A stretch of 55,386 nucleotides of DNA from an uncultured Sulfurospirillum sp. (GCA_964651755.1 CAZYZD010000001.1:1-55386), one strand, 5' to 3'; shown: positions 1 to 55,386, counted from the stretch's first letter. The notes: generated from the sequence alone by a model not told the origin. Made by a program: numbers and translations.

Positions 1-47
1 CTGCCATATAGGGGGAGGGGAACCATAAGTATAACAGAAAAAATAAT

Positions 48-707
48 TTAAATCAAGAGTTTTGATGCAATACCGACAGCAGCTGTTTCACTTTTAAGGA
101 TTAAATCTGTTTTGAGACCTATTTTATGACTTTTTTTCAGTTTTTCTCGCTCTTCTTCACTAAAACCACCTTCACATCCAATTAAAATTGATTCAACTTC
201 TGACCACTCTTTTGTACCGTCAAAATCGAGAACAGCAATTTCACTGTATTTCTTCAATACATTATCAAGAGTTTCTATAATTTCTATTTTCATCAAATCA
301 CTTCTGCCGCATTGCTGAGAAGAGTTGATTAAAATTTTTTCTATTCTGTTGAGATCAAGTTTGAAATTTCGCTGACTACGATCACAATATACAAAAGTAA
401 TTTTTGCAACACCTAATTGATTTAACATAGGCAGCGTTTTCTCTATGATTTTGATATCGATAATACACCAAATCAGGTGCACTCCTCCGCTTCTTTTTGT
501 TTCTTTTTGTGCTTTAACAAATTTTAGGAGGGCTTCCCTTCGCATAATTTGGACAATTTTGTACTGATATAATATATCATCCTGCAAATTGCGGAGATAA
601 ACAAATTCTCCTTCATGTAAACGTCGTACTTTAAAAAGATAACGGTGGTTTTCGCCATTTATTTGAAGTTCTGAAGCACCTGCATCTTTATCATAAAGAT
701 ACTGCAT
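48..707 (-). CDS. rsmE: 16S rRNA (uracil1498-N3)-methyltransferase RsmE
   Basis: 219-aa ORF. The C-terminal IGCEGGFSEEE matches the GPEGGF knot motif of the RsmE family, and size and layout are typical. Confidence 0.8.
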   Translation of the reverse strand: MQYLYDKDAGASELQINGENHRYLFKVRRLHEGEFVYLRNLQDDILYQYKIVQIMRREALLKFVKAQKETKRSGGVHLIWCIIDIKIIEKTLPMLNQLGVAKITFVYCDRSQRNFKLDLNRIEKILINSSQQCGRSDLMKIEIIETLDNVLKKYSEIAVLDFDGTKEWSEVESILIGCEGGFSEEEREKLKKSHKIGLKTDLILKSETAAVGIASKLLI

Positions 708-1128
708 ACATTATTACCGCTACAATTATTATGAGCGCAATATCTGTCATATATTTTTTCCTGGCATACATTTTAAACAATTTCTGAGATTCAATATCAA
801 CCTCCCGTGTACGTTTAAAAACCTGATGAAGTTTTGCACTTGTAAAAATTATCCATCCAAGTGCTCCAACCATCATCACAACTTGCCATGTTACAACTAG
901 ACCCGTTGCACCAAATACAACCAATCCTGTAAAAAAAAGTGCTGCCAACATAAAATAGTATTGCAGAGCAACACTTTCGACACGATTGGAAAAACCGCGA
1001 AATTCTCTATCCTGATTAATAAATACAAGGCTTAGCAACGCCAACAAGAGTGCTAACACAATAAATATAATATGCAGAGTTATTGACATTGATATGAGAT
1101 CATTCATTGCTTCCATAGAGCACTCCAA
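691..1128 (-). CDS. small integral membrane protein, function unknown
   Basis: 145-aa ORF with about four hydrophobic helices (ITLHIIFIVLALLLALLSLVF, YYFMLAALFFTGLVVFGATGLVV, VVMMVGALGWIIF, IALIIIVAVIMYAV). Several in-frame Met make the start uncertain. Overlaps the rsmE start by 17 nt. Confidence 0.5.
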   Translation of the reverse strand: MECSMEAMNDLISMSITLHIIFIVLALLLALLSLVFINQDREFRGFSNRVESVALQYYFMLAALFFTGLVVFGATGLVVTWQVVMMVGALGWIIFTSAKLHQVFKRTREVDIESQKLFKMYARKKYMTDIALIIIVAVIMYAVSL

Positions 1129-1436
1129 ATTTTTTTTACCGTTATTATAGCGCAGAGAGTTGAAGTTACTTCAAAATATAATAGTTATCTATATTTTACA
1201 ATCAAATATAAAAGATTACAAAAACTTTATTTATATTATAAAGATATCTATCTCCAGTTTTTATTAAAAATAAATATATTTAATTATCTATAAACATTTC
1301 AATCATATATTTACTCTTAAATCATAAGAAAAAAGTAAAATATAAGAGTGAATTGATTATAGTATATAAATCAAAACTTCTATAAGGCAAGGACATTTAA
1401 ACTTTTCCTTACCAAAACAGATGTAAAAGAGGTAAA

Positions 1437-2240
1437 ATGAATCAATTTGCAGAGGCAAAAAAACTGTTCTATGACGACTTTGACTTAAGTGGATATTTTG
1501 ACAGTCTTACCTTTGAATATGCGAAAAAGCAACTTATCGATGTTATGAAAACACATGAAGTTCCACTGGTTTTTTTACTAGGGAATCCAGGTACAGGAAA
1601 AAGCTTTCTGTTAAACTATATTCAGCAAAAAGTCACAAGTGTCAAAGTAGCAAAATATTTTACACATCCTTATTTCGATGAAAAAGAATTTCTTGAGACA
1701 CTTCTTAGTCTGGCAGGAAAAAATATCGAACATAATGAGTACTCGACAGAACAACTTATTTCACGATTAAAGCGTGCATTTGGAGATTTGGAGTATACTG
1801 TTTTCATTGACGAAGCACAACTCTTGACAGAAGATCAGGTTGAATTAATACGTATATTAAGTGATCAGAAAATTTTTCAATTTGTTTTAGCTATGCATAA
1901 AAGAGAAGGAAACTATATCCTCTCAAAAGATCACTTTAAATCCCGCACCACCAAAAAAATAGAGCTTGAGGGACTTACAGATAAAGAGATAGGACGATAT
2001 ATCGAGAGTCGCCTCCTTTCAAACAACTTTTCAGATATTGCATCTATGTTTAAACGCTCTCATGTCAAATTTATCAAAGAGCATTCACACGGTAACTTCA
2101 GAACAACAAAAAAAATTGTTAAAACTGTACTGGAAATTTTAAATATTGCAAATCGGGAAAATTACAAGAAATATAATAAACTCAATAATACCACCCTTAC
2201 TATGGCAGCCATTGATACAGGACTAATCAATGTTAAATAA
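1437..2240 (+). CDS. ExeA/GspA/MshM-type AAA ATPase
   Basis: Walker A GNPGTGKS and Walker B-like VFIDEAQLL. The ~270-aa single-domain layout is typical of ExeA-like secretion/pilus-associated ATPases. Confidence 0.7.
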   Translation: MNQFAEAKKLFYDDFDLSGYFDSLTFEYAKKQLIDVMKTHEVPLVFLLGNPGTGKSFLLNYIQQKVTSVKVAKYFTHPYFDEKEFLETLLSLAGKNIEHNEYSTEQLISRLKRAFGDLEYTVFIDEAQLLTEDQVELIRILSDQKIFQFVLAMHKREGNYILSKDHFKSRTTKKIELEGLTDKEIGRYIESRLLSNNFSDIASMFKRSHVKFIKEHSHGNFRTTKKIVKTVLEILNIANRENYKKYNKLNNTTLTMAAIDTGLINVK

Positions 2241-2886
2241 CAACTTTAGCAAACTTATCAAACTTTATGAAAAATATAGAAGACAGCAACGCAATCAAAT
2301 GCTCCTTAAATTGCTTGCATTGATTGTAATAATTACAGCAGGGTATCTTATCTATATGCAAAACAGTAAATCTTCGGTACCATCAGTTACTGCTGAAAAT
2401 AGCAGCAAAATCAATACAGCTGCTTCATCATCTGGCTCATCTGCTGCAGATTCCTCTACTCCTATACAAAATAGTATAACTGCACCGGCAAATAGTGCAC
2501 CAACTCAACCGGCTGAAATAGAAAAACAAACGCAAAATACAAATAACAAAATCTCTGAGAAAAAAGAATCCAAAGAAGACCTTTTTCAACTTAAACCAAC
2601 CCAACGTGAAGGTTTATATAAGATGTTGGTTGACTATAAAGATCAAAAATCTTATAAAACAGCTATCAGAATAGCACAATTTTACCTTTTACAAAAAGAA
2701 TATAAAAAAGCAGTAAAATGGGCTGTCGAAGCAAGTAAAAAAGACCCTTCTCAGGCACAGTCATGGATTATCTATGCAAAAGCGAAAATAGCACTCGGAA
2801 AGCCGGAAATTGCAAAACGAGCGCTTTCTATTTATTTAAAACATAACTCTTCACAGGAAGCACAGGACTTTCTTAATTCTTTATAA
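2230..2886 (+). CDS. membrane-anchored protein with low-complexity linker and C-terminal TPR-like repeats (MshN-like layout)
   Basis: One N-terminal TM helix (LLKLLALIVIITAGYLIYM), a Ser/Ala/Thr/Gln-rich linker, and a TPR-like C-terminus (AIRIAQFYLLQKEYKKAVKWAVEASKKDPSQAQSWIIYAKAKIALGKPEIA). Overlaps the upstream ATPase gene by 11 nt. Confidence 0.45.
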   Translation: MLNNNFSKLIKLYEKYRRQQRNQMLLKLLALIVIITAGYLIYMQNSKSSVPSVTAENSSKINTAASSSGSSAADSSTPIQNSITAPANSAPTQPAEIEKQTQNTNNKISEKKESKEDLFQLKPTQREGLYKMLVDYKDQKSYKTAIRIAQFYLLQKEYKKAVKWAVEASKKDPSQAQSWIIYAKAKIALGKPEIAKRALSIYLKHNSSQEAQDFLNSL

Positions 2887-3001
2887 ATAAACAAAAGGTC
2901 TGAAGATCAATATTTTACAGCTCTTATCTTTAGACCTTTTATGATAAGACTTCTTTACTTTTTGCTACAATACAAAACTATTATCAACATGAAGGACAAT
3001 T

Positions 3002-4210
3002 ATGGCTGTAACTATTTATGAAGCACTACAATTAATAGAAAAAAGTATACCTGCAATCTCTACAGAAATAATTCCAATTGAAAATGCTTTAAATAGAGTA
3101 GCATCAAGAGATGTAAAAGCGACCCTTGCACTGCCCACTTTTAACAATTCTGCAATGGATGGTTACGGACTTAAAGGAGAAGCTAAAGAGTATACCCTTA
3201 TAGGTAAAATCCTTGCCGGAGACAGTCATACATACACTTTAAAAGATGGTGAATGTATCAAAATTCTCACCGGTGCACAAGTCCCAAATAGTGTCGAGCG
3301 TATTATTCCACAGGAAAATACAGAACAAAATAAAAATATTATCAAAATTATTAAACCCGTCAAAATCGGTGCAAACATTCGCCATATGGGAGAAGATATT
3401 CATGAAGGAGAGACAATCATTAAAGCCGGTAGTGGTGTCAACTCTACACATATTGCTTTACTCGCCAGTCAGGGAATTACCCATATAGAAGTTAATCGTA
3501 AAGTCAAAATAGGCGTATTTGCCAGTGGAAGTGAACTTAAACTACATTTTGAAAAACTAAATAACGCACAAGTATATAATTCCAATACTCTTTATCTGCT
3601 TGCCCGCAGTCAGGAACTACATTGTGAAACACGCTTTGTCGGAAAGAGTGAAGATAGTGTAAATTCTCTAAAAGCACTTGTCAAAGCTGCTCTTGACTGT
3701 GATCTTATTGTTACAAGCGGTGGTGTGAGTGTAGGTGAAGCAGACTTTACGAAAGAAGCATTCAGTGCCTTGGGAATGGAAATATTCTTTAACAAAGTGC
3801 AGGTCAAACCTGGGAAACCTACAACATTTGGTAAAATAGGAAACACGCTTGTACTAAATCTTCCCGGTAACCCACTTGCTGCCGCATTGAATTTTGAATT
3901 ATTCGGTACTTTTATCATCCATGCCCTTCAAGGTTTGACAGCAAAATATCACAATTATATTTTAACTCCTCTATCAAGGAAAATAGATTCTCCCCGACCT
4001 GTTGCGAATATTGTTCCAGGATGGTTTGACGGTCAAACTTTCACACCCAGCACCAAATATGCACCAGGGATGGTTAATGTATTAAGCCATTGCAATGGTG
4101 TAATCATTATTGATCCTGAAACCAATATAGCAGAAGAAGGAAAAATTGTTAAATTTTTACCAATACGATGGGATTTTTTAAAAAATAATTTTGAAGAAAT
4201 TATGAGTTAA
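3002..4210 (+). CDS. moeA: molybdopterin molybdenumtransferase MoeA
   Basis: 402 aa. N-terminal NNSAMDGYG motif, central TSGGVSVGEADF and LPGNP motifs characteristic of MoeA/gephyrin E domain. Confidence 0.9.
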   Translation: MAVTIYEALQLIEKSIPAISTEIIPIENALNRVASRDVKATLALPTFNNSAMDGYGLKGEAKEYTLIGKILAGDSHTYTLKDGECIKILTGAQVPNSVERIIPQENTEQNKNIIKIIKPVKIGANIRHMGEDIHEGETIIKAGSGVNSTHIALLASQGITHIEVNRKVKIGVFASGSELKLHFEKLNNAQVYNSNTLYLLARSQELHCETRFVGKSEDSVNSLKALVKAALDCDLIVTSGGVSVGEADFTKEAFSALGMEIFFNKVQVKPGKPTTFGKIGNTLVLNLPGNPLAAALNFELFGTFIIHALQGLTAKYHNYILTPLSRKIDSPRPVANIVPGWFDGQTFTPSTKYAPGMVNVLSHCNGVIIIDPETNIAEEGKIVKFLPIRWDFLKNNFEEIMS

Positions 4211-4248
4211 AAAGAGTAAGGTATATTACCCTACCCTTTTTAAAATTT

Positions 4249-4884
4249 TTATTTTAAAGTTGAAATATATTCAGAAACAGCTTTCATGTCAGCATCGCTC
4301 ATAGAAGCAACTTGACCTTTCATTACACCTTTCATATTTCTACCATATGTTCCGTCTTTGTATCCTTTTAATGCTTCTTCAACTTTTGCAGCATCCCATC
4401 CAGCTATTACTTTACTTGCACCTAAAGCTTTTTTCTCAGCTTTGGCACCATGACAAGCTGCACATTTTTTATAAACTGCCGCACCGTCTGCTCCGCCTGT
4501 TGCCGCTGCAACTGCTGCACTTCCTGCTTCTTTAGCTGACTCAACAGCACTATTTGCAGCTTCTTTAGTTGCTTCTACTGCTTTTGCTGCTGTCTCTTTA
4601 GTCGCTTCAACGGCATTGGATGCTGCTTCCTTAGTCGCTTCTACTGCTTTTGTTGCAGTTTCTTTAACTGCATCTTTAGCAGCAGTAGCCATATCTTTTC
4701 CCTCTTTTACTGCTTCTACAGCACCCGCAGCCGCACTTTTTGCAGCTTCTTTCGTTGCATCTACAGCATGTGAAGTAGACTCTTTCGCTTTTTCAGTGAC
4801 TGTTGAAGCAGCCTCTTTTGCTGAATCACCACAACCAACTAAGAATGCAGCTAAAACTAATGAATAAATAAAAGTTTTTTTCAT
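4249..4884 (-). CDS. lipoprotein: 11-residue-repeat region fused to a C-terminal monohaem cytochrome c domain
   Basis: Lipobox LAAFLVGCGD after MKKTFIYSLV. Start trimmed to the ATG at 4884, preceded by GGAGAGAG. Residues ~31-137 are imperfect 11-mers (AVEATKEAASN / AVEATKETAAK / AVEATKEAANS / AVESAKEAGSA). Haem motif CAACH is followed by a c553-like tail with Met (MKGVMKGQV). Confidence 0.75.
   Translation of the reverse strand: MKKTFIYSLVLAAFLVGCGDSAKEAASTVTEKAKESTSHAVDATKEAAKSAAAGAVEAVKEGKDMATAAKDAVKETATKAVEATKEAASNAVEATKETAAKAVEATKEAANSAVESAKEAGSAAVAAATGGADGAAVYKKCAACHGAKAEKKALGASKVIAGWDAAKVEEALKGYKDGTYGRNMKGVMKGQVASMSDADMKAVSEYISTLK
4504..4824 (-). repeat. in-frame imperfect tandem 33-nt repeats encoding Ala/Glu/Lys/Thr-rich 11-mers
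   Basis: Near-identical units are visible on the + strand at 4571-4603, 4604-4636 and 4637-4669 (gcttctactgcttttgctgctgtctctttagtc and similar), flanked by more degenerate copies. Confidence 0.7.
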
Positions 4885-4963
4885 ATTTCTCTCTCCTGAT
4901 ATAATATTTTTCATTATCTATTCTACTCTTTCATAATAAAAAGAACATTAGATTAAATATTAC

Positions 4964-5551
4964 CTAGAGAGGCTTAGGGTTTATAAATATTTCACCTTTA
5001 AGAAGTTTATCCCACATTGCACTGTCACTCCATTCTTTTTTAATCTGCTCACTAAAAACTATTTTTTTTAAATCTATCTCACCCATCACTTTACTATATG
5101 CATCTTCTCTGAACCCCTGTGCATATCCGGTATCGGTTTCATGAACTATTATACTATGTACACGAACCTCTTTTTCTCCATTTTGCATTTTTGTCTGTGC
5201 CAAAAGTGTATCGATCATCAAAAATATTACACGGCTAAACTGTTCTGCAGAGGGGGAGACAGGTAAACTGATCCATCGTCTGCTGAATTTTTTAATCGCA
5301 GCAATATATTCAGCATCATCTTTATCCCAAAATGCAGTAGCATGATCAAATGAATCTATCAACTCTTTAATAGTCGTTTTTGTAAGTCCAAAATCATATA
5401 CCATTTGCCCCTGATCAAGATAATTTGACTCAAATAAGACCTCAACTTTATAAGAGTGCCCATGAATACTGTATTTACATCGTTCACTGGTACAACCCCG
5501 GACGATATGTGCATTTTCAAATTTAAAGAGTTTTCGGATTATCATAATCAA
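4964..5551 (-). CDS. queD: 6-carboxy-5,6,7,8-tetrahydropterin synthase (QueD / PTPS family, long form)
   Basis: [28 protein letters not shown] carries the Cys/Glu/His-x-His zinc and catalytic signature of the PTPS/QueD family. 4-nt overlap with moaA upstream. Confidence 0.75.
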
Positions 5552-6513
5552 CCACCCGTTTCATAAAACGCTCTGTTTGATTTTTCATTTTCTTCACTAC
5601 TCCAGCGATTCTCTTTTGGTTTATCTTTAAGCACACTTTTCAAAACTTCGACAGCCTTTGAGACATCTCCTTTCTGTACAGCTTCTTTAATACTCATCGC
5701 TTCATCAAAATAGAGACACGGAATCAAATAACCTTCTGCCGTCAAACGAATACGGTTACAAGACTCACAAAAATCATGTTTGTGTGGATCGATCAATCCA
5801 AATTTATATCCATCTTCCAGCAAATAGGAGAATGAAGGGCTGCTTCCTTCTCTTCCTACTTTTTTAATAATATATTTCTCTTTGATTTTATCAAGTATCT
5901 CTTTCCCCAGCATTCCTTTGATGCTATCATTTGCCATAGCATTTTCCATATACTCTATAAAACGAACTTCAATACCTCTGGCTTTACAATAATCCATAAT
6001 ATCTACAATCTCATGATCATTGATACCTTTCAAAGGAACCATATTTATCTTTACTTTCAAGCCAACCCGAAGAGCTTCTTCTATACCTTCAAGAACATCT
6101 TCCAATACATCCTTCTGCGCAATTTGATGTGCAATTTCTCGATTTAATGAATCGAGAGAAATATTTAAACGCTTCAATCCTGCATCTTTCAATCTTTTTG
6201 CTGTCTGTTTCAGGAGATAACCATTGGTTGTCAATGCAAGATCAACATCAGGATTATGATTGTATATCATAGAAACAAATTGATCCAGACCTTCTCTAAG
6301 TAAAGGCTCTCCCCCCGTAATACGAACCTTGTTTATTCCCTCATCCATTGCAGCTTTGATAAATAAAAAAAGCTCTTCAAGTGAAAGCAGATTTTCTCTG
6401 GGCACCCATGAAAAAGGTTTATCCGGCATACAGTATTGACAGCGAAAATTACACCGCTCTGTCACCGATACCCGCAAATAATTTACTACTCTGTTATGTC
6501 CATCTATTAACAT
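5548..6513 (-). CDS. moaA: GTP 3',8-cyclase MoaA (radical SAM)
   Basis: [14 protein letters not shown] radical-SAM CxxxCxxC motif, a second cluster motif [13 protein letters not shown], and a C-terminal GG tail. Confidence 0.92.
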
Positions 6514-6588
6514 CTTCCCTAACCCCTAAATGTAAATTTCGTTTTGCCGATATTATAGCAAACCAATCCAATATTAAAGGAGCATCGT

Positions 6589-7101
6589 ATGAGTGCACCC
6601 ATACCGAACAACCGTGAACGAATCATGAATAATGATGATTTTATCGTTTCCAAAACAGATACAAAAGGTAAAATTACCTATTGTAATGAGATTTTTATGG
6701 AGATGGCACAACTTCCAGAATCCGAACTTCTGGGAAAACCCCATAGTATCGTAAGACATCCGGATATGCCCAAAATAGTATTTAAACTTCTTTGGGATTA
6801 TATACAACATGGTAAAGAGATATTTGCCTATGTTAAAAATCTTTCCGCTGATGGCAGTTATTACTGGGTTTTTGCAAATGTTACTCCTTCTTATGACAAT
6901 AACAACAATATTATTGGCTACTACTCTGTACGCATCAAACCAAATCCCAAAGCACTTGAAGTTATAAAACCGCTTTATGAAAAGCTAAAAGCGATTGAAA
7001 GCGGAGGTGGCATCGCTGCCGCAGAAACATATTTGAATAATTTACTGAAAGAAAAAGGAGTAAGCTATGACGAGTTTATTATCGCGATCCAAACATCATA
7101 A
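6589..7101 (+). CDS. stand-alone Aer-type (FAD-binding) PAS domain protein, CetB-like
   Basis: [18 protein letters not shown]...[50 protein letters not shown] is co-linear with the E. coli Aer N-terminal PAS ([12 protein letters not shown]...GDHYWV). No transducer domain is in the ORF. Confidence 0.85.
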
Positions 7102-8368
7102 TCAATCTACAAACAAGACTGCCCTATTACAAAAAATAAATCAGGTAGTGGAAGAAGCTGCCGCAGGAAACATAGAGGTACGTATCACAGGTATTAATCC
7201 CAATGATCCGATGGCACGCACTGCATGGAATATCAATAATATGCTCGACCAGGTAGAAGCGACTCTCAGAGGGACTGCAAATGCACTCCAAAGAGCTGGC
7301 GAAGGAGATACCTACAGAAAAGTATTTTGTCAAGGCTTAAAAGGAACATTTCAACAAAACTGTCAACTCTCTTCAAAAGCAGTCGATGATGTCATTGAAG
7401 CAAATAAAAGTAGACTAAAAAGTGAACTGGCTTTAGAAATTGATAAAATCAGCGGTGGTATTCGTTCAGGTATGAATGTTATTCAAGAGGATCTTATGGA
7501 AACTATTGAACTGGTAGAAGAGATTACATCTCTCTCTTCGCGCACTGCCGCACAATCTGACTCAAGTATGCAAGTTACCGCAGAACTTGCCGATAAACTC
7601 AATCATCTGGTAGAGTTGATTTCAGGAGTAACTGATGCTGCGAATTCTCTTAATGAAAGGACTGGAGAGATTACCTCTGTTGTAAATCTTATCAAAGATA
7701 TTGCAGACCAGACCAATCTGCTCGCACTCAATGCAGCAATTGAAGCAGCAAGAGCGGGAGAACACGGACGTGGTTTTGCCGTCGTAGCGGATGAAGTACG
7801 AAAACTGGCAGAAAGAACCCAAAAAGCTACAGCTGAAATTGCGATAACTGTTCAAACACTTCAGCAAGAAACTATGGATATACAATCTAGTGTAGAACAA
7901 GTCAATGAAATTGCAACTACTTCCGGTGAAACAGTTGACTCTTTCCAGGCAACACTCACTGAGTTTAATCATGATGCAAATACAACAGCTCAAAATGCAG
8001 AAAATGTTAAACGTAAAAGTTTTACAACATCGGTAAAAGCTGATCACATTATTTATAAAGCAAACATCTACAATACAGTTTTATACGATGATGGAAATAA
8101 AAGTCCACGTATCTCACATAATGACTGCAGATTTGGAAAATGGTATAACAATGAAGGTAAAAAGATGTTCGGAAATCTGCAAACATTTAAAACCATTGAC
8201 AATACACATTCAAAAGTACATAACAGTGCAAATAAAAATATTATGATTACAGATAAACCAATTAGTAAAGATGTTATTCCTGCACTTTTAGATAATTTCA
8301 AAGAGATGGAAGAAGCGAGTGATACACTCTTTAAACAACTTGATCAACTCAGCAGTGAAGCGAATTAA
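7067..8368 (+). CDS. soluble methyl-accepting chemotaxis protein with C-terminal CZB zinc-binding domain (TlpD-like)
   Basis: Highly conserved MCP hairpin [40 protein letters not shown]. No hydrophobic TM segment. Full CZB motif H-x2-Y-x23-C-x-F-G-x-W-x21-H-x3-H (HIIY...CRFGKW...HSKVH, nt 8045-8221). Overlaps the PAS gene by 35 nt. Confidence 0.85.
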
Positions 8369-9075
8369 TGTAAAAGATGCATAGGAGCAAAAAGCTTATG
8401 CGCTTTTGAATCCGTAATAAATGAAATGTTATAAGGATGAGGCAGAAAATGTTTTGTAAAATATTTTGCCTCATCCAGTTTTTCTACCTCTTCAGCGATC
8501 TTTCCAAATAAAATAAGTTCAATATCTTTTTTTTCTTTATACAGTTCAGCGAGAAAACTTCGGATAAATCCCCTCCATGCTTTTATATGTTTTTTACTTT
8601 CTTCTTTTGTACTGAAAACCAGAGCCATATTTAAAAGCAATACACCGTTTTTTTCAAAATTTTCTCTAAGCTGGTGAATAGTTTGGATATATCTTGACAT
8701 ATCTATCCGGGAGAGTGCAGCTTTGGAAAAGTCCTCATCCAGTTCACCTTCACATAAAAGTAACATTTTGACAAAATTCCGTAAACTTGTCGCACGATTA
8801 ACCTCTTTTGACAAACCGGAAGAAGAAAATATTGACTGAACTTTCCCGTCAATAAAAGCATATCCGATAGCACTCTCTTGCCTGGGATATGGATCCTGTC
8901 CAAAAAGAATATATTGTGTTTTTTCCAACGACAACGTTTTAAAAGCATTTAAAAAGTTATTTTTATCCGGGAAATATCCATTATTGTTTTGTAAATAATT
9001 CAGATACTCCGGTTCAAAAGCATCAAAGGCTTTTTGCAGTATCCCCTGCCAGGATTTATCTATATTTTCTATCAT
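8365..9075 (-). CDS. family-1-like uracil-DNA glycosylase (divergent)
   Basis: Co-linear with UNG: NAF...ILFGQDPYP (UNG GQDPYH), GYAF (GLAF), [10 protein letters not shown] (PSLLNMYKEL), GVLLLNMAL (GVLLLNTVL), ILFG (LLWG), LPHPYNIS (HPSPLS). Confidence 0.65.
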
Positions 9076-9590
9076 TTGAGATTGGCAATCTTTAAAATAA
9101 GCTCTACTTCACCCAGAGGTGTACGTTCGCGTTTTGCAATTTCCTCTGCACTATAACCATTTTTATACAATTCTATAATCGCTTTTTCATTGATCAGCTT
9201 GCTTGTAGCAGAGATTGAACTGAGTTTATTATTTTCTTCAATTTTATTGATACGTTCATTTAGACTGTCATTGATACGTTTCATCTCCATTTCCATCTGC
9301 TTGATAGCACGAATCGCTTTTAAAAGAGGATCACTAAGGTCGTTTAGCTTCTGATTTAAACTGGTTTCAAGCGCTTCAAGTTCCTGTGCAAAATCAGGTA
9401 ACGTTTCAAGTCCCTCAGGTATGGAAGTTACTTTACGCTCCATATTGTGTACACGGCTATTCAGTTCATCGATAGCACGTTCATAGGCACTCAGCTGTCT
9501 TGTCACAGCCTGATCACGCATATAAAAATAGGCAATTAACAGCCCAAGAATCAGTAAAAATCCGACAAACACAAAAATCTCAACCATCAC
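9072..9590 (-). CDS. membrane-anchored coiled-coil protein with small C-terminal helix-turn-helix-like domain
   Basis: N-terminal TM helix (VEIFVFVGFLLILGLLIAYFY), heptad-rich middle, and C-terminal LYKNGYSAEEIAKRERTPLGEVELILKI. 4-nt overlap with the downstream UDG-like gene. Confidence 0.4.
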   Translation of the reverse strand: MMVEIFVFVGFLLILGLLIAYFYMRDQAVTRQLSAYERAIDELNSRVHNMERKVTSIPEGLETLPDFAQELEALETSLNQKLNDLSDPLLKAIRAIKQMEMEMKRINDSLNERINKIEENNKLSSISATSKLINEKAIIELYKNGYSAEEIAKRERTPLGEVELILKIANLK

Positions 9591-10116
9591 TTTTACCTTT
9601 TTTCAATTCACGGATCATCACACGCTCTTTTGCTACAACATATGCATTCCAGTCTTTCATGTCTTTATCATGCATTAAAATAATTTCCGCAATATTTGCA
9701 TCAATACCTTTTAAATAAACAGCCATTTCACGTTTTGGAAAAATAGGCATTTCTATACGTGCATAATACTCTTTTCCCGGTATAAAAAGAGGTTTTTCTA
9801 TTCGGAAATACTCAAACCCGATTTCTAAAATATCTGTTGTATGCGCCAAAGTCAAAAGCTTTTTTTCTTCATTTTTTACCAAAGCTGTAAGCTCGTCAAC
9901 CTTTTTATGCAACTCCACTAGAAGATTAAGCAAAACCTCATCAGTCTCTTTCGTCTCACCTCGCGCCTTTGCTATCTTCAGCCATTGCCCAATTGCATCT
10001 TCCTCATACTCTGAAAGAGAAGTATACTCACGACGAAACATTTCACTATTTTCATCATTTAATGTTTCGAAATGGATCGTTAGTACTGCGGGAACAAAAC
10101 GGATATCATTCATCAA
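9580..10116 (-). CDS. hypothetical cytoplasmic protein
   Basis: 178-aa ORF in an operon-like overlap (11 nt) with the next gene. I could not assign a motif with confidence. Confidence 0.35.
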   Translation of the reverse strand: MMNDIRFVPAVLTIHFETLNDENSEMFRREYTSLSEYEEDAIGQWLKIAKARGETKETDEVLLNLLVELHKKVDELTALVKNEEKKLLTLAHTTDILEIGFEYFRIEKPLFIPGKEYYARIEMPIFPKREMAVYLKGIDANIAEIILMHDKDMKDWNAYVVAKERVMIRELKKGKSDG

Positions 10117-10121
10117 AGCAC

Positions 10122-10991
10122 CTATATATTGTCCAAAATTACAAAGACTAAAAACATTATACCAAGATAACCATTAAGGGTAAAAAATGCTTTATCAATT
10201 TTAGAAAAATCTTTGTTTACAATACGATGTTCCATATATAAAATAACTGCAGAAAGCCCGACAGCCACGTATGTAAGCCATCCGGAGCCTGATTCAACAG
10301 CAAAAAAAAGCCAGAAAAGAATAGTTAACCCATGAAAAATTTTAGACAAAAAAAGTGTACATTCTGCCCCATACACTGAAGGGATAGAATGAAGTTTTAC
10401 TTTTTTATCGTATTCCATATCCTGAAGTGAATATAAAAGATCAAATCCTGCGACCCAAAACATAACACCGATTGAAAGCATAACTGACCACATCGTTATC
10501 TCTGCTTTTACCGCTACTACCCCGGCTATAGGAGCCAATCCCAGAGAGAGTCCTAAAACAAGATGGGCTGCAGGAGACACCCTTTTCATCAGAGAATATC
10601 CACCCAAAATAATCAAAATAGGAAAAGAGAGCCAAAATGCCAGAGAGTTTATAAAATATGCAGTTACTACAAATACCACAGCATTTCCAATAGTAAAAAA
10701 GAGAATAGTCTCTTTTTTCAAACGACCATCTACACTGGGACGATTAGCAGTTCGCGGGTTGGCTTTGTCAATATCGATATCTGCATAACGGTTAAAACCC
10801 ATTGCAAAATTCCGTGCACTTACCGCAGCAAGAATACCAAGCAGGAAAAGCGACCAGCCAAACCAGCCGCCCGCTGCAACAATCATTGCGATAAAAATAA
10901 AAGGGAGTGAGAAGATAGAGTGCTTAAACATGACTAACTCATTCAAATCATGTAATATTTTTCGTATCTTATCCAAGTAAACCCCTTTCAT
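10122..10991 (-). CDS. UbiA-family aromatic prenyltransferase (probable menaquinone/futalosine-pathway MqnP type)
   Basis: About 8-9 TM helices. First Asp-rich motif NRYADIDIDKANPRTANRP and second motif DLLYSLQDMEYD are typical of the UbiA superfamily. Confidence 0.8.
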   Translation of the reverse strand: MKGVYLDKIRKILHDLNELVMFKHSIFSLPFIFIAMIVAAGGWFGWSLFLLGILAAVSARNFAMGFNRYADIDIDKANPRTANRPSVDGRLKKETILFFTIGNAVVFVVTAYFINSLAFWLSFPILIILGGYSLMKRVSPAAHLVLGLSLGLAPIAGVVAVKAEITMWSVMLSIGVMFWVAGFDLLYSLQDMEYDKKVKLHSIPSVYGAECTLFLSKIFHGLTILFWLFFAVESGSGWLTYVAVGLSAVILYMEHRIVNKDFSKIDKAFFTLNGYLGIMFLVFVILDNI

Positions 10992-11127
10992 AAATAATTT
11001 TACATTTTATAATAAAAGTCATTAAAAGTATAACTCCGACAAACAGAATCAAATATATTGAATATGATAATTTCATTCTATTTTATAAAAAAATGTTAAA
11101 ATACTACACGAAAAATAAGGAGCTATA

Positions 11128-12774
11128 ATGCACGCAAAAGCAGGAGAAAAAGCACCCGCAGCACTTTTGGAAAACATCCCGACTCTCATTGCAAATTATT
11201 ATAATCTGATTCCGGATAGTAACAAGCCGGAAGAAAAAGTTTCATTTGGTACTTCAGGACACAGAGGCAATGCCAACAGAAAAAGTTTTAATGAAGCCCA
11301 TATTATTGCTATTACACAAGCATTGTGTGATTACCGGAAAGAGCATCACATAACAGGTCCAATCTATATGGGTAAAGATACACATGCACTCTCCACACCG
11401 GCACAAATGACTGCTATCAGAGTTCTGGCTACCAATAAGATACAAACATACATTGCCAAAGATGATGAATACACCCCTACCCCGCTTGTATCTTTTGCTA
11501 TCTTGCAACACAATGCAAAAGATGACCAAAATACAAGTGACGGTATAGTTATCACTCCCTCACACAACCCTCCGTCAGACGGTGGATTCAAATATAATCC
11601 ACCCAACGGAGGTCCGGCAGATACAAACGTTACAAACTGGATTGAGAAACGGGCTAATGAACTTCTTCAGAATAAAAAAAGACCAGAGCTTCTCTCTTAT
11701 GAAGAATCTATAAAAAGCGGATATATAGAAGAGTATGATTTTATTACACCATATGTCGAAGCTTTACCGCAAATTGTAAATATCGAAGCAATCCGAAGAG
11801 CAGGCATAAAAATCGGCGTTGATCCAATGGGAGGCGCAAGCATTGGTGTCTATAAAAAAATTCAGGAACTCCATCAACTCAACATAACCATCGTCAACCC
11901 TTATGTTGATCCAACCTTCTCTTTTATGACACTTGATCACGACGGTAAAATCCGTATGGACTGTTCTTCCCCTTATGCCATGGCTTCTCTTATCGATCTT
12001 AAAAATAATTATGACATAGCATTTGGCAATGATCCTGACGCTGACAGGCATGGTATCGTAACCAAAAGTCATGGTCTTTTAAATCCGAACCATTATCTCA
12101 GTGTGGCTATCAAATATCTCTTTAAAAACAGACCGGAATGGGATGAAGATCTGAAAATCGGAAAAACACTGGTTTCCAGTGCAATGATTGACAGAATAGC
12201 CAATGCATTAAACAGAAAGGTCTACGAAGTTCCGGTAGGTTTTAAATGGTTTTCACTGGGATTATTTAATGCAGAACTCGGATTTGGGGGTGAAGAGAGT
12301 GCGGGCGCTTCTTTTCTGCGTTTTGATGGAAGTACCTGGACAACGGATAAAGACGGTATTATTCTCAATTTACTTGCTGCGGAAATTTTGGCAATTACAG
12401 AAGAAGATCCGGGAGAAATTTATCGAAAACTGGAAGAGAAGTTCGGTACTTCCTATTATCAGCGAATTGATGCCCCTGCAACACCACAGGAGAAGGCAAA
12501 AATAAAAGCACTCCAACCTGAAGATATTACTGTTGATAAACTTGGAGGAGAAAAGATTGAAGCAATTTTCACAAAGGCTCCAGGCAATCATCAGGATATC
12601 GGAGGAATAAAAGCTACTGCCAAAAGCGGATGGATTGCTATTCGTCCTTCAGGAACAGAAGATATTTATAAAATCTATGCAGAAAGTTTCAAATCCTGGG
12701 AACATCTTCAACTACTTCTGGAAGATGCAGCTCAACTTATTGCAGATACAATATCCAAATCTGAATCCGAATAA
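11128..12774 (+). CDS. pgm: phosphoglucomutase, alpha-D-glucose phosphate-specific
   Basis: 548 aa. Active-site loop TPSHNPPSDGGFKYN, Mg loop FGNDPDADRHG, sugar loop GGEESAG, phosphate loop RPSGTE. Confidence 0.92.
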   Translation: MHAKAGEKAPAALLENIPTLIANYYNLIPDSNKPEEKVSFGTSGHRGNANRKSFNEAHIIAITQALCDYRKEHHITGPIYMGKDTHALSTPAQMTAIRVLATNKIQTYIAKDDEYTPTPLVSFAILQHNAKDDQNTSDGIVITPSHNPPSDGGFKYNPPNGGPADTNVTNWIEKRANELLQNKKRPELLSYEESIKSGYIEEYDFITPYVEALPQIVNIEAIRRAGIKIGVDPMGGASIGVYKKIQELHQLNITIVNPYVDPTFSFMTLDHDGKIRMDCSSPYAMASLIDLKNNYDIAFGNDPDADRHGIVTKSHGLLNPNHYLSVAIKYLFKNRPEWDEDLKIGKTLVSSAMIDRIANALNRKVYEVPVGFKWFSLGLFNAELGFGGEESAGASFLRFDGSTWTTDKDGIILNLLAAEILAITEEDPGEIYRKLEEKFGTSYYQRIDAPATPQEKAKIKALQPEDITVDKLGGEKIEAIFTKAPGNHQDIGGIKATAKSGWIAIRPSGTEDIYKIYAESFKSWEHLQLLLEDAAQLIADTISKSESE

Positions 12775-12775
12775 A

Positions 12776-13765
12776 TTATTGCCGGAATTTTCCGGCGATC
12801 TCCTGCATATGTAAAGATTCCATCCCATATTGTCTGGATAAAGTTTTATAATGACAAAGTATCTGTTCTAAAAAGAGGATATTTTGATGAGTATCTTTTC
12901 CAAAATTGTGTGGATGCCACCAAAGATGAAAAATTTCCCCTTTTTGCGCAGCATATGTCATGCTTTTTTTGATTCTGCGTAATTTCAAGAAATCCAAAAA
13001 AGAGATTTTTGCTGAAAAAGGGCGTAGAAATCTACTGGAAGGGATATTCAACACTCCATTTTTTTGTTTTAACTTATCTATAGCCACAGTATGGTGTCCA
13101 CTGATATTGATATAACTATCCAGCAACTTCAAAGCTCGGCGAAAAAGAATCCTTCCGTTCCAGTCACTTTCCTGATATATCCAGTGGGGTTCATTTCCTC
13201 GATATGCGATAATACCATTTTCAGCCAAAACGGGTAAATATGCCTCATTACACTGATTTCTGGGAAAAACAAGACTGCTACACTGGATACCTGCCTTTAA
13301 AAAAGCTGTCTTTTGTGCCAAAGATATATCTTCCTGAAACTCCTCTATACTTTGCCCCTCTTCCAGGCAGTAGTAATGTGAAAAAGTATGTGTTGCAAGT
13401 TCCTGAAATGGTGTATTGATTATTTTGGAAATCAAATCGGGTGCGAAATGATAAGAATTGTATAAACTTTTACTCTTTTTTATATAATCATAGAGATTAA
13501 AAGCGTTATTGTTATAAGCTGGTTTTTTGATAGGAAGATTTTTTTTTAATTCTTCCTCATTCCTGAAAAAAAGGAATCCTACTATTGCCCATGTTACATG
13601 AATATGATACTTTTCAAAAAGAGCAAGCATTTCATTTACTGCGGTTGAAGTACCTTCAAGATTATCCCGGTAAGCTTCGATTGTAACAACATCACGCATA
13701 CCCCAATATAACTCAAAATCAAGCGAAATTGTAAAAATACCCCGCTTCTTCTGACTATCTGCCAT
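12776..13765 (-). CDS. polysaccharide deacetylase family protein
   Basis: FTISLDFE...WG and HTFSH motifs are typical of the NodB/CE4-like deacetylases found in polysaccharide loci. Start trimmed to MADSQKKRG (ATG at 13765) to avoid a long overlap with the upstream gene. Confidence 0.7.
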   Translation of the reverse strand: MADSQKKRGIFTISLDFELYWGMRDVVTIEAYRDNLEGTSTAVNEMLALFEKYHIHVTWAIVGFLFFRNEEELKKNLPIKKPAYNNNAFNLYDYIKKSKSLYNSYHFAPDLISKIINTPFQELATHTFSHYYCLEEGQSIEEFQEDISLAQKTAFLKAGIQCSSLVFPRNQCNEAYLPVLAENGIIAYRGNEPHWIYQESDWNGRILFRRALKLLDSYINISGHHTVAIDKLKQKNGVLNIPSSRFLRPFSAKISFLDFLKLRRIKKSMTYAAQKGEIFHLWWHPHNFGKDTHQNILFLEQILCHYKTLSRQYGMESLHMQEIAGKFRQ

Positions 13766-14576
13766 TGGTTTCCCACTGTTTTGAATCACTGTTTCGATGG
13801 GAAACAAGACAACAATCTCTACTATAATCCCAATGCATTACAATAGGTGTAATCACCAAATCGTGTGTAGAAGTATAGATATCCACTCCAAGTTTTACTC
13901 TTTGATATTCAAAAAACTCCTGAGAAAAAGAGACAAAAAGTACTTCATACTGACGTAAAGGATGCATCCGAATTCGTGCAAACTCCGAAATTTTGTCCAA
14001 AAAACTGGTTAAAATAAGACCGCATCTTGGAATAATATCACCTTTTTCATCCACAAAGCCTGCTGCGAGATCATGTTGATACTCTTCATCTTTGAGATAA
14101 GCTTTACCATCGATATGAATAAAACTATCAGCCAAAGCCGCATTTTTCTTCAACGCTTTATAAGCGCGGTTTTTTAGATTTCTTTCGGAAAGAATCTTAA
14201 GCGATTTCTTTGGAATATAACGCTTGTTATCAAAAAGCTCACATAATATCTCTTCTGATTCATTTTTATCTTCACTCTCAAGATTGTTAATCAACAAAGT
14301 TGCCAGAAATTTAACCTTTTTCTGATACCGTTTGATTAACCTCTGAGCAAGACGATCTACAAAAGAGACATTTTTGGCAGCCCATTCAATATTTTTTTCT
14401 TCTCTGGGCAACGTAAAATGACCCAATTCAAATACTACCAGCACGGGTAAAGAGATATGCGCAATTTTTTCTTCAATCAAAATAGTTATTTGATCCAGTT
14501 TTTCCTGTGACCAGGTTTCAAAATCAACTTTTGGCGGATGATATTTTACATTGTCAACAGATATTTCACAATCCAT
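13755..14576 (-). CDS. hypothetical protein (no recognisable motif)
   Basis: 273-aa ORF packed between the AsnB-like and deacetylase genes (3-nt gap upstream, 11-nt overlap downstream). Acidic, with no TM helix. Confidence 0.4.
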   Translation of the reverse strand: MDCEISVDNVKYHPPKVDFETWSQEKLDQITILIEEKIAHISLPVLVVFELGHFTLPREEKNIEWAAKNVSFVDRLAQRLIKRYQKKVKFLATLLINNLESEDKNESEEILCELFDNKRYIPKKSLKILSERNLKNRAYKALKKNAALADSFIHIDGKAYLKDEEYQHDLAAGFVDEKGDIIPRCGLILTSFLDKISEFARIRMHPLRQYEVLFVSFSQEFFEYQRVKLGVDIYTSTHDLVITPIVMHWDYSRDCCLVSHRNSDSKQWETNGR

Positions 14577-14579
14577 ATG

Positions 14580-16403
14580 TTATCCTTTACGCATATTTTT
14601 TTGATACCATAACTGATATAACAATATCGACCATAATTTATATTTATATTCTTCTTTTCCGTTTAAAAAGCTGTCACGTAATTTTATAACAAATGGAATA
14701 TCCAAAACATCATCATGTCGAAGGTTTTCCGGATTAAGCGTATCCAGCAAAAGCGTATTTAATTCTTTATATAACCATCTTGAAGAAGGGATGGAAAATC
14801 CCTTTTTGGGTCTGTCAAGTAACGATTTTGGTATATATTCATAGGCAATATTTTTCAATAAATTTTTTTTGATTCCTTCTTTTACTTTAACGGACGCCGG
14901 TACTTTAGCCATAAAAGAGATCAAATCCTTGTCCAAATAAGGTATCCTGACATCAATACCCACAGAAAGAAATGCCTGAGTACTTTTCACCAGTTCTCCA
15001 TTTACCATAAAAGTTTTAAAATAACTTCCTGTAATTTTATCTACATCTTCGGCATATTCACCAAAATAGAGATCATGTGATGTAATCGGCATCGAAACAT
15101 TCTCTGCCCCAATCAGCTGGGAAATTTCATGAGGATCAAAAAGTATCATTTTTGTCTTGACCATCTGGGGTATATTATTTGCACTGAAAATCTGAAGAAA
15201 TTTATAATATTTGGTAGGAAAATTATAGTAATCCCTGAGAATAGGAATACGATGTGGCTGGAGTCCTTTGCCTACCTGATATGCCATTTCCCGCATCTCT
15301 TTAGGGATAGACAAAATACGCCTGAATTTTTTATCGTCATCTGCTGTTGCAAAGACTTCATCACCTCCATCTCCGCAAAAAACCGTGCGTGCCGCCTCTG
15401 CCTCCACCAATTGAGAAAGAAAAAGCGTTGGAATTGAGCCCTCATCATAAAACGGTTCTTCATATATATCAGAAAGGCGGGGAATAACATTCAAAGCATC
15501 CGCTGCACTAAAATAGTGTTCATGATGTACAGTTCCCAGATGATGCGCAATTTTTGCAGCATCATCTGCTTCATTGATCGACCTCTCTTCAAAACCTATT
15601 GTATAGGTATTGAGAGGATGCTCCTCTTTTGAAAGAAGCGCTGCCAATGTAGCACTATCATATCCTCCACTCAGGAGTATATGGTATGATTTTTGATCAG
15701 TTGGCAGCATCTTTTGTACTGCCTGTTTTAAATATTTATGCGCTTTCTCCTGTAAAATAGATTCATCATCACCATACTTTGGTTCATCGTAACATCTTCC
15801 CAAATCCCAGTAAATATGTTTTTGATACTTTTTCCTGTCAACATCGACACAGATATATGTTCCCGCCTCAACTTTGTTACAATACCGGTAAATTACATTT
15901 GGCTGTAAAATATAGCCATAGGTAAAGTAATTTTCCAAAGCTCTGAAATCAATATGTTTTTGTATAAACCCAAACTGAAAGAAACTCTCAAGGCGATCGG
16001 CAAAAAGTAGATATTTTCCATCATCATAATAGTAGAGCGGTTGACTGCTTACATGATCTTTGCATAAATAAAGCTTTTTTTCTCTTCCATCATAAAGTAC
16101 AAATGAAAAAGAACCTTCAAGCAGCGTAAAGAATTTTTCACCAATCTTGCTATAACCTGCTACAAGAAAATCACTACTACTGATTTTGTCATCAATTTGA
16201 AACTTGCGACAAAGCTCAAGACGGTTAAAAACAGTACCACGCATCTGCACCATGATCTTTTGGTATTTTTCCACATCTCTTAGAAAAAGAATATGTAAAT
16301 CATCAGAAACTGTAAAAGGTTTATGAATTTGCGCCTGTTCTGATAGTAACAAATCTTTAAAACCTACAATACCAGTAATCTTTTTCACTATTTTTACCTT
16401 CAA
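14580..16403 (-). CDS. asparagine synthase-like amidotransferase, atypical N-terminus (no N-terminal Cys)
   Basis: PP-loop LLSGGYDSATLAALL and an AsnB C-terminal domain are present. The N-terminus reads MKVKIVKKITGIVGF where canonical enzymes have MCGIAGF. Confidence 0.8.
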   Translation of the reverse strand: MKVKIVKKITGIVGFKDLLLSEQAQIHKPFTVSDDLHILFLRDVEKYQKIMVQMRGTVFNRLELCRKFQIDDKISSSDFLVAGYSKIGEKFFTLLEGSFSFVLYDGREKKLYLCKDHVSSQPLYYYDDGKYLLFADRLESFFQFGFIQKHIDFRALENYFTYGYILQPNVIYRYCNKVEAGTYICVDVDRKKYQKHIYWDLGRCYDEPKYGDDESILQEKAHKYLKQAVQKMLPTDQKSYHILLSGGYDSATLAALLSKEEHPLNTYTIGFEERSINEADDAAKIAHHLGTVHHEHYFSAADALNVIPRLSDIYEEPFYDEGSIPTLFLSQLVEAEAARTVFCGDGGDEVFATADDDKKFRRILSIPKEMREMAYQVGKGLQPHRIPILRDYYNFPTKYYKFLQIFSANNIPQMVKTKMILFDPHEISQLIGAENVSMPITSHDLYFGEYAEDVDKITGSYFKTFMVNGELVKSTQAFLSVGIDVRIPYLDKDLISFMAKVPASVKVKEGIKKNLLKNIAYEYIPKSLLDRPKKGFSIPSSRWLYKELNTLLLDTLNPENLRHDDVLDIPFVIKLRDSFLNGKEEYKYKLWSILLYQLWYQKNMRKG

Positions 16404-16487
16404 TTATCACTAAATGGTATAAAAAAACCAACTGTTTTACATCATTGCATATAGATCTTTAAAAGCTCTTTGCACTATTTTTCTTTT

Positions 16488-17648
16488 TCACCTAACTTCA
16501 TGAAGAATTTGACAATATTGTGCAACAATTTCAGTCATATCAAAATCATGTGCCCGCTGATATCCCTCTTCCCCCATTTTCCTTGTTTTTTCTGGGTTTT
16601 CAATCAAATCAACCAACACTTTTTTTAAAAGTTTACTATCTCCTACAGGATAAAGCACTCCAAAAGGGGTATACTCTATTTGATTTTCCACTAAGGTATG
16701 CGGATCACTTTGAGGTGCGAGAATTTCACGTGGACCTGACAAACAATCAGTGACAACGACAGCACACTTACATAACATTGCTTCTACCATAGCATTGGGA
16801 AAACCTTCTGCATATGATGCAGAAACATAAATAGAAGCTCTTCTCATATATCGATAAGGATTTTTATCAGCTCCCACAAAATAAATTCTTTCTAAAAGTC
16901 CCAGATTCGCTGCTTTTCTTTTTAACAACTCCTCTTCTTCCCCGCTACCTACAATCACCAGCCGCATTTTGGGATCAAGCATAGAAAAGACTTCAATAAT
17001 CATAGCAATATTTTTCACTTTTCTAAGCCATGCGACCACTACAATTGTATTTTCTCTCTCTAGTGGAATATCTACAGGTTCTTTCGCCAAACTCATAATT
17101 TTTTCAATTTCATAAGGATTGTAAATCACTTTCTGTTTCCGGGTATCGATACCAAAATTTTTTGAAAGATCATATTTCGTTCCTTCAGAAACATTCAATA
17201 CCACATCAGCCCGTGGATATAATTTTCGTATGAGATAACGATAAATCCTCGATACAATTGTGTTATCATTATAAGTACTGCTGGCATTAACACGCTGACT
17301 TACAATAGTTTTATGTTTCGTTATTTGAGCAGCAATTATATTTACAAAGTCAGCCCTATACAAAAAACTAACTACTGTTTTAATATCCTCTTTTTGAACA
17401 TACGTAGCTAATTTCAATGCATATAGAGGAATAGAGAGTGTTTTGAGCACACTTTTACCTTCACTTTTATGTTTTGACAAAATAGTTACTTTAATATGAT
17501 CAGGAATATCAAATACAATATCATCTTCAAGCATAATCAGTTCAATATCAAACTCATTGCATTGAAGATTCTGTAACAGCAGTGACATTACCCTTTCTGC
17601 CCCTCCGGGAGTAAGTGAATTGATTAAAAATGCAATCTTGTATTTCAA
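16488..17648 (-). CDS. glycosyltransferase family 4
   Basis: N-terminal GGAERV motif and C-terminal ASYAEGFPNAMVEAMLCKCAVVVTD (E-x7-E region) of GT-B GT4 enzymes. Confidence 0.8.
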   Translation of the reverse strand: MKYKIAFLINSLTPGGAERVMSLLLQNLQCNEFDIELIMLEDDIVFDIPDHIKVTILSKHKSEGKSVLKTLSIPLYALKLATYVQKEDIKTVVSFLYRADFVNIIAAQITKHKTIVSQRVNASSTYNDNTIVSRIYRYLIRKLYPRADVVLNVSEGTKYDLSKNFGIDTRKQKVIYNPYEIEKIMSLAKEPVDIPLERENTIVVVAWLRKVKNIAMIIEVFSMLDPKMRLVIVGSGEEEELLKRKAANLGLLERIYFVGADKNPYRYMRRASIYVSASYAEGFPNAMVEAMLCKCAVVVTDCLSGPREILAPQSDPHTLVENQIEYTPFGVLYPVGDSKLLKKVLVDLIENPEKTRKMGEEGYQRAHDFDMTEIVAQYCQILHEVR

Positions 17649-17792
17649 TATATTTCCTTCAAAAACAAAGATAAAACTATTATACTATAAACAGTAGTAA
17701 ATATCAAATTTAATTTACTTTTAATATAAAAATTACTATTATAAGTAAATTATATTATACATAAATACCCCTTCTGCATCGGAACAGCAAAA

Positions 17793-18788
17793 ATGATATA
17801 TCATGAGGTTTTAACCAAAGAACTGCTTGAACCTACAATCCAGGAAATAACTCCATTTCACACTCAAGGGTGGAGAAAAATGCTTGAAACCTGTATGAAT
17901 TACAATGCAACTGCTGTTCTGAGCTCAAGAAAAAATGAACCTTTGTTATTGACCTTTTTTTTTACAACAAAAAAAGGCATTTTCCATTTTGCAGGTTCTC
18001 CGATTCCAGGCAGTATGACTCCTTTTTTAGATCCTGTCTGGCTTAAAGAACTAAATACTTCTGAAAAAAATGAAATTTTCAGAGAACAATATCATTTTAT
18101 ACAAAAACAAAAAACAAAATATGCTTATATCGAATACCGATTCCAAAACTACAACGATGCAAAAGCACTTGTACAAAATACCAACTTGATACTAAGCAAA
18201 CCCCAGACTTATTATTTAGAGCTCAATTCAGGATCAGAAGGTGCCTGGAAAAATATTAAAAGCAGAACCAGAACAAAAATCAACAAAGCCAGGAAAAAAG
18301 GGGTTGTTGTTGAAGAGATAACTGATCTTTCCGAAGCACTGGAACTTGTTCCTTACTTTTACCAACTGCTTAAAGAAGTTTTCCAAAAATCCAACCAAAA
18401 ACCGGGTCAAACCGAACTTTGTTATGAACAACTCATACAGAAAATGCTGCCCAAGAATTTACTCTTTATAAAATGTTCTATAAATGACGATATAGCAACA
18501 ATGGGTATCTTCCCCTATGATAAAAAAATGATTTACTATTTAAGCGGTGTTTCAAACCAACTTGGATATCGCAATGAGGCAAATGCCCTGATGCATTGGC
18601 ATGTAATTGACTTTGCACTCCAAAAAGGAATCGGTCTTTATGATATGGGAGGGAAAGGTATTGCATCTATAGACAGATTTAAGGAGTCATTTGGAGCAAG
18701 GGTGCATGACTATGGCAAACTTAACTTCAAAACAAAAACTGCTTCTGCGGCAGAGTGGATTTATAGGAAAATAAAGAATATCAAATAA
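17793..18788 (+). CDS. FemAB-like / GNAT-fold (Acetyltransf_6-type) transferase
   Basis: 331 aa. C-terminal YYLSGVSNQLGYRNEANALMHWHVIDFALQKGIGLYDMGG resembles FemX/FemAB-related proteins found in polysaccharide loci. Confidence 0.6.
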   Translation: MIYHEVLTKELLEPTIQEITPFHTQGWRKMLETCMNYNATAVLSSRKNEPLLLTFFFTTKKGIFHFAGSPIPGSMTPFLDPVWLKELNTSEKNEIFREQYHFIQKQKTKYAYIEYRFQNYNDAKALVQNTNLILSKPQTYYLELNSGSEGAWKNIKSRTRTKINKARKKGVVVEEITDLSEALELVPYFYQLLKEVFQKSNQKPGQTELCYEQLIQKMLPKNLLFIKCSINDDIATMGIFPYDKKMIYYLSGVSNQLGYRNEANALMHWHVIDFALQKGIGLYDMGGKGIASIDRFKESFGARVHDYGKLNFKTKTASAAEWIYRKIKNIK

Positions 18789-18789
18789 A

Positions 18790-19965
18790 ATGAAAGAAGA
18801 AATCAAAACAATTATTCTTGTTGGAAACACGTCATGGAGTATGGTTAAATTTCGTCTGGGATTGATGCAAAAACTTCATGAGGAGGGATATAAAGTTTAT
18901 GTAATCGCTCCCGAAGATGAGTACTCTTCTCAAATCAAAGATACAGGATGTATTCATATACCTATTTTTATAGACAACAAAGGAAATAATCCCTTTACTG
19001 ATCTACTGCTTATCTATAAATTGCAAAAACTTTATAAAAAAATCTCGCCGGATCTTATTTTTCACTATACCATCAAGCCTAATATTTACGGTACCTTTGC
19101 AGCCAAAATAGCACAAAAAAGATCTATTGCTGTTGTAACAGGTTTGGGATATACTTTTATTAATCATTCTATAGTTTCAAAAATAGCAAAATTTCTCTAT
19201 AAACAGGCATTTCGATACAGTTATCAAGTGTGGTTTATCAATCATGAAGATAGACATCTTTTTTTAAGAGAATCACTTATAGAAGAGAAAAAAACGGCAC
19301 TTTTACCAAGTGAAGGTGTCAATACCAAAAAATTCTATCCAAAACATTCTCTTACACCAAAAAATAAATTCACTTTTGTCTTAATAGCAAGACTTCTATG
19401 GGATAAAGGAATTGGTGAATATGTCAAAGCCGCTAAAGAGCTACGCCGAAAATATAAAAATATTAACTTTAATCTGGTGGGATTTTTAGATGCACAAAAT
19501 CCAAAGGCAATTTCCAAAGAGCAAGTTGACTTCTGGGTAAAAAAAGGATATATCAACTATTTAGGACATAGTAAAGATATCAGACAGATTATAGGAGAAA
19601 GTGACTGTATAGTACTGCCTTCATATCGTGAAGGAGTAAGTATGATTTTAATGGAAGCAGCAGCAATGCAAAAACCGATTATTGCTTCAAATGTCGTCGG
19701 TTGTAAAGATTTAATAATCAATAATATCAGTGGTTTTCTCTGTCAACCAAAAGATTACAGGAATCTTGCTTCCAAAATGGAAAAAATGTTACATCTATCC
19801 ACTACACAAAGAGAAAAAATGGGTATTGAAGGACGTAAGCTCATACGTGCATATTATGATGAATCTATTATCATCAAACATTACCTTAGAATTATTAAAA
19901 CAGTAGCACCTCTCAGACAAAAACATGCATTTAAAGCCTCTTTTCTTAAGTATGATGAAAAATAA
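18790..19965 (+). CDS. glycosyltransferase family 4
   Basis: VLPSYREGVSMILMEAAAMQKPIIASNVVGCKDLI matches the GT4 E-x7-E region. 1-nt gap after the FemAB-like gene. Confidence 0.8.
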   Translation: MKEEIKTIILVGNTSWSMVKFRLGLMQKLHEEGYKVYVIAPEDEYSSQIKDTGCIHIPIFIDNKGNNPFTDLLLIYKLQKLYKKISPDLIFHYTIKPNIYGTFAAKIAQKRSIAVVTGLGYTFINHSIVSKIAKFLYKQAFRYSYQVWFINHEDRHLFLRESLIEEKKTALLPSEGVNTKKFYPKHSLTPKNKFTFVLIARLLWDKGIGEYVKAAKELRRKYKNINFNLVGFLDAQNPKAISKEQVDFWVKKGYINYLGHSKDIRQIIGESDCIVLPSYREGVSMILMEAAAMQKPIIASNVVGCKDLIINNISGFLCQPKDYRNLASKMEKMLHLSTTQREKMGIEGRKLIRAYYDESIIIKHYLRIIKTVAPLRQKHAFKASFLKYDEK

Positions 19966-21274
19966 TCTTCAAATAGCACCGATATTAAAATGGCTTTTAA
20001 AAAGAGTTGTTTTCTTAAAAAAAGAGTTCTACCAATTATTGGATAAACTCATCTATCAAAAACAATCCCTGTTTTTACTGCACCCCTGGAGTGCTCATCG
20101 ATGTCCCTTTGAATCCATTCTTTTCTATAACCTTCTTGGTCGCATTTTATTTGGAACAAAAGAATTTCTGGCACTTATCACAAACGATAAACTTTTTTCA
20201 AAAAGTATCAAACTGGATGGATTTGATACAATCCCCGCCAAAATTTGGACAAAAGGTTCACCCCGCTCTTTATGGCCAAAATCCCCTTTTATCGATATCA
20301 AAAAAGAGCACCATCTCCCCGTAAGCTATTTGGAAAAAATTACAAACTCTTATCATCTGGCAAATCAACAGTTTCAGGAGAATATCGACAAAACAAAAGA
20401 CTGGGAAGAAATCTCAAAAAAGTTCCAGCTACTTCTATTTGATACGAACCGGCAAATAAAAAAAGAGATACTGATTAACTTTCGCAAAAATCATCTTTTT
20501 GAACAAATTATTGCAGACAGTTTTACGCAAGTAGATACGACCAAAAGTTATATTAGTCAGTATCTCGATGCAATTGACCTTGTTCTGGCATATCACAGAC
20601 TTGCTGCAGTAGTAGACAAAGAGATTCTTGCTTCTCTAAGTGAAAGTTATGCTGGAAATACAACCTGTGTACACTACCGTAATCTCAGACTAAGTGAAAA
20701 ATTGCTCTTTTATGCTGTAGCTACACATGATATTGTCCATCATATGCCGTCAAATCCTGACAAAAAAGCCGTGCTTCTTGATATCGGTACCGGTTATGGA
20801 GCATTGCCGGTAATACTAAAACAATACATACCCAATTCATGCCATATTTTGGTTGATCTTCCCGAAATACTGGTTTTTACTGCATATTATGTACATTACC
20901 ATTTTCCGGAGAAAAAGATTGCACTGTTGTCTGACATTGCAGACCGGCTGGATCATTTTGAGTCACTGTTGGAAGAATATGACTTTATTCTTATACCGCC
21001 AAAGGTACTTGAACATATTCCGAAACATTCTGTTGACCTTGTCATCAATACTGCATCTATGGGATTTTTATCACAAAATTTTTTGGAATTCTATCTGGAT
21101 CGTATCAACTCTGTTCTCAAAAAAGGCGGACTTTTTTACTCTATCAACAAAACAGAAACATGCCAATGGGGAGTCGGGATGTATGAATGGAGTTTTAAAA
21201 AAGATTATCTTACTATACTACTCTCTTATAATAACCGATTTTCATATCCACAATGGCTCGGAAGGAAACTTTGA
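19925..21274 (+). CDS. SAM-dependent methyltransferase-like protein (possible sugar O-methyltransferase)
   Basis: Class I MTase motif I-like VLLDIGTGYGALPVIL in the C-terminal half, preceded by a long N-terminal domain. Start uncertain (alternative ATGs at 19952/19955). Confidence 0.55.
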   Translation: MHLKPLFLSMMKNNLQIAPILKWLLKRVVFLKKEFYQLLDKLIYQKQSLFLLHPWSAHRCPFESILFYNLLGRILFGTKEFLALITNDKLFSKSIKLDGFDTIPAKIWTKGSPRSLWPKSPFIDIKKEHHLPVSYLEKITNSYHLANQQFQENIDKTKDWEEISKKFQLLLFDTNRQIKKEILINFRKNHLFEQIIADSFTQVDTTKSYISQYLDAIDLVLAYHRLAAVVDKEILASLSESYAGNTTCVHYRNLRLSEKLLFYAVATHDIVHHMPSNPDKKAVLLDIGTGYGALPVILKQYIPNSCHILVDLPEILVFTAYYVHYHFPEKKIALLSDIADRLDHFESLLEEYDFILIPPKVLEHIPKHSVDLVINTASMGFLSQNFLEFYLDRINSVLKKGGLFYSINKTETCQWGVGMYEWSFKKDYLTILLSYNNRFSYPQWLGRKL

Positions 21275-21984
21275 TGAAAAAACATAACAATAATCTCAGG
21301 ATTTATACCAATGCAGATATGTCACATCAAAATACACTTTGGTTTCAAATATCTCTTTTTATCGACTCCATAAAATTAAATGGTATAGGAAACACACTGA
21401 AACGACTGAGCCAACGACTTTACTATAAATATAAAGGAATAGATTTCAGTACACAAAACCTGCATAATCTCACCCTCACGGGGGAATACCAGACACATGG
21501 CACAGCATTGGTCTCTTCCTCAAAATACTTCTTTCAAAGAGTCTTTTCGGAACTTGAATCAATCGCAGGAAAAAAAATTGAAAAAAATCTTTTTATTGAT
21601 TACGGCAGCGGAAAAGGTGCAGCTATTATTCATGCAAAGAACCTGGGATTTAATGAAACAATAGGTATAGAATTTGCCAAAGAACTTCATGAAACTGCAC
21701 TCTCAAATATTCGAAAACTAGGTTTAACAAAAGTTACATCACTCTACCAGGATGCAACAACCTTTATACCTCCGCCATATACCTCTGTGATATACTTTTT
21801 CAACCCTTTTGACGAAGTTGTTATGGAAAAAGTTGCACAAAATATTAAACAACAACAATTTATGAACGATGTATACATAATTTATGGTCGCCCTACCTGT
21901 TCAATGGTTCTGGATCGCTACTTTACACTACTTGGAACTAAAGAACATGAGAGTGGTGCCATAGTCAATTACTATAAAGTCTAA
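21274..21984 (+). CDS. class I SAM-dependent methyltransferase
   Basis: Motif I FIDYGSGKGAAII and an acidic loop GIEF. Start placed at the ATG at 21274, which overlaps the upstream TGA by 1 nt and has GGAAGGAA upstream. Confidence 0.6.
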   Translation: MKKHNNNLRIYTNADMSHQNTLWFQISLFIDSIKLNGIGNTLKRLSQRLYYKYKGIDFSTQNLHNLTLTGEYQTHGTALVSSSKYFFQRVFSELESIAGKKIEKNLFIDYGSGKGAAIIHAKNLGFNETIGIEFAKELHETALSNIRKLGLTKVTSLYQDATTFIPPPYTSVIYFFNPFDEVVMEKVAQNIKQQQFMNDVYIIYGRPTCSMVLDRYFTLLGTKEHESGAIVNYYKV

Positions 21985-21994
21985 AGGTTTTTTT

Positions 21995-23896
21995 ATGTGC
22001 GGGATAGCCGGTTTTATCGATTTCAATAAACGACTAAATAAAAAATTACTGGTCGATATGACTGATGTATTGTATCATCGGGGACCCGATGACAGCGGCT
22101 ATCAATTCATACCTTCATCAACAACACATATAGGACTGGGGCATAGACGACTCTCTATCCTTGATCTTTCCAAACATGGTCATCAACCGATGCAATTTCA
22201 AGATATCTCTCTTGTTTATAATGGAGAAATCTACAATTTTCAAGAAATCCGACAAGAATTGCAAGAGCATAATTATACTTTTACTTCACATTCAGATACA
22301 GAAGTCATTCTTAAGGCATATCATAAATGGGGATTACAAGCGATTCATAAATTTAACGGTATGTTCAGTATCGCTATTTATGACAAACTAAATGAGAAAT
22401 TTTTTCTGATTAGAGATCGAGCCGGGGTTAAACCTCTCTATTATTATAAAAAAGACAATACACTACTCTATAGTAGTGAATTAAAAAGTTTTCACCAATA
22501 TCCATCTATGGATAAAAAACTCAATACCGATGCCCTGCAGCTATTTTTACAATACCAGTATATCCCCGAACCTCATTCTATTTTTACGAATGTACATAAA
22601 GTCCGGGCAGGTCACTATCTTGAAATCAACTTAAAGACGAAAGCACTCAGGGAACAAAAATACTGGGATGTAATCGAACACTACAACAAACCCAAACTTG
22701 ATATTTCAGAAAGTGAAGCAGTAGAAGAGACAGAAAAACTCTTAACTGATGCATTTGCTTATAGAATGGTTTCAGATGTACCTGTCGGCATTTTTCTGAG
22801 TGGAGGATATGACAGTTCAATCGTAACCGCACTCCTGCAAAAAAACAGTACTGACCGATTAAAAACATATACAATTGGATTTCATGAAAAAGGATTTGAC
22901 GAAGCACCTTATGCCGCCAAAGTTGCAGAGTATCTTGGATGTGACCACACAGAATATTACTGTACTCAACAAGATGCAGTAGAGATTATCCCCAAACTTG
23001 CTGAAATTTACGACGAACCTTTCAGTGACAGTTCTGCTATTCCAACTGTTCTTGTAAGCCAGCTTGCCCGAAAAGATGTTACTGTCTCTTTAAGTGCAGA
23101 TGGTGGTGATGAAATTTTTGCCGGTTACGATACTTATACCCGAACTTTACAATATTTTAACTTTTTTAAAAAATTTCCTCTATCGGCACGAAAACCGTTA
23201 GCCGGATTAATGGATCTTGTAAATCCTGATTATATTCCTCTGTTTAGCAAAACTTATAACCATAAAACACGCTATGAAAAAGTCAAAGAGATTTTGCGCT
23301 CTGCACACTGTGTGGAGGCAATGAATCTTACAGGTATGTATTTTACCGCTTCTGAAGCATCAGAACTGCTTCACCAAAACAGTATGGCAATCTCTACAAA
23401 TTTTGACAACTATCCTCTGCTCAACAGCTATAATGACGATATCAACCAAATGTTGGCAATCGACTATACTACATACATGAGAGATGATATTCTTACCAAA
23501 ATTGACAGAGCCACTATGAGTGTTTCACTCGAAGGACGTGAACCTTTACTAGATTACAGGATTATCGAATTTGTAGCCCAGCTGCCATCCCATTTTAAAT
23601 ACAAAAACGGAAACAAAAAATATCTTCTAAAAGAGATTGCCCACCGACATTTGCCAAAAGAGCTTATGGACAGACCCAAAATGGGATTTGGCGTACCCAT
23701 ATTTGAATGGTTCAGAGATGAACTCAAAACCTATTTTACAATCTATCTGGAAAGAACACGCCTTGAAAAAGAGGGAATCTTCAATGTAGACAAAGTACTG
23801 CAACTCAAAAAAAGTTATATGGAAGGGAAGGCAGAAAATATTGAAAAGCTCTGGTCTATTTTAATGTTTGAAATGTGGTACGAAAGATGGATGTAA
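21995..23896 (+). CDS. asnB: asparagine synthase (glutamine-hydrolysing) family amidotransferase
   Basis: Canonical Ntn start MCGIAGF, HRGPDD, PP-loop FLSGGYDSSIVTALL, C-terminal synthetase domain. Confidence 0.88.
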   Translation: MCGIAGFIDFNKRLNKKLLVDMTDVLYHRGPDDSGYQFIPSSTTHIGLGHRRLSILDLSKHGHQPMQFQDISLVYNGEIYNFQEIRQELQEHNYTFTSHSDTEVILKAYHKWGLQAIHKFNGMFSIAIYDKLNEKFFLIRDRAGVKPLYYYKKDNTLLYSSELKSFHQYPSMDKKLNTDALQLFLQYQYIPEPHSIFTNVHKVRAGHYLEINLKTKALREQKYWDVIEHYNKPKLDISESEAVEETEKLLTDAFAYRMVSDVPVGIFLSGGYDSSIVTALLQKNSTDRLKTYTIGFHEKGFDEAPYAAKVAEYLGCDHTEYYCTQQDAVEIIPKLAEIYDEPFSDSSAIPTVLVSQLARKDVTVSLSADGGDEIFAGYDTYTRTLQYFNFFKKFPLSARKPLAGLMDLVNPDYIPLFSKTYNHKTRYEKVKEILRSAHCVEAMNLTGMYFTASEASELLHQNSMAISTNFDNYPLLNSYNDDINQMLAIDYTTYMRDDILTKIDRATMSVSLEGREPLLDYRIIEFVAQLPSHFKYKNGNKKYLLKEIAHRHLPKELMDRPKMGFGVPIFEWFRDELKTYFTIYLERTRLEKEGIFNVDKVLQLKKSYMEGKAENIEKLWSILMFEMWYERWM

Positions 23897-23921
23897 GAGA
23901 ACCTTTAAAAAAAGGCTCTCT
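23896..23921. terminator. hairpin between convergent genes (possible bidirectional terminator)
   Basis: agagaaccttt-aaaa-aaaggctctct forms an 11-bp stem with one mismatch, flanked by A/T runs, in the 33-nt gap between asnB (+) and the secreted repeat protein gene (-). Confidence 0.5.
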
Positions 23922-23929
23922 TTAAAATA

Positions 23930-25105
23930 TTAATTTGGTGAAAGTGTAATATTATCTAAAAAACCACCGGTAGTAAATATCTCTATAACTGTATTGATAT
24001 TATTTTCTGGTTCAAGTTTATGCAGTTCTGCTTCAAGATCAACACGAAAATGTTCCCAAAGATAAACATCAGTATAGCCATAACCACGCACAAGCTCAAT
24101 AGGAGAAGGATAAACCAGATGTACATTTCCTGATCCGTAATCATAACGCATCGGACCTGCTCCCTGATGGTTATACCATGAATCCCAGTACATCTTTCTT
24201 TCACCCTGCTCAGTGATAACACGCACTCCTATGACATAGTGAGGCATTTTTGTACCTACACCGCCTACATCTACATCCAGAAATTTATTTGTTGTAGGAT
24301 CAATAGCAAGATAATATTCAGCCTCATTATGCCAAACACCGTTTACTTTTTTCCACTTCGTAGGAAATTTGATACATCCACTGCTATGATAACCGGAAGC
24401 GATACGAGAAGGATGTTGATTCCCTTCTGCAACTATCCAGTTATTGATACCGTTTTCCGCATCTTCATATACAATTGGTTCTGCAACAGGTTGATCACTC
24501 TGTACTTTAAAAAAATATGAAGCTTCACTATTAAATGAATTATTAAAAAATGCACGTGCTTCATAATCTCCTTCGGGAAGATTGTCAAGCGTAATTGTGC
24601 CATTTCTGATACCATCTGTCCATGCCCAGCTTACTACATTGTTCCAATCGTTAGATGAGCCTGCCGGATAAATACCTACCCAGTCTTCACCATCTCCCAG
24701 CATATGTTTGACAATTACACGTACTGTTTCATCCGGTGTATAAAGATCTTTTGAAGTTTTAATCGTAGTCACCGCATTGCCATTTTGTACACTGAAAGAG
24801 ACTGCTGCTTCTGTATGAAACGAATTTTGATAAAAAACTCTTGCTTCATAATTTCCCTGAGGAAGTGCATCAAGTATCACCGTACCGCTTTTTACACCGC
24901 CGGTCCACGACCAGTTCACTACATTGTCCCAGTCATTTGAAGCACCGGAAGGATAAATACCTACCCAATCTTCACTATCTCCCAGCATATTGTCAAATGT
25001 TACTACGATATCTTCATCAGACGTATAAACATCCTGGCTTACATTGATTGTCGCCGCGTGCAATGCAGATATAAATAACATGATTGATACCATCCACTTT
25101 AACAT
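23930..25105 (-). CDS. secreted protein: two tandem ~95-aa beta-sandwich-like repeats plus a C-terminal jelly-roll-like domain
   Basis: Signal peptide MLKWMVSIMLFISALHA. Repeat pair ...MLGDSEDWVGIYPSGASNDWDNVVNWSWTGG...NYEARVF / ...MLGDGEDWVGIYPAGSSNDWNNVVSWAWTDG...DYEARAF. The C-terminus ends GGFLDNITL, like carbohydrate-binding modules. Confidence 0.55.
   Translation of the reverse strand: MLKWMVSIMLFISALHAATINVSQDVYTSDEDIVVTFDNMLGDSEDWVGIYPSGASNDWDNVVNWSWTGGVKSGTVILDALPQGNYEARVFYQNSFHTEAAVSFSVQNGNAVTTIKTSKDLYTPDETVRVIVKHMLGDGEDWVGIYPAGSSNDWNNVVSWAWTDGIRNGTITLDNLPEGDYEARAFFNNSFNSEASYFFKVQSDQPVAEPIVYEDAENGINNWIVAEGNQHPSRIASGYHSSGCIKFPTKWKKVNGVWHNEAEYYLAIDPTTNKFLDVDVGGVGTKMPHYVIGVRVITEQGERKMYWDSWYNHQGAGPMRYDYGSGNVHLVYPSPIELVRGYGYTDVYLWEHFRVDLEAELHKLEPENNINTVIEIFTTGGFLDNITLSPN
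24497..25054 (-). repeat. internal tandem duplication (2 x ~285 nt) within the CDS
   Basis: Residues ~18-108 and ~111-203 align at a constant 95-aa offset with many identical positions (DWVGIYP, SNDW, NVV, YEAR, NSF). Confidence 0.7.
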
Positions 25106-25277
25106 ATCACTACTTCTCCCACCTTCTTTTAATAAAATAATTTTATAGTATCATATCGATAAATATTTTGTCAATTATTATTAATTTTGTCTTTTAAACT
25201 ATACCTTTTTCAAAAGTATTTTATTACCAGAAAAGAGCTACAATAAAACACTACAGCACAGCGCAAGAGGTTCTTTT

Positions 25278-26558
25278 ATGAAGCAAACCCGTTCAATCAG
25301 CACAAAAAAGAGATTACTTCACAATTTCTTTTCTCTGTCGGTACTGCAAATTATCAACAATATTATTCCATTACTGGTTTTTCCTTATCTCATCAGAGTA
25401 CTTGGTATAGAAAATTTTGGTATCCTTGCTTTTGTACTGGCAGTCACTGCCTATGGAATGATTTTGACAGATTACGGGTTTGATCTTTCCGCTACAAAAC
25501 TGGTATCCATTCACCGGGAGAACCAGGAAAAACTTAATGAAATTTTCAGTTCTGTTATTACTATTAAAATTTTTCTGGGAGTTATCTATTTTGTTACAAT
25601 TATCCTGCTTGTTCTTTTTGTAGATAAATTTGCACAAAATAGTTTACTCTATTTTCTCGCATTCGGGCTGGTTCTAGGTGAGATACTTTTTCCTACATGG
25701 TTTTTTCAGGGTATGGAACAGATGCGGTTCATTACCATTATCAATGCAATAGCCAAAATCACATTTACACTGATGATTTTTATATTTGTCAAAAATCCTT
25801 CAGATTTGTATATCGTCCCTATGTTAAATTCGATGGGTGCAGTATCGGCTGCTGTAAGTGCTCTATATGTGACTAAAAAATATTTTCATATCTCTTTTCA
25901 ACCCCAGAAGTACCAGACACTTTTATACTATCTCAAAGACGGATGGTACATTTTTACATCACGTATTGCTGTTGAACTATACATCACTTCCAATGTAATT
26001 ATCCTGGGATTGCTTGCTTCAAATACAGTAGTAGGCTATTATTCTGTTGTAGAAAAAACGATCAACGCTATCGGAAGATTGCTGGATCCGATTACCAGAA
26101 CAGTTTATCCCTATCTTGCAAAACTCTATCAGGATTCGGTTGTATTGTTTTACAAAAGAAATACCCAACTCTCATTTTTGATTTTCATCCTGATGCTTCC
26201 TATGGCAATCATACTTTATATCTATGCAGAAGAGATTTTACATCTTGTTGCCGGTGACAGGGTTACAGATGAAATGATACACCTTTTACGTATACTCTCA
26301 TGTATTTTGCCTTTTTACCTTTATGGGAGTCAGTATACCAATATGCTTGTAACACTTAATGAAACCAAACTTCTTAACAAAATTGTTACCATAGCGGGAA
26401 TCAGCAATATCATCATCGCACCGATTGCCATCTCTTTATACGGTGCAGTTGGTCTTGCCTGGACAAATGTACTTATTATGTACGGTATCTATACTTCAAA
26501 AGGTTATTTTACTCTCTATAAATTCAAAAAAAGAGATATGCAGCATTTACAAGTATAA
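25278..26558 (+). CDS. wzx: Wzx-type polysaccharide flippase (MOP superfamily)
   Basis: 426 aa, about 12 TM helices. The N-terminal region LLHNFFSLSVLQIINNIIPLLVFPYLIRVLGIENFGILAF is typical of O-antigen/EPS flippases. Confidence 0.8.
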   Translation: MKQTRSISTKKRLLHNFFSLSVLQIINNIIPLLVFPYLIRVLGIENFGILAFVLAVTAYGMILTDYGFDLSATKLVSIHRENQEKLNEIFSSVITIKIFLGVIYFVTIILLVLFVDKFAQNSLLYFLAFGLVLGEILFPTWFFQGMEQMRFITIINAIAKITFTLMIFIFVKNPSDLYIVPMLNSMGAVSAAVSALYVTKKYFHISFQPQKYQTLLYYLKDGWYIFTSRIAVELYITSNVIILGLLASNTVVGYYSVVEKTINAIGRLLDPITRTVYPYLAKLYQDSVVLFYKRNTQLSFLIFILMLPMAIILYIYAEEILHLVAGDRVTDEMIHLLRILSCILPFYLYGSQYTNMLVTLNETKLLNKIVTIAGISNIIIAPIAISLYGAVGLAWTNVLIMYGIYTSKGYFTLYKFKKRDMQHLQV

Positions 26559-26563
26559 AAATC

Positions 26564-27805
26564 TCATAAAATCGTATTTTTTGCAACCTCTTTGTTTTCC
26601 CAAAAGAGTTCGGCAACAAAAGCAGCTATTACCAACATCATGAGATTAAGCTTGTCATAATAACTCACTCCTCCCATATCATAGACAAAAACAGCCAATA
26701 CAAAAAAAATCAGCAAAAAACGAATAAACTGATCTTTCACGTACCAAGCCTTTACCAAAACAAAAAAATGTATCGCATAGTAAAGTACCAATCCTGTCAA
26801 TCCACAATCTGCCAGAAGTTCTGTAAAGTTGTTATGCGAATATACCCCCTGATAGGAACGAACAGTATCTACACCTGTTCCAAACAAAGGATTTTCTTTA
26901 AAAGTCTGTAATGCAGTCGCTATGAATTCAAGCCGTTCTTCTGCACTATGCTCAACACTTTCACCGGATAAAGAAGCAAAGATATAACCTATCCTCTCTA
27001 TCCCAAACTCAACTATCTGTGCCAGTTGCATCCATTTCTGATCATCAATAAAAAGCAGTGCCATAATCAAAAGTACAATACCACTCCAAATCATAAAAGC
27101 CCTCCTCTCTTTATCCCAGAATGAAACTATAATAAAGAAAAAAATAAGAGCAAAAGCGACAACCAACCCTGTACGTGAAACTGTTATCAAAATCACATAA
27201 TAGGAAAGTACAATATTGACGATACCCAGAAGCAAAAACAGCTTGTTTTTCGTAATCTGCATCCATAGAATTGTCACAAAAATAGTATAAAACATAAATG
27301 CAGAAGTAATATTCGGATTGATTGTCGTTCCCATAAACCGAATAGTTCCCTCAAAATAAGGCACAAATGAGACTGGAAACAGACCGACTGCGATTAATAC
27401 ATTTACCAATGTACCGATAAAAAGTCCAAAAAAGAGTGCTGAAAACATACGATACTTTTTCAGAATATTGTATACCAGCAGCAAATTGATTGTAATTTTA
27501 ACCATTCGACCAATCATTTCCGAGCTAATGGCATAATCAATCGACCAAAAGAGAGAAGCAGCACAATAGAGAAAAAAGAGAATATACCCCACAGTTACAC
27601 TGTTGAAATAGAACTGTCTGTCACTATATAAAAATTCCAGAAAAAGAAAATATCCCACCATAACAACATTTGCCAAATTGCTGTAAATAACATTATCGGG
27701 TCTGGCAAATATAATCAATGAAGCAAAATAGAACATAATCACCACATACATACCAAGCAGCAAAAAATGCGGTAATTGTGTCGGGGAAGCTTTCATTTGT
27801 ATCAT
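26564..27805 (-). CDS. O-antigen ligase/polymerase-like (Wzy family) membrane protein
   Basis: 413 aa, polytopic (>=10 TM helices), with a large periplasmic loop containing HSAEERLEF...NPLFGTGVD...YSHNNF, as in the Wzy_C/O-antigen ligase domain. Confidence 0.7.
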   Translation of the reverse strand: MIQMKASPTQLPHFLLLGMYVVIMFYFASLIIFARPDNVIYSNLANVVMVGYFLFLEFLYSDRQFYFNSVTVGYILFFLYCAASLFWSIDYAISSEMIGRMVKITINLLLVYNILKKYRMFSALFFGLFIGTLVNVLIAVGLFPVSFVPYFEGTIRFMGTTINPNITSAFMFYTIFVTILWMQITKNKLFLLLGIVNIVLSYYVILITVSRTGLVVAFALIFFFIIVSFWDKERRAFMIWSGIVLLIMALLFIDDQKWMQLAQIVEFGIERIGYIFASLSGESVEHSAEERLEFIATALQTFKENPLFGTGVDTVRSYQGVYSHNNFTELLADCGLTGLVLYYAIHFFVLVKAWYVKDQFIRFLLIFFVLAVFVYDMGGVSYYDKLNLMMLVIAAFVAELFWENKEVAKNTIL

Positions 27806-27867
27806 GATGTTAAATAGATTCCATTATTTGTTTTAGTACTTTAACATCGCTTATTTTCAGAAAAAGT

Positions 27868-29328
27868 TTAACGTATAGCAGTATTGAATTTCAGAAGTTC
27901 CCTCCACCATGACTGCCGTACAAAATCAGAAAAACGGGTATTGTCATTATCTGCCCAGATATGGATGCTATCTATCAAACCATCTTTATAGTATCCATAC
28001 AATGTCTCCAGATACCACTTAAAATCCTCACCGTGTAACGGCTTATGTGCCAGTTTTGCACTATACGCCCACCCCTCTGTATAATGCGGACTAATAGAAG
28101 CAATAACAGATACATCAGGATTTAACCGTTTAATCTCCATAAACTTACTCAGCATATACCCTTCCTGCTTTCTTCTGCCCTCTTTTGTACTCAAATCAAA
28201 CATTGGATAAGCAAGAGGCATCACATAATCCACTACATCTATAAGCGGCTTATATATTAATGAATCATTAAGATGCCACTCGTCATAATCGATCCGCCAA
28301 TGTGTACTGCTTCCTTTTGCCAAAGCGGTATTGTCCAAATTTTTACGATTATCATTGTAACGATTCCAAAGCACTACACTGTTCCACAATCCTACCTTTG
28401 TATGTGGCAACAGTCTCTTGACACCAAGAATGGCTTCGAGTTTTTTTGCCATTGCATCTCTGACAATCTTTTTACCATGATTACGCACTTTTTCGGTATT
28501 GAGAAACTTACTGACAAAAGCACCGTATGGAGAGTATTCTCTGATTACATACTCCAGTACAGAAGGTACATGCTCGATATCAAGCACTACTATCCCCTCT
28601 TTGGTATCTATTTTCCTGCAAGCTGCAGCACTCTTTAAATCATGAAGAACCAACATTTGAAGTTTTTTGATATTTGGACGACTCAACACTCTTGATTTAC
28701 TGTCATCCAGAAAGGGTACAGGTTCATAAAAATCATCCACCCAGTACATGGTACTGTTGGTCAAACCATATTGACGCATCGTGCCGTCTTTGGTATGTCT
28801 GCGAAGATAGACTTCTTTGTCGCCTGCACCTCCCTCTATATCATCATATATTTTAAACTGATGAGATACCTGACTAACAAAAGAACTCCCTTTTTGCGTC
28901 AAAGCTGAAAAACTTTCAGAAATTTGCTGTCCATTTTTCAGATAAAATATAATCCTATACCGATATGAAGTACCTGACAAAAGATCTCTATCTGCAAAAC
29001 CATTCCATCTATGCCCAATATCTTTTGCTTTTCGGTTAATAATCTTTTTCAAAGGTTTATTTTGACGAACTATCTCAACATGATCGATACTGTAACCATT
29101 TTCATCCCACTCAATATAGAGAGTATGCATACCGCTGTATATATCAATATGAATTTTCCCCTTGATCGACTTTATCAAGCTATCTTTTAGAGTATCCAGG
29201 GAAGTATCATTTTTATGTAGTTTTTGTATAACTTCTTCTAGTCTGTTTATCTGCATATTTGCCTCACAAACTCTCAAAAAAAGAAAGAATACAATAATAC
29301 CGAACAACCATTTTTTTTCTCGTTTCAT
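27868..29328 (-). CDS. secreted or membrane-anchored hypothetical protein (possible glycan-processing enzyme)
   Basis: N-terminal hydrophobic signal/anchor WLFGIIVFFLFLRVCEA. About 80 aa of beta-rich N-terminal domain, then a ~330-aa Trp/Tyr/Asp-rich domain (VVLDIEH, WVDDFYEP, IHIWADND). No family assigned. Confidence 0.4.
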   Translation of the reverse strand: MKREKKWLFGIIVFFLFLRVCEANMQINRLEEVIQKLHKNDTSLDTLKDSLIKSIKGKIHIDIYSGMHTLYIEWDENGYSIDHVEIVRQNKPLKKIINRKAKDIGHRWNGFADRDLLSGTSYRYRIIFYLKNGQQISESFSALTQKGSSFVSQVSHQFKIYDDIEGGAGDKEVYLRRHTKDGTMRQYGLTNSTMYWVDDFYEPVPFLDDSKSRVLSRPNIKKLQMLVLHDLKSAAACRKIDTKEGIVVLDIEHVPSVLEYVIREYSPYGAFVSKFLNTEKVRNHGKKIVRDAMAKKLEAILGVKRLLPHTKVGLWNSVVLWNRYNDNRKNLDNTALAKGSSTHWRIDYDEWHLNDSLIYKPLIDVVDYVMPLAYPMFDLSTKEGRRKQEGYMLSKFMEIKRLNPDVSVIASISPHYTEGWAYSAKLAHKPLHGEDFKWYLETLYGYYKDGLIDSIHIWADNDNTRFSDFVRQSWWRELLKFNTAIR

Positions 29329-29447
29329 AAAGTTATTTTAACATAGAACAAACTATTTTACAAAAGAGAACTTCTCTTATAATTTGTCTAAAAAAAAATT
29401 TTGCATAGCCGATACTGTTTCTATGAATTTATACAAGGAACAGAGCA

Positions 29448-31766
29448 ATGGACATGAACTATGAGGGAAATGTGATCAAGCTGGAAAAATTTCTGGCAGA
29501 ACTATTTAAACATAAACTCTCCAATTTAATAATCATAACCTTATTTGTTCTGTTTGGTTATCTTTACTATAAGGTCACTACTCCTGTCTATATGTCCCGG
29601 GCAACAATTGAGATTAAAAATCCCCAGCCCACAAGAGACAATATGCTTTTTACGCTGGATACTACTACAAATCTGGAAACAGATAAAGACATTCTCAAAT
29701 CCGATCGTCTTATTGAACGAACTATCAAAACACTGGGTGGTTTTGTCGACTATAATTATCATCAAACTTTAAAAACTGTAACACTTTATAAAAATACACC
29801 TTTTGTAGTAAAAAATTTTATCATATACAATCCAGAACTCTATGGAACAGAACTACTGATACATGATATAGGGGAGAACCATTACCGCCTTGAAGTAAAA
29901 CACTCCTTTTTAAAAAAAAATCTCTCCAGACTTGGTTTCAAAAACAAAAAATATTCATTTGAAAATCAAGTATATACATACAACAAGCCTTTTGCAACAA
30001 AAGATATAGCACTTTTGATTATTAAGAAGAGAGATTTCCTCCATAAAAAATATGGTTTTATCATTCACAATAAACTTGAAACAATTGCAAATGTAAAAAA
30101 CCGACTAAATATTACACCTATGTCACCCCGCTCAAATATTCTTAAATTGACCTATAAAGATTATAATCCCATACGTGCCAGAGATTTTCTTAATACACTC
30201 ACCCAACACTTCCTACACTACAGTGTATCTGATCAGACAGAAACACAAAAAAGCAAACTTGCTTTTATCAATCAGCAGCTTGCTTTGGTAAAAAGTAAAC
30301 TAATCCTTTCCGAAAATCAGCTGGAAAAATTTAAAGTCAGCCATAATATTGCAGATATCGAAACCCAGCGAAACGAAATTATCAAAAAAATTGCCCAGAT
30401 AGAAACAGAATATGAAGAGAGTAAAATAGAGTATCAAAGAGTCAATCTTCTCTACAGAGAGATTCATAAAAACAATTATGCCGTTTTGGGAATCATTGGT
30501 AATCACTATCCAACTTTGGCAGATATGTTACAAACACTTGAAAATCTTACTGCCCAAAAAGAAGCCATGCTTGCAAACCTGACAGAACGACACCCGGATG
30601 TTATCAGTATCAGAAAAAATATTGCAGATTTACAAACAAATATCAAAAAACTGGTAAATGCTATTCGTAAAGATATCAATAAAAAATATCACACACTTAC
30701 CAAAAATCTCACAGAAGCAAAAAAATCTCTCAATGCCTTTCCTAGTCAGGAAAAAGAGTTTGCACGACTGAAACGTATTTTCGATGTCAATGACAAAATG
30801 TATAACTATCTTTTGAAAAAACAATCCGAACTTTCCATTAAAGATAAAGCTTTAAATTCTAATAAAAAGATCCTTGACAAAGCCAAAATCGCACCTAAAC
30901 CATTAAGTCCGAAACTTGGTGCAGCAATTGCTGTCAGCACACTTCTGGGACTTTTTACAATAGCTATTCTGACACTTTATCGCATCAAGAAAAATGTCAT
31001 TGTAAAAAGTGCTGTTGATATCAGCGAAATATCTGATGTACCTATTTTTGGTCTTATTCCCTATGTAGAAAACACCCATCTCTACAACCGAGCCTATGTA
31101 ATCGCCGATCCAAATTCACCGGCAAGTGAAGCTTTCAGGATCATACGTACCAACCTGGACTATATAGTCACAGATGAAAAATCCAAAGTGATTCTGGTCA
31201 CCTCCTCCGTACCAAACGAAGGCAAAACTGTTGTCTCATCCAATCTGGCAGCTGTTATAGGGATGGGAGAGAAAAAAACAATACTTGTTTCTCTTGATCT
31301 GCGCCGTCCCGAACTTCATCACAAATTTGGACTTCCAAACAATTTTGGGATGAGCGACGTCCTTTCAAACAGAAAAAAATTACATGATGTTATCTGGAGA
31401 CATGAACATTTTCCAAATTTACATATTATTACTTCTGGAAGAATACCGCCAAATCCTGCCGAACTGGTCAACTCAAAACGGACTGCAGAAATCATAGATA
31501 CACTCAAAAAAGAGTATGATTATGTCATTATAGATACGCCTCCAGTAAAATATGTCGCAGATGCTATATCTCTTTTTAAATATGCAGATATCAAACTTTT
31601 TGTATTAAAATCTGAATTTTCACAAAAAAAGCATGTCAAAGAGATTGAAGAACTGATTCACAAATATAAACTGAAACATTGTGGATTTATCCTCAACTCT
31701 GTCAAAGAGAAGTATCTGAACAAAGCCTATTTCGATAAAAAATATATCTTTTACGACTATCTTTAA
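29448..31766 (+). CDS. Wzc-like polysaccharide co-polymerase fused to BY-type tyrosine autokinase
   Basis: Two TM helices flank a long coiled-coil periplasmic domain. Kinase Walker A SSVPNEGKT, Walker A' VSLDLRRP, Walker B YVIIDTPP. Tyr-rich tail KYLNKAYFDKKYIFYDYL. Confidence 0.85.
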   Translation: MDMNYEGNVIKLEKFLAELFKHKLSNLIIITLFVLFGYLYYKVTTPVYMSRATIEIKNPQPTRDNMLFTLDTTTNLETDKDILKSDRLIERTIKTLGGFVDYNYHQTLKTVTLYKNTPFVVKNFIIYNPELYGTELLIHDIGENHYRLEVKHSFLKKNLSRLGFKNKKYSFENQVYTYNKPFATKDIALLIIKKRDFLHKKYGFIIHNKLETIANVKNRLNITPMSPRSNILKLTYKDYNPIRARDFLNTLTQHFLHYSVSDQTETQKSKLAFINQQLALVKSKLILSENQLEKFKVSHNIADIETQRNEIIKKIAQIETEYEESKIEYQRVNLLYREIHKNNYAVLGIIGNHYPTLADMLQTLENLTAQKEAMLANLTERHPDVISIRKNIADLQTNIKKLVNAIRKDINKKYHTLTKNLTEAKKSLNAFPSQEKEFARLKRIFDVNDKMYNYLLKKQSELSIKDKALNSNKKILDKAKIAPKPLSPKLGAAIAVSTLLGLFTIAILTLYRIKKNVIVKSAVDISEISDVPIFGLIPYVENTHLYNRAYVIADPNSPASEAFRIIRTNLDYIVTDEKSKVILVTSSVPNEGKTVVSSNLAAVIGMGEKKTILVSLDLRRPELHHKFGLPNNFGMSDVLSNRKKLHDVIWRHEHFPNLHIITSGRIPPNPAELVNSKRTAEIIDTLKKEYDYVIIDTPPVKYVADAISLFKYADIKLFVLKSEFSQKKHVKEIEELIHKYKLKHCGFILNSVKEKYLNKAYFDKKYIFYDYL

Positions 31767-31807
31767 TATGATATATTTTGAAGTAAAGAGAGGATATTAT
31801 CACCTTT

Positions 31808-32896
31808 ATGAAGCCACATAAAAAACGTATATTCTTCTTTCTTCCATTTATGAACGGCGGCGGTGCCGAAAGAGTTGTCCTTACACTTTTGACACATCTT
31901 GACAAAACAAAATTTGAACCTACTCTTGTACTGCTCAAAAAAGAGGGACGCTACCTTCCTCTTGTTCCAAAAGATATCAAAATCATCGATCTTCAAGTCA
32001 CACAAGCACGTTATGCTCTCTTTAAAATTGTACAACTTGTCAAAAAAGAGAAACCGGATATCATTTTTACCACCCTCGCCTACCTCAACCTTATTATTGC
32101 ACTTATCATTCCTCTTTTTAAGAATAGCGTCATGTTTATTGCCCGTGAATCCAATACCGTTTCTGTCAGGAACAAAAGAGAAAAATATCCCAAAATTTTT
32201 GACTGGCTCTATCGAAATATCTACAAAAATTTTCATCATATTGTCACACAGGCAGAAGCAATGAGGGAAGATCTTCAAAAAAACTACAAAATTCCCGTAT
32301 CAAAAATGCAAATCATATACAATCCGGTTGATAGCAATTATATTCGAAGTATGTCACTAAAAAAATCAGAACTATTGCCCAAAACAAAATATAACCTGCT
32401 TGCAGTAGGTAGACTGGACTATGAAAAAGGATTTGATTTGCTGCTTCAAAGTATTTCTCAACTTGATGAAAGCTACCACCTCACAATTTTGGGAGAAGGA
32501 GAAGAGAAAGAAGCACTTTTACTCCAGACAAAAGCCCTAAAGCTTGAAAACCAAGTCACCTTTGCCGGTTTTACAGATAATCCCTACGCTTATATGAAAG
32601 AAGCAGATCTTCTGGTACTGAGTTCGCGTTATGAAGGTTTACCAAATGTTATTCTCGAAGCAAACTGCTGCGGTACACCTGTTGTTGCCTATGACTCGGC
32701 AGGAGGAACGGGGGAGATTGTTCATAACGGGGAAAACGGTTATTTGGTACCTCCGTTTGATACTGTATTATTTGCAAAAACCATAGAAAAAGCACGTCAT
32801 CACACTTTTGATTCCCAAACTATTGCACAACATACGGAAGAGCTTTTTGGTATCGATAAAGTGATTCAAAAATACGAAAACCTATTTTTATCATAA
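31808..32896 (+). CDS. glycosyltransferase family 4
   Basis: N-terminal MNGGGAERV and C-terminal LSSRYEGLPNVILEANCCGTPVVAYD (E-x7-E). Confidence 0.85.
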   Translation: MKPHKKRIFFFLPFMNGGGAERVVLTLLTHLDKTKFEPTLVLLKKEGRYLPLVPKDIKIIDLQVTQARYALFKIVQLVKKEKPDIIFTTLAYLNLIIALIIPLFKNSVMFIARESNTVSVRNKREKYPKIFDWLYRNIYKNFHHIVTQAEAMREDLQKNYKIPVSKMQIIYNPVDSNYIRSMSLKKSELLPKTKYNLLAVGRLDYEKGFDLLLQSISQLDESYHLTILGEGEEKEALLLQTKALKLENQVTFAGFTDNPYAYMKEADLLVLSSRYEGLPNVILEANCCGTPVVAYDSAGGTGEIVHNGENGYLVPPFDTVLFAKTIEKARHHTFDSQTIAQHTEELFGIDKVIQKYENLFLS

Positions 32897-32919
32897 AAAT
32901 ATTTTGGGGAAAATGTTAA

Positions 32920-33207
32920 TTATCGAAGTTGACGCCCTTTTTTACATTTTTCCAGCTCTTTTTTCAATCTTTTGATTTCAGCCTTTAACATTGCATTCTC
33001 TTCTTTGAGACTTTTTGGCGGATTTTGTAAAATAATCTCTTCCGACAACTCTGCTTCCACTTCATCATCCAGTAAAATATAAACTATCTCCTTACCATTT
33101 TCTTCAACTGTTTCTGTCTTTACTTTTCCTTCACGCGTCATTTTAATAACATTATAGATACTAAGTTTGTGTGTTCTGGCATACTCTTTAATAGTAGCTC
33201 TCTTCAT
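32920..33207 (-). CDS. small DNA-binding protein (excisionase/MerR-like HTH plus C-terminal coiled coil)
   Basis: TIKEYARTHKLSIYNVIKMTREGKV resembles HTH_17-type helix-turn-helix. The C-terminal EENAMLKAEIKRLKKELEK is zipper-like. Confidence 0.45.
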   Translation of the reverse strand: MKRATIKEYARTHKLSIYNVIKMTREGKVKTETVEENGKEIVYILLDDEVEAELSEEIILQNPPKSLKEENAMLKAEIKRLKKELEKCKKGRQLR

Positions 33208-33277
33208 GAAGCCTCCTGAATATTTTTTGCAAATTGTACAAAGAGTGTGCTAAAGTTTCCTATGCTACACTACTTCT

Positions 33278-33742
33278 ATGACAAAAAACAAAATATTACA
33301 ACAACTACAACAGATTGAACAATTTGACAATACAAAAATGCTGGAAATTTTTCGTCTTGGCGAAATGGAAATACCAAAAGAGCGACTTGAAGGCTATCTT
33401 GCAACACCTGAAGAGAAACACTATCTTGACTGCGGCGCACAGGCATTGGGGCACTTTCTGGATGGGCTTATTCTTTACAAACGCGGTCCGTCTGATAAAA
33501 AAACCTCTGATGAGACACCAGTAGCACTGACAAATAATTTGATCTTAAAAAAACTTCGTATTGCTTATGATCTTAAAGAAGCTGATTTATTTGCCATTTT
33601 CAATGCAGTGGATATAGAGATTACAAAAGGTGAACTCAGCTCTTTATTTCGTAAAGAAGATCATAAGAAATTCAGATTCTGCCCGGACTCGATACTGGAA
33701 CTCTTTTTAGAGGGATTAAAGATTTGTGAACAAAAAATTTAA
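33278..33742 (+). CDS. DUF1456 (YehS) family protein
   Basis: Duplicated module. NNLILKKLRIAYDLKEADLFAIF and HKKFRFCPDSILELFLEGL match my recollection of E. coli YehS (NNIVLKKLRIAFSLK..., HKNFRECGDQFLRYFLRGL). Confidence 0.65.
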   Translation: MTKNKILQQLQQIEQFDNTKMLEIFRLGEMEIPKERLEGYLATPEEKHYLDCGAQALGHFLDGLILYKRGPSDKKTSDETPVALTNNLILKKLRIAYDLKEADLFAIFNAVDIEITKGELSSLFRKEDHKKFRFCPDSILELFLEGLKICEQKI

Positions 33743-33753
33743 TACTTTATATT

Positions 33754-33897
33754 TTACTTCTGTTCAAATATATTTTTCAACTTCTGTAAAACGCTATCTT
33801 GAGATTTAAGTCCCACTCTTTCACGTAAAGCTTTAATCTCATAATAGAGCTTTCGCAAATGTACAGGTACATAAATCTCAAATTCTTCTTTTTTCAT
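33754..33897 (-). CDS. 47-aa ORF, ribbon-helix-helix-like, translationally coupled to the MotB-like gene
   Basis: Not in the ORF track (<60 aa). Hand translation: MKKEEFEIYVPVHLRKLYYEIKALRERVGLKSQDSVLQKLKNIFEQK. Its ATG overlaps the upstream TGA (ATGA at 33894-33897). A short beta segment followed by two helices resembles CopG/Arc-type RHH proteins. Confidence 0.4.
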   Translation of the reverse strand: MKKEEFEIYVPVHLRKLYYEIKALRERVGLKSQDSVLQKLKNIFEQK

Positions 33898-34985
33898 CTA
33901 TTTAAAAATTTCTCCAGTTCTTTAATCGCTTTTTCATTTTTGATACGAAATTTGATCTCAATTCTTCTGGAAGCGCTTTTATCTTCATTGCCGTTATTAT
34001 CATAAATAAGATCCGCATAGGATCTGCCGCTTGCACTCAAATATTTACTATATAGTTCCCTGTTTGAAGGATCACTTTCATATAAAAACTTCATAACTTC
34101 CAAAGCACGCTTTTGGGAAAGCGCAAGATTATACAAATAACCTCCCACACTGTCAGTATGCCCTTCAATTGTGATACCCTCTATATAATTACGTATCTCT
34201 TTATCCAAAAGCAGTGTCAAGATATACTTTTGCAAGATCGCCTTAAGTTCCTTTTTTGCCGAAGGTTTGAGTTTATAGGCACCTTGATTAAAGAGAATAT
34301 TTGAAGAAAAACGCATTGCACCGCTTTTTGGATCAATCTGAATCGAATCACCCAGTTTCTCTTTAAGTTTACTGACAACTTTAATACGAATACCAGTCAA
34401 ATTCTTAATTTTGACTTTGGTAATATTGAGTTCATCTACAAGTTTTTGATGTTCTATACTTTGATGAAGCAGTTTTTTACCAAGTGCTGCGATCTCTTCA
34501 TCTTTTAATATCATGATGTTTCGTATAGCCGATAAATTCTGTTCCAGAATATCTGCCCTGCCGGTTTCATAAAGCAACTTGTTCTGAGTCTCATTCAGAT
34601 CACTTTGCAAGGAGGAAATTTCTGTCTGAAATGCTTTTTCACCCTCTTCATAATCCAAAATCAATGCTTTAAGTTTTGCCACTTCATTTGCCTGTAAAGT
34701 CAAATTTTTGACAAATGATTCTTTCTCCTTTTTCATCTTTGCAAGATCTTCAATACTTTTATGCAATTTTCGACGAAGTTCCTGAACCTTTTTATTTTTA
34801 CTTTCCAAAGCCTGTTCACTCAAGCCCAGTGCTTCCCTTTTTTGTGCTAAATCCTGCTGTACATAAACATACCGCACTACAATAGCCCCAACAACAAGAA
34901 TAAAAACGAACAAAAGTCCTGCCATCAAGTCAGCATAGGATATCCAAAAGTTTTGTTCCTCTTTTTCATGATCTTGCTTATACAT
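33894..34985 (-). CDS. MotB/OmpA-family protein with long coiled-coil spacer
   Basis: N-terminal WISYADLMAGLLFVFILVVGAIVV (MotB-type TM helix with conserved Asp), ~170 aa of heptad-rich sequence, and a C-terminal OmpA-like peptidoglycan-binding domain (IEGHTDSVGGYLYNLALSQKRALEV...SASRRIEI). Confidence 0.8.
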   Translation of the reverse strand: MYKQDHEKEEQNFWISYADLMAGLLFVFILVVGAIVVRYVYVQQDLAQKREALGLSEQALESKNKKVQELRRKLHKSIEDLAKMKKEKESFVKNLTLQANEVAKLKALILDYEEGEKAFQTEISSLQSDLNETQNKLLYETGRADILEQNLSAIRNIMILKDEEIAALGKKLLHQSIEHQKLVDELNITKVKIKNLTGIRIKVVSKLKEKLGDSIQIDPKSGAMRFSSNILFNQGAYKLKPSAKKELKAILQKYILTLLLDKEIRNYIEGITIEGHTDSVGGYLYNLALSQKRALEVMKFLYESDPSNRELYSKYLSASGRSYADLIYDNNGNEDKSASRRIEIKFRIKNEKAIKELEKFLNR

Positions 34986-34989
34986 ACAA

Positions 34990-36288
34990 CTATCCGTCCA
35001 TATCTTTCAACGAAGAGAGCTGCCGAATAATTTTTGCAGTTTCGGAATCTATCAGCTCCAGAGAAGTACGTAGTTTATTCGTATAGGATTCATCAAAATT
35101 ATTCAGATGCCTGTTAAATGCCACTGCCACTTTCTGGCTCTCAAGACGCATACTATTCAGACTCTCCTGAACATGTTTATAGAGCTTTTCTATATGTTCG
35201 GCATTGACACTTTCAAGCGCCCGGCTAAGCTCTTCCGTATGTTTTGCCAATAGTTGCGTCGTTCTCGATAAATTATCTTCCCTTACAGCCAAATCCTGAT
35301 TTACCAGGCGTAATAGTTTATGCGTACTCTCCAAAGAGTACACAACATCTTCCATCTTATTACGAATGTGTTCATACGCGCCGAAAAGCTGTTCACTCAT
35401 CTGCATACTTTTTTCACTGAGTTTGATAATCTCTTCAAAATGTTCGGTAGATTTTTGAAATGCTTTTTGTTCTTGATGTATAATCGACTCAAACATCTGC
35501 ATTCTCTCTTGCAAGGTATCTTGAAGATTATCTATAAATTCATTGGAAGAAATTTTGGTGAAAAGTGTATTGAGGTTTTCAAAATTTTTCATACTCTGGG
35601 TAAAATGTACCTGTTCAATCTCCTCTTTTGTCCAGAAAAAGCTACGTGTTTTTTCACGAATAATACGTACGTGCCGTTCAAATTCACTCATCCCCTTTTT
35701 CTCAAAAAAGATCCACCATAAAGAGAGGAAAATACCGTAAATAGAGACATAAAATGCTGTACCTACACCACCCAAAAGCTGAGAAATCTCCTGTTCCAGC
35801 TGGGCAGAATCCTGAGAAGAAAAATCCGGCATAGTCAAAGCGATGGAGATAAAAGTTCCCAAAATACCCAACGTAGGAAAAACACTTGCCGCTACTGAAG
35901 CGAAATTATCGTTGCGCAGCGAAGTAGTAAAATTTTTAATAAACTGATCAAACGGTGCATTTGCTTTGTGTACTCCACCTATATCAAGCAAATTTTTATC
36001 GATATATTTTTCCAAAGCTGCCCCAAGCACCCCTTGTTTTCTTTTAAACTTGCATGCCGCATAATAGGCATTGTGCTTCATAAAAAGAAGGTAAATAATA
36101 AAGATCATCCCTATCATCACTACACTATGAAACTCCATACGCAAAGATATCATCTTCAAATAAGCAGCTACGGCACCGGCAAATATCAGCAAAGGAATCC
36201 ATGCCAACCATATCAAACGACTAAAACAACTCCCCTGTTTACGGCTACTGACATGAAAGTCTACCAATTCATCTTCATCATACTTCAT
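34990..36288 (-). CDS. MotA/TolQ/ExbB-family proton-channel protein with ~235-aa C-terminal coiled-coil tail
   Basis: Four hydrophobic helices. The last pair (FPTLGILGTFISIAL ... LGGVGTAFYVSIYGIFLSLWWIFF) matches the MotA_ExbB channel signature. Residues ~200-432 are Glu/Lys/Gln/Leu-rich helical sequence. Confidence 0.75.
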   Translation of the reverse strand: MKYDEDELVDFHVSSRKQGSCFSRLIWLAWIPLLIFAGAVAAYLKMISLRMEFHSVVMIGMIFIIYLLFMKHNAYYAACKFKRKQGVLGAALEKYIDKNLLDIGGVHKANAPFDQFIKNFTTSLRNDNFASVAASVFPTLGILGTFISIALTMPDFSSQDSAQLEQEISQLLGGVGTAFYVSIYGIFLSLWWIFFEKKGMSEFERHVRIIREKTRSFFWTKEEIEQVHFTQSMKNFENLNTLFTKISSNEFIDNLQDTLQERMQMFESIIHQEQKAFQKSTEHFEEIIKLSEKSMQMSEQLFGAYEHIRNKMEDVVYSLESTHKLLRLVNQDLAVREDNLSRTTQLLAKHTEELSRALESVNAEHIEKLYKHVQESLNSMRLESQKVAVAFNRHLNNFDESYTNKLRTSLELIDSETAKIIRQLSSLKDMDG

Positions 36289-36399
36289 GAAATACTCCTG
36301 ATCTTTGGGGATTATAGCATCATAGATTTAGTATGATCTTGCAAACGATAACTATATTAGGTGTATAATGATATAAAGAGATACCCAGGAAGGAATACT

Positions 36400-36618
36400 A
36401 TGGATAATGAAATACATTTTATACTTCATCCAGATAAAGTAGAAGAATTAAAACTCTTTTCTGAAATTCTAAAAAAAGATTACAATACAATTCTCAATGA
36501 AGCACTGGAATTATATTTTGATGCTGCAAGAAAAAGGATGCTGGAAAAAAACTTTGAAGATGAAAATATGGAAACCAATCTGGATTTTGACGAATTTTGG
36601 GATGGTGTGGATATTTAA
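36400..36618 (+). CDS. 72-aa acidic protein, RHH/CopG-like N-terminus
   Basis: MDNEIHFILHPDKVEELKLFSEILKKDYNTILNEALELYF has a beta-helix-helix pattern, followed by an acidic tail. Start moved to the ATG at 36400 (AGGAAGGA upstream), because the track's GTG start at 36361 lies in a TATAAT-like box (36364-36369). Confidence 0.45.
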   Translation: MDNEIHFILHPDKVEELKLFSEILKKDYNTILNEALELYFDAARKRMLEKNFEDENMETNLDFDEFWDGVDI

Positions 36619-36780
36619 CTATTTTTCCTGATATTTACTGCAATCCTTTCCGCTGCTTTTTTTCACAACAGCGGAAGGAATTTGCAGAGATTTAAAACCA
36701 AAAGCTTTGCACCCATGGGGCTGATTTTTATCCCATGTCACATAATAGTAACGGCAACGCTTACAGTTTATTTTTAACAA
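36619..36780 (-). CDS. 53-aa Cys-rich (zinc-ribbon-like) small protein, TTG start
   Basis: Hand translation: (L)LKINCKRCRYYYVTWDKNQPHGCKAFGFKSLQIPSAVVKKSSGKDCSKYQEK. CxxC ... C ... C spacing. The TTG is 7 nt after an AGGAGA that sits at the end of the upstream gene. Below the 60-aa track cutoff. Confidence 0.4.
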   Translation of the reverse strand: MLKINCKRCRYYYVTWDKNQPHGCKAFGFKSLQIPSAVVKKSSGKDCSKYQEK

Positions 36781-36783
36781 ATA

Positions 36784-37482
36784 CTATCTCCTGCTTAAGA
36801 AAAGACCAACAGCCTGCAACTGTTTTCCATTTAACCCTTTACATAAACCATTTTTCACAACAAATGCTTTTGCCTCTGCCGGTGAACTGAATTTTTTATC
36901 GGTTGGTGTACACATTTTACCATAAATCATCTCTCCTTTTTTAGCCATCATTGCCTGTTTTTTGGAGATCATGGCACTATCTTTTTCAAAATCTTTTTTC
37001 GCGACTTCATATGCTCCCGCAAAATCCATCACTTTTCCACCATGTTCTTTGGCAAAAGCTTCTGCAGCTTCTTTGGAAGAGAATGCATACTTGCTTGTCA
37101 TACTCATTGTACCTTTTACATTACTTCCTACAACATATGTTGCTTTTTCAACAGGAATAAATTTCAAAGTTACAACATCTACAACTTTAATATTTTTGGG
37201 TTCTTTATGGTTGATCTCTTTATCTTCTACCAAACAGTGAATTGAACAATACTGTTTTACTTTTCCATCCACTTCAGCTGCATGATTGGACTTGTAAAAC
37301 ATCGGTAGATTCATACCACACTGAGGACAAAACATTTTGGCATCCCCTTGTTGCAGGATTTGTGCTTTATCCATTGGTACTGTTTGAAACATTTTGTGTT
37401 TCATCATCGGTTTTTGCCCCATATCGGCTCCTGCTGTCACAGACATCAAAAACATCAATGCAAATAAGAATAACTTTTTCAT
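36784..37482 (-). CDS. periplasmic protein with TRASH/YHS-like Cys motif and a NosL-like domain
   Basis: Signal peptide MKKLFLFALMFLMSVTAGA (start trimmed to the ATG at 37482). FCPQCGMNLPMF...YCSIHC metal-ribbon motif. MSMTSKYAFSSKEAAEAFAKEHGGKVMDF resembles the conserved C-terminal part of NosL. Confidence 0.55.
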   Translation of the reverse strand: MKKLFLFALMFLMSVTAGADMGQKPMMKHKMFQTVPMDKAQILQQGDAKMFCPQCGMNLPMFYKSNHAAEVDGKVKQYCSIHCLVEDKEINHKEPKNIKVVDVVTLKFIPVEKATYVVGSNVKGTMSMTSKYAFSSKEAAEAFAKEHGGKVMDFAGAYEVAKKDFEKDSAMISKKQAMMAKKGEMIYGKMCTPTDKKFSSPAEAKAFVVKNGLCKGLNGKQLQAVGLFLSRR

Positions 37483-37661
37483 AATTTTCCCCTTTTTAAA
37501 TAATTTCAAAAAAAAATTGTACAACACATTTGTTAACTTAATGTTAAACAAAACTTTAAATTATTAATAATATTTTTCTATCGATAATTAATATCTTCTT
37601 AAGCATTAAAGAAGTAAAATTCTTCTCGAAAAATAAAAATTATTCTAAAGGAGCAAATATC

Positions 37662-38684
37662 ATGAAAAAAACACTTAGTTTAGCACTTATCTTAGTCTCA
37701 ACTTCAACACTTTTTGCAGCTGATGCATTAATAGACAAAGCCAAAAAAGCAGGTTTGGCACCCATTCCGGCAGACAAAGCAGCCTTGATGAAACTCATCG
37801 ACAATCCCAAAAATCCTGTAACAGATGCAAAAGTAGAACTTGGTAAAAAACTCTATTTTGATCCAAGACTTTCTAAAAGCAACTTGATTAGTTGTAACAC
37901 TTGTCACAATCTTGCAACAGGCGGTATAGACGGTGTCAGTGCGGCAATTGGTCACAAATGGACAGCAAATCCTCACCACTTAAACTCTCCTACTGTATAC
38001 AACGCTGTATTTATGGATAAACAATTCTGGGACGGTAGATCTCCTGATCTTGAAGACCAGGCACAAGGACCTATGCAGGCAGCACCGGAAATGGCAATTT
38101 CAAAAGAGATGGCAGTTGAAAGAATCAGCTCTATGCCGGCATACGTAGAAGAGTTTAAAAAAGTTTATGGTGACGATAAAATCACTTTCAAAAAGATTGC
38201 AGATACTATCGGTGCATTTGAAAGAACTCTGGTAACGCCATCACCATTTGACAAGTTTCTACAAGGAGATGCAAACGCTTTAACAGATGCACAGAAAGAG
38301 GGTCTTAAAGTATTCATCGACAAAGGCTGTACAGCATGTCATACCGGTGTAGGTATAGGTGGAAGTATGCAGCCATTCCCTGTTGCGAAACCTTACAAAT
38401 ATGCAAATGTTGGTGATTTCAAAGGTGACAAAAACGGTATGGTAAAAACACCGACATTAAGAAATATCACTGAAACAGCACCTTACTACCACAACGGTGC
38501 AGTATGGTCATTGAGTGAAGCAATCAAAATCATGGGAGAAACACAACTTGGTGTAGATTTGACAGATAAAGAAGTTGCTTCTATCAAAGCATTTTTGACT
38601 TCACTTACAGGTGAAAAACCAAAAGTAATCTATCCTCAACTTCCGGCAGTTACAGATAAAACACCAAAACCTGTCGCTGATTAA
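37662..38684 (+). CDS. dihaem cytochrome c peroxidase (CCP/MauG family)
   Basis: Signal peptide, two haem motifs CNTCHN and CTACHTG, conserved FWDGR and PTLRN motifs. Confidence 0.9.
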   Translation: MKKTLSLALILVSTSTLFAADALIDKAKKAGLAPIPADKAALMKLIDNPKNPVTDAKVELGKKLYFDPRLSKSNLISCNTCHNLATGGIDGVSAAIGHKWTANPHHLNSPTVYNAVFMDKQFWDGRSPDLEDQAQGPMQAAPEMAISKEMAVERISSMPAYVEEFKKVYGDDKITFKKIADTIGAFERTLVTPSPFDKFLQGDANALTDAQKEGLKVFIDKGCTACHTGVGIGGSMQPFPVAKPYKYANVGDFKGDKNGMVKTPTLRNITETAPYYHNGAVWSLSEAIKIMGETQLGVDLTDKEVASIKAFLTSLTGEKPKVIYPQLPAVTDKTPKPVAD

Positions 38685-38698
38685 ACACTTCTTTTACA

Positions 38699-38721
38699 CC
38701 AGACTCTGAAAAAGAGTCTGG
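38699..38721. terminator. perfect 9-bp hairpin between convergent ccp and tgt
   Basis: ccagactct-gaaaa-agagtctgg followed by tatttta, lying in the 41-nt gap between the two stop codons. Confidence 0.6.
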
Positions 38722-38725
38722 TATT

Positions 38726-39847
38726 TTAGCCACCTCTTTTTTCATAAAATGTTTTTTTATATGCTTTAAATCTTCCCTCCAAAATCGCCTCCCGGACTTC
38801 TCGCATAAGCGTTAAATAATAGTGTAGATTATGCAAGGATGCCAACCTGAAATAGGTTAATTCCTTAGCTCTGAAGAGATGATTTAAATACCCACGGGAG
38901 TAATGTCTGCACGTATGACAGGTACAGCTGCTGTCGATAGGTTCATCACTGAGTTTGTGCTTTGCCCCTTTGATGTTAAGTTTACCAAATGTCGTAAAAA
39001 TCGTCCCGTTTCTTGCATTTCTTGTCGGCATTACACAATCGAACATATCCACACCCCGTTCGATATTTTCGATCAAATCTTCCGGCGTTCCAACCCCCAT
39101 CAGGTAACGTGGTTTATCATGAGGTAAAAAAGGTACCGTATATTCAACCGTATCATACATATCTTTGTTTGCTTCACCTACACTCAATCCACCAATAGCA
39201 AAACCGTCAAAATCAAACTCCGTTAATTGGGTAGCAGAGAGTTTACGAAACTCTTTATCTATACCACCCTGCACAATAGCAAAGATATTTTGATTTATTC
39301 CAATCCCCTCTTTTTGTTTCTGTCTGTGATACTCTATGGAAGCTTTTGCCCAGTTGGTCGTACGTTCTATAGAAAGCTTGATACGTTCCTTTTCAGCAGG
39401 CAAAGCGATAAGGTCATCTAGTATCATCATGATATCACTTCCCAAATTGTACTGGATATCTAAGACTTTTTCCGGAGTAAAATAGTGGGAAGAACCGTCT
39501 ATATGACTTTTGAAGTGAATACCCTTCTCATCTGGTTTGGAAATGTTAGAAAGAGAAAAAGCCTGAAAACCTCCACTGTCTGTTAAAAAGCTTTTGGGAT
39601 AGTTCGCAAACTCATGTAAACCGCCAAAATGTTTTACCACTTTGTCCCCCGGACGCAGATAAAGATGATAGGTATTTGCCAGAATAATATCTGTCTGTAA
39701 AATTTCATTCATATCGTAACTATCTAGCGCTTTTACGGTACCTACCGTACCGACAGGCATAAATACCGGTGTCTCTATTTTACTATGTGCTGTGGTGATA
39801 GTACATGCTCTGGCATTGCCGTCAGTATGGTCAATTTGAAACTTCAT
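38726..39847 (-). CDS. tgt: queuine tRNA-ribosyltransferase (tRNA-guanine transglycosylase)
   Basis: 373 aa. TDSGGFQ, GLSVGE and the zinc motif [17 protein letters not shown] are diagnostic of Tgt. Confidence 0.93.
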
Positions 39848-39950
39848 TTATCCTCCTGGGAGATTTGTTAAATTATAGTATAGATTGTGTTAAAAGGTAA
39901 AGCAGAAAAAGTTTGCAAAGATTTAATTCATTTCTATTTGGAGCAATTTC

Positions 39951-39964
39951 TTGACTTATATCAA
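39951..39964 (+). promoter_or_regulatory. Crp/Fnr-family binding-site-like palindrome upstream of nosZ
   Basis: TTGAC-TTAT-ATCAA differs at one position from TTGAT-N4-ATCAA. Centred 74.5 nt upstream of the nosZ ATG. If TAAAAT at 39987-39992 is the -10, the box centre lies near -41.5 (class II position). Confidence 0.5.
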
Positions 39965-40031
39965 ACATAATCACTCTTAATAATAGTAAAATACGCTTTG
40001 TAGTAGGTTATTTTATAAAGGAGGTACTACG

Positions 40032-42635
40032 ATGAAATCTATCGTAAAGAAACTGTCGCTGATTGCAATCAGTACGATGGTAGGTGTGACGTTGGGTAAC
40101 GCCGCAACCGAGCTTGACAAGGTCATGAAAGAGAGAGGTCTTTCTCAGGCTGACTTGCTCGCTGCAGCGAAAACCTATACACCTAGTGGTGGAAGGGACA
40201 AATATATCGTTTTCAGTTCAGGAGGACAATCCGGACAGATTATGGCATATGGTGTTCCATCTATGAGAATTTTAAAATATATCGGTGTATTTACACCGGA
40301 ACCATGGCAAGGTTGGGGTTATGATGATGACACCAAAAAAGTACTTGCACAGGGAAATATCCGCGGAAAGAAGATCACATGGGGTGACACACACCACCCT
40401 GCTATCTCAGAAACCGACGGTAAATACGACGGTAAATGGCTTGTCATCAATGATAAAGCGAACCCTCGTATCGCAGTTATTGATCTGAGTGACTTTGTTA
40501 CAAAACAGATCGTTGTCAATCCGGTTTTCAAATCTGATCACGGTGGAGCTTTCTTCACACCAAACTCAGAATATATCCTGGAAGCCTGCCAGTATGGTGC
40601 ACCTCTGGATAACAACTATCATCCGATTGAAGAGTATGCAGAAACTTATCGTGGTGGTGTAACGGTTTGGAAATTTGATCATGAAAAAGGAAAAATTCTT
40701 CCGGATCAATCTTTCACAATCGAAATGCCTGCCTATATGCAAGATCTTTCCGACGCTGGTAAAGAAGCTTGTGACGGATGGGGTTTTACCAATTCATTTA
40801 ACTCAGAGATGTATACCGGTGGTATCGAAAAAGGTCTTCCTCCATTTGAAGCGGGATGTAGCCGTAATGACACTGACTTTTTGCATGTCTACAACTGGAA
40901 AAAACTTGCTGAACTTGCCAAAGATGACAAAAATGTCAAAATTATTAATGGACACAGAGTTGTTCCTATTGATGTAGCAGTCAAAAATGATGCACTTTTC
41001 TTGATTCCTGAACCAAAATCACCTCACGGTGTTGATGTTTCACCAGATGGTAAATATATCGTTGTTTGTGGTAAACTTGATACACATGCAACAGTTTACT
41101 CTTGGGAAAAAATCCAAAAGCTGATCAAAGCAAAAGATTTTGTTGGAAAAGATCCATATGGTATTCCAATTCTTGATCTCAAAAAGACAGCGCATTGTCA
41201 GGCAGAGCTGGGTCTTGGGCCACTACATAACCAGTATGGACCAAAATGGAAAACAGATGGAGAAATCTATACTTCACTTTATGTTGATTCTCAGGTTGTA
41301 AGATGGAACTATCTTACTTGTAAAGTTACAGATCGTCAAAATGTTAACTACAACATCGGTCACCTTTGCGGAATGGAAGGAAAATCTCGTGATCCTCAGG
41401 GTGATTATATCATTGCTCTGAACAAACTTGCTATCGACAGATTTAACGAAATTGGACCATTGCATCCACAAAACCATCAGTTGATAGATATTCGCGGTAA
41501 AAAGATGCAACTACTTTACGATATGCCGGTACCACTGGGTGAACCACACCAGGCGGTTGCTATCAGAGCATCTAAACTACATACGCATGTACGTTACAAA
41601 ATGGGTACAAATGCTTTCACAGGTAAAATCCATGAAGGTAAAACACTTGCAGGTCAGGAAAAAATTGTTAGAAAAGGTAACCATGTTTATGTTTACGGTA
41701 CAGTGGTCAGATCACACATCAACCCTGAGCACGTAACAGTAAACAAAGGCGATACTGTTACTTTCTATCTGACAAACCTTGAGAGAGCAGAAGATGAGAC
41801 ACATGGTTTTACAGTAGACCAATACAATATCCATACATCACTTGAGCCGGGTAAAACTGTTGCAGTTACTTTCAAAGCAGATCTGGAAGGTGTATTCCCT
41901 TACTATTGTACAGAGTTCTGTTCAGCACTTCACCTGGAGATGATGGGTTACCTGCTTGTCAAAGATCCAAACAAAAAATATGTTAGTGCTGCAAAACTAA
42001 AACGTGCAAAAATGTCACCTGAGCAACTAAAAGCTGAGTATGACAAAACAGTTGCAACAAACAAAGCAACAGATGCTGTTATCCAAAGTGTTGTGAAATT
42101 CCTCAAAGAAAACCACTATGAGAAATATCCAACAGTCAAAGCACTTGTTGAAGATGCACTTGACCAATATGGTAAAATCCCTGAGCAGAAAAAACATTCT
42201 GATGAAGCTGTTAAAGAAGGTGATCTTGAAAAAGCAATTCTCTTCGAAAACATGATCTGGCAATACATGGTTAAAACTGCTGACGTTGGTATTAGAGCTA
42301 AAGACCTTCTTGTAACAAAAGTTGCATCACCTATGAGTGAAGCAGCACAAAGAGGTAAAGAAGCATTCTTAGAAGGCGGTTGTAACGGTTGTCACGTTGT
42401 TGGAAAAGTAAGTTCCGGACCAGATTTGGTTGGTGTTCTCAGCCGACATGAAAATGGTGAGCAGTGGGTAAAAGAGTTTATCTTGAAACCTGAATCTAAA
42501 TACAAAGATCCATATGTTGAATCTATGATTAACTACTTTAACCTCAGAATGCCTAACCAAGGTATGAGTGAGAAACAAGCTAAGGATATCATTGAATATC
42601 TCAAATGGATCGACAAGAACGCTAACTTGTTCTAA
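40032..42635 (+). CDS. nosZ: nitrous-oxide reductase, clade II (Sec-type) with C-terminal monohaem cytochrome c domain (cNosZ)
   Basis: 867 aa. Signal peptide without a twin-Arg. CuZ His motifs (GDTHHP). CuA site HGFTVDQ...CTEFCSALHLEMMG. About 100-aa C-terminal extension with CNGCH (nt 42381) and a distal Met (LRMPNQGM). Confidence 0.95.
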   Translation: MKSIVKKLSLIAISTMVGVTLGNAATELDKVMKERGLSQADLLAAAKTYTPSGGRDKYIVFSSGGQSGQIMAYGVPSMRILKYIGVFTPEPWQGWGYDDDTKKVLAQGNIRGKKITWGDTHHPAISETDGKYDGKWLVINDKANPRIAVIDLSDFVTKQIVVNPVFKSDHGGAFFTPNSEYILEACQYGAPLDNNYHPIEEYAETYRGGVTVWKFDHEKGKILPDQSFTIEMPAYMQDLSDAGKEACDGWGFTNSFNSEMYTGGIEKGLPPFEAGCSRNDTDFLHVYNWKKLAELAKDDKNVKIINGHRVVPIDVAVKNDALFLIPEPKSPHGVDVSPDGKYIVVCGKLDTHATVYSWEKIQKLIKAKDFVGKDPYGIPILDLKKTAHCQAELGLGPLHNQYGPKWKTDGEIYTSLYVDSQVVRWNYLTCKVTDRQNVNYNIGHLCGMEGKSRDPQGDYIIALNKLAIDRFNEIGPLHPQNHQLIDIRGKKMQLLYDMPVPLGEPHQAVAIRASKLHTHVRYKMGTNAFTGKIHEGKTLAGQEKIVRKGNHVYVYGTVVRSHINPEHVTVNKGDTVTFYLTNLERAEDETHGFTVDQYNIHTSLEPGKTVAVTFKADLEGVFPYYCTEFCSALHLEMMGYLLVKDPNKKYVSAAKLKRAKMSPEQLKAEYDKTVATNKATDAVIQSVVKFLKENHYEKYPTVKALVEDALDQYGKIPEQKKHSDEAVKEGDLEKAILFENMIWQYMVKTADVGIRAKDLLVTKVASPMSEAAQRGKEAFLEGGCNGCHVVGKVSSGPDLVGVLSRHENGEQWVKEFILKPESKYKDPYVESMINYFNLRMPNQGMSEKQAKDIIEYLKWIDKNANLF

Positions 42636-42648
42636 TCTTTCTTTCTAT

Positions 42649-42683
42649 AAAGATGGCGGGGATTTCCCCGTCATCTTTTTTTT
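42649..42683 (+). terminator. rho-independent terminator/attenuator after nosZ
   Basis: aaagatggcgggg-attt-ccccgtcatcttt forms a 13-bp stem with one G-T pair, followed by a T run (ttttt). Confidence 0.7.
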
Positions 42684-42699
42684 ATCTACTATTATGCTC

Positions 42700-42726
42700 T
42701 TGATTGAGGGTATAATAGTGTATAAT
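42700..42726 (+). promoter_or_regulatory. possible sigma70-type promoter for nosB and downstream genes
   Basis: TTGATT (42700-42705), then TATAAT twice (42711-42716 and 42721-42726). Spacing to the second hexamer is 15 nt, which is suboptimal. Confidence 0.3.
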
Positions 42727-42762
42727 TATTAAAGTAACTTATAACATAATATCAGTAGAAGG

Positions 42763-43566
42763 ATGGGGGAAATGAATAAATCTTATATGAAATCAAGAAT
42801 ATTCACATTTTTGGCATTTGCGATACTCATGTACGCATTTGTCATACCGGCAGTATTTACGCATAATGTCGTAGAACTGAAAGAAGAAGGAAAAGGTGAT
42901 AAAATCTCAGAACTCTCTATAAAAGTCTGGGATTTTTACAATAAGAATGCATACAAGAGCCCTACTGTACCTAAAGATGTTGCAGGGAACCTCAAAAGAT
43001 TGATTGAAGAAGATATGGAAGTGGGTGTTGCCACAATGCCTATCTGGTATGTAGCACTTGAAGCACCAAACTATCCAAAAGAGTCATTTCCTGAGGGAAT
43101 TCCGGTTTACTACCATTTCGACGGATTTAGCGGAGATGTTTTTGAGATGGAAACCATCAACCACTTTATCGGTATGGATCCTATGAAAAGAGGTGCGCCT
43201 TACCTAAGAGCTGCTGCGCCTTATGCCCTGGTTTTTGTAGCACTGCTTTTTATTCTTTATATGCTATACGATGCGAAAATTCTGGATTATCTTATGCTTA
43301 TACCGGTTGCACTTCCTGTAATCTTCCTTGGTTTTTATGCCTATTGGCTCTACTGGTTCGGTCATCATATGCATGACTGGGGAGCATTTAAAATCAAACC
43401 GTTTATGCCAACCGTTTTTGGAGATGGAAAAGTAGCACAGTTTACAACACACTCCTACCCGACTACCGGTTTCTGGTTATTGATTGCGATCAGTATTTTA
43501 AGCCTTCTGGCAATTGTTTCCAAGAAAAAAGCCAGACGACTTGCGCAAGAACAAGAAAAAAAATAA
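42763..43566 (+). CDS. nosB: NosB membrane protein (clade II nos cluster)
   Basis: Polytopic membrane protein located directly after nosZ, as in Wolinella-type clusters. Start could be the second ATG at 42772. Confidence 0.7.
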   Translation: MGEMNKSYMKSRIFTFLAFAILMYAFVIPAVFTHNVVELKEEGKGDKISELSIKVWDFYNKNAYKSPTVPKDVAGNLKRLIEEDMEVGVATMPIWYVALEAPNYPKESFPEGIPVYYHFDGFSGDVFEMETINHFIGMDPMKRGAPYLRAAAPYALVFVALLFILYMLYDAKILDYLMLIPVALPVIFLGFYAYWLYWFGHHMHDWGAFKIKPFMPTVFGDGKVAQFTTHSYPTTGFWLLIAISILSLLAIVSKKKARRLAQEQEKK

Positions 43567-43585
43567 ATAATTAGGAATTCAAATT

Positions 43586-44803
43586 ATGAAAGCTGCTTTG
43601 GTTTTACTCCTTTTCGCATTGTCACTGAACGCAAATCTTTTGCAAGATGCTATCGACAATGCAAAAGAGGGTTCAAAACTGCAGCTGCCTGCGGGAGTTT
43701 ATAAAGGAAATATCGTTATAAACAAACCGCTGATTATTGAGGGAGCAAGCAAAAAAACAGTGATTGAAGGTGATGGTAAAGGTACCGTTGTTACTATCTC
43801 AACCTCATTTGTCACTCTTAAAAATCTCACTATAAGACGCAGTGGAGATCAACATGAAAGAGTCGATGCAGGTGTATCGCTCAAAAAAGTACACCACTGC
43901 AATATACTGAATTGCCATATAGAAGATGCACTGTTTGGTATTGACCTTCAGGAGACACATGAATCCAATATCAGTAACAATTTCATTACCTCCAAACCTT
44001 TTGACCTGGGACTGCGCGGGGATGCCATCCGGCTTTGGTACAGCAATGACAACATCCTGACACATAACCATATAACCAAATCAAGAGATTTTGTTGTCTG
44101 GTATTCTCATGGAAATTTGATTGCAAATAATTACGGCGAATTTGGCAGATATTCTCTACACTTCATGTATACCGGAAAAAATATCGTTAAAAACAATGAA
44201 TTTGTACATAATTCGGTCGGTATCTTTTTTATGTATTCCAAGGACACCATCGCCACAGGAAATATTGTTAAAAACTCACTGGGTACAACAGGTCTTGGAA
44301 TTGGTCTTAAAGATTGTTCCAACTATACTATCAAAGAAAATAAAATACTCTATTGTGCCAGAGGACTCTATGTTGACAGATCACCTTTTGAACCCGATAC
44401 CGTCAACCATATAGAAGACAATTATATTCTCTATAATAGTGAAGGTGTGCGTTTTCACTCTTTGAGTCTGCACAATATATTTAAAGGAAATATCATCAAA
44501 GGCAATATTGAAGCAGTAGTCAACGATTCATACAACACAAAAGTCACAGAAAATGTCTGGGACGGTAACTACTGGGACAACTACGAAGGCTTTGACAAAG
44601 ATGGTGACGGTATCGGGGATACACCGCACAATCTGTATTACTATGCTGACAAAATGTGGCTTTTAAATCCAAATGTAAAGTTTTTTTACGGTTCGCCGGT
44701 CATCTCAATATTGAATTTTCTGGCAAAACTGGCACCTATCTCGGAGCCTGTAAGATTACTGACTGATGAACATCCTAAAATGATGGAGGGGAAAATATTA
44801 TGA
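43586..44803 (+). CDS. nosD: NosD periplasmic beta-helix protein
   Basis: Signal peptide, repeated parallel beta-helix (NosD/CASH) units (N-x-I-x-N patterns), and a DKDGDGIGDTP motif near the C-terminus. Confidence 0.9.
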   Translation: MKAALVLLLFALSLNANLLQDAIDNAKEGSKLQLPAGVYKGNIVINKPLIIEGASKKTVIEGDGKGTVVTISTSFVTLKNLTIRRSGDQHERVDAGVSLKKVHHCNILNCHIEDALFGIDLQETHESNISNNFITSKPFDLGLRGDAIRLWYSNDNILTHNHITKSRDFVVWYSHGNLIANNYGEFGRYSLHFMYTGKNIVKNNEFVHNSVGIFFMYSKDTIATGNIVKNSLGTTGLGIGLKDCSNYTIKENKILYCARGLYVDRSPFEPDTVNHIEDNYILYNSEGVRFHSLSLHNIFKGNIIKGNIEAVVNDSYNTKVTENVWDGNYWDNYEGFDKDGDGIGDTPHNLYYYADKMWLLNPNVKFFYGSPVISILNFLAKLAPISEPVRLLTDEHPKMMEGKIL

Positions 44804-45597
44804 CACCAGAAGAGAAAAAAAGAAGAGACTTTGTTAAACAGGTAACAGGTCTTGGGGTTTTGGGTGTTGCCGCAGCAGCAGGTATTTACTATGCACCAAA
44901 ACTCAAGATGGAAAAGCCAATTCTCAGACCTCCCGGGGCAGTCGACGAGGAGGATTATCTCAAGCTATGTATCAAATGTGGACAATGTCTGCAAGTATGT
45001 CCCTATGATTCTATTCTTTTAGAGGATATTGAAGGAGGGGCAAGTTTAGGAATGGCATATATCGATCCACTGAAACGCGGTTGCTATCTTTGTGAAGCAT
45101 TCCCATGTATACTTGCCTGCCCTACCGGAGCACTTGATCATGAAAAAGATGAAATCAAATATGTTCATATGGGTATGGCAGTCATTGTCAATGAGTCAGC
45201 ATGTCTGGCACTCAAAAATGAACCCGTTCCGGACAAAGCGATTGACCGTATTTATGATCATACAAAAATTCTAAGCAAAGAGGAACATACAGCACATAAA
45301 GTAATTATGCGCGGTGATGAAAATGAAAAAGAACAATTACAGAAAAAAGTTCTGGAAGATCTTGAAAAATTCAGAGGTAAACAGTGTACCATCTGTGCAG
45401 ATTTATGTCCTTTTCATCCAAATCCACAGGATGCAATCGGCATGGTTTCCAAAAATGGTGGACTCATACCTGAAATCAGAGAAGCGTGTGTTGGATGCGG
45501 AGCCTGTGTAGAGCTTTGTCCTACACAAGTACTCAACATCGTACCAAGAGCGACATATGACGATATTTACGGGAAGGGAAAACAAAACAATGGCTAA
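44800..45597 (+). CDS. nosG: NosG, NapG-like periplasmic polyferredoxin
   Basis: Tat-type signal KKRRDFVKQVTGLGVLGVAAAAG. Four Cys clusters (CIKCGQCLQVCP, CYLCEAFPCILACP, CTICADLCP, CVGCGACVELCP). Confidence 0.85.
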   Translation: MTPEEKKRRDFVKQVTGLGVLGVAAAAGIYYAPKLKMEKPILRPPGAVDEEDYLKLCIKCGQCLQVCPYDSILLEDIEGGASLGMAYIDPLKRGCYLCEAFPCILACPTGALDHEKDEIKYVHMGMAVIVNESACLALKNEPVPDKAIDRIYDHTKILSKEEHTAHKVIMRGDENEKEQLQKKVLEDLEKFRGKQCTICADLCPFHPNPQDAIGMVSKNGGLIPEIREACVGCGACVELCPTQVLNIVPRATYDDIYGKGKQNNG

Positions 45598-46156
45598 AAA
45601 AAACTGGATCATTATCTATGCTCTGGCACTGCTGTTAGCAGGTTGTGGCGGTGATAGTGCAAAACAAGAGACAAAAAGTGAAGCATCTGCTCCACAGATC
45701 AAAGTAACCGAAGGTGCTGTAGATACAACCGTCAAAGAGGGTGCTTCCAAAAGCAACAGCGGACAGTTTTACTACTCATACAATAAAGAGAAAAATACAA
45801 GCAACTACAATTCTGAGGAAAATAAACCAAGAACTACTATCGATGCTTACCTCAACATCAAATCACCTTATGAAAGAGTACGTATCACTATGATGATCAA
45901 ACGTTTAAGCAGCGATTATATCATCAAGTGTTCACCATGTCATGATGATTATGCAAACGGTGTCATCGGTCCTTCTCTTCTGGGAAAAGATGCACAGTTT
46001 ATCTATGAGAGAATCATGGATTTCAAAACCGGTAAAAAGAAAAATGTTCTGATGAAAGAGTTGATTTCTCAAATTGATGATACAAAACTGAAATCTATGG
46101 CGGAAGAGATCGCCAACTTTAACAAAGAGATCTTAAAAATGAGGAGAGGGAAATGA
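45590..46156 (+). CDS. nosC1: NosC1 monohaem cytochrome c lipoprotein
   Basis: Lipobox LLLAGCGG after MAKKNWIIIYALA (start trimmed to 45590). Haem motif CSPCH. Position matches nosC1. Confidence 0.8.
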   Translation: MAKKNWIIIYALALLLAGCGGDSAKQETKSEASAPQIKVTEGAVDTTVKEGASKSNSGQFYYSYNKEKNTSNYNSEENKPRTTIDAYLNIKSPYERVRITMMIKRLSSDYIIKCSPCHDDYANGVIGPSLLGKDAQFIYERIMDFKTGKKKNVLMKELISQIDDTKLKSMAEEIANFNKEILKMRRGK

Positions 46157-46686
46157 TAAAACACATAATAGCACTGATTGCTTTACTGCTTGCCATCTGG
46201 GCTTCGATCTATATGATGGGACTTGACAAGGAAGTGGAAAAGCTGGATCGTATTTCAGCACTGATTAAAAGTACAGCGATGGAAGATAAAAAAATCAAAG
46301 TACAAACTCATCAGCAAACTGCACCACAAACGCAGAATACTCAAAGTTCTACTGCAACAACGGAAAGCAGCAAAGATAAAGAGATTGCAGAAAAACTTAA
46401 AGCACTCAAAGAAAAAGCAGGAAATATTGCTGCATTTAAAGTAAGTCCACTTTACAAAAAAAGCTGTGCTTCTTGTCATGGAGCAACTGGTGAAGGTGTA
46501 ATTGGTCCAAAATTACGAGGAGATTCTAAAGAAAAAGTTTTACAAGCGCTGAAAGATTTTAAAAGCGGAAAACGAAAAAACTATGTCATGTATGGACTTT
46601 TGGGCAATATCAGCGATGCACAAATTGAAGAATTGGCAGAAGAGATCTCAACTTTTCAAGCTAAGCTAGAAGCAGCCAACAAATAA
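46153..46686 (+). CDS. nosC2: NosC2 monohaem cytochrome c (membrane-anchored)
   Basis: N-terminal anchor helix and haem motif CASCHG. The C-terminal part is paralogous to NosC1 (DFKSGKRKNYVM vs DFKTGKKKNVLM). 4-nt overlap with nosC1. Confidence 0.8.
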   Translation: MIKHIIALIALLLAIWASIYMMGLDKEVEKLDRISALIKSTAMEDKKIKVQTHQQTAPQTQNTQSSTATTESSKDKEIAEKLKALKEKAGNIAAFKVSPLYKKSCASCHGATGEGVIGPKLRGDSKEKVLQALKDFKSGKRKNYVMYGLLGNISDAQIEELAEEISTFQAKLEAANK

Positions 46687-46714
46687 ACAGATATATTATC
46701 TAAGGAGGGGAAAA

Positions 46715-47626
46715 ATGGATAGATATAATGCCAGTGTAAGAGACTTGATCAATGCTCCTTTTTGGTCAACCTTTTACTATAAAACCAAAGAGGGTAAGAC
46801 CAAACTCACTATCCGTGCTTGGAGATGGCTGAGTATTATTATCATCAATGTGCTCTTTTTCCTCTCCTTTCATATCGATATACAATTTTTGGAAGGTACA
46901 CTTAACGGATCAAGACTTTTGGGTTTTCACCTGATTGATCCTTTTACCGCACTGGAAATTTTTGCAGCAGAACACCATATTCATACCAATGTCATCATTG
47001 GAAGTCTTACACTGATTGCTTTCTATTTTCTGGCAGGCGGTAAAGCATACTGTGCCTGGGTATGCCCCTATGGTATGCTCAGTGAAATAGGAGAGTATTT
47101 TCACCAAAAACTGGTACGAAAAAAAATTATCAAAGAGAGAAAATTCAACCCAAATATCCGTTTTTTCTTCTGGGCAGTCTTTTTAATAGCCGCATTTGTC
47201 GACGGTTATCTTGTTTTTGAGGTTATCAATCCTATTGGAATTGTCAGCCGTGCTATTACTTACGGATGGAGTCTGGCACTGGTTTGGGTAATCGTCATCC
47301 TTCTTTTTGAGATCTTTTACTCCAGAAGAGCTTGGTGTAAATATATCTGCCCTGTAGGTACTACTTATAACTTTGTCGGCTGGGCAAGCCTTACCAAAGT
47401 ACAATGGGATATGAACAAATGCGACCACTGCGGTGCTTGTTTAAATGCCTGCTTTGAAGATCATGTACTCGAATTTATCAAACCAAAATATGATAAAAAA
47501 CGTGCAGAAAAAGGTATTGATAAACAGCTGGTTGTCAATGGTGACTGTACACTTTGCGGTCGCTGTTTCGATGTCTGCCATACTGATGCATACAATTATG
47601 ACTTCAGATTGAAAGATTTGGTGTAA
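46715..47626 (+). CDS. nosH: NosH, NapH-like membrane-bound polyferredoxin
   Basis: TM helices with two CxxCP motifs (CAWVCPYG, CKYICPVG) and two C-terminal 4Fe-4S motifs (CDHCGACLNAC, CTLCGRCFDVC). Confidence 0.85.
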   Translation: MDRYNASVRDLINAPFWSTFYYKTKEGKTKLTIRAWRWLSIIIINVLFFLSFHIDIQFLEGTLNGSRLLGFHLIDPFTALEIFAAEHHIHTNVIIGSLTLIAFYFLAGGKAYCAWVCPYGMLSEIGEYFHQKLVRKKIIKERKFNPNIRFFFWAVFLIAAFVDGYLVFEVINPIGIVSRAITYGWSLALVWVIVILLFEIFYSRRAWCKYICPVGTTYNFVGWASLTKVQWDMNKCDHCGACLNACFEDHVLEFIKPKYDKKRAEKGIDKQLVVNGDCTLCGRCFDVCHTDAYNYDFRLKDLV

Positions 47627-48268
47627 ATGTTAGTTATTGCAAAAGAGATTACAAAAAAGTTTATGGGTGAGTATGTACTCGACCACATAGACCTTACAAT
47701 CAACAAGGGCGACCGAATCGCCCTTATGGGACCAAACGGTGCCGGAAAAACAACATTGGTACGGGCAATGCTTGGCTTTTATCATCTTGACGGCGGGGAG
47801 ATGAAAGTACTTTCTCACGATCCAGTCAAAGAGAGAGTAGAAGTACTCAAACATATCAGTTTTATTCCCCAACTCCCTCCTCCGGTAAAACTGAGTATCG
47901 AAGAGTTACTCACTTTTGTAAGCAGAAGTTCCGGTATCTCAAAAGAGAAGATCTTCAGTGAGGCTTCCAGAATGGATCTGGATCTTAAAAGCCATATCAG
48001 AAAACCTTTTTACAAACTCTCCGGAGGGATGAAACAAAAACTGCTTATTGCGATTGCCCTTTCCAAAAAGAGTGATCTTCTTATCTTTGATGAACCAACA
48101 GCAAATCTCGACCCAAAAGGAAGAGAACAGTTTTACGAACTTTTAAAAGAGATCAATCCAAAGTGTTCCACACTTTTTATCACACACAGACTTGATGAAA
48201 TCGAAGCGCTGGTCAACCGAAAAATCTATATGGATCTCGGAAAGGTGGTAGAAGATGAAAAACTATAA
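47627..48268 (+). CDS. nosF: NosF ABC transporter ATP-binding protein
   Basis: Walker A GPNGAGKTT, signature LSGGMKQKL, Walker B LLIFDEP. Confidence 0.88.
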   Translation: MLVIAKEITKKFMGEYVLDHIDLTINKGDRIALMGPNGAGKTTLVRAMLGFYHLDGGEMKVLSHDPVKERVEVLKHISFIPQLPPPVKLSIEELLTFVSRSSGISKEKIFSEASRMDLDLKSHIRKPFYKLSGGMKQKLLIAIALSKKSDLLIFDEPTANLDPKGREQFYELLKEINPKCSTLFITHRLDEIEALVNRKIYMDLGKVVEDEKL

Positions 48269-48725
48269 CCTTTTACTGATACTTCTCATCACACTGCTTT
48301 CACTTGGAGGGTGTGACAAAAAGATCAACAGTGGTCTGGAAAAAATGCACTGGGACAGAGACATGTGCGAACGCTGTAAAATGGCAATCTCAGAGCGAAA
48401 ATTTGCCGTACAGATAATCGACCCAAAAACCCAAAAATCCTATAAATTTGACGATATCGGATGTGCAGTATTGTGGCTTGATGAAGAGAAAATCCCCTGG
48501 AAAGATGAAGCAAAAATCTGGATTACCGATGCAAAAACAGGTAAATGGATTGACGCCAGAAAAGCAATCTACACTGACGACTCCATCACACCGATGGCAT
48601 TTGGTTTTGCAGCCTATACCAAAGAGACTCTGCCCAAAAATCATCATACTCTTCCATTTGACGAAGTTGTCAAAAAAATATTCCTGATAGAAAAACTCAA
48701 CACACAAAAGGTAGGTGCCCAATAA
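48255..48725 (+). CDS. nosL: NosL copper-chaperone lipoprotein
   Basis: Lipobox LSLGGCD. CERCKMAISERKFAVQIID...FDDIGC motif and TPMAFGFAAY are typical of NosL. Confidence 0.8.
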   Translation: MKNYNLLLILLITLLSLGGCDKKINSGLEKMHWDRDMCERCKMAISERKFAVQIIDPKTQKSYKFDDIGCAVLWLDEEKIPWKDEAKIWITDAKTGKWIDARKAIYTDDSITPMAFGFAAYTKETLPKNHHTLPFDEVVKKIFLIEKLNTQKVGAQ

Positions 48726-49552
48726 TGAAAAATCTTCTTTTAGTCGCTTACCTTGATATCAAAGAATCTTTGAGATCAAAATGGTTTTATGTCTATGCCG
48801 TTGTTTTCGGCGGGCTGATGGCACTCTTTTTCATCACTGGTGTTTCAGATGCTGTAGTAATGGGCTTTACAGGACTCAGTCGTATGCTTTTGATCTTTAT
48901 ACAAGTGACGATCATTATATTGCCTATCTTCATTCTCATTACCACGGTAAAGTCTATTTCAGGTGACAGAGAAAGCAATGTACTGGAATATATGCTCTCC
49001 TTTCCAGTCTCCCTGAAAGATTACTACTGGGGAAAAATGCTTGGTCGTTTTGCAACTGTTTTTCTACCTGTCTTTTTTGCCTTGGTTCTGGGGGTCGTTT
49101 TTGGATTGATCAAAGGCGGTGATCTGCCATGGGGTATGGTATTTCTCTACTCTGCCCTGCTCTTTTCACTCTGTTTTACCTTTTTGGGTATCGCTTTTTT
49201 TCTCTCTTCCATTGTAAAATCGACAGATATCGCACTGGGAAGTTCTTTTGTCGTATGGATTGTCCTTCTGGCATTTATCGACATTGCACTTATCGGTCTG
49301 ATGCTGCAAAACAGAATCAATGATGAGCTTATTCTCACCATCGCTATGCTTAACCCCATAGAGGTTTTTCGTATTGGTGCTATCACACTTTTTGACCCTG
49401 AGCTGACGGTCATCGGACCGGTAGCCTACTATTTGCTCGATACCCTGGGAACCAAGCTGTTGATTCTTTATGCTGTTATTTACCCTATTGCTGTTGGTGC
49501 TTTGTTTGCCTATTTTGGGTATATTGCATTTAGAAAAAAAGATCTTTTATAG
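48725..49552 (+). CDS. nosY: NosY ABC-2 type permease
   Basis: 275 aa, six TM helices, position in the nosF-Y module. Confidence 0.85.
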   Translation: MKNLLLVAYLDIKESLRSKWFYVYAVVFGGLMALFFITGVSDAVVMGFTGLSRMLLIFIQVTIIILPIFILITTVKSISGDRESNVLEYMLSFPVSLKDYYWGKMLGRFATVFLPVFFALVLGVVFGLIKGGDLPWGMVFLYSALLFSLCFTFLGIAFFLSSIVKSTDIALGSSFVVWIVLLAFIDIALIGLMLQNRINDELILTIAMLNPIEVFRIGAITLFDPELTVIGPVAYYLLDTLGTKLLILYAVIYPIAVGALFAYFGYIAFRKKDLL

Positions 49553-49561
49553 GAGTCCACA

Positions 49562-50023
49562 ATGAGGATATTGCTTTTAATTATTTTATTTATAACAGGT
49601 GCTTTTGCAGGTGAAATCAAACTTACCGATCAAAATGCTACCGATCCGGTTTATATTCTCCCGTTGAAGAAATACCCCAACTGGCTTGCAGAAGCAGAGT
49701 TGAAAAACGGTAAAAAAGTACAGTTTGTCTCAGTTAAATCAATGATGCAAGTCTATCAACACCAGGATTATTTTCTCAGACATAAACTTATAGATGATAA
49801 TATTTCCAAAATCTATGTACAAGATTATATCAGCGGCAGACGCATAGAAGCACCCAAAGCAGTCTACCTCTTCGGAAGCCGTACCATCGGTCCTCACGGA
49901 GATGACCTGATCCCTTTTGAAAACGAAGAGAACGCCAAACTTTTCATGATGAAAAATGGCGGTACAAAAATTTTACCATTCAATAAGCTCTCAAAAGGGC
50001 TTATTCGATACCTTGATATGTAA
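49562..50023 (+). CDS. second NosL-like periplasmic protein lacking the Cys motif
   Basis: Signal peptide MRILLLIILFITGAFA. GPHGDDLIPFENEENAKLFMMKNGGTKILPF matches the conserved C-terminal NosL segment. The mature protein has no Cys. Confidence 0.6.
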   Translation: MRILLLIILFITGAFAGEIKLTDQNATDPVYILPLKKYPNWLAEAELKNGKKVQFVSVKSMMQVYQHQDYFLRHKLIDDNISKIYVQDYISGRRIEAPKAVYLFGSRTIGPHGDDLIPFENEENAKLFMMKNGGTKILPFNKLSKGLIRYLDM

Positions 50024-50035
50024 TAAGGAAAGAAA

Positions 50036-50557
50036 ATGAAAAGACCAGACCCAATAAACGAAGAGATCGAACTCAAAAACAATGTCTATATCGAAAGCGA
50101 TACTGACCTCAAGGGTATTATCACCTATGTTAACGACTATTTTGCAGAAATTTCACACTACTCTCCTGAAGAGTTGGTGGGGCAACCCCACTCTATCGTA
50201 CGTCATCCCGATATGCCAAAAATTCTTTTTAAAATCCTGTGGGATCGAATACAAAGCGGACAAAATTTTGTTGCAGCAGTAAAAAATCTGGCAAAAGACG
50301 GCAGATATTACTGGGTATTTACCGATTTTGAACCTATTAAAAATGAGGACGGAGAAACTATCGGTTACAAAGCTTCCCGTAAAAAAATCTCCAAACATGT
50401 TACTGACGTACTCGATCCAATCTATAAAAAATTGACAGAAATTGAAAAAGAGGGAGGCATGGAGGCAAGTGAAAAATATCTCACAGAGTTTTTAAAAGAA
50501 CATGGGGAAGACATCACCGTCGACAATTTGTTAGAAAATATTCACAGACTCTATTAA
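50036..50557 (+). CDS. stand-alone Aer-type PAS domain protein (paralogue of 6589..7101)
   Basis: IESDTDLKGIITYVNDYF...[47 protein letters not shown] is clearly paralogous to the first PAS protein. It starts 12 nt after the preceding nos gene on the same strand. Confidence 0.85.
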   Translation: MKRPDPINEEIELKNNVYIESDTDLKGIITYVNDYFAEISHYSPEELVGQPHSIVRHPDMPKILFKILWDRIQSGQNFVAAVKNLAKDGRYYWVFTDFEPIKNEDGETIGYKASRKKISKHVTDVLDPIYKKLTEIEKEGGMEASEKYLTEFLKEHGEDITVDNLLENIHRLY

Positions 50558-50562
50558 CTGCT

Positions 50563-51237
50563 TTAGGAGGGGCTTAACCTCCCTTCCTCACCCTCTTTTC
50601 CAGAACTCATATAAAATATTCCGGTACCTATCTCCCTGGCTTCTTCTTCGTTATGTGTTACATAAACAAGAGTAAATCCAAACTTTTCCTGTAACCTGAC
50701 AATCTCTTTTCTGAGTCTTTGGTTCAATGCCTGATCCAAACTGGAGAGGGGTTCATCCATGAGTACTATTTTGGGAGAGAGTATAAGTGCACGTGCAAGT
50801 GCTACACGTTGTTGTTCACCTCCCGAGAGTTGGTCGATGCGTTTATTTTCATGACCGGAAAGTCCGACGAGGGAGAGCATCTGGGTTACTTTTACTTTTC
50901 TCTCTTTTGAAGGTACTTTTTTGATTTTCAAACCAAAGGCAATATTTTCATAGACATTCATATGCGACCAGAGCGCAAGATCTTGAAAGACCATAGCAAC
51001 ATCTCTTTGATGGGGAGGAACGATTATTTGTCCATCTTTGCTTACTACTTTTCCCTCTATCAACACTTCCCCTCTCATAGGTGCTATAAACCCTGCAATC
51101 ACTCGAAGCAGTGTACTCTTCCCAGATCCTGAAGCACCCAAAATCACCAGCCGTTCTTTTTTGGGAATTTGCATATTGATCTCTTTTAAAACAGTTTTTT
51201 CTTCATAAATAACAGAAACTTTCTGTAAGCTAATCAT
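50563..51237 (-). CDS. ABC transporter ATP-binding protein (short, no C-terminal regulatory domain)
   Basis: Walker A GASGSGKST, signature LSGGEQQRV, Walker B VLMDEP. Only 224 aa. Confidence 0.85.
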   Translation of the reverse strand: MISLQKVSVIYEEKTVLKEINMQIPKKERLVILGASGSGKSTLLRVIAGFIAPMRGEVLIEGKVVSKDGQIIVPPHQRDVAMVFQDLALWSHMNVYENIAFGLKIKKVPSKERKVKVTQMLSLVGLSGHENKRIDQLSGGEQQRVALARALILSPKIVLMDEPLSSLDQALNQRLRKEIVRLQEKFGFTLVYVTHNEEEAREIGTGIFYMSSGKEGEEGRLSPS

Positions 51238-52768
51238 GTTCTCCCTTTCTTACAAATAGCAAAATAGCCAGAGGAAGGAGTGTCATACCTATCATGATAA
51301 CAGACAAAGCCGCTACCACTTCCGGCTTGCCATTTGCCATCTGCGTGATGATATAAACCGGTAGCGGTTCCAGTCCCGGAGGATAGACAAGCATGGTGAT
51401 GGTATTTTCCCGAAGTGAAAAGATAAAACCGATCATCCAGGCGATCAAGAGTGTCTTTTTGGAAAGCGGTACCAGGATAAAACGTAAAATTTCCAACCAG
51501 TCAGCACCTGCCATTTGCGCCGCTTCGATCATCGACGGGGGAATCTGGGAAAGTCTGGTTTGTGTTATTTTTGTCGTAAGTGCCAGGTATTTTCCAAGAT
51601 ATCCAAAGAGAATAATCAAAGGGGTATTGTAGATAAAATTGGTAGCAGGTCTGTTCCAGAAAAGTATCAGCGCAATTCCTATGACAATAGGAGAAAGAGT
51701 AAACATAAAAAGGATACTTGCATCGTACAGACGCCACCATCCAAAGAGTTTTTGTTGGATGATATAACCACTCAAAAATCCAAAAATTACCAGTAAACTT
51801 GCTCCCGCAGCTCCGTAAAAAAGAGTTCTCAGCATCGGCTCATATCCTTTTTGCCAGGCTTCATGAAGTGTCTGCCAGTGTGCAGCTTTGACAAAAAGTG
51901 TAAAAAGAGGCATACACACGACAACCATCACTACTACTACCACTGTCAGCAATACAATATAACGATATTTTCCCAGAGAGATACGATTTGTACGATAGGA
52001 AGTAGTAAATCCAGAAAAGTGTTTATGCACAAAAAACTGTTCAGCCATTAAGACAATAAATGCTACCAGAAGCATCGGCATCGCCAGCACTGTTGCTGTT
52101 TTAAAATCGTAAAAAGCACTAAATGCAGTGAAGCTCTCCAGCGGAAATACGGGATATCTCAGAAAATTTGCCACACTGTACTCTCCAAAACTAAGTATAA
52201 ATACCAGTATAAATGAAAGAAAAAGTGCCGGTCTGATCAAAGGCAGCGTTATCCCTTTAAGCACCCCGCCCCATCCTGTAATCAATAATCCAGCCTCCTC
52301 CAGTCGAGGATCGATCTGTTTTAAAAAGAGGATGGTCAAAAGTATCGGAATGGGAAGATAGACAGAAAAAAGTACCCAGAAAGTTCCCCAAAAACCAAAC
52401 AGCAACTCTCCGGGCACCCCTTCCCTGCCAACAAATTCAAACCATCCCAGTGCAAGGATATAGGGAGGTATCAAAAGGGGAATCACAAACAAAAAAATCA
52501 ACCCCATTTTAAAAGGAAGTGTCGTCTTTTCAAGTACTACACCAAGCATCACACCAAAGAGTGTCGTCATGGCTGCCACACTGACAGAGAGCCAAAGAGA
52601 GTTTACAAAACTCTGTTGCAAACTTTTAGAGTGTAAAAGCATTGCATAGGCTGAGAAATCAACTCCTTTTGCACTGATAAGGGTATCTGCCACCATTACC
52701 AGTACGGGTAAAAGTGCCACCGTAAAAAAGAGCGCAATTATCCCAAAGAAAAAAAGGCGCTGAGACAT
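51230..52768 (-). CDS. Fe(3+)-type ABC transporter permease (duplicated two-domain form)
   Basis: 512 aa, about 12 TM helices in two homologous halves, as in FbpB/ThiP-type permeases. 8-nt overlap with the ATPase gene. Confidence 0.8.
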   Translation of the reverse strand: MSQRLFFFGIIALFFTVALLPVLVMVADTLISAKGVDFSAYAMLLHSKSLQQSFVNSLWLSVSVAAMTTLFGVMLGVVLEKTTLPFKMGLIFLFVIPLLIPPYILALGWFEFVGREGVPGELLFGFWGTFWVLFSVYLPIPILLTILFLKQIDPRLEEAGLLITGWGGVLKGITLPLIRPALFLSFILVFILSFGEYSVANFLRYPVFPLESFTAFSAFYDFKTATVLAMPMLLVAFIVLMAEQFFVHKHFSGFTTSYRTNRISLGKYRYIVLLTVVVVVMVVVCMPLFTLFVKAAHWQTLHEAWQKGYEPMLRTLFYGAAGASLLVIFGFLSGYIIQQKLFGWWRLYDASILFMFTLSPIVIGIALILFWNRPATNFIYNTPLIILFGYLGKYLALTTKITQTRLSQIPPSMIEAAQMAGADWLEILRFILVPLSKKTLLIAWMIGFIFSLRENTITMLVYPPGLEPLPVYIITQMANGKPEVVAALSVIMIGMTLLPLAILLFVRKGEHD

Positions 52769-53773
52769 CTACTCTTCAAGCCACTTTTTAAGATAGGGTT
52801 GTATCTCCAGCAGTTTCCGGGCAACTTTGGCATAATCAACTTGCATTACCCTGATCTGATCGATGGGTTTGAGTCCTTCCGGCATTGCTACACCTTCATG
52901 AAGCGGTATTTGCGCACAATCGGCAAAAGCAAGTTGTTTTTCACTCTCGCGACTCAAGAGATAATCGATCAATTTTTTTGCATTTTTGGGATGCGGCGCC
53001 CCGGCAATGAGCATCACGGCATTGGGTACGACAAATGCACCAATCTCCCCCTCTTTCTGATCCGGATAAACAATACGAACAGGTTTATTTTGTTTCAGTC
53101 GGCTCATTGCATCATCACTGTCAACAAGGGAAAAGAGATAACTTCCCGAAGCAACCAGATCAGCACTCTCTCCGTTACTAGTGGAGATGGCAACACTGTT
53201 TTCTTTCATCTTTTGCATAAATGCTTTGACCTTTTTATCACCCAAGACTGTAAAAAGTGCTGCAATATGTGCCGTTGTCGTTCCAAAAAGAGGATTGGCG
53301 ATCACTGCTTTAGCTTTAAATACCGGATCTGTATAGGTGAAAATAGAATTCGGCTGCTGTGATACGTTTTCATGTACCATCAAGAGCCGCACTCTTGCCG
53401 AAAAACCAGTCCAGTAATGCTCTTTTTCTATAAAAACCTTGGAAATACCTTCTGCATTTGGGCTGATATAGGGAACTAAAATCCCCTTTTGCTTAAGCAC
53501 TTCTGCACGGATAGGTTCGTTTGCCCAGTAAACATCTGCCTGAGGATTATTTTTTTCGGCAATCAAACGATTCATGACACCCGTACTTTTAGACTCTTCA
53601 CTGTCATAAACTGCTTTGACGACAATTCCCGTCTCTTTCTCAAACGCTTTTAAAATCGGCTCGGAAAAGACTTGATCTTCGGAGACATAAACCGTTACCG
53701 TCTGCTTTTGCTCTTTGGGGGAACAGGCAGAAAATAGAAAGAGTGTTAAAAGAAGAAGCAGTGTTCTCATCAT
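52769..53773 (-). CDS. Fe(3+)-type ABC transporter periplasmic substrate-binding lipoprotein
   Basis: Lipobox LFLFSACS. SBP family 1 layout (VTVYVSEDQ...VYWANEP...). Abuts the permease gene with no gap. Confidence 0.75.
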   Translation of the reverse strand: MMRTLLLLLTLFLFSACSPKEQKQTVTVYVSEDQVFSEPILKAFEKETGIVVKAVYDSEESKSTGVMNRLIAEKNNPQADVYWANEPIRAEVLKQKGILVPYISPNAEGISKVFIEKEHYWTGFSARVRLLMVHENVSQQPNSIFTYTDPVFKAKAVIANPLFGTTTAHIAALFTVLGDKKVKAFMQKMKENSVAISTSNGESADLVASGSYLFSLVDSDDAMSRLKQNKPVRIVYPDQKEGEIGAFVVPNAVMLIAGAPHPKNAKKLIDYLLSRESEKQLAFADCAQIPLHEGVAMPEGLKPIDQIRVMQVDYAKVARKLLEIQPYLKKWLEE

Positions 53774-54423
53774 TTCTCTTTCACGCTGAAATCATCAAAA
53801 CTGGTTGCTGCGTCCGCTTTGGTCCAAAGCCCGACACCACCACTTTTTCGCAATCTATTATCTTCATGAAAAAGTAGTTTGCTGCCATCAAGATACCCCG
53901 TAAATCTATCTCCATCCTGGACAACCTTCATCTTATGCCACCCTTTACCAAGCCGGATATCTACCGATGAGAGTTGTTTTCTTACCCCGTTTTCGACGAT
54001 GTAAAAACGAAAGTTATCTTCCAGAGGATTGAACCTTGCGACATAGTAGTTGTTGCTGTCCTGTACACGCCACATAATCCCTCCGCCCTGGTCAATTTCT
54101 CCCTGGTTTGCTTTGAAAGAGACAGAGATTTCACCATCTTTAAAATGTACCGCATTGGTGTAACAGAGATTGAATGTTCCACCATAAAAAGCGTTAATTT
54201 TTGTCAGAGAGAGTACTTTTGTACCTGAAGGTGCACCGATAGTTTCTATCACTTCCCATTTTGCGAGTGGTTTTTTGGGATGTGTGGCTGAGATTTGCCA
54301 TGAAGGCGGGATAGTTCCATTTTTGATATTTTCAAAATCCCATGATTTAACTTCATTTGCCGGAAGTGTCACAGAAAATACACCCGCCGTCAAAACCGCA
54401 TAAACAATCTTTTTTACAAACAT
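53770..54423 (-). CDS. secreted concanavalin/LamG-like (DUF1080-like) protein
   Basis: Signal peptide, then a beta-rich ~190-aa domain with W...WQI...KWEV at the start and GGVGLWT...FDDFSV at the end, a pattern seen in DUF1080/LamG jelly-rolls. 4-nt overlap with the SBP gene. Confidence 0.4.
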   Translation of the reverse strand: MFVKKIVYAVLTAGVFSVTLPANEVKSWDFENIKNGTIPPSWQISATHPKKPLAKWEVIETIGAPSGTKVLSLTKINAFYGGTFNLCYTNAVHFKDGEISVSFKANQGEIDQGGGIMWRVQDSNNYYVARFNPLEDNFRFYIVENGVRKQLSSVDIRLGKGWHKMKVVQDGDRFTGYLDGSKLLFHEDNRLRKSGGVGLWTKADAATSFDDFSVKEK

Positions 54424-54639
54424 GACATATCCTTTGTAAATCTCTTGCTTTCATGATAGCTTGATTTTTGTTTATCTACTATTAGGAGTTCAATGGTCTC
54501 GATTTCTATATTTTATTTTATTATGAAAAACATCTTACAAGCTTATCAAAGATAAAGATTTTGAAGAACACTCACTAGAGCACATTACGTATCAGTGTGG
54601 TGAAGCGTTTTTTCTCTTCTTTATAACTGTTTTTTTATA

Positions 54640-55302
54640 TCAACTGTTAAGTACTTTTGATTTTTTCAAGGCTGCCTCTATTTCTTCTTTGGCTACATCA
54701 CCACTTAGATTTAATTCTACAGCACCATCTTCACCCGCCACTTGCATATGGGTAATCTTCTTTTTGGTCTCATCACTCATGCACTCACACTGCCCTGTCG
54801 CACAGTTTTCCACCATTTTGACAATTTGCTGTTTTGCTACCACTCCCGTAAAAGAGATTTTCACACCATTATTCGTTTTCATGACATCTTTTTTCATTGT
54901 CTGCTCCAGTTCTTTTTTTATTTTCGGTAAAAGCCTTGTTCTGATAGCTTCATACGTCTCTTCAAACGCCTTGTACTCTTTACCGTCAGGATCTTCAAAA
55001 CTTTCATGTATCACTTTGACCGATCCGGGGAATACAGGACAGGTCTCTTTGGCATGGTCACACACTGTTACCACCAGATCAAAATCGATCCCTTCTAACT
55101 CTTTAAGCTCTTTGGAGTAGTATCTCTCATCCCATACATTATGCGTTTTTAGAACCTTTTTGGCATTAGCATTAACCTTCCCGCTGGGTGCCACACCAGA
55201 ACTCCAGGCTTGTACACCTTCAAGTTCTTTGTTAATCAACGCTTCTGCAATAATACTCCGGCAACTGTTTCCGGTACAAAGTACCAAGACTTTTTTATCC
55301 AT
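54640..55302 (-). CDS. arsC: thioredoxin-coupled arsenate reductase (LMW-PTP-type ArsC) fused to an ~85-aa C-terminal Cys-containing domain
   Basis: LCTGNSCRS P-loop (Cys9) plus Cys81 and Cys88 in TVCDHAKETCP match the Cys10/82/89 triad of S. aureus-type ArsC. Residues ~136-220 are extra and contain CATGQCEC. Confidence 0.8.
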   Translation of the reverse strand: MDKKVLVLCTGNSCRSIIAEALINKELEGVQAWSSGVAPSGKVNANAKKVLKTHNVWDERYYSKELKELEGIDFDLVVTVCDHAKETCPVFPGSVKVIHESFEDPDGKEYKAFEETYEAIRTRLLPKIKKELEQTMKKDVMKTNNGVKISFTGVVAKQQIVKMVENCATGQCECMSDETKKKITHMQVAGEDGAVELNLSGDVAKEEIEAALKKSKVLNS

Positions 55303-55384
55303 TTTTACAAACTCCTTGCAGTAGTGGAATATCCATCTCCAAATAGCCGATCTCTTTTAAAATTTCTTCTCTGAATTTATCCAG
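55295..55384 (-). CDS. 3' end of an upstream ORF (partial, function unknown)
   Basis: Hand translation of the window edge: ...LDKFREEILKEIGYLEMDIPLLQGVCKNG*. Its TAA overlaps the arsC start region by 8 nt, suggesting one operon. Confidence 0.3.
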   Translation of the reverse strand: MDKFREEILKEIGYLEMDIPLLQGVCKNG

Positions 55385-55386
55385 CG

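Follow-up and report, generated by a model that had tools for sequence, protein, structure and literature searches.

A probable ZorAB-type motor operon of Campylobacterota with a heptad-phased stalk and no linked Zorya effector

Among 5:2 ion-driven motors, ZorAB complexes form the newest class, and so far they are known only from phage defence. To our knowledge, all experimentally characterised ZorAB relatives are anti-phage components. Neither effector-less ZorAB pairs nor stalks on the B subunit are described in the ZorAB structure papers or in the MotAB evolution paper, and we found no literature under the terms ZorA-like, Zorya-like or ZorAB-like systems, or for the Pfam family PF28082 ('ZorA-like_t1').

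The window that we analysed is a stretch of 55,386 nucleotides from an uncultured Sulfurospirillum sp. (GCA_964651755.1, CAZYZD010000001.1:1-55386). Three of its genes, here called A, B and C, probably constitute an operon for a ZorAB-type ion-driven motor that belongs to an effector-less, apparently vertically inherited lineage of Campylobacterota, the lineage of Cj0598/Cj0599 in Campylobacter jejuni. Four features are new here: a B stalk stepped in heptads, the lengths of the indels in the A tail, a family of cationic C proteins, and a 72-aa gene limited to one clade. An effector-less, phylum-wide lineage that includes a tractable pathogen, C. jejuni, would provide a simpler system for studying ZorA rod function, and two of its genes in that pathogen have been called 'hypothetical' for 25 years.

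Anatomy and family identity of the motor genes

All four genes that an earlier note had proposed for this locus are found in the window. The A gene (34990-36288, minus strand; 432 aa) is followed on the same strand by the B gene (33894-34985; 363 aa), whose start codon lies 4 nt past the A stop codon. The small C ORF (33754-33897, minus strand; 47 aa) is translationally coupled to B, since the ATG of C and the TGA of B share the sequence ATGA (plus-strand 'tcat', 33894-33897). A divergent ORF for an acidic protein of 72 aa occupies 36400-36618, its ATG beginning at 36400 and not at 36401. The 111-bp region between this ORF and A (36289-36399) is, by its position only, the presumed site of the A-B-C promoter. 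A promoter and terminator scan of 33600-36800, using a sigma-70 consensus model unsuited to Campylobacterota, found no site in this region and nothing above chance overall (8 sites versus 10.9 expected), and an Rfam search of the whole window returned no match.

The A subunit is a MotA/ExbB-type protein in which residues 125-209 match Pfam MotA_ExbB (E 3e-8; 33.9 bits against a cut-off of 22.9). Four TM helices are predicted at about residues 21-43, 53-70, 127-152 and 161-196, and the cytoplasmic loop carries a beta-hairpin at 100-109. All 65 aligned A homologues keep the channel motifs FPTLGILGTFISIA and GGVGTAFYVSIYGIFLSLWW unchanged. The long helical tail described in the earlier note is also recovered by AlphaFold2, which predicts about 236 aa of wholly helical tail past TM4 (helix 161-431; pLDDT 71.7 for the monomer model). 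In two alignments of homologues, this tail is conserved at its base (205-275) and at its tip (398-420; motif FDExF...LELIDSETAKII) and varies in between, and tail lengths differ among homologues by -7, -11, -14, -18 and +77 residues. A metal or redox site formed by the invariant residues C21, H54, H72 and C79 was considered and dropped because only H54 is kept in Campylobacter orthologues.

The B subunit begins with a TM helix containing Asp19 within FWISYADLM, and Asp19 is invariant among 45 B homologues. A coiled coil in the periplasm (about residues 38-190) and a conserved linker, LVDELNITKVKIKNLTGIRIKVV, lead to an intact OmpA-like peptidoglycan-binding domain (about 215-350) that carries a YNLALSQKRALEV motif and matches Pfam OmpA over residues 231-339 (E 1e-13). 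The motifs quoted in the earlier note are present in both subunits. Three long helices are predicted for B residues 8-211 (AlphaFold2 monomer). Confidence in the monomer models is moderate (pLDDT 72 for A and 76 for B), and they contain breaks, in the A tail as well as in the B stalk.

The stalk follows a simple length rule. Among 112 homologues, the spacing from FWISYAD to LTG(I/V/L)(R/K) takes 16 values between 148 and 246 residues, of which 15 equal 1 modulo 7 (110 of the 112 sequences); the exception is offset by +11. A single mod-7 class accounts for 79 of 82 genomic loci, and in the window protein the hydrophobic period is 3.50 and stays in phase over residues 40-185. Judged from these sequences, the length of the B stalk is quantised in heptads across the family. 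If fully extended, the stalk would be about 22 nm long in the window protein, with a family range of about 18-33 nm. The cell wall usually lies roughly 10-15 nm from the inner membrane, so that a stalk of 18-33 nm would reach beyond it when extended. The strict conservation of phase between stalks up to 14 heptads apart in length offers a natural experiment on how torque or a conformational signal might pass between wall and motor.

Searches with four resources (PADLOC, NCBIfam, PDB and Foldseek) agree with the earlier proposal that the pair is ZorA/ZorB-like and is neither a flagellar stator nor a Tol/Ton set. Ten PADLOC ZorA models (ZorA2 or ZorA1) match A with E values from 5e-18 to 3e-5 and up to 63 bits, and the PADLOC ZorB1 model PDLC00609 matches B at E 1.4e-62 (209 bits) in two parts, one on each side of the stalk. 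When the A family profile is compared with the PDB, the channel-family matches, which are among the top hits, are ZorA chains. The best PDB sequence match of B is EcZorB (8qyd_F, E 4.6e-14), whose FWISYADLM segment is identical, versus 3.5e-4 for flagellar MotB (6ysf). Foldseek returns ZorA for the six best matches of the A model (E 2e-5 to 5e-4; probability 1.00), with ExbB and TolQ at about 0.05-0.1 and flagellar MotA ranked below all of these at E >0.3. The top matches of the B model are the ZorB chains 8vvi_B, 8vvn_B and 8qyd_F (E 8e-10; probability 1.00). Matches of this strength in PADLOC and Foldseek lie well outside what chance would give.

Neither subunit reaches the curated NCBIfam cut-offs for Zorya: A scores 39.9 bits against 500 for ZorA_4 and 36.4 against 100 for ZorA_2, and B scores 77.6 against 400 for ZorB1 and 55.4 against 400 for ZorB2. 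Precomputed PF28082 matches are marked weak on many homologues (e.g. P0056, P0077 and P0416), and there is none on the window A. Flagellar models fit B poorly as well, with 24-38 bits for the NCBIfam MotB models (cut-offs 264-301) and 18.1 bits for MotB_plug (cut-off 24). On the strength of sequence and predicted fold together, we conclude that A and B are of the ZorA/ZorB type, not flagellar MotAB or Tol/Ton components.

Distribution and the two small genes

In two scans, the A-B pair was present in at least 387 and at least 532 Campylobacterota species genomes, respectively. B directly adjoins A in 76 of 82 loci, across which there is no other conserved neighbour or third large gene. As the earlier note had stated, flagellar, Tol and Ton genes are absent nearby: none occurs among the 10 nearest neighbours in the window (polysaccharide and nos genes), and neither do defence genes or PADLOC matches. 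We rejected a functional tie to the nos, DUF1456 or polysaccharide genes of the neighbourhood, since none of these accompanies A-B outside the closest relatives. The same note had seen no ZorC, ZorD or ZorE effector. PADLOC, applied to 16 window proteins, finds no ZorC/ZorD, ZorE or ZorF/ZorG in the operon or among 14 neighbouring proteins.

Synteny is kept within families, and the neighbours are housekeeping genes. In Campylobacter, the pair always follows nth-peb4-fba. In Arcobacteraceae, an L,D-transpeptidase gene lies divergently beside A in 14 loci, and in Sulfurimonas the pair is about 4-5 kb from motA-motB-fliP, the only flagellar linkage among the surveyed loci. A neighbour-joining tree of A clusters the sequences by family label. 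The lineage therefore appears to be vertically inherited in Campylobacterota.

The C. jejuni orthologues are Cj0598/Cj0599 (CJJ81176_0626/0627), whose annotation goes no further than 'membrane protein' and 'OmpA family membrane protein'; databases also name B 'chemotaxis protein MotB, putative'. Like the window pair, the C. jejuni pair has a tailed A (449-480 aa) and a B (317 aa) with stalk and OmpA-like domain, gives the same weak matches to ZorA and ZorB models, and misses the curated NCBIfam cut-offs. Unlike the window pair, with which its motor is about 46% identical, it has no C gene, and its A tail ends in an acidic low-complexity segment with no tip motif. Cj0598/Cj0599 are non-essential and not colonisation-defective, and A-B is dispensable for growth in vitro.

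Published Tn-seq data bear on whether these genes serve as an accessory to the flagellar motor, as the earlier note had allowed. In a condition where motA insertions are depleted (-1.22), insertions in Cj0598 (+0.67) and Cj0599 (+0.89) are mildly enriched, which disfavours this option. Neither gene is named in the main text of the paper whose Table 1 gives 143 mouse-colonisation genes. Canonical motAB genes exist separately from A-B in S. gotlandica and in C. jejuni (Cj0336c/Cj0337c), and a MAG labelled Sulfurovum, a genus that is usually non-motile, carries the pair.

Immediately downstream of B, 62 loci have a C-type ORF of 37-58 aa that starts between -29 and +8 nt from the B stop. A profile HMM trained on these 62 ORFs finds 74 matches among 27,069 six-frame ORF segments, never more than one per locus, covering the window ORF (33757-33897) and 73 of the loci L001-L088. 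The consensus is xxLYxPKxLxxL(S/R), then a Lys-rich stretch, then sFFxKIKxxF. Median pI is 10.2 and median net charge is +8, and the C-terminus has a hydrophobic moment of 0.71 versus 0.53 for shuffled sequences. C thus belongs to a real family of small proteins, which by these sequence properties look cationic with an amphipathic C-terminus, and it is a coupled third gene conserved over much of Campylobacterota. C is confined to lineages whose A tail retains the tip motif, which is found in 101 of 107 non-Campylobacter proteins and in 0 of 115 Campylobacter proteins; presence and absence run in parallel, and they represent a single phylogenetic split.

The 72-aa gene has a different distribution. 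The gene, whose product is acidic (pI 4.3), is preceded by an AGGAAGG ribosome-binding site and occurs in five close relatives only, where its position relative to A shifts; it is absent from all other loci. The protein has no match in Pfam, NCBIfam or the PDB, and a tblastn search with its N-terminus gives only a match at chance level (E 0.07), to an ORF without annotation in the locus L004 whose sequence pattern, by eye, is maybe CopG-like. This gene is a neighbour in one clade only and is not part of the A-B-C system. The earlier proposal that four genes form a unit with small RHH-type DNA-binding regulators is not supported: Pfam, NCBIfam and PDB sequence searches gave no RHH match for either small ORF. 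At E<=1, RHH families of Pfam match none of 32 C family members, and the C profile retrieves no RHH chain from the PDB at E<=10.

A proposed mechanism and its competitors

If the solved ZorAB structures are a guide, five A subunits would surround two B TM helices. The earlier suggestion of a 5:2-type machine specific to Campylobacterota is supported, with the stoichiometry taken from homology; for stoichiometry and rod geometry alike, the models behind the proposal are the moderate-confidence AlphaFold2 monomers. The B dimer would form a rigid, parallel coiled-coil stalk in heptad phase, with its OmpA-like end fixed to peptidoglycan. Proton flow via B Asp19 and the Pro/Thr/Gly-rich TM3 and TM4 of A, all of them invariant, would drive rotation of the A pentamer about B, the anchored axle. 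In the cytoplasm, the five A tails would form a helical rod about 35 nm long, whose conserved tip may engage a partner encoded outside the operon; our searches found no such partner. C may be an accessory subunit, possibly one that tethers the motor face, or else the tip of the rod, to the membrane.

The most likely role of A-B is a constitutive one linked to the envelope, such as cell-wall surveillance or mechanics, and not that of a mobile defence module. We suggest, tentatively, that this could be the first non-defence motor of the Zorya family: a constitutive, cell-wall-anchored and Campylobacterota-wide machine that spins a rod of about 35 nm, with the stalk mechanically coupling the state of the wall to the cytoplasm.

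The nearest long-tailed relatives of A bear directly on this suggestion. They are encoded on low-GC metagenome contigs (L089 and L090/L091) in dense defence islands, flanked by DrmD-like (DISARM-like), type III RM, GmrSD/HEC-06, IetA-like and nSTAND genes. Their A proteins (581 and 697 aa) have motor domains 49-50% identical to that of the window A, including two N-terminal TM helices, with longer tails that are 16-19% identical where alignable. Their B proteins (219 and 253 aa) are ZorB1-like, with PDLC00609 as best PADLOC model just as for the window B, yet are short and stalkless. The third gene encodes a 415-aa ZorC-like protein with weak similarity to the EH-signature of ZorC, and there is no small C protein. 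Midpoint rooting of the A tree joins this defence-type branch to the non-Campylobacter clade.

With its closest long-tailed relatives in defence islands, A-B could itself have a defence role. It might be a minimal, core-genome Zorya-type anti-phage system that senses envelope damage by phage and acts through unlinked effectors, membrane depolarisation or C. The best family matches of A and B, all of them Zorya models, fit such a role, and the solved type II ZorA of Sulfuricurvum shows that a tail of about 270 aa suffices (PMC11890865). We nevertheless regard an anti-phage role as unlikely given the missing effectors and conserved neighbours, the scores far under the NCBIfam Zorya cut-offs, and a B stalk absent from all solved ZorB proteins. 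The housekeeping context, family-level synteny and taxonomy-following tree also differ from the distribution of Zorya, which is described as patchy (PMC11890865).

A second alternative, which we judge quite improbable, is a Tol/Ton-like energiser that pulls or remodels a component of the outer membrane or cell wall, with the B stalk in the part of TolA or TonB. As modelled, the stalk could span much of the periplasm, and B residues 6-346 match residues 8-340 of 343 in alphaproteobacterial PRK09039 'peptidoglycan-binding protein' models. The adjacent transpeptidase gene would also suit this idea, but the linkage is limited to one family. Moreover, the A fold is nearer to ZorA than to ExbB/TolQ, B ends in an OmpA-like anchor without an ExbD/TolR domain or a TonB/TolA C-terminal domain, and the long cytoplasmic rod and its conserved tip would be left without a role. 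Finally, the idea of a Campylobacterota-specific flagellar stator, alternative or accessory, which the MotA/MotB-type domains, the Sulfurimonas linkage and the database name might suggest, is largely refuted by the separate canonical motAB, the weak MotA, MotB and MotB_plug matches and the Tn-seq data, and is barely credible.

If the non-defence reading of A-B is true, the defence-island sisters would mark the evolutionary passage from a housekeeping motor to Zorya immunity, or the reverse. Because one sister lineage resides in defence islands and the other is core-like, the origin of Zorya becomes testable.

Comparison with described ion-driven motors

A-B belongs to the same ion-driven motor superfamily as MotAB/PomAB and ExbBD/TolQR, with which it shares a conserved Asp in the B-type helix. 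As in MotB, the B subunit is anchored to peptidoglycan via an OmpA-like domain. Unlike MotAB, A has no FliG-facing cytoplasmic domain, and A-B has no flagellar gene linkage outside Sulfurimonas. Unlike ExbBD/TolQR, the pair has no TonB/TolA-like partner or Tol gene linkage at its loci. Its fold and sequence matches to both groups are much weaker than those to ZorAB.

The closest resemblance is to the ZorAB units of Zorya types I and II (E. coli 8QYD, Shewanella 8VVN and Sulfuricurvum kujiense 8VVI). Here too, A has a long all-helical cytoplasmic tail, and B shares with the solved ZorB proteins the FWISYADLM Asp TM helix and the OmpA-like domain. In contrast, the A tail of about 236 aa is shorter than that of EcZorA (about 500 aa), and B adds a heptad-phased coiled-coil stalk of 110-220 residues to the plan of ZorB, which is 246-282 aa long and stalkless in all solved examples. 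Zorya systems include ZorC/ZorD, ZorE or ZorF/ZorG, none of which accompanies A-B. An extra cationic protein of 37-58 aa is present, and the pair resides in a core-like, syntenic, non-island context.

A ZorAB-like gene pair

Protein A, a MotA/ExbB-type polypeptide of 432 aa, is encoded on the minus strand at 34990-36288, and the gene for its partner B (363 aa; minus strand, 33894-34985) starts 4 nt past the A stop codon. These genes and the 47-aa open reading frame C (minus strand, 33754-33897) lie where the earlier note had placed them, and the proposed translational coupling of C to B is confirmed by an ATGA overlap between its own ATG and the TGA of B. The MotA/ExbB-type core ascribed to A is recognized by Pfam MotA_ExbB at residues 125-209 (33.9 bits, cut-off 22.9), and the designation of B as a MotB/OmpA-type partner is borne out by an OmpA match of 51.8 bits and the presence of FWISYADLM. 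The long helical extensions noted in both proteins are also predicted by AlphaFold2 monomer models of moderate confidence (pLDDT 71.7 for A and 75.7 for B, with 65 and 45 homologues as inputs), in which helix covers the entire tail of A (161-431) and residues 8-211 of B; confidence is low at breaks in A (279-295) and in B (53-60, 108-115).

All the evidence on family identity agrees and points to the Zorya motor family. B matches the PADLOC ZorB1 model PDLC00609 (1.4e-62) in two stretches with an inserted helix between them, and ten PADLOC ZorA models match A (E 5e-18 to 3e-5). The closest PDB sequence to B is E. coli ZorB (8qyd_F, 4.6e-14), whose FWISYADLM segment is identical, and ZorA chains are the channel-family matches of the A family profile in the PDB. 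Fold searches with the predicted structures place six ZorA entries at the top for A (E 2e-5 to 5e-4) and ZorB chains at the top for B. Both proteins fall far below the NCBIfam cut-offs (39.9 versus 500 for ZorA; 77.6 versus 400 for ZorB1). In agreement with the earlier note, which saw no ZorC/D/E-like effector, neither the operon nor the 14 neighbours scanned encode anything like ZorC, D, E, F or G.

Coiled-coil phasing of the stalk and tail

In 112 B homologues, the length of the periplasmic stalk was scored as the distance between FWISYAD in the transmembrane helix and LTG(I/V/L)(R/K) after the stalk; 16 different lengths occur, between 148 and 246. Of these, 15 (110 of 112 sequences) equal 1 modulo 7, the sole exception being 197+11; since the homologues share ancestry and cannot be counted as independent, this tally of lengths is a fairer measure than the number of sequences. 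An independent measurement on genomic loci assigns 79 of 82 to one residue class, with the other three offset by +4 (that is, +11-7), and the Campylobacter set falls in the same class or in the class offset by +4 modulo 7. Averaged over the alignment, hydrophobicity across B residues 40-185 peaks at a period of 3.50, in phase over all 146 residues, a value reached in 1 of 300 shuffles. The A tail follows a similar pattern: in 65 proteins it measures 227 from GIFLSLWW to the tip motif; the other distances of 220, 216, 213, 209 and 304 differ from this by -7, -11, -14, -18 and +77, and the local hydrophobic periods are 3.55 and 3.65.

We infer that the stalk and the A tail each form an uninterrupted coiled coil, with selection holding the register but leaving the length free. 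With 0.15 nm per residue, an extended stalk would span about 22 nm in the window; family-wide the range would be about 18-33 nm, and the cytoplasmic rod formed by the A tail would reach about 35 nm.

Distribution, small protein C and gene neighbours

The A-B family is a large one with hardly any members outside Campylobacterota. Relatives turned up in at least 387 and at least 532 species genomes in two pattern scans over one-genome-per-species contigs, and the loci listed come from Sulfurospirillum, Sulfurimonas, Sulfuricurvum, Sulfurovum, Arcobacteraceae and Campylobacter, the named homologues including those of C. jejuni, coli, lari, upsaliensis, fetus, hyointestinalis, sputorum and others. 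An exhaustive profile-free search yielded 55 representative clusters at E<1e-30; the next full-length matches are ZorA-like proteins of 550-700 aa (E about 1e-13 to 1e-8), with fragments only in between. The locus sets comprise the best 80 of each scan. B directly adjoins A in 76 of 82 non-redundant loci, and nothing else in the surroundings of the pair is shared between families. Flanking genes are stable within families, with a tRNA methyltransferase, fliP and motBA in Sulfurimonas, nth-peb4-fba in Campylobacter and a divergent L,D-transpeptidase gene in Arcobacteraceae. With MAG taxon labels taken as deposited, sequences in a neighbour-joining tree of A cluster by family label.

The Arcobacteraceae enzyme is of the YkuD type and is encoded directly upstream of A at 14 loci (5844-6839, minus strand, in locus L063, and 13 others), an association of a cell-wall enzyme with a cell-wall-anchored motor seen in this one family only. 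Sulfurospirillum sp. UBA2217 carries a divergent copy of the pair (L009, 8001-10147; A of 380 aa at 38% identity, B at 47%) with no small open reading frame detected downstream. This copy branches near the Campylobacter clade in the tree and could represent either a paralogue or an ancient transfer.

Open reading frames of 37-58 aa that start between -29 and +8 nt from the B stop codon occur at 62 loci in Sulfurospirillum, Sulfurimonas, Arcobacteraceae and relatives. An HMM trained on these 62 directly downstream frames matches 74 of 27,069 six-frame segments, never more than one per locus, comprising the window frame and 73 in loci of the L001-L088 set, and it has zero matches in the Campylobacter and defence-type loci. 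The 47-aa frame is a real gene. Its product shares the consensus LYxPKxLxxL(S/R), a Lys-rich stretch and sFFxKIKxxF, with a median pI of 10.2, a net charge of +4 to +12, and a C-terminal helical hydrophobic moment of 0.71 versus 0.53 for shuffled sequences (97% of sequences exceed their own control). The suggestion that C is a ribbon-helix-helix (RHH) regulator was not supported: RHH families gave no match to any member, and RHH structures were absent from the hits of the profile; for this reason we treat C as a putative small accessory subunit. The A tip motif FDExF...LIDSET parallels C in its distribution, occurring in 101 of 107 homologues outside Campylobacter and in 0 of 115 within it. 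This pattern, a single phylogenetic split, fits a possible interaction between C and the tip.

At three loci (L001, 10534-11412; L003; L014), a gene for a DUF808 membrane protein (292 aa, E 1e-99) directly follows C on the same strand, and thus the downstream operon border is variable among close relatives. In the window, a DUF1456 gene (33278-33742, plus strand; two repeats, E 5e-43) converges with C, 11 bp separating the stop codons. It and the gene for a 95-aa protein (32920-33207, minus strand; N-terminus HTH-like by eye, C-terminus with a sub-threshold bZIP match) share synteny with the operon solely among the closest relatives.

The divergent gene for a 72-aa acidic protein (36400-36618, plus strand), also described as RHH-like and part of the system, is real, with its true start at the ATG at 36400 behind AGGAAGG, but it matches no known family, RHH or other, and occurs in close relatives only. 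Its product is 75-83% identical in five distinct close relatives, more conserved than A, with a pI of 4.3 and a nearly invariant C-terminus, RKRMLEKNFEDENMETNLDFDEFWDGVD. The gene is missing from L004, L006 and every more distant locus. Its position also shifts: in L007 it comes before the 53-aa gene described below, and in L001 and L008 another gene stands between it and A. It is a neighbour only, outside the conserved system. By eye, the N-terminal 40 residues look like strand-helix-helix; they match an unannotated L004 frame (3748-3870), itself perhaps CopG-like by eye, at chance level (E 0.07).

Between this gene and NosL (36784-37551) lies a 53-aa Cys-rich frame (36619-36780, minus strand; CxxC...HGC...C), 66-87% identical in about 10 relatives and without a match in Pfam, NCBIfam or PADLOC, which may encode a small zinc-ribbon protein that travels with NosL. 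The nitrous-oxide reductase (nos) cluster, which includes NosL, NosD (43586-44803) and NosZ (40032-42635; 867 aa, ending in a cytochrome c domain), and a cytochrome c peroxidase-like gene (37662-38684) suggest a denitrifying Sulfurospirillum-like organism; tgt lies on the same side. The other flank is a surface-polysaccharide cluster (21995-32896) encoding an asparagine synthase-like protein, Wzx flippase, Wzy-type polymerase/ligase, Wzz/BY-kinase (772 aa) and a GT4 glycosyltransferase. The last also matches Pfam 'GT4-conflict' (35 bits).

Orthologues, a sister lineage and the role of the motor

The C. jejuni locus order (nth, peb4, fba, A, B, PLP enzyme, SNF transporter, MOSC, dsbD) agrees with the published NCTC 11168 order Cj0595c-Cj0603c, which identifies the orthologues as Cj0598 and Cj0599 (CJJ81176_0626/0627; CJM1cam_0575/0576), annotated as 'membrane protein' and 'OmpA family membrane protein'. 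Both are non-essential in three strains (PMC5430854 supplement; bioRxiv 10.1101/2025.04.02.646747 supplement). In mouse colonisation, their log2 changes of -4.1 and -3.7 match the neighbouring genes and sit inside the general downshift described by the authors (PMC5438104), and neither locus tag appears in the main text of that paper, whose Table 1 gives 143 significant colonisation genes. Tn-seq insertions are mildly enriched (Cj0598 +0.67, p 0.048; Cj0599 +0.89, p 0.003) in a condition that depletes motA (-1.22; bioRxiv 10.1101/2025.04.02.646747). Our literature search found no function assigned to either gene.

The closest long-tailed relatives of A, P0389 (581 aa) and P0392 (697 aa), share 49-50% identity with it in the motor domain, which makes them as close to it as the Campylobacter orthologues are (46-49%), but only 16-19% in the tail. 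Downstream of each are genes for a short ZorB1-like protein (219/253 aa; 198-225 bits to PDLC00609) and a 415-aa protein weakly similar to ZorC/EH-signature, forming three-gene modules within dense defence islands (L089, 8001-11658; L090, 7841-11929; L091, 6263-10351). Some of these loci are surrounded by a DrmD-like SNF2 helicase, PDC-S15, IetA-like and nSTAND genes, and others by a type III restriction enzyme, GmrSD/HEC-06 and DNA methyltransferases. The helicase upstream in L089 scores 712 bits for DrmD versus 110 for ZorD, and ZorD was not found among the L090 flanking proteins scanned. At about 31% GC these contigs are GC-poor, as are the Campylobacter loci (28-30%). This module may represent an undescribed Zorya subtype. 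As the sister loci are island-borne with ZorC-like partners and the others core-like without them, one motor clade has two lifestyles.

The best-supported reading of A-B is a ZorAB-type motor. Five A subunits would ring two B helices bearing Asp19, a rigid in-phase stalk would hold B to peptidoglycan, and proton flow would turn A together with its cytoplasmic rod, whose conserved tip may meet a partner with the assistance of C. The analysis itself establishes the family identity, anatomy, phasing and genomic behaviour of the pair, and from these the stoichiometry, rotation, geometry and physiological role are inferred. We consider it fairly probable that this motor serves a constitutive envelope-linked function, given its core-like, syntenic inheritance and housekeeping contexts, which favour this over a mobile defence module. 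That the pair is instead a fixed minimal Zorya seems unlikely, although it is the strongest of the alternatives. A Tol/Ton-like energiser is quite improbable; ExbB/TolQ structures come next after ZorA in the fold search, at E about 0.05-0.1. A flagellar accessory is more improbable still, with flagellar MotA at E above 0.3 in that search and a flagellar MotB (6ysf) at only 3.5e-4 to B in the PDB sequence search.

The Pfam name 'ZorA-like_t1' (PF28082) indicates that curators have noticed such proteins. In the literature we found no description of an effector-less ZorAB lineage spread across the phylum, of a heptad-phased B stalk or small cationic partner C, or of the identity of this lineage with Cj0598/Cj0599. 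The A-B pair departs from Zorya proper on defining points: its NCBIfam scores, the lack of a ZorC, D, E, F or G in the operon or the neighbours scanned, and its gene neighbourhood. The ZorAB kind of machine is already known; the coiled-coil phasing of its stalk and tail is a new finding.
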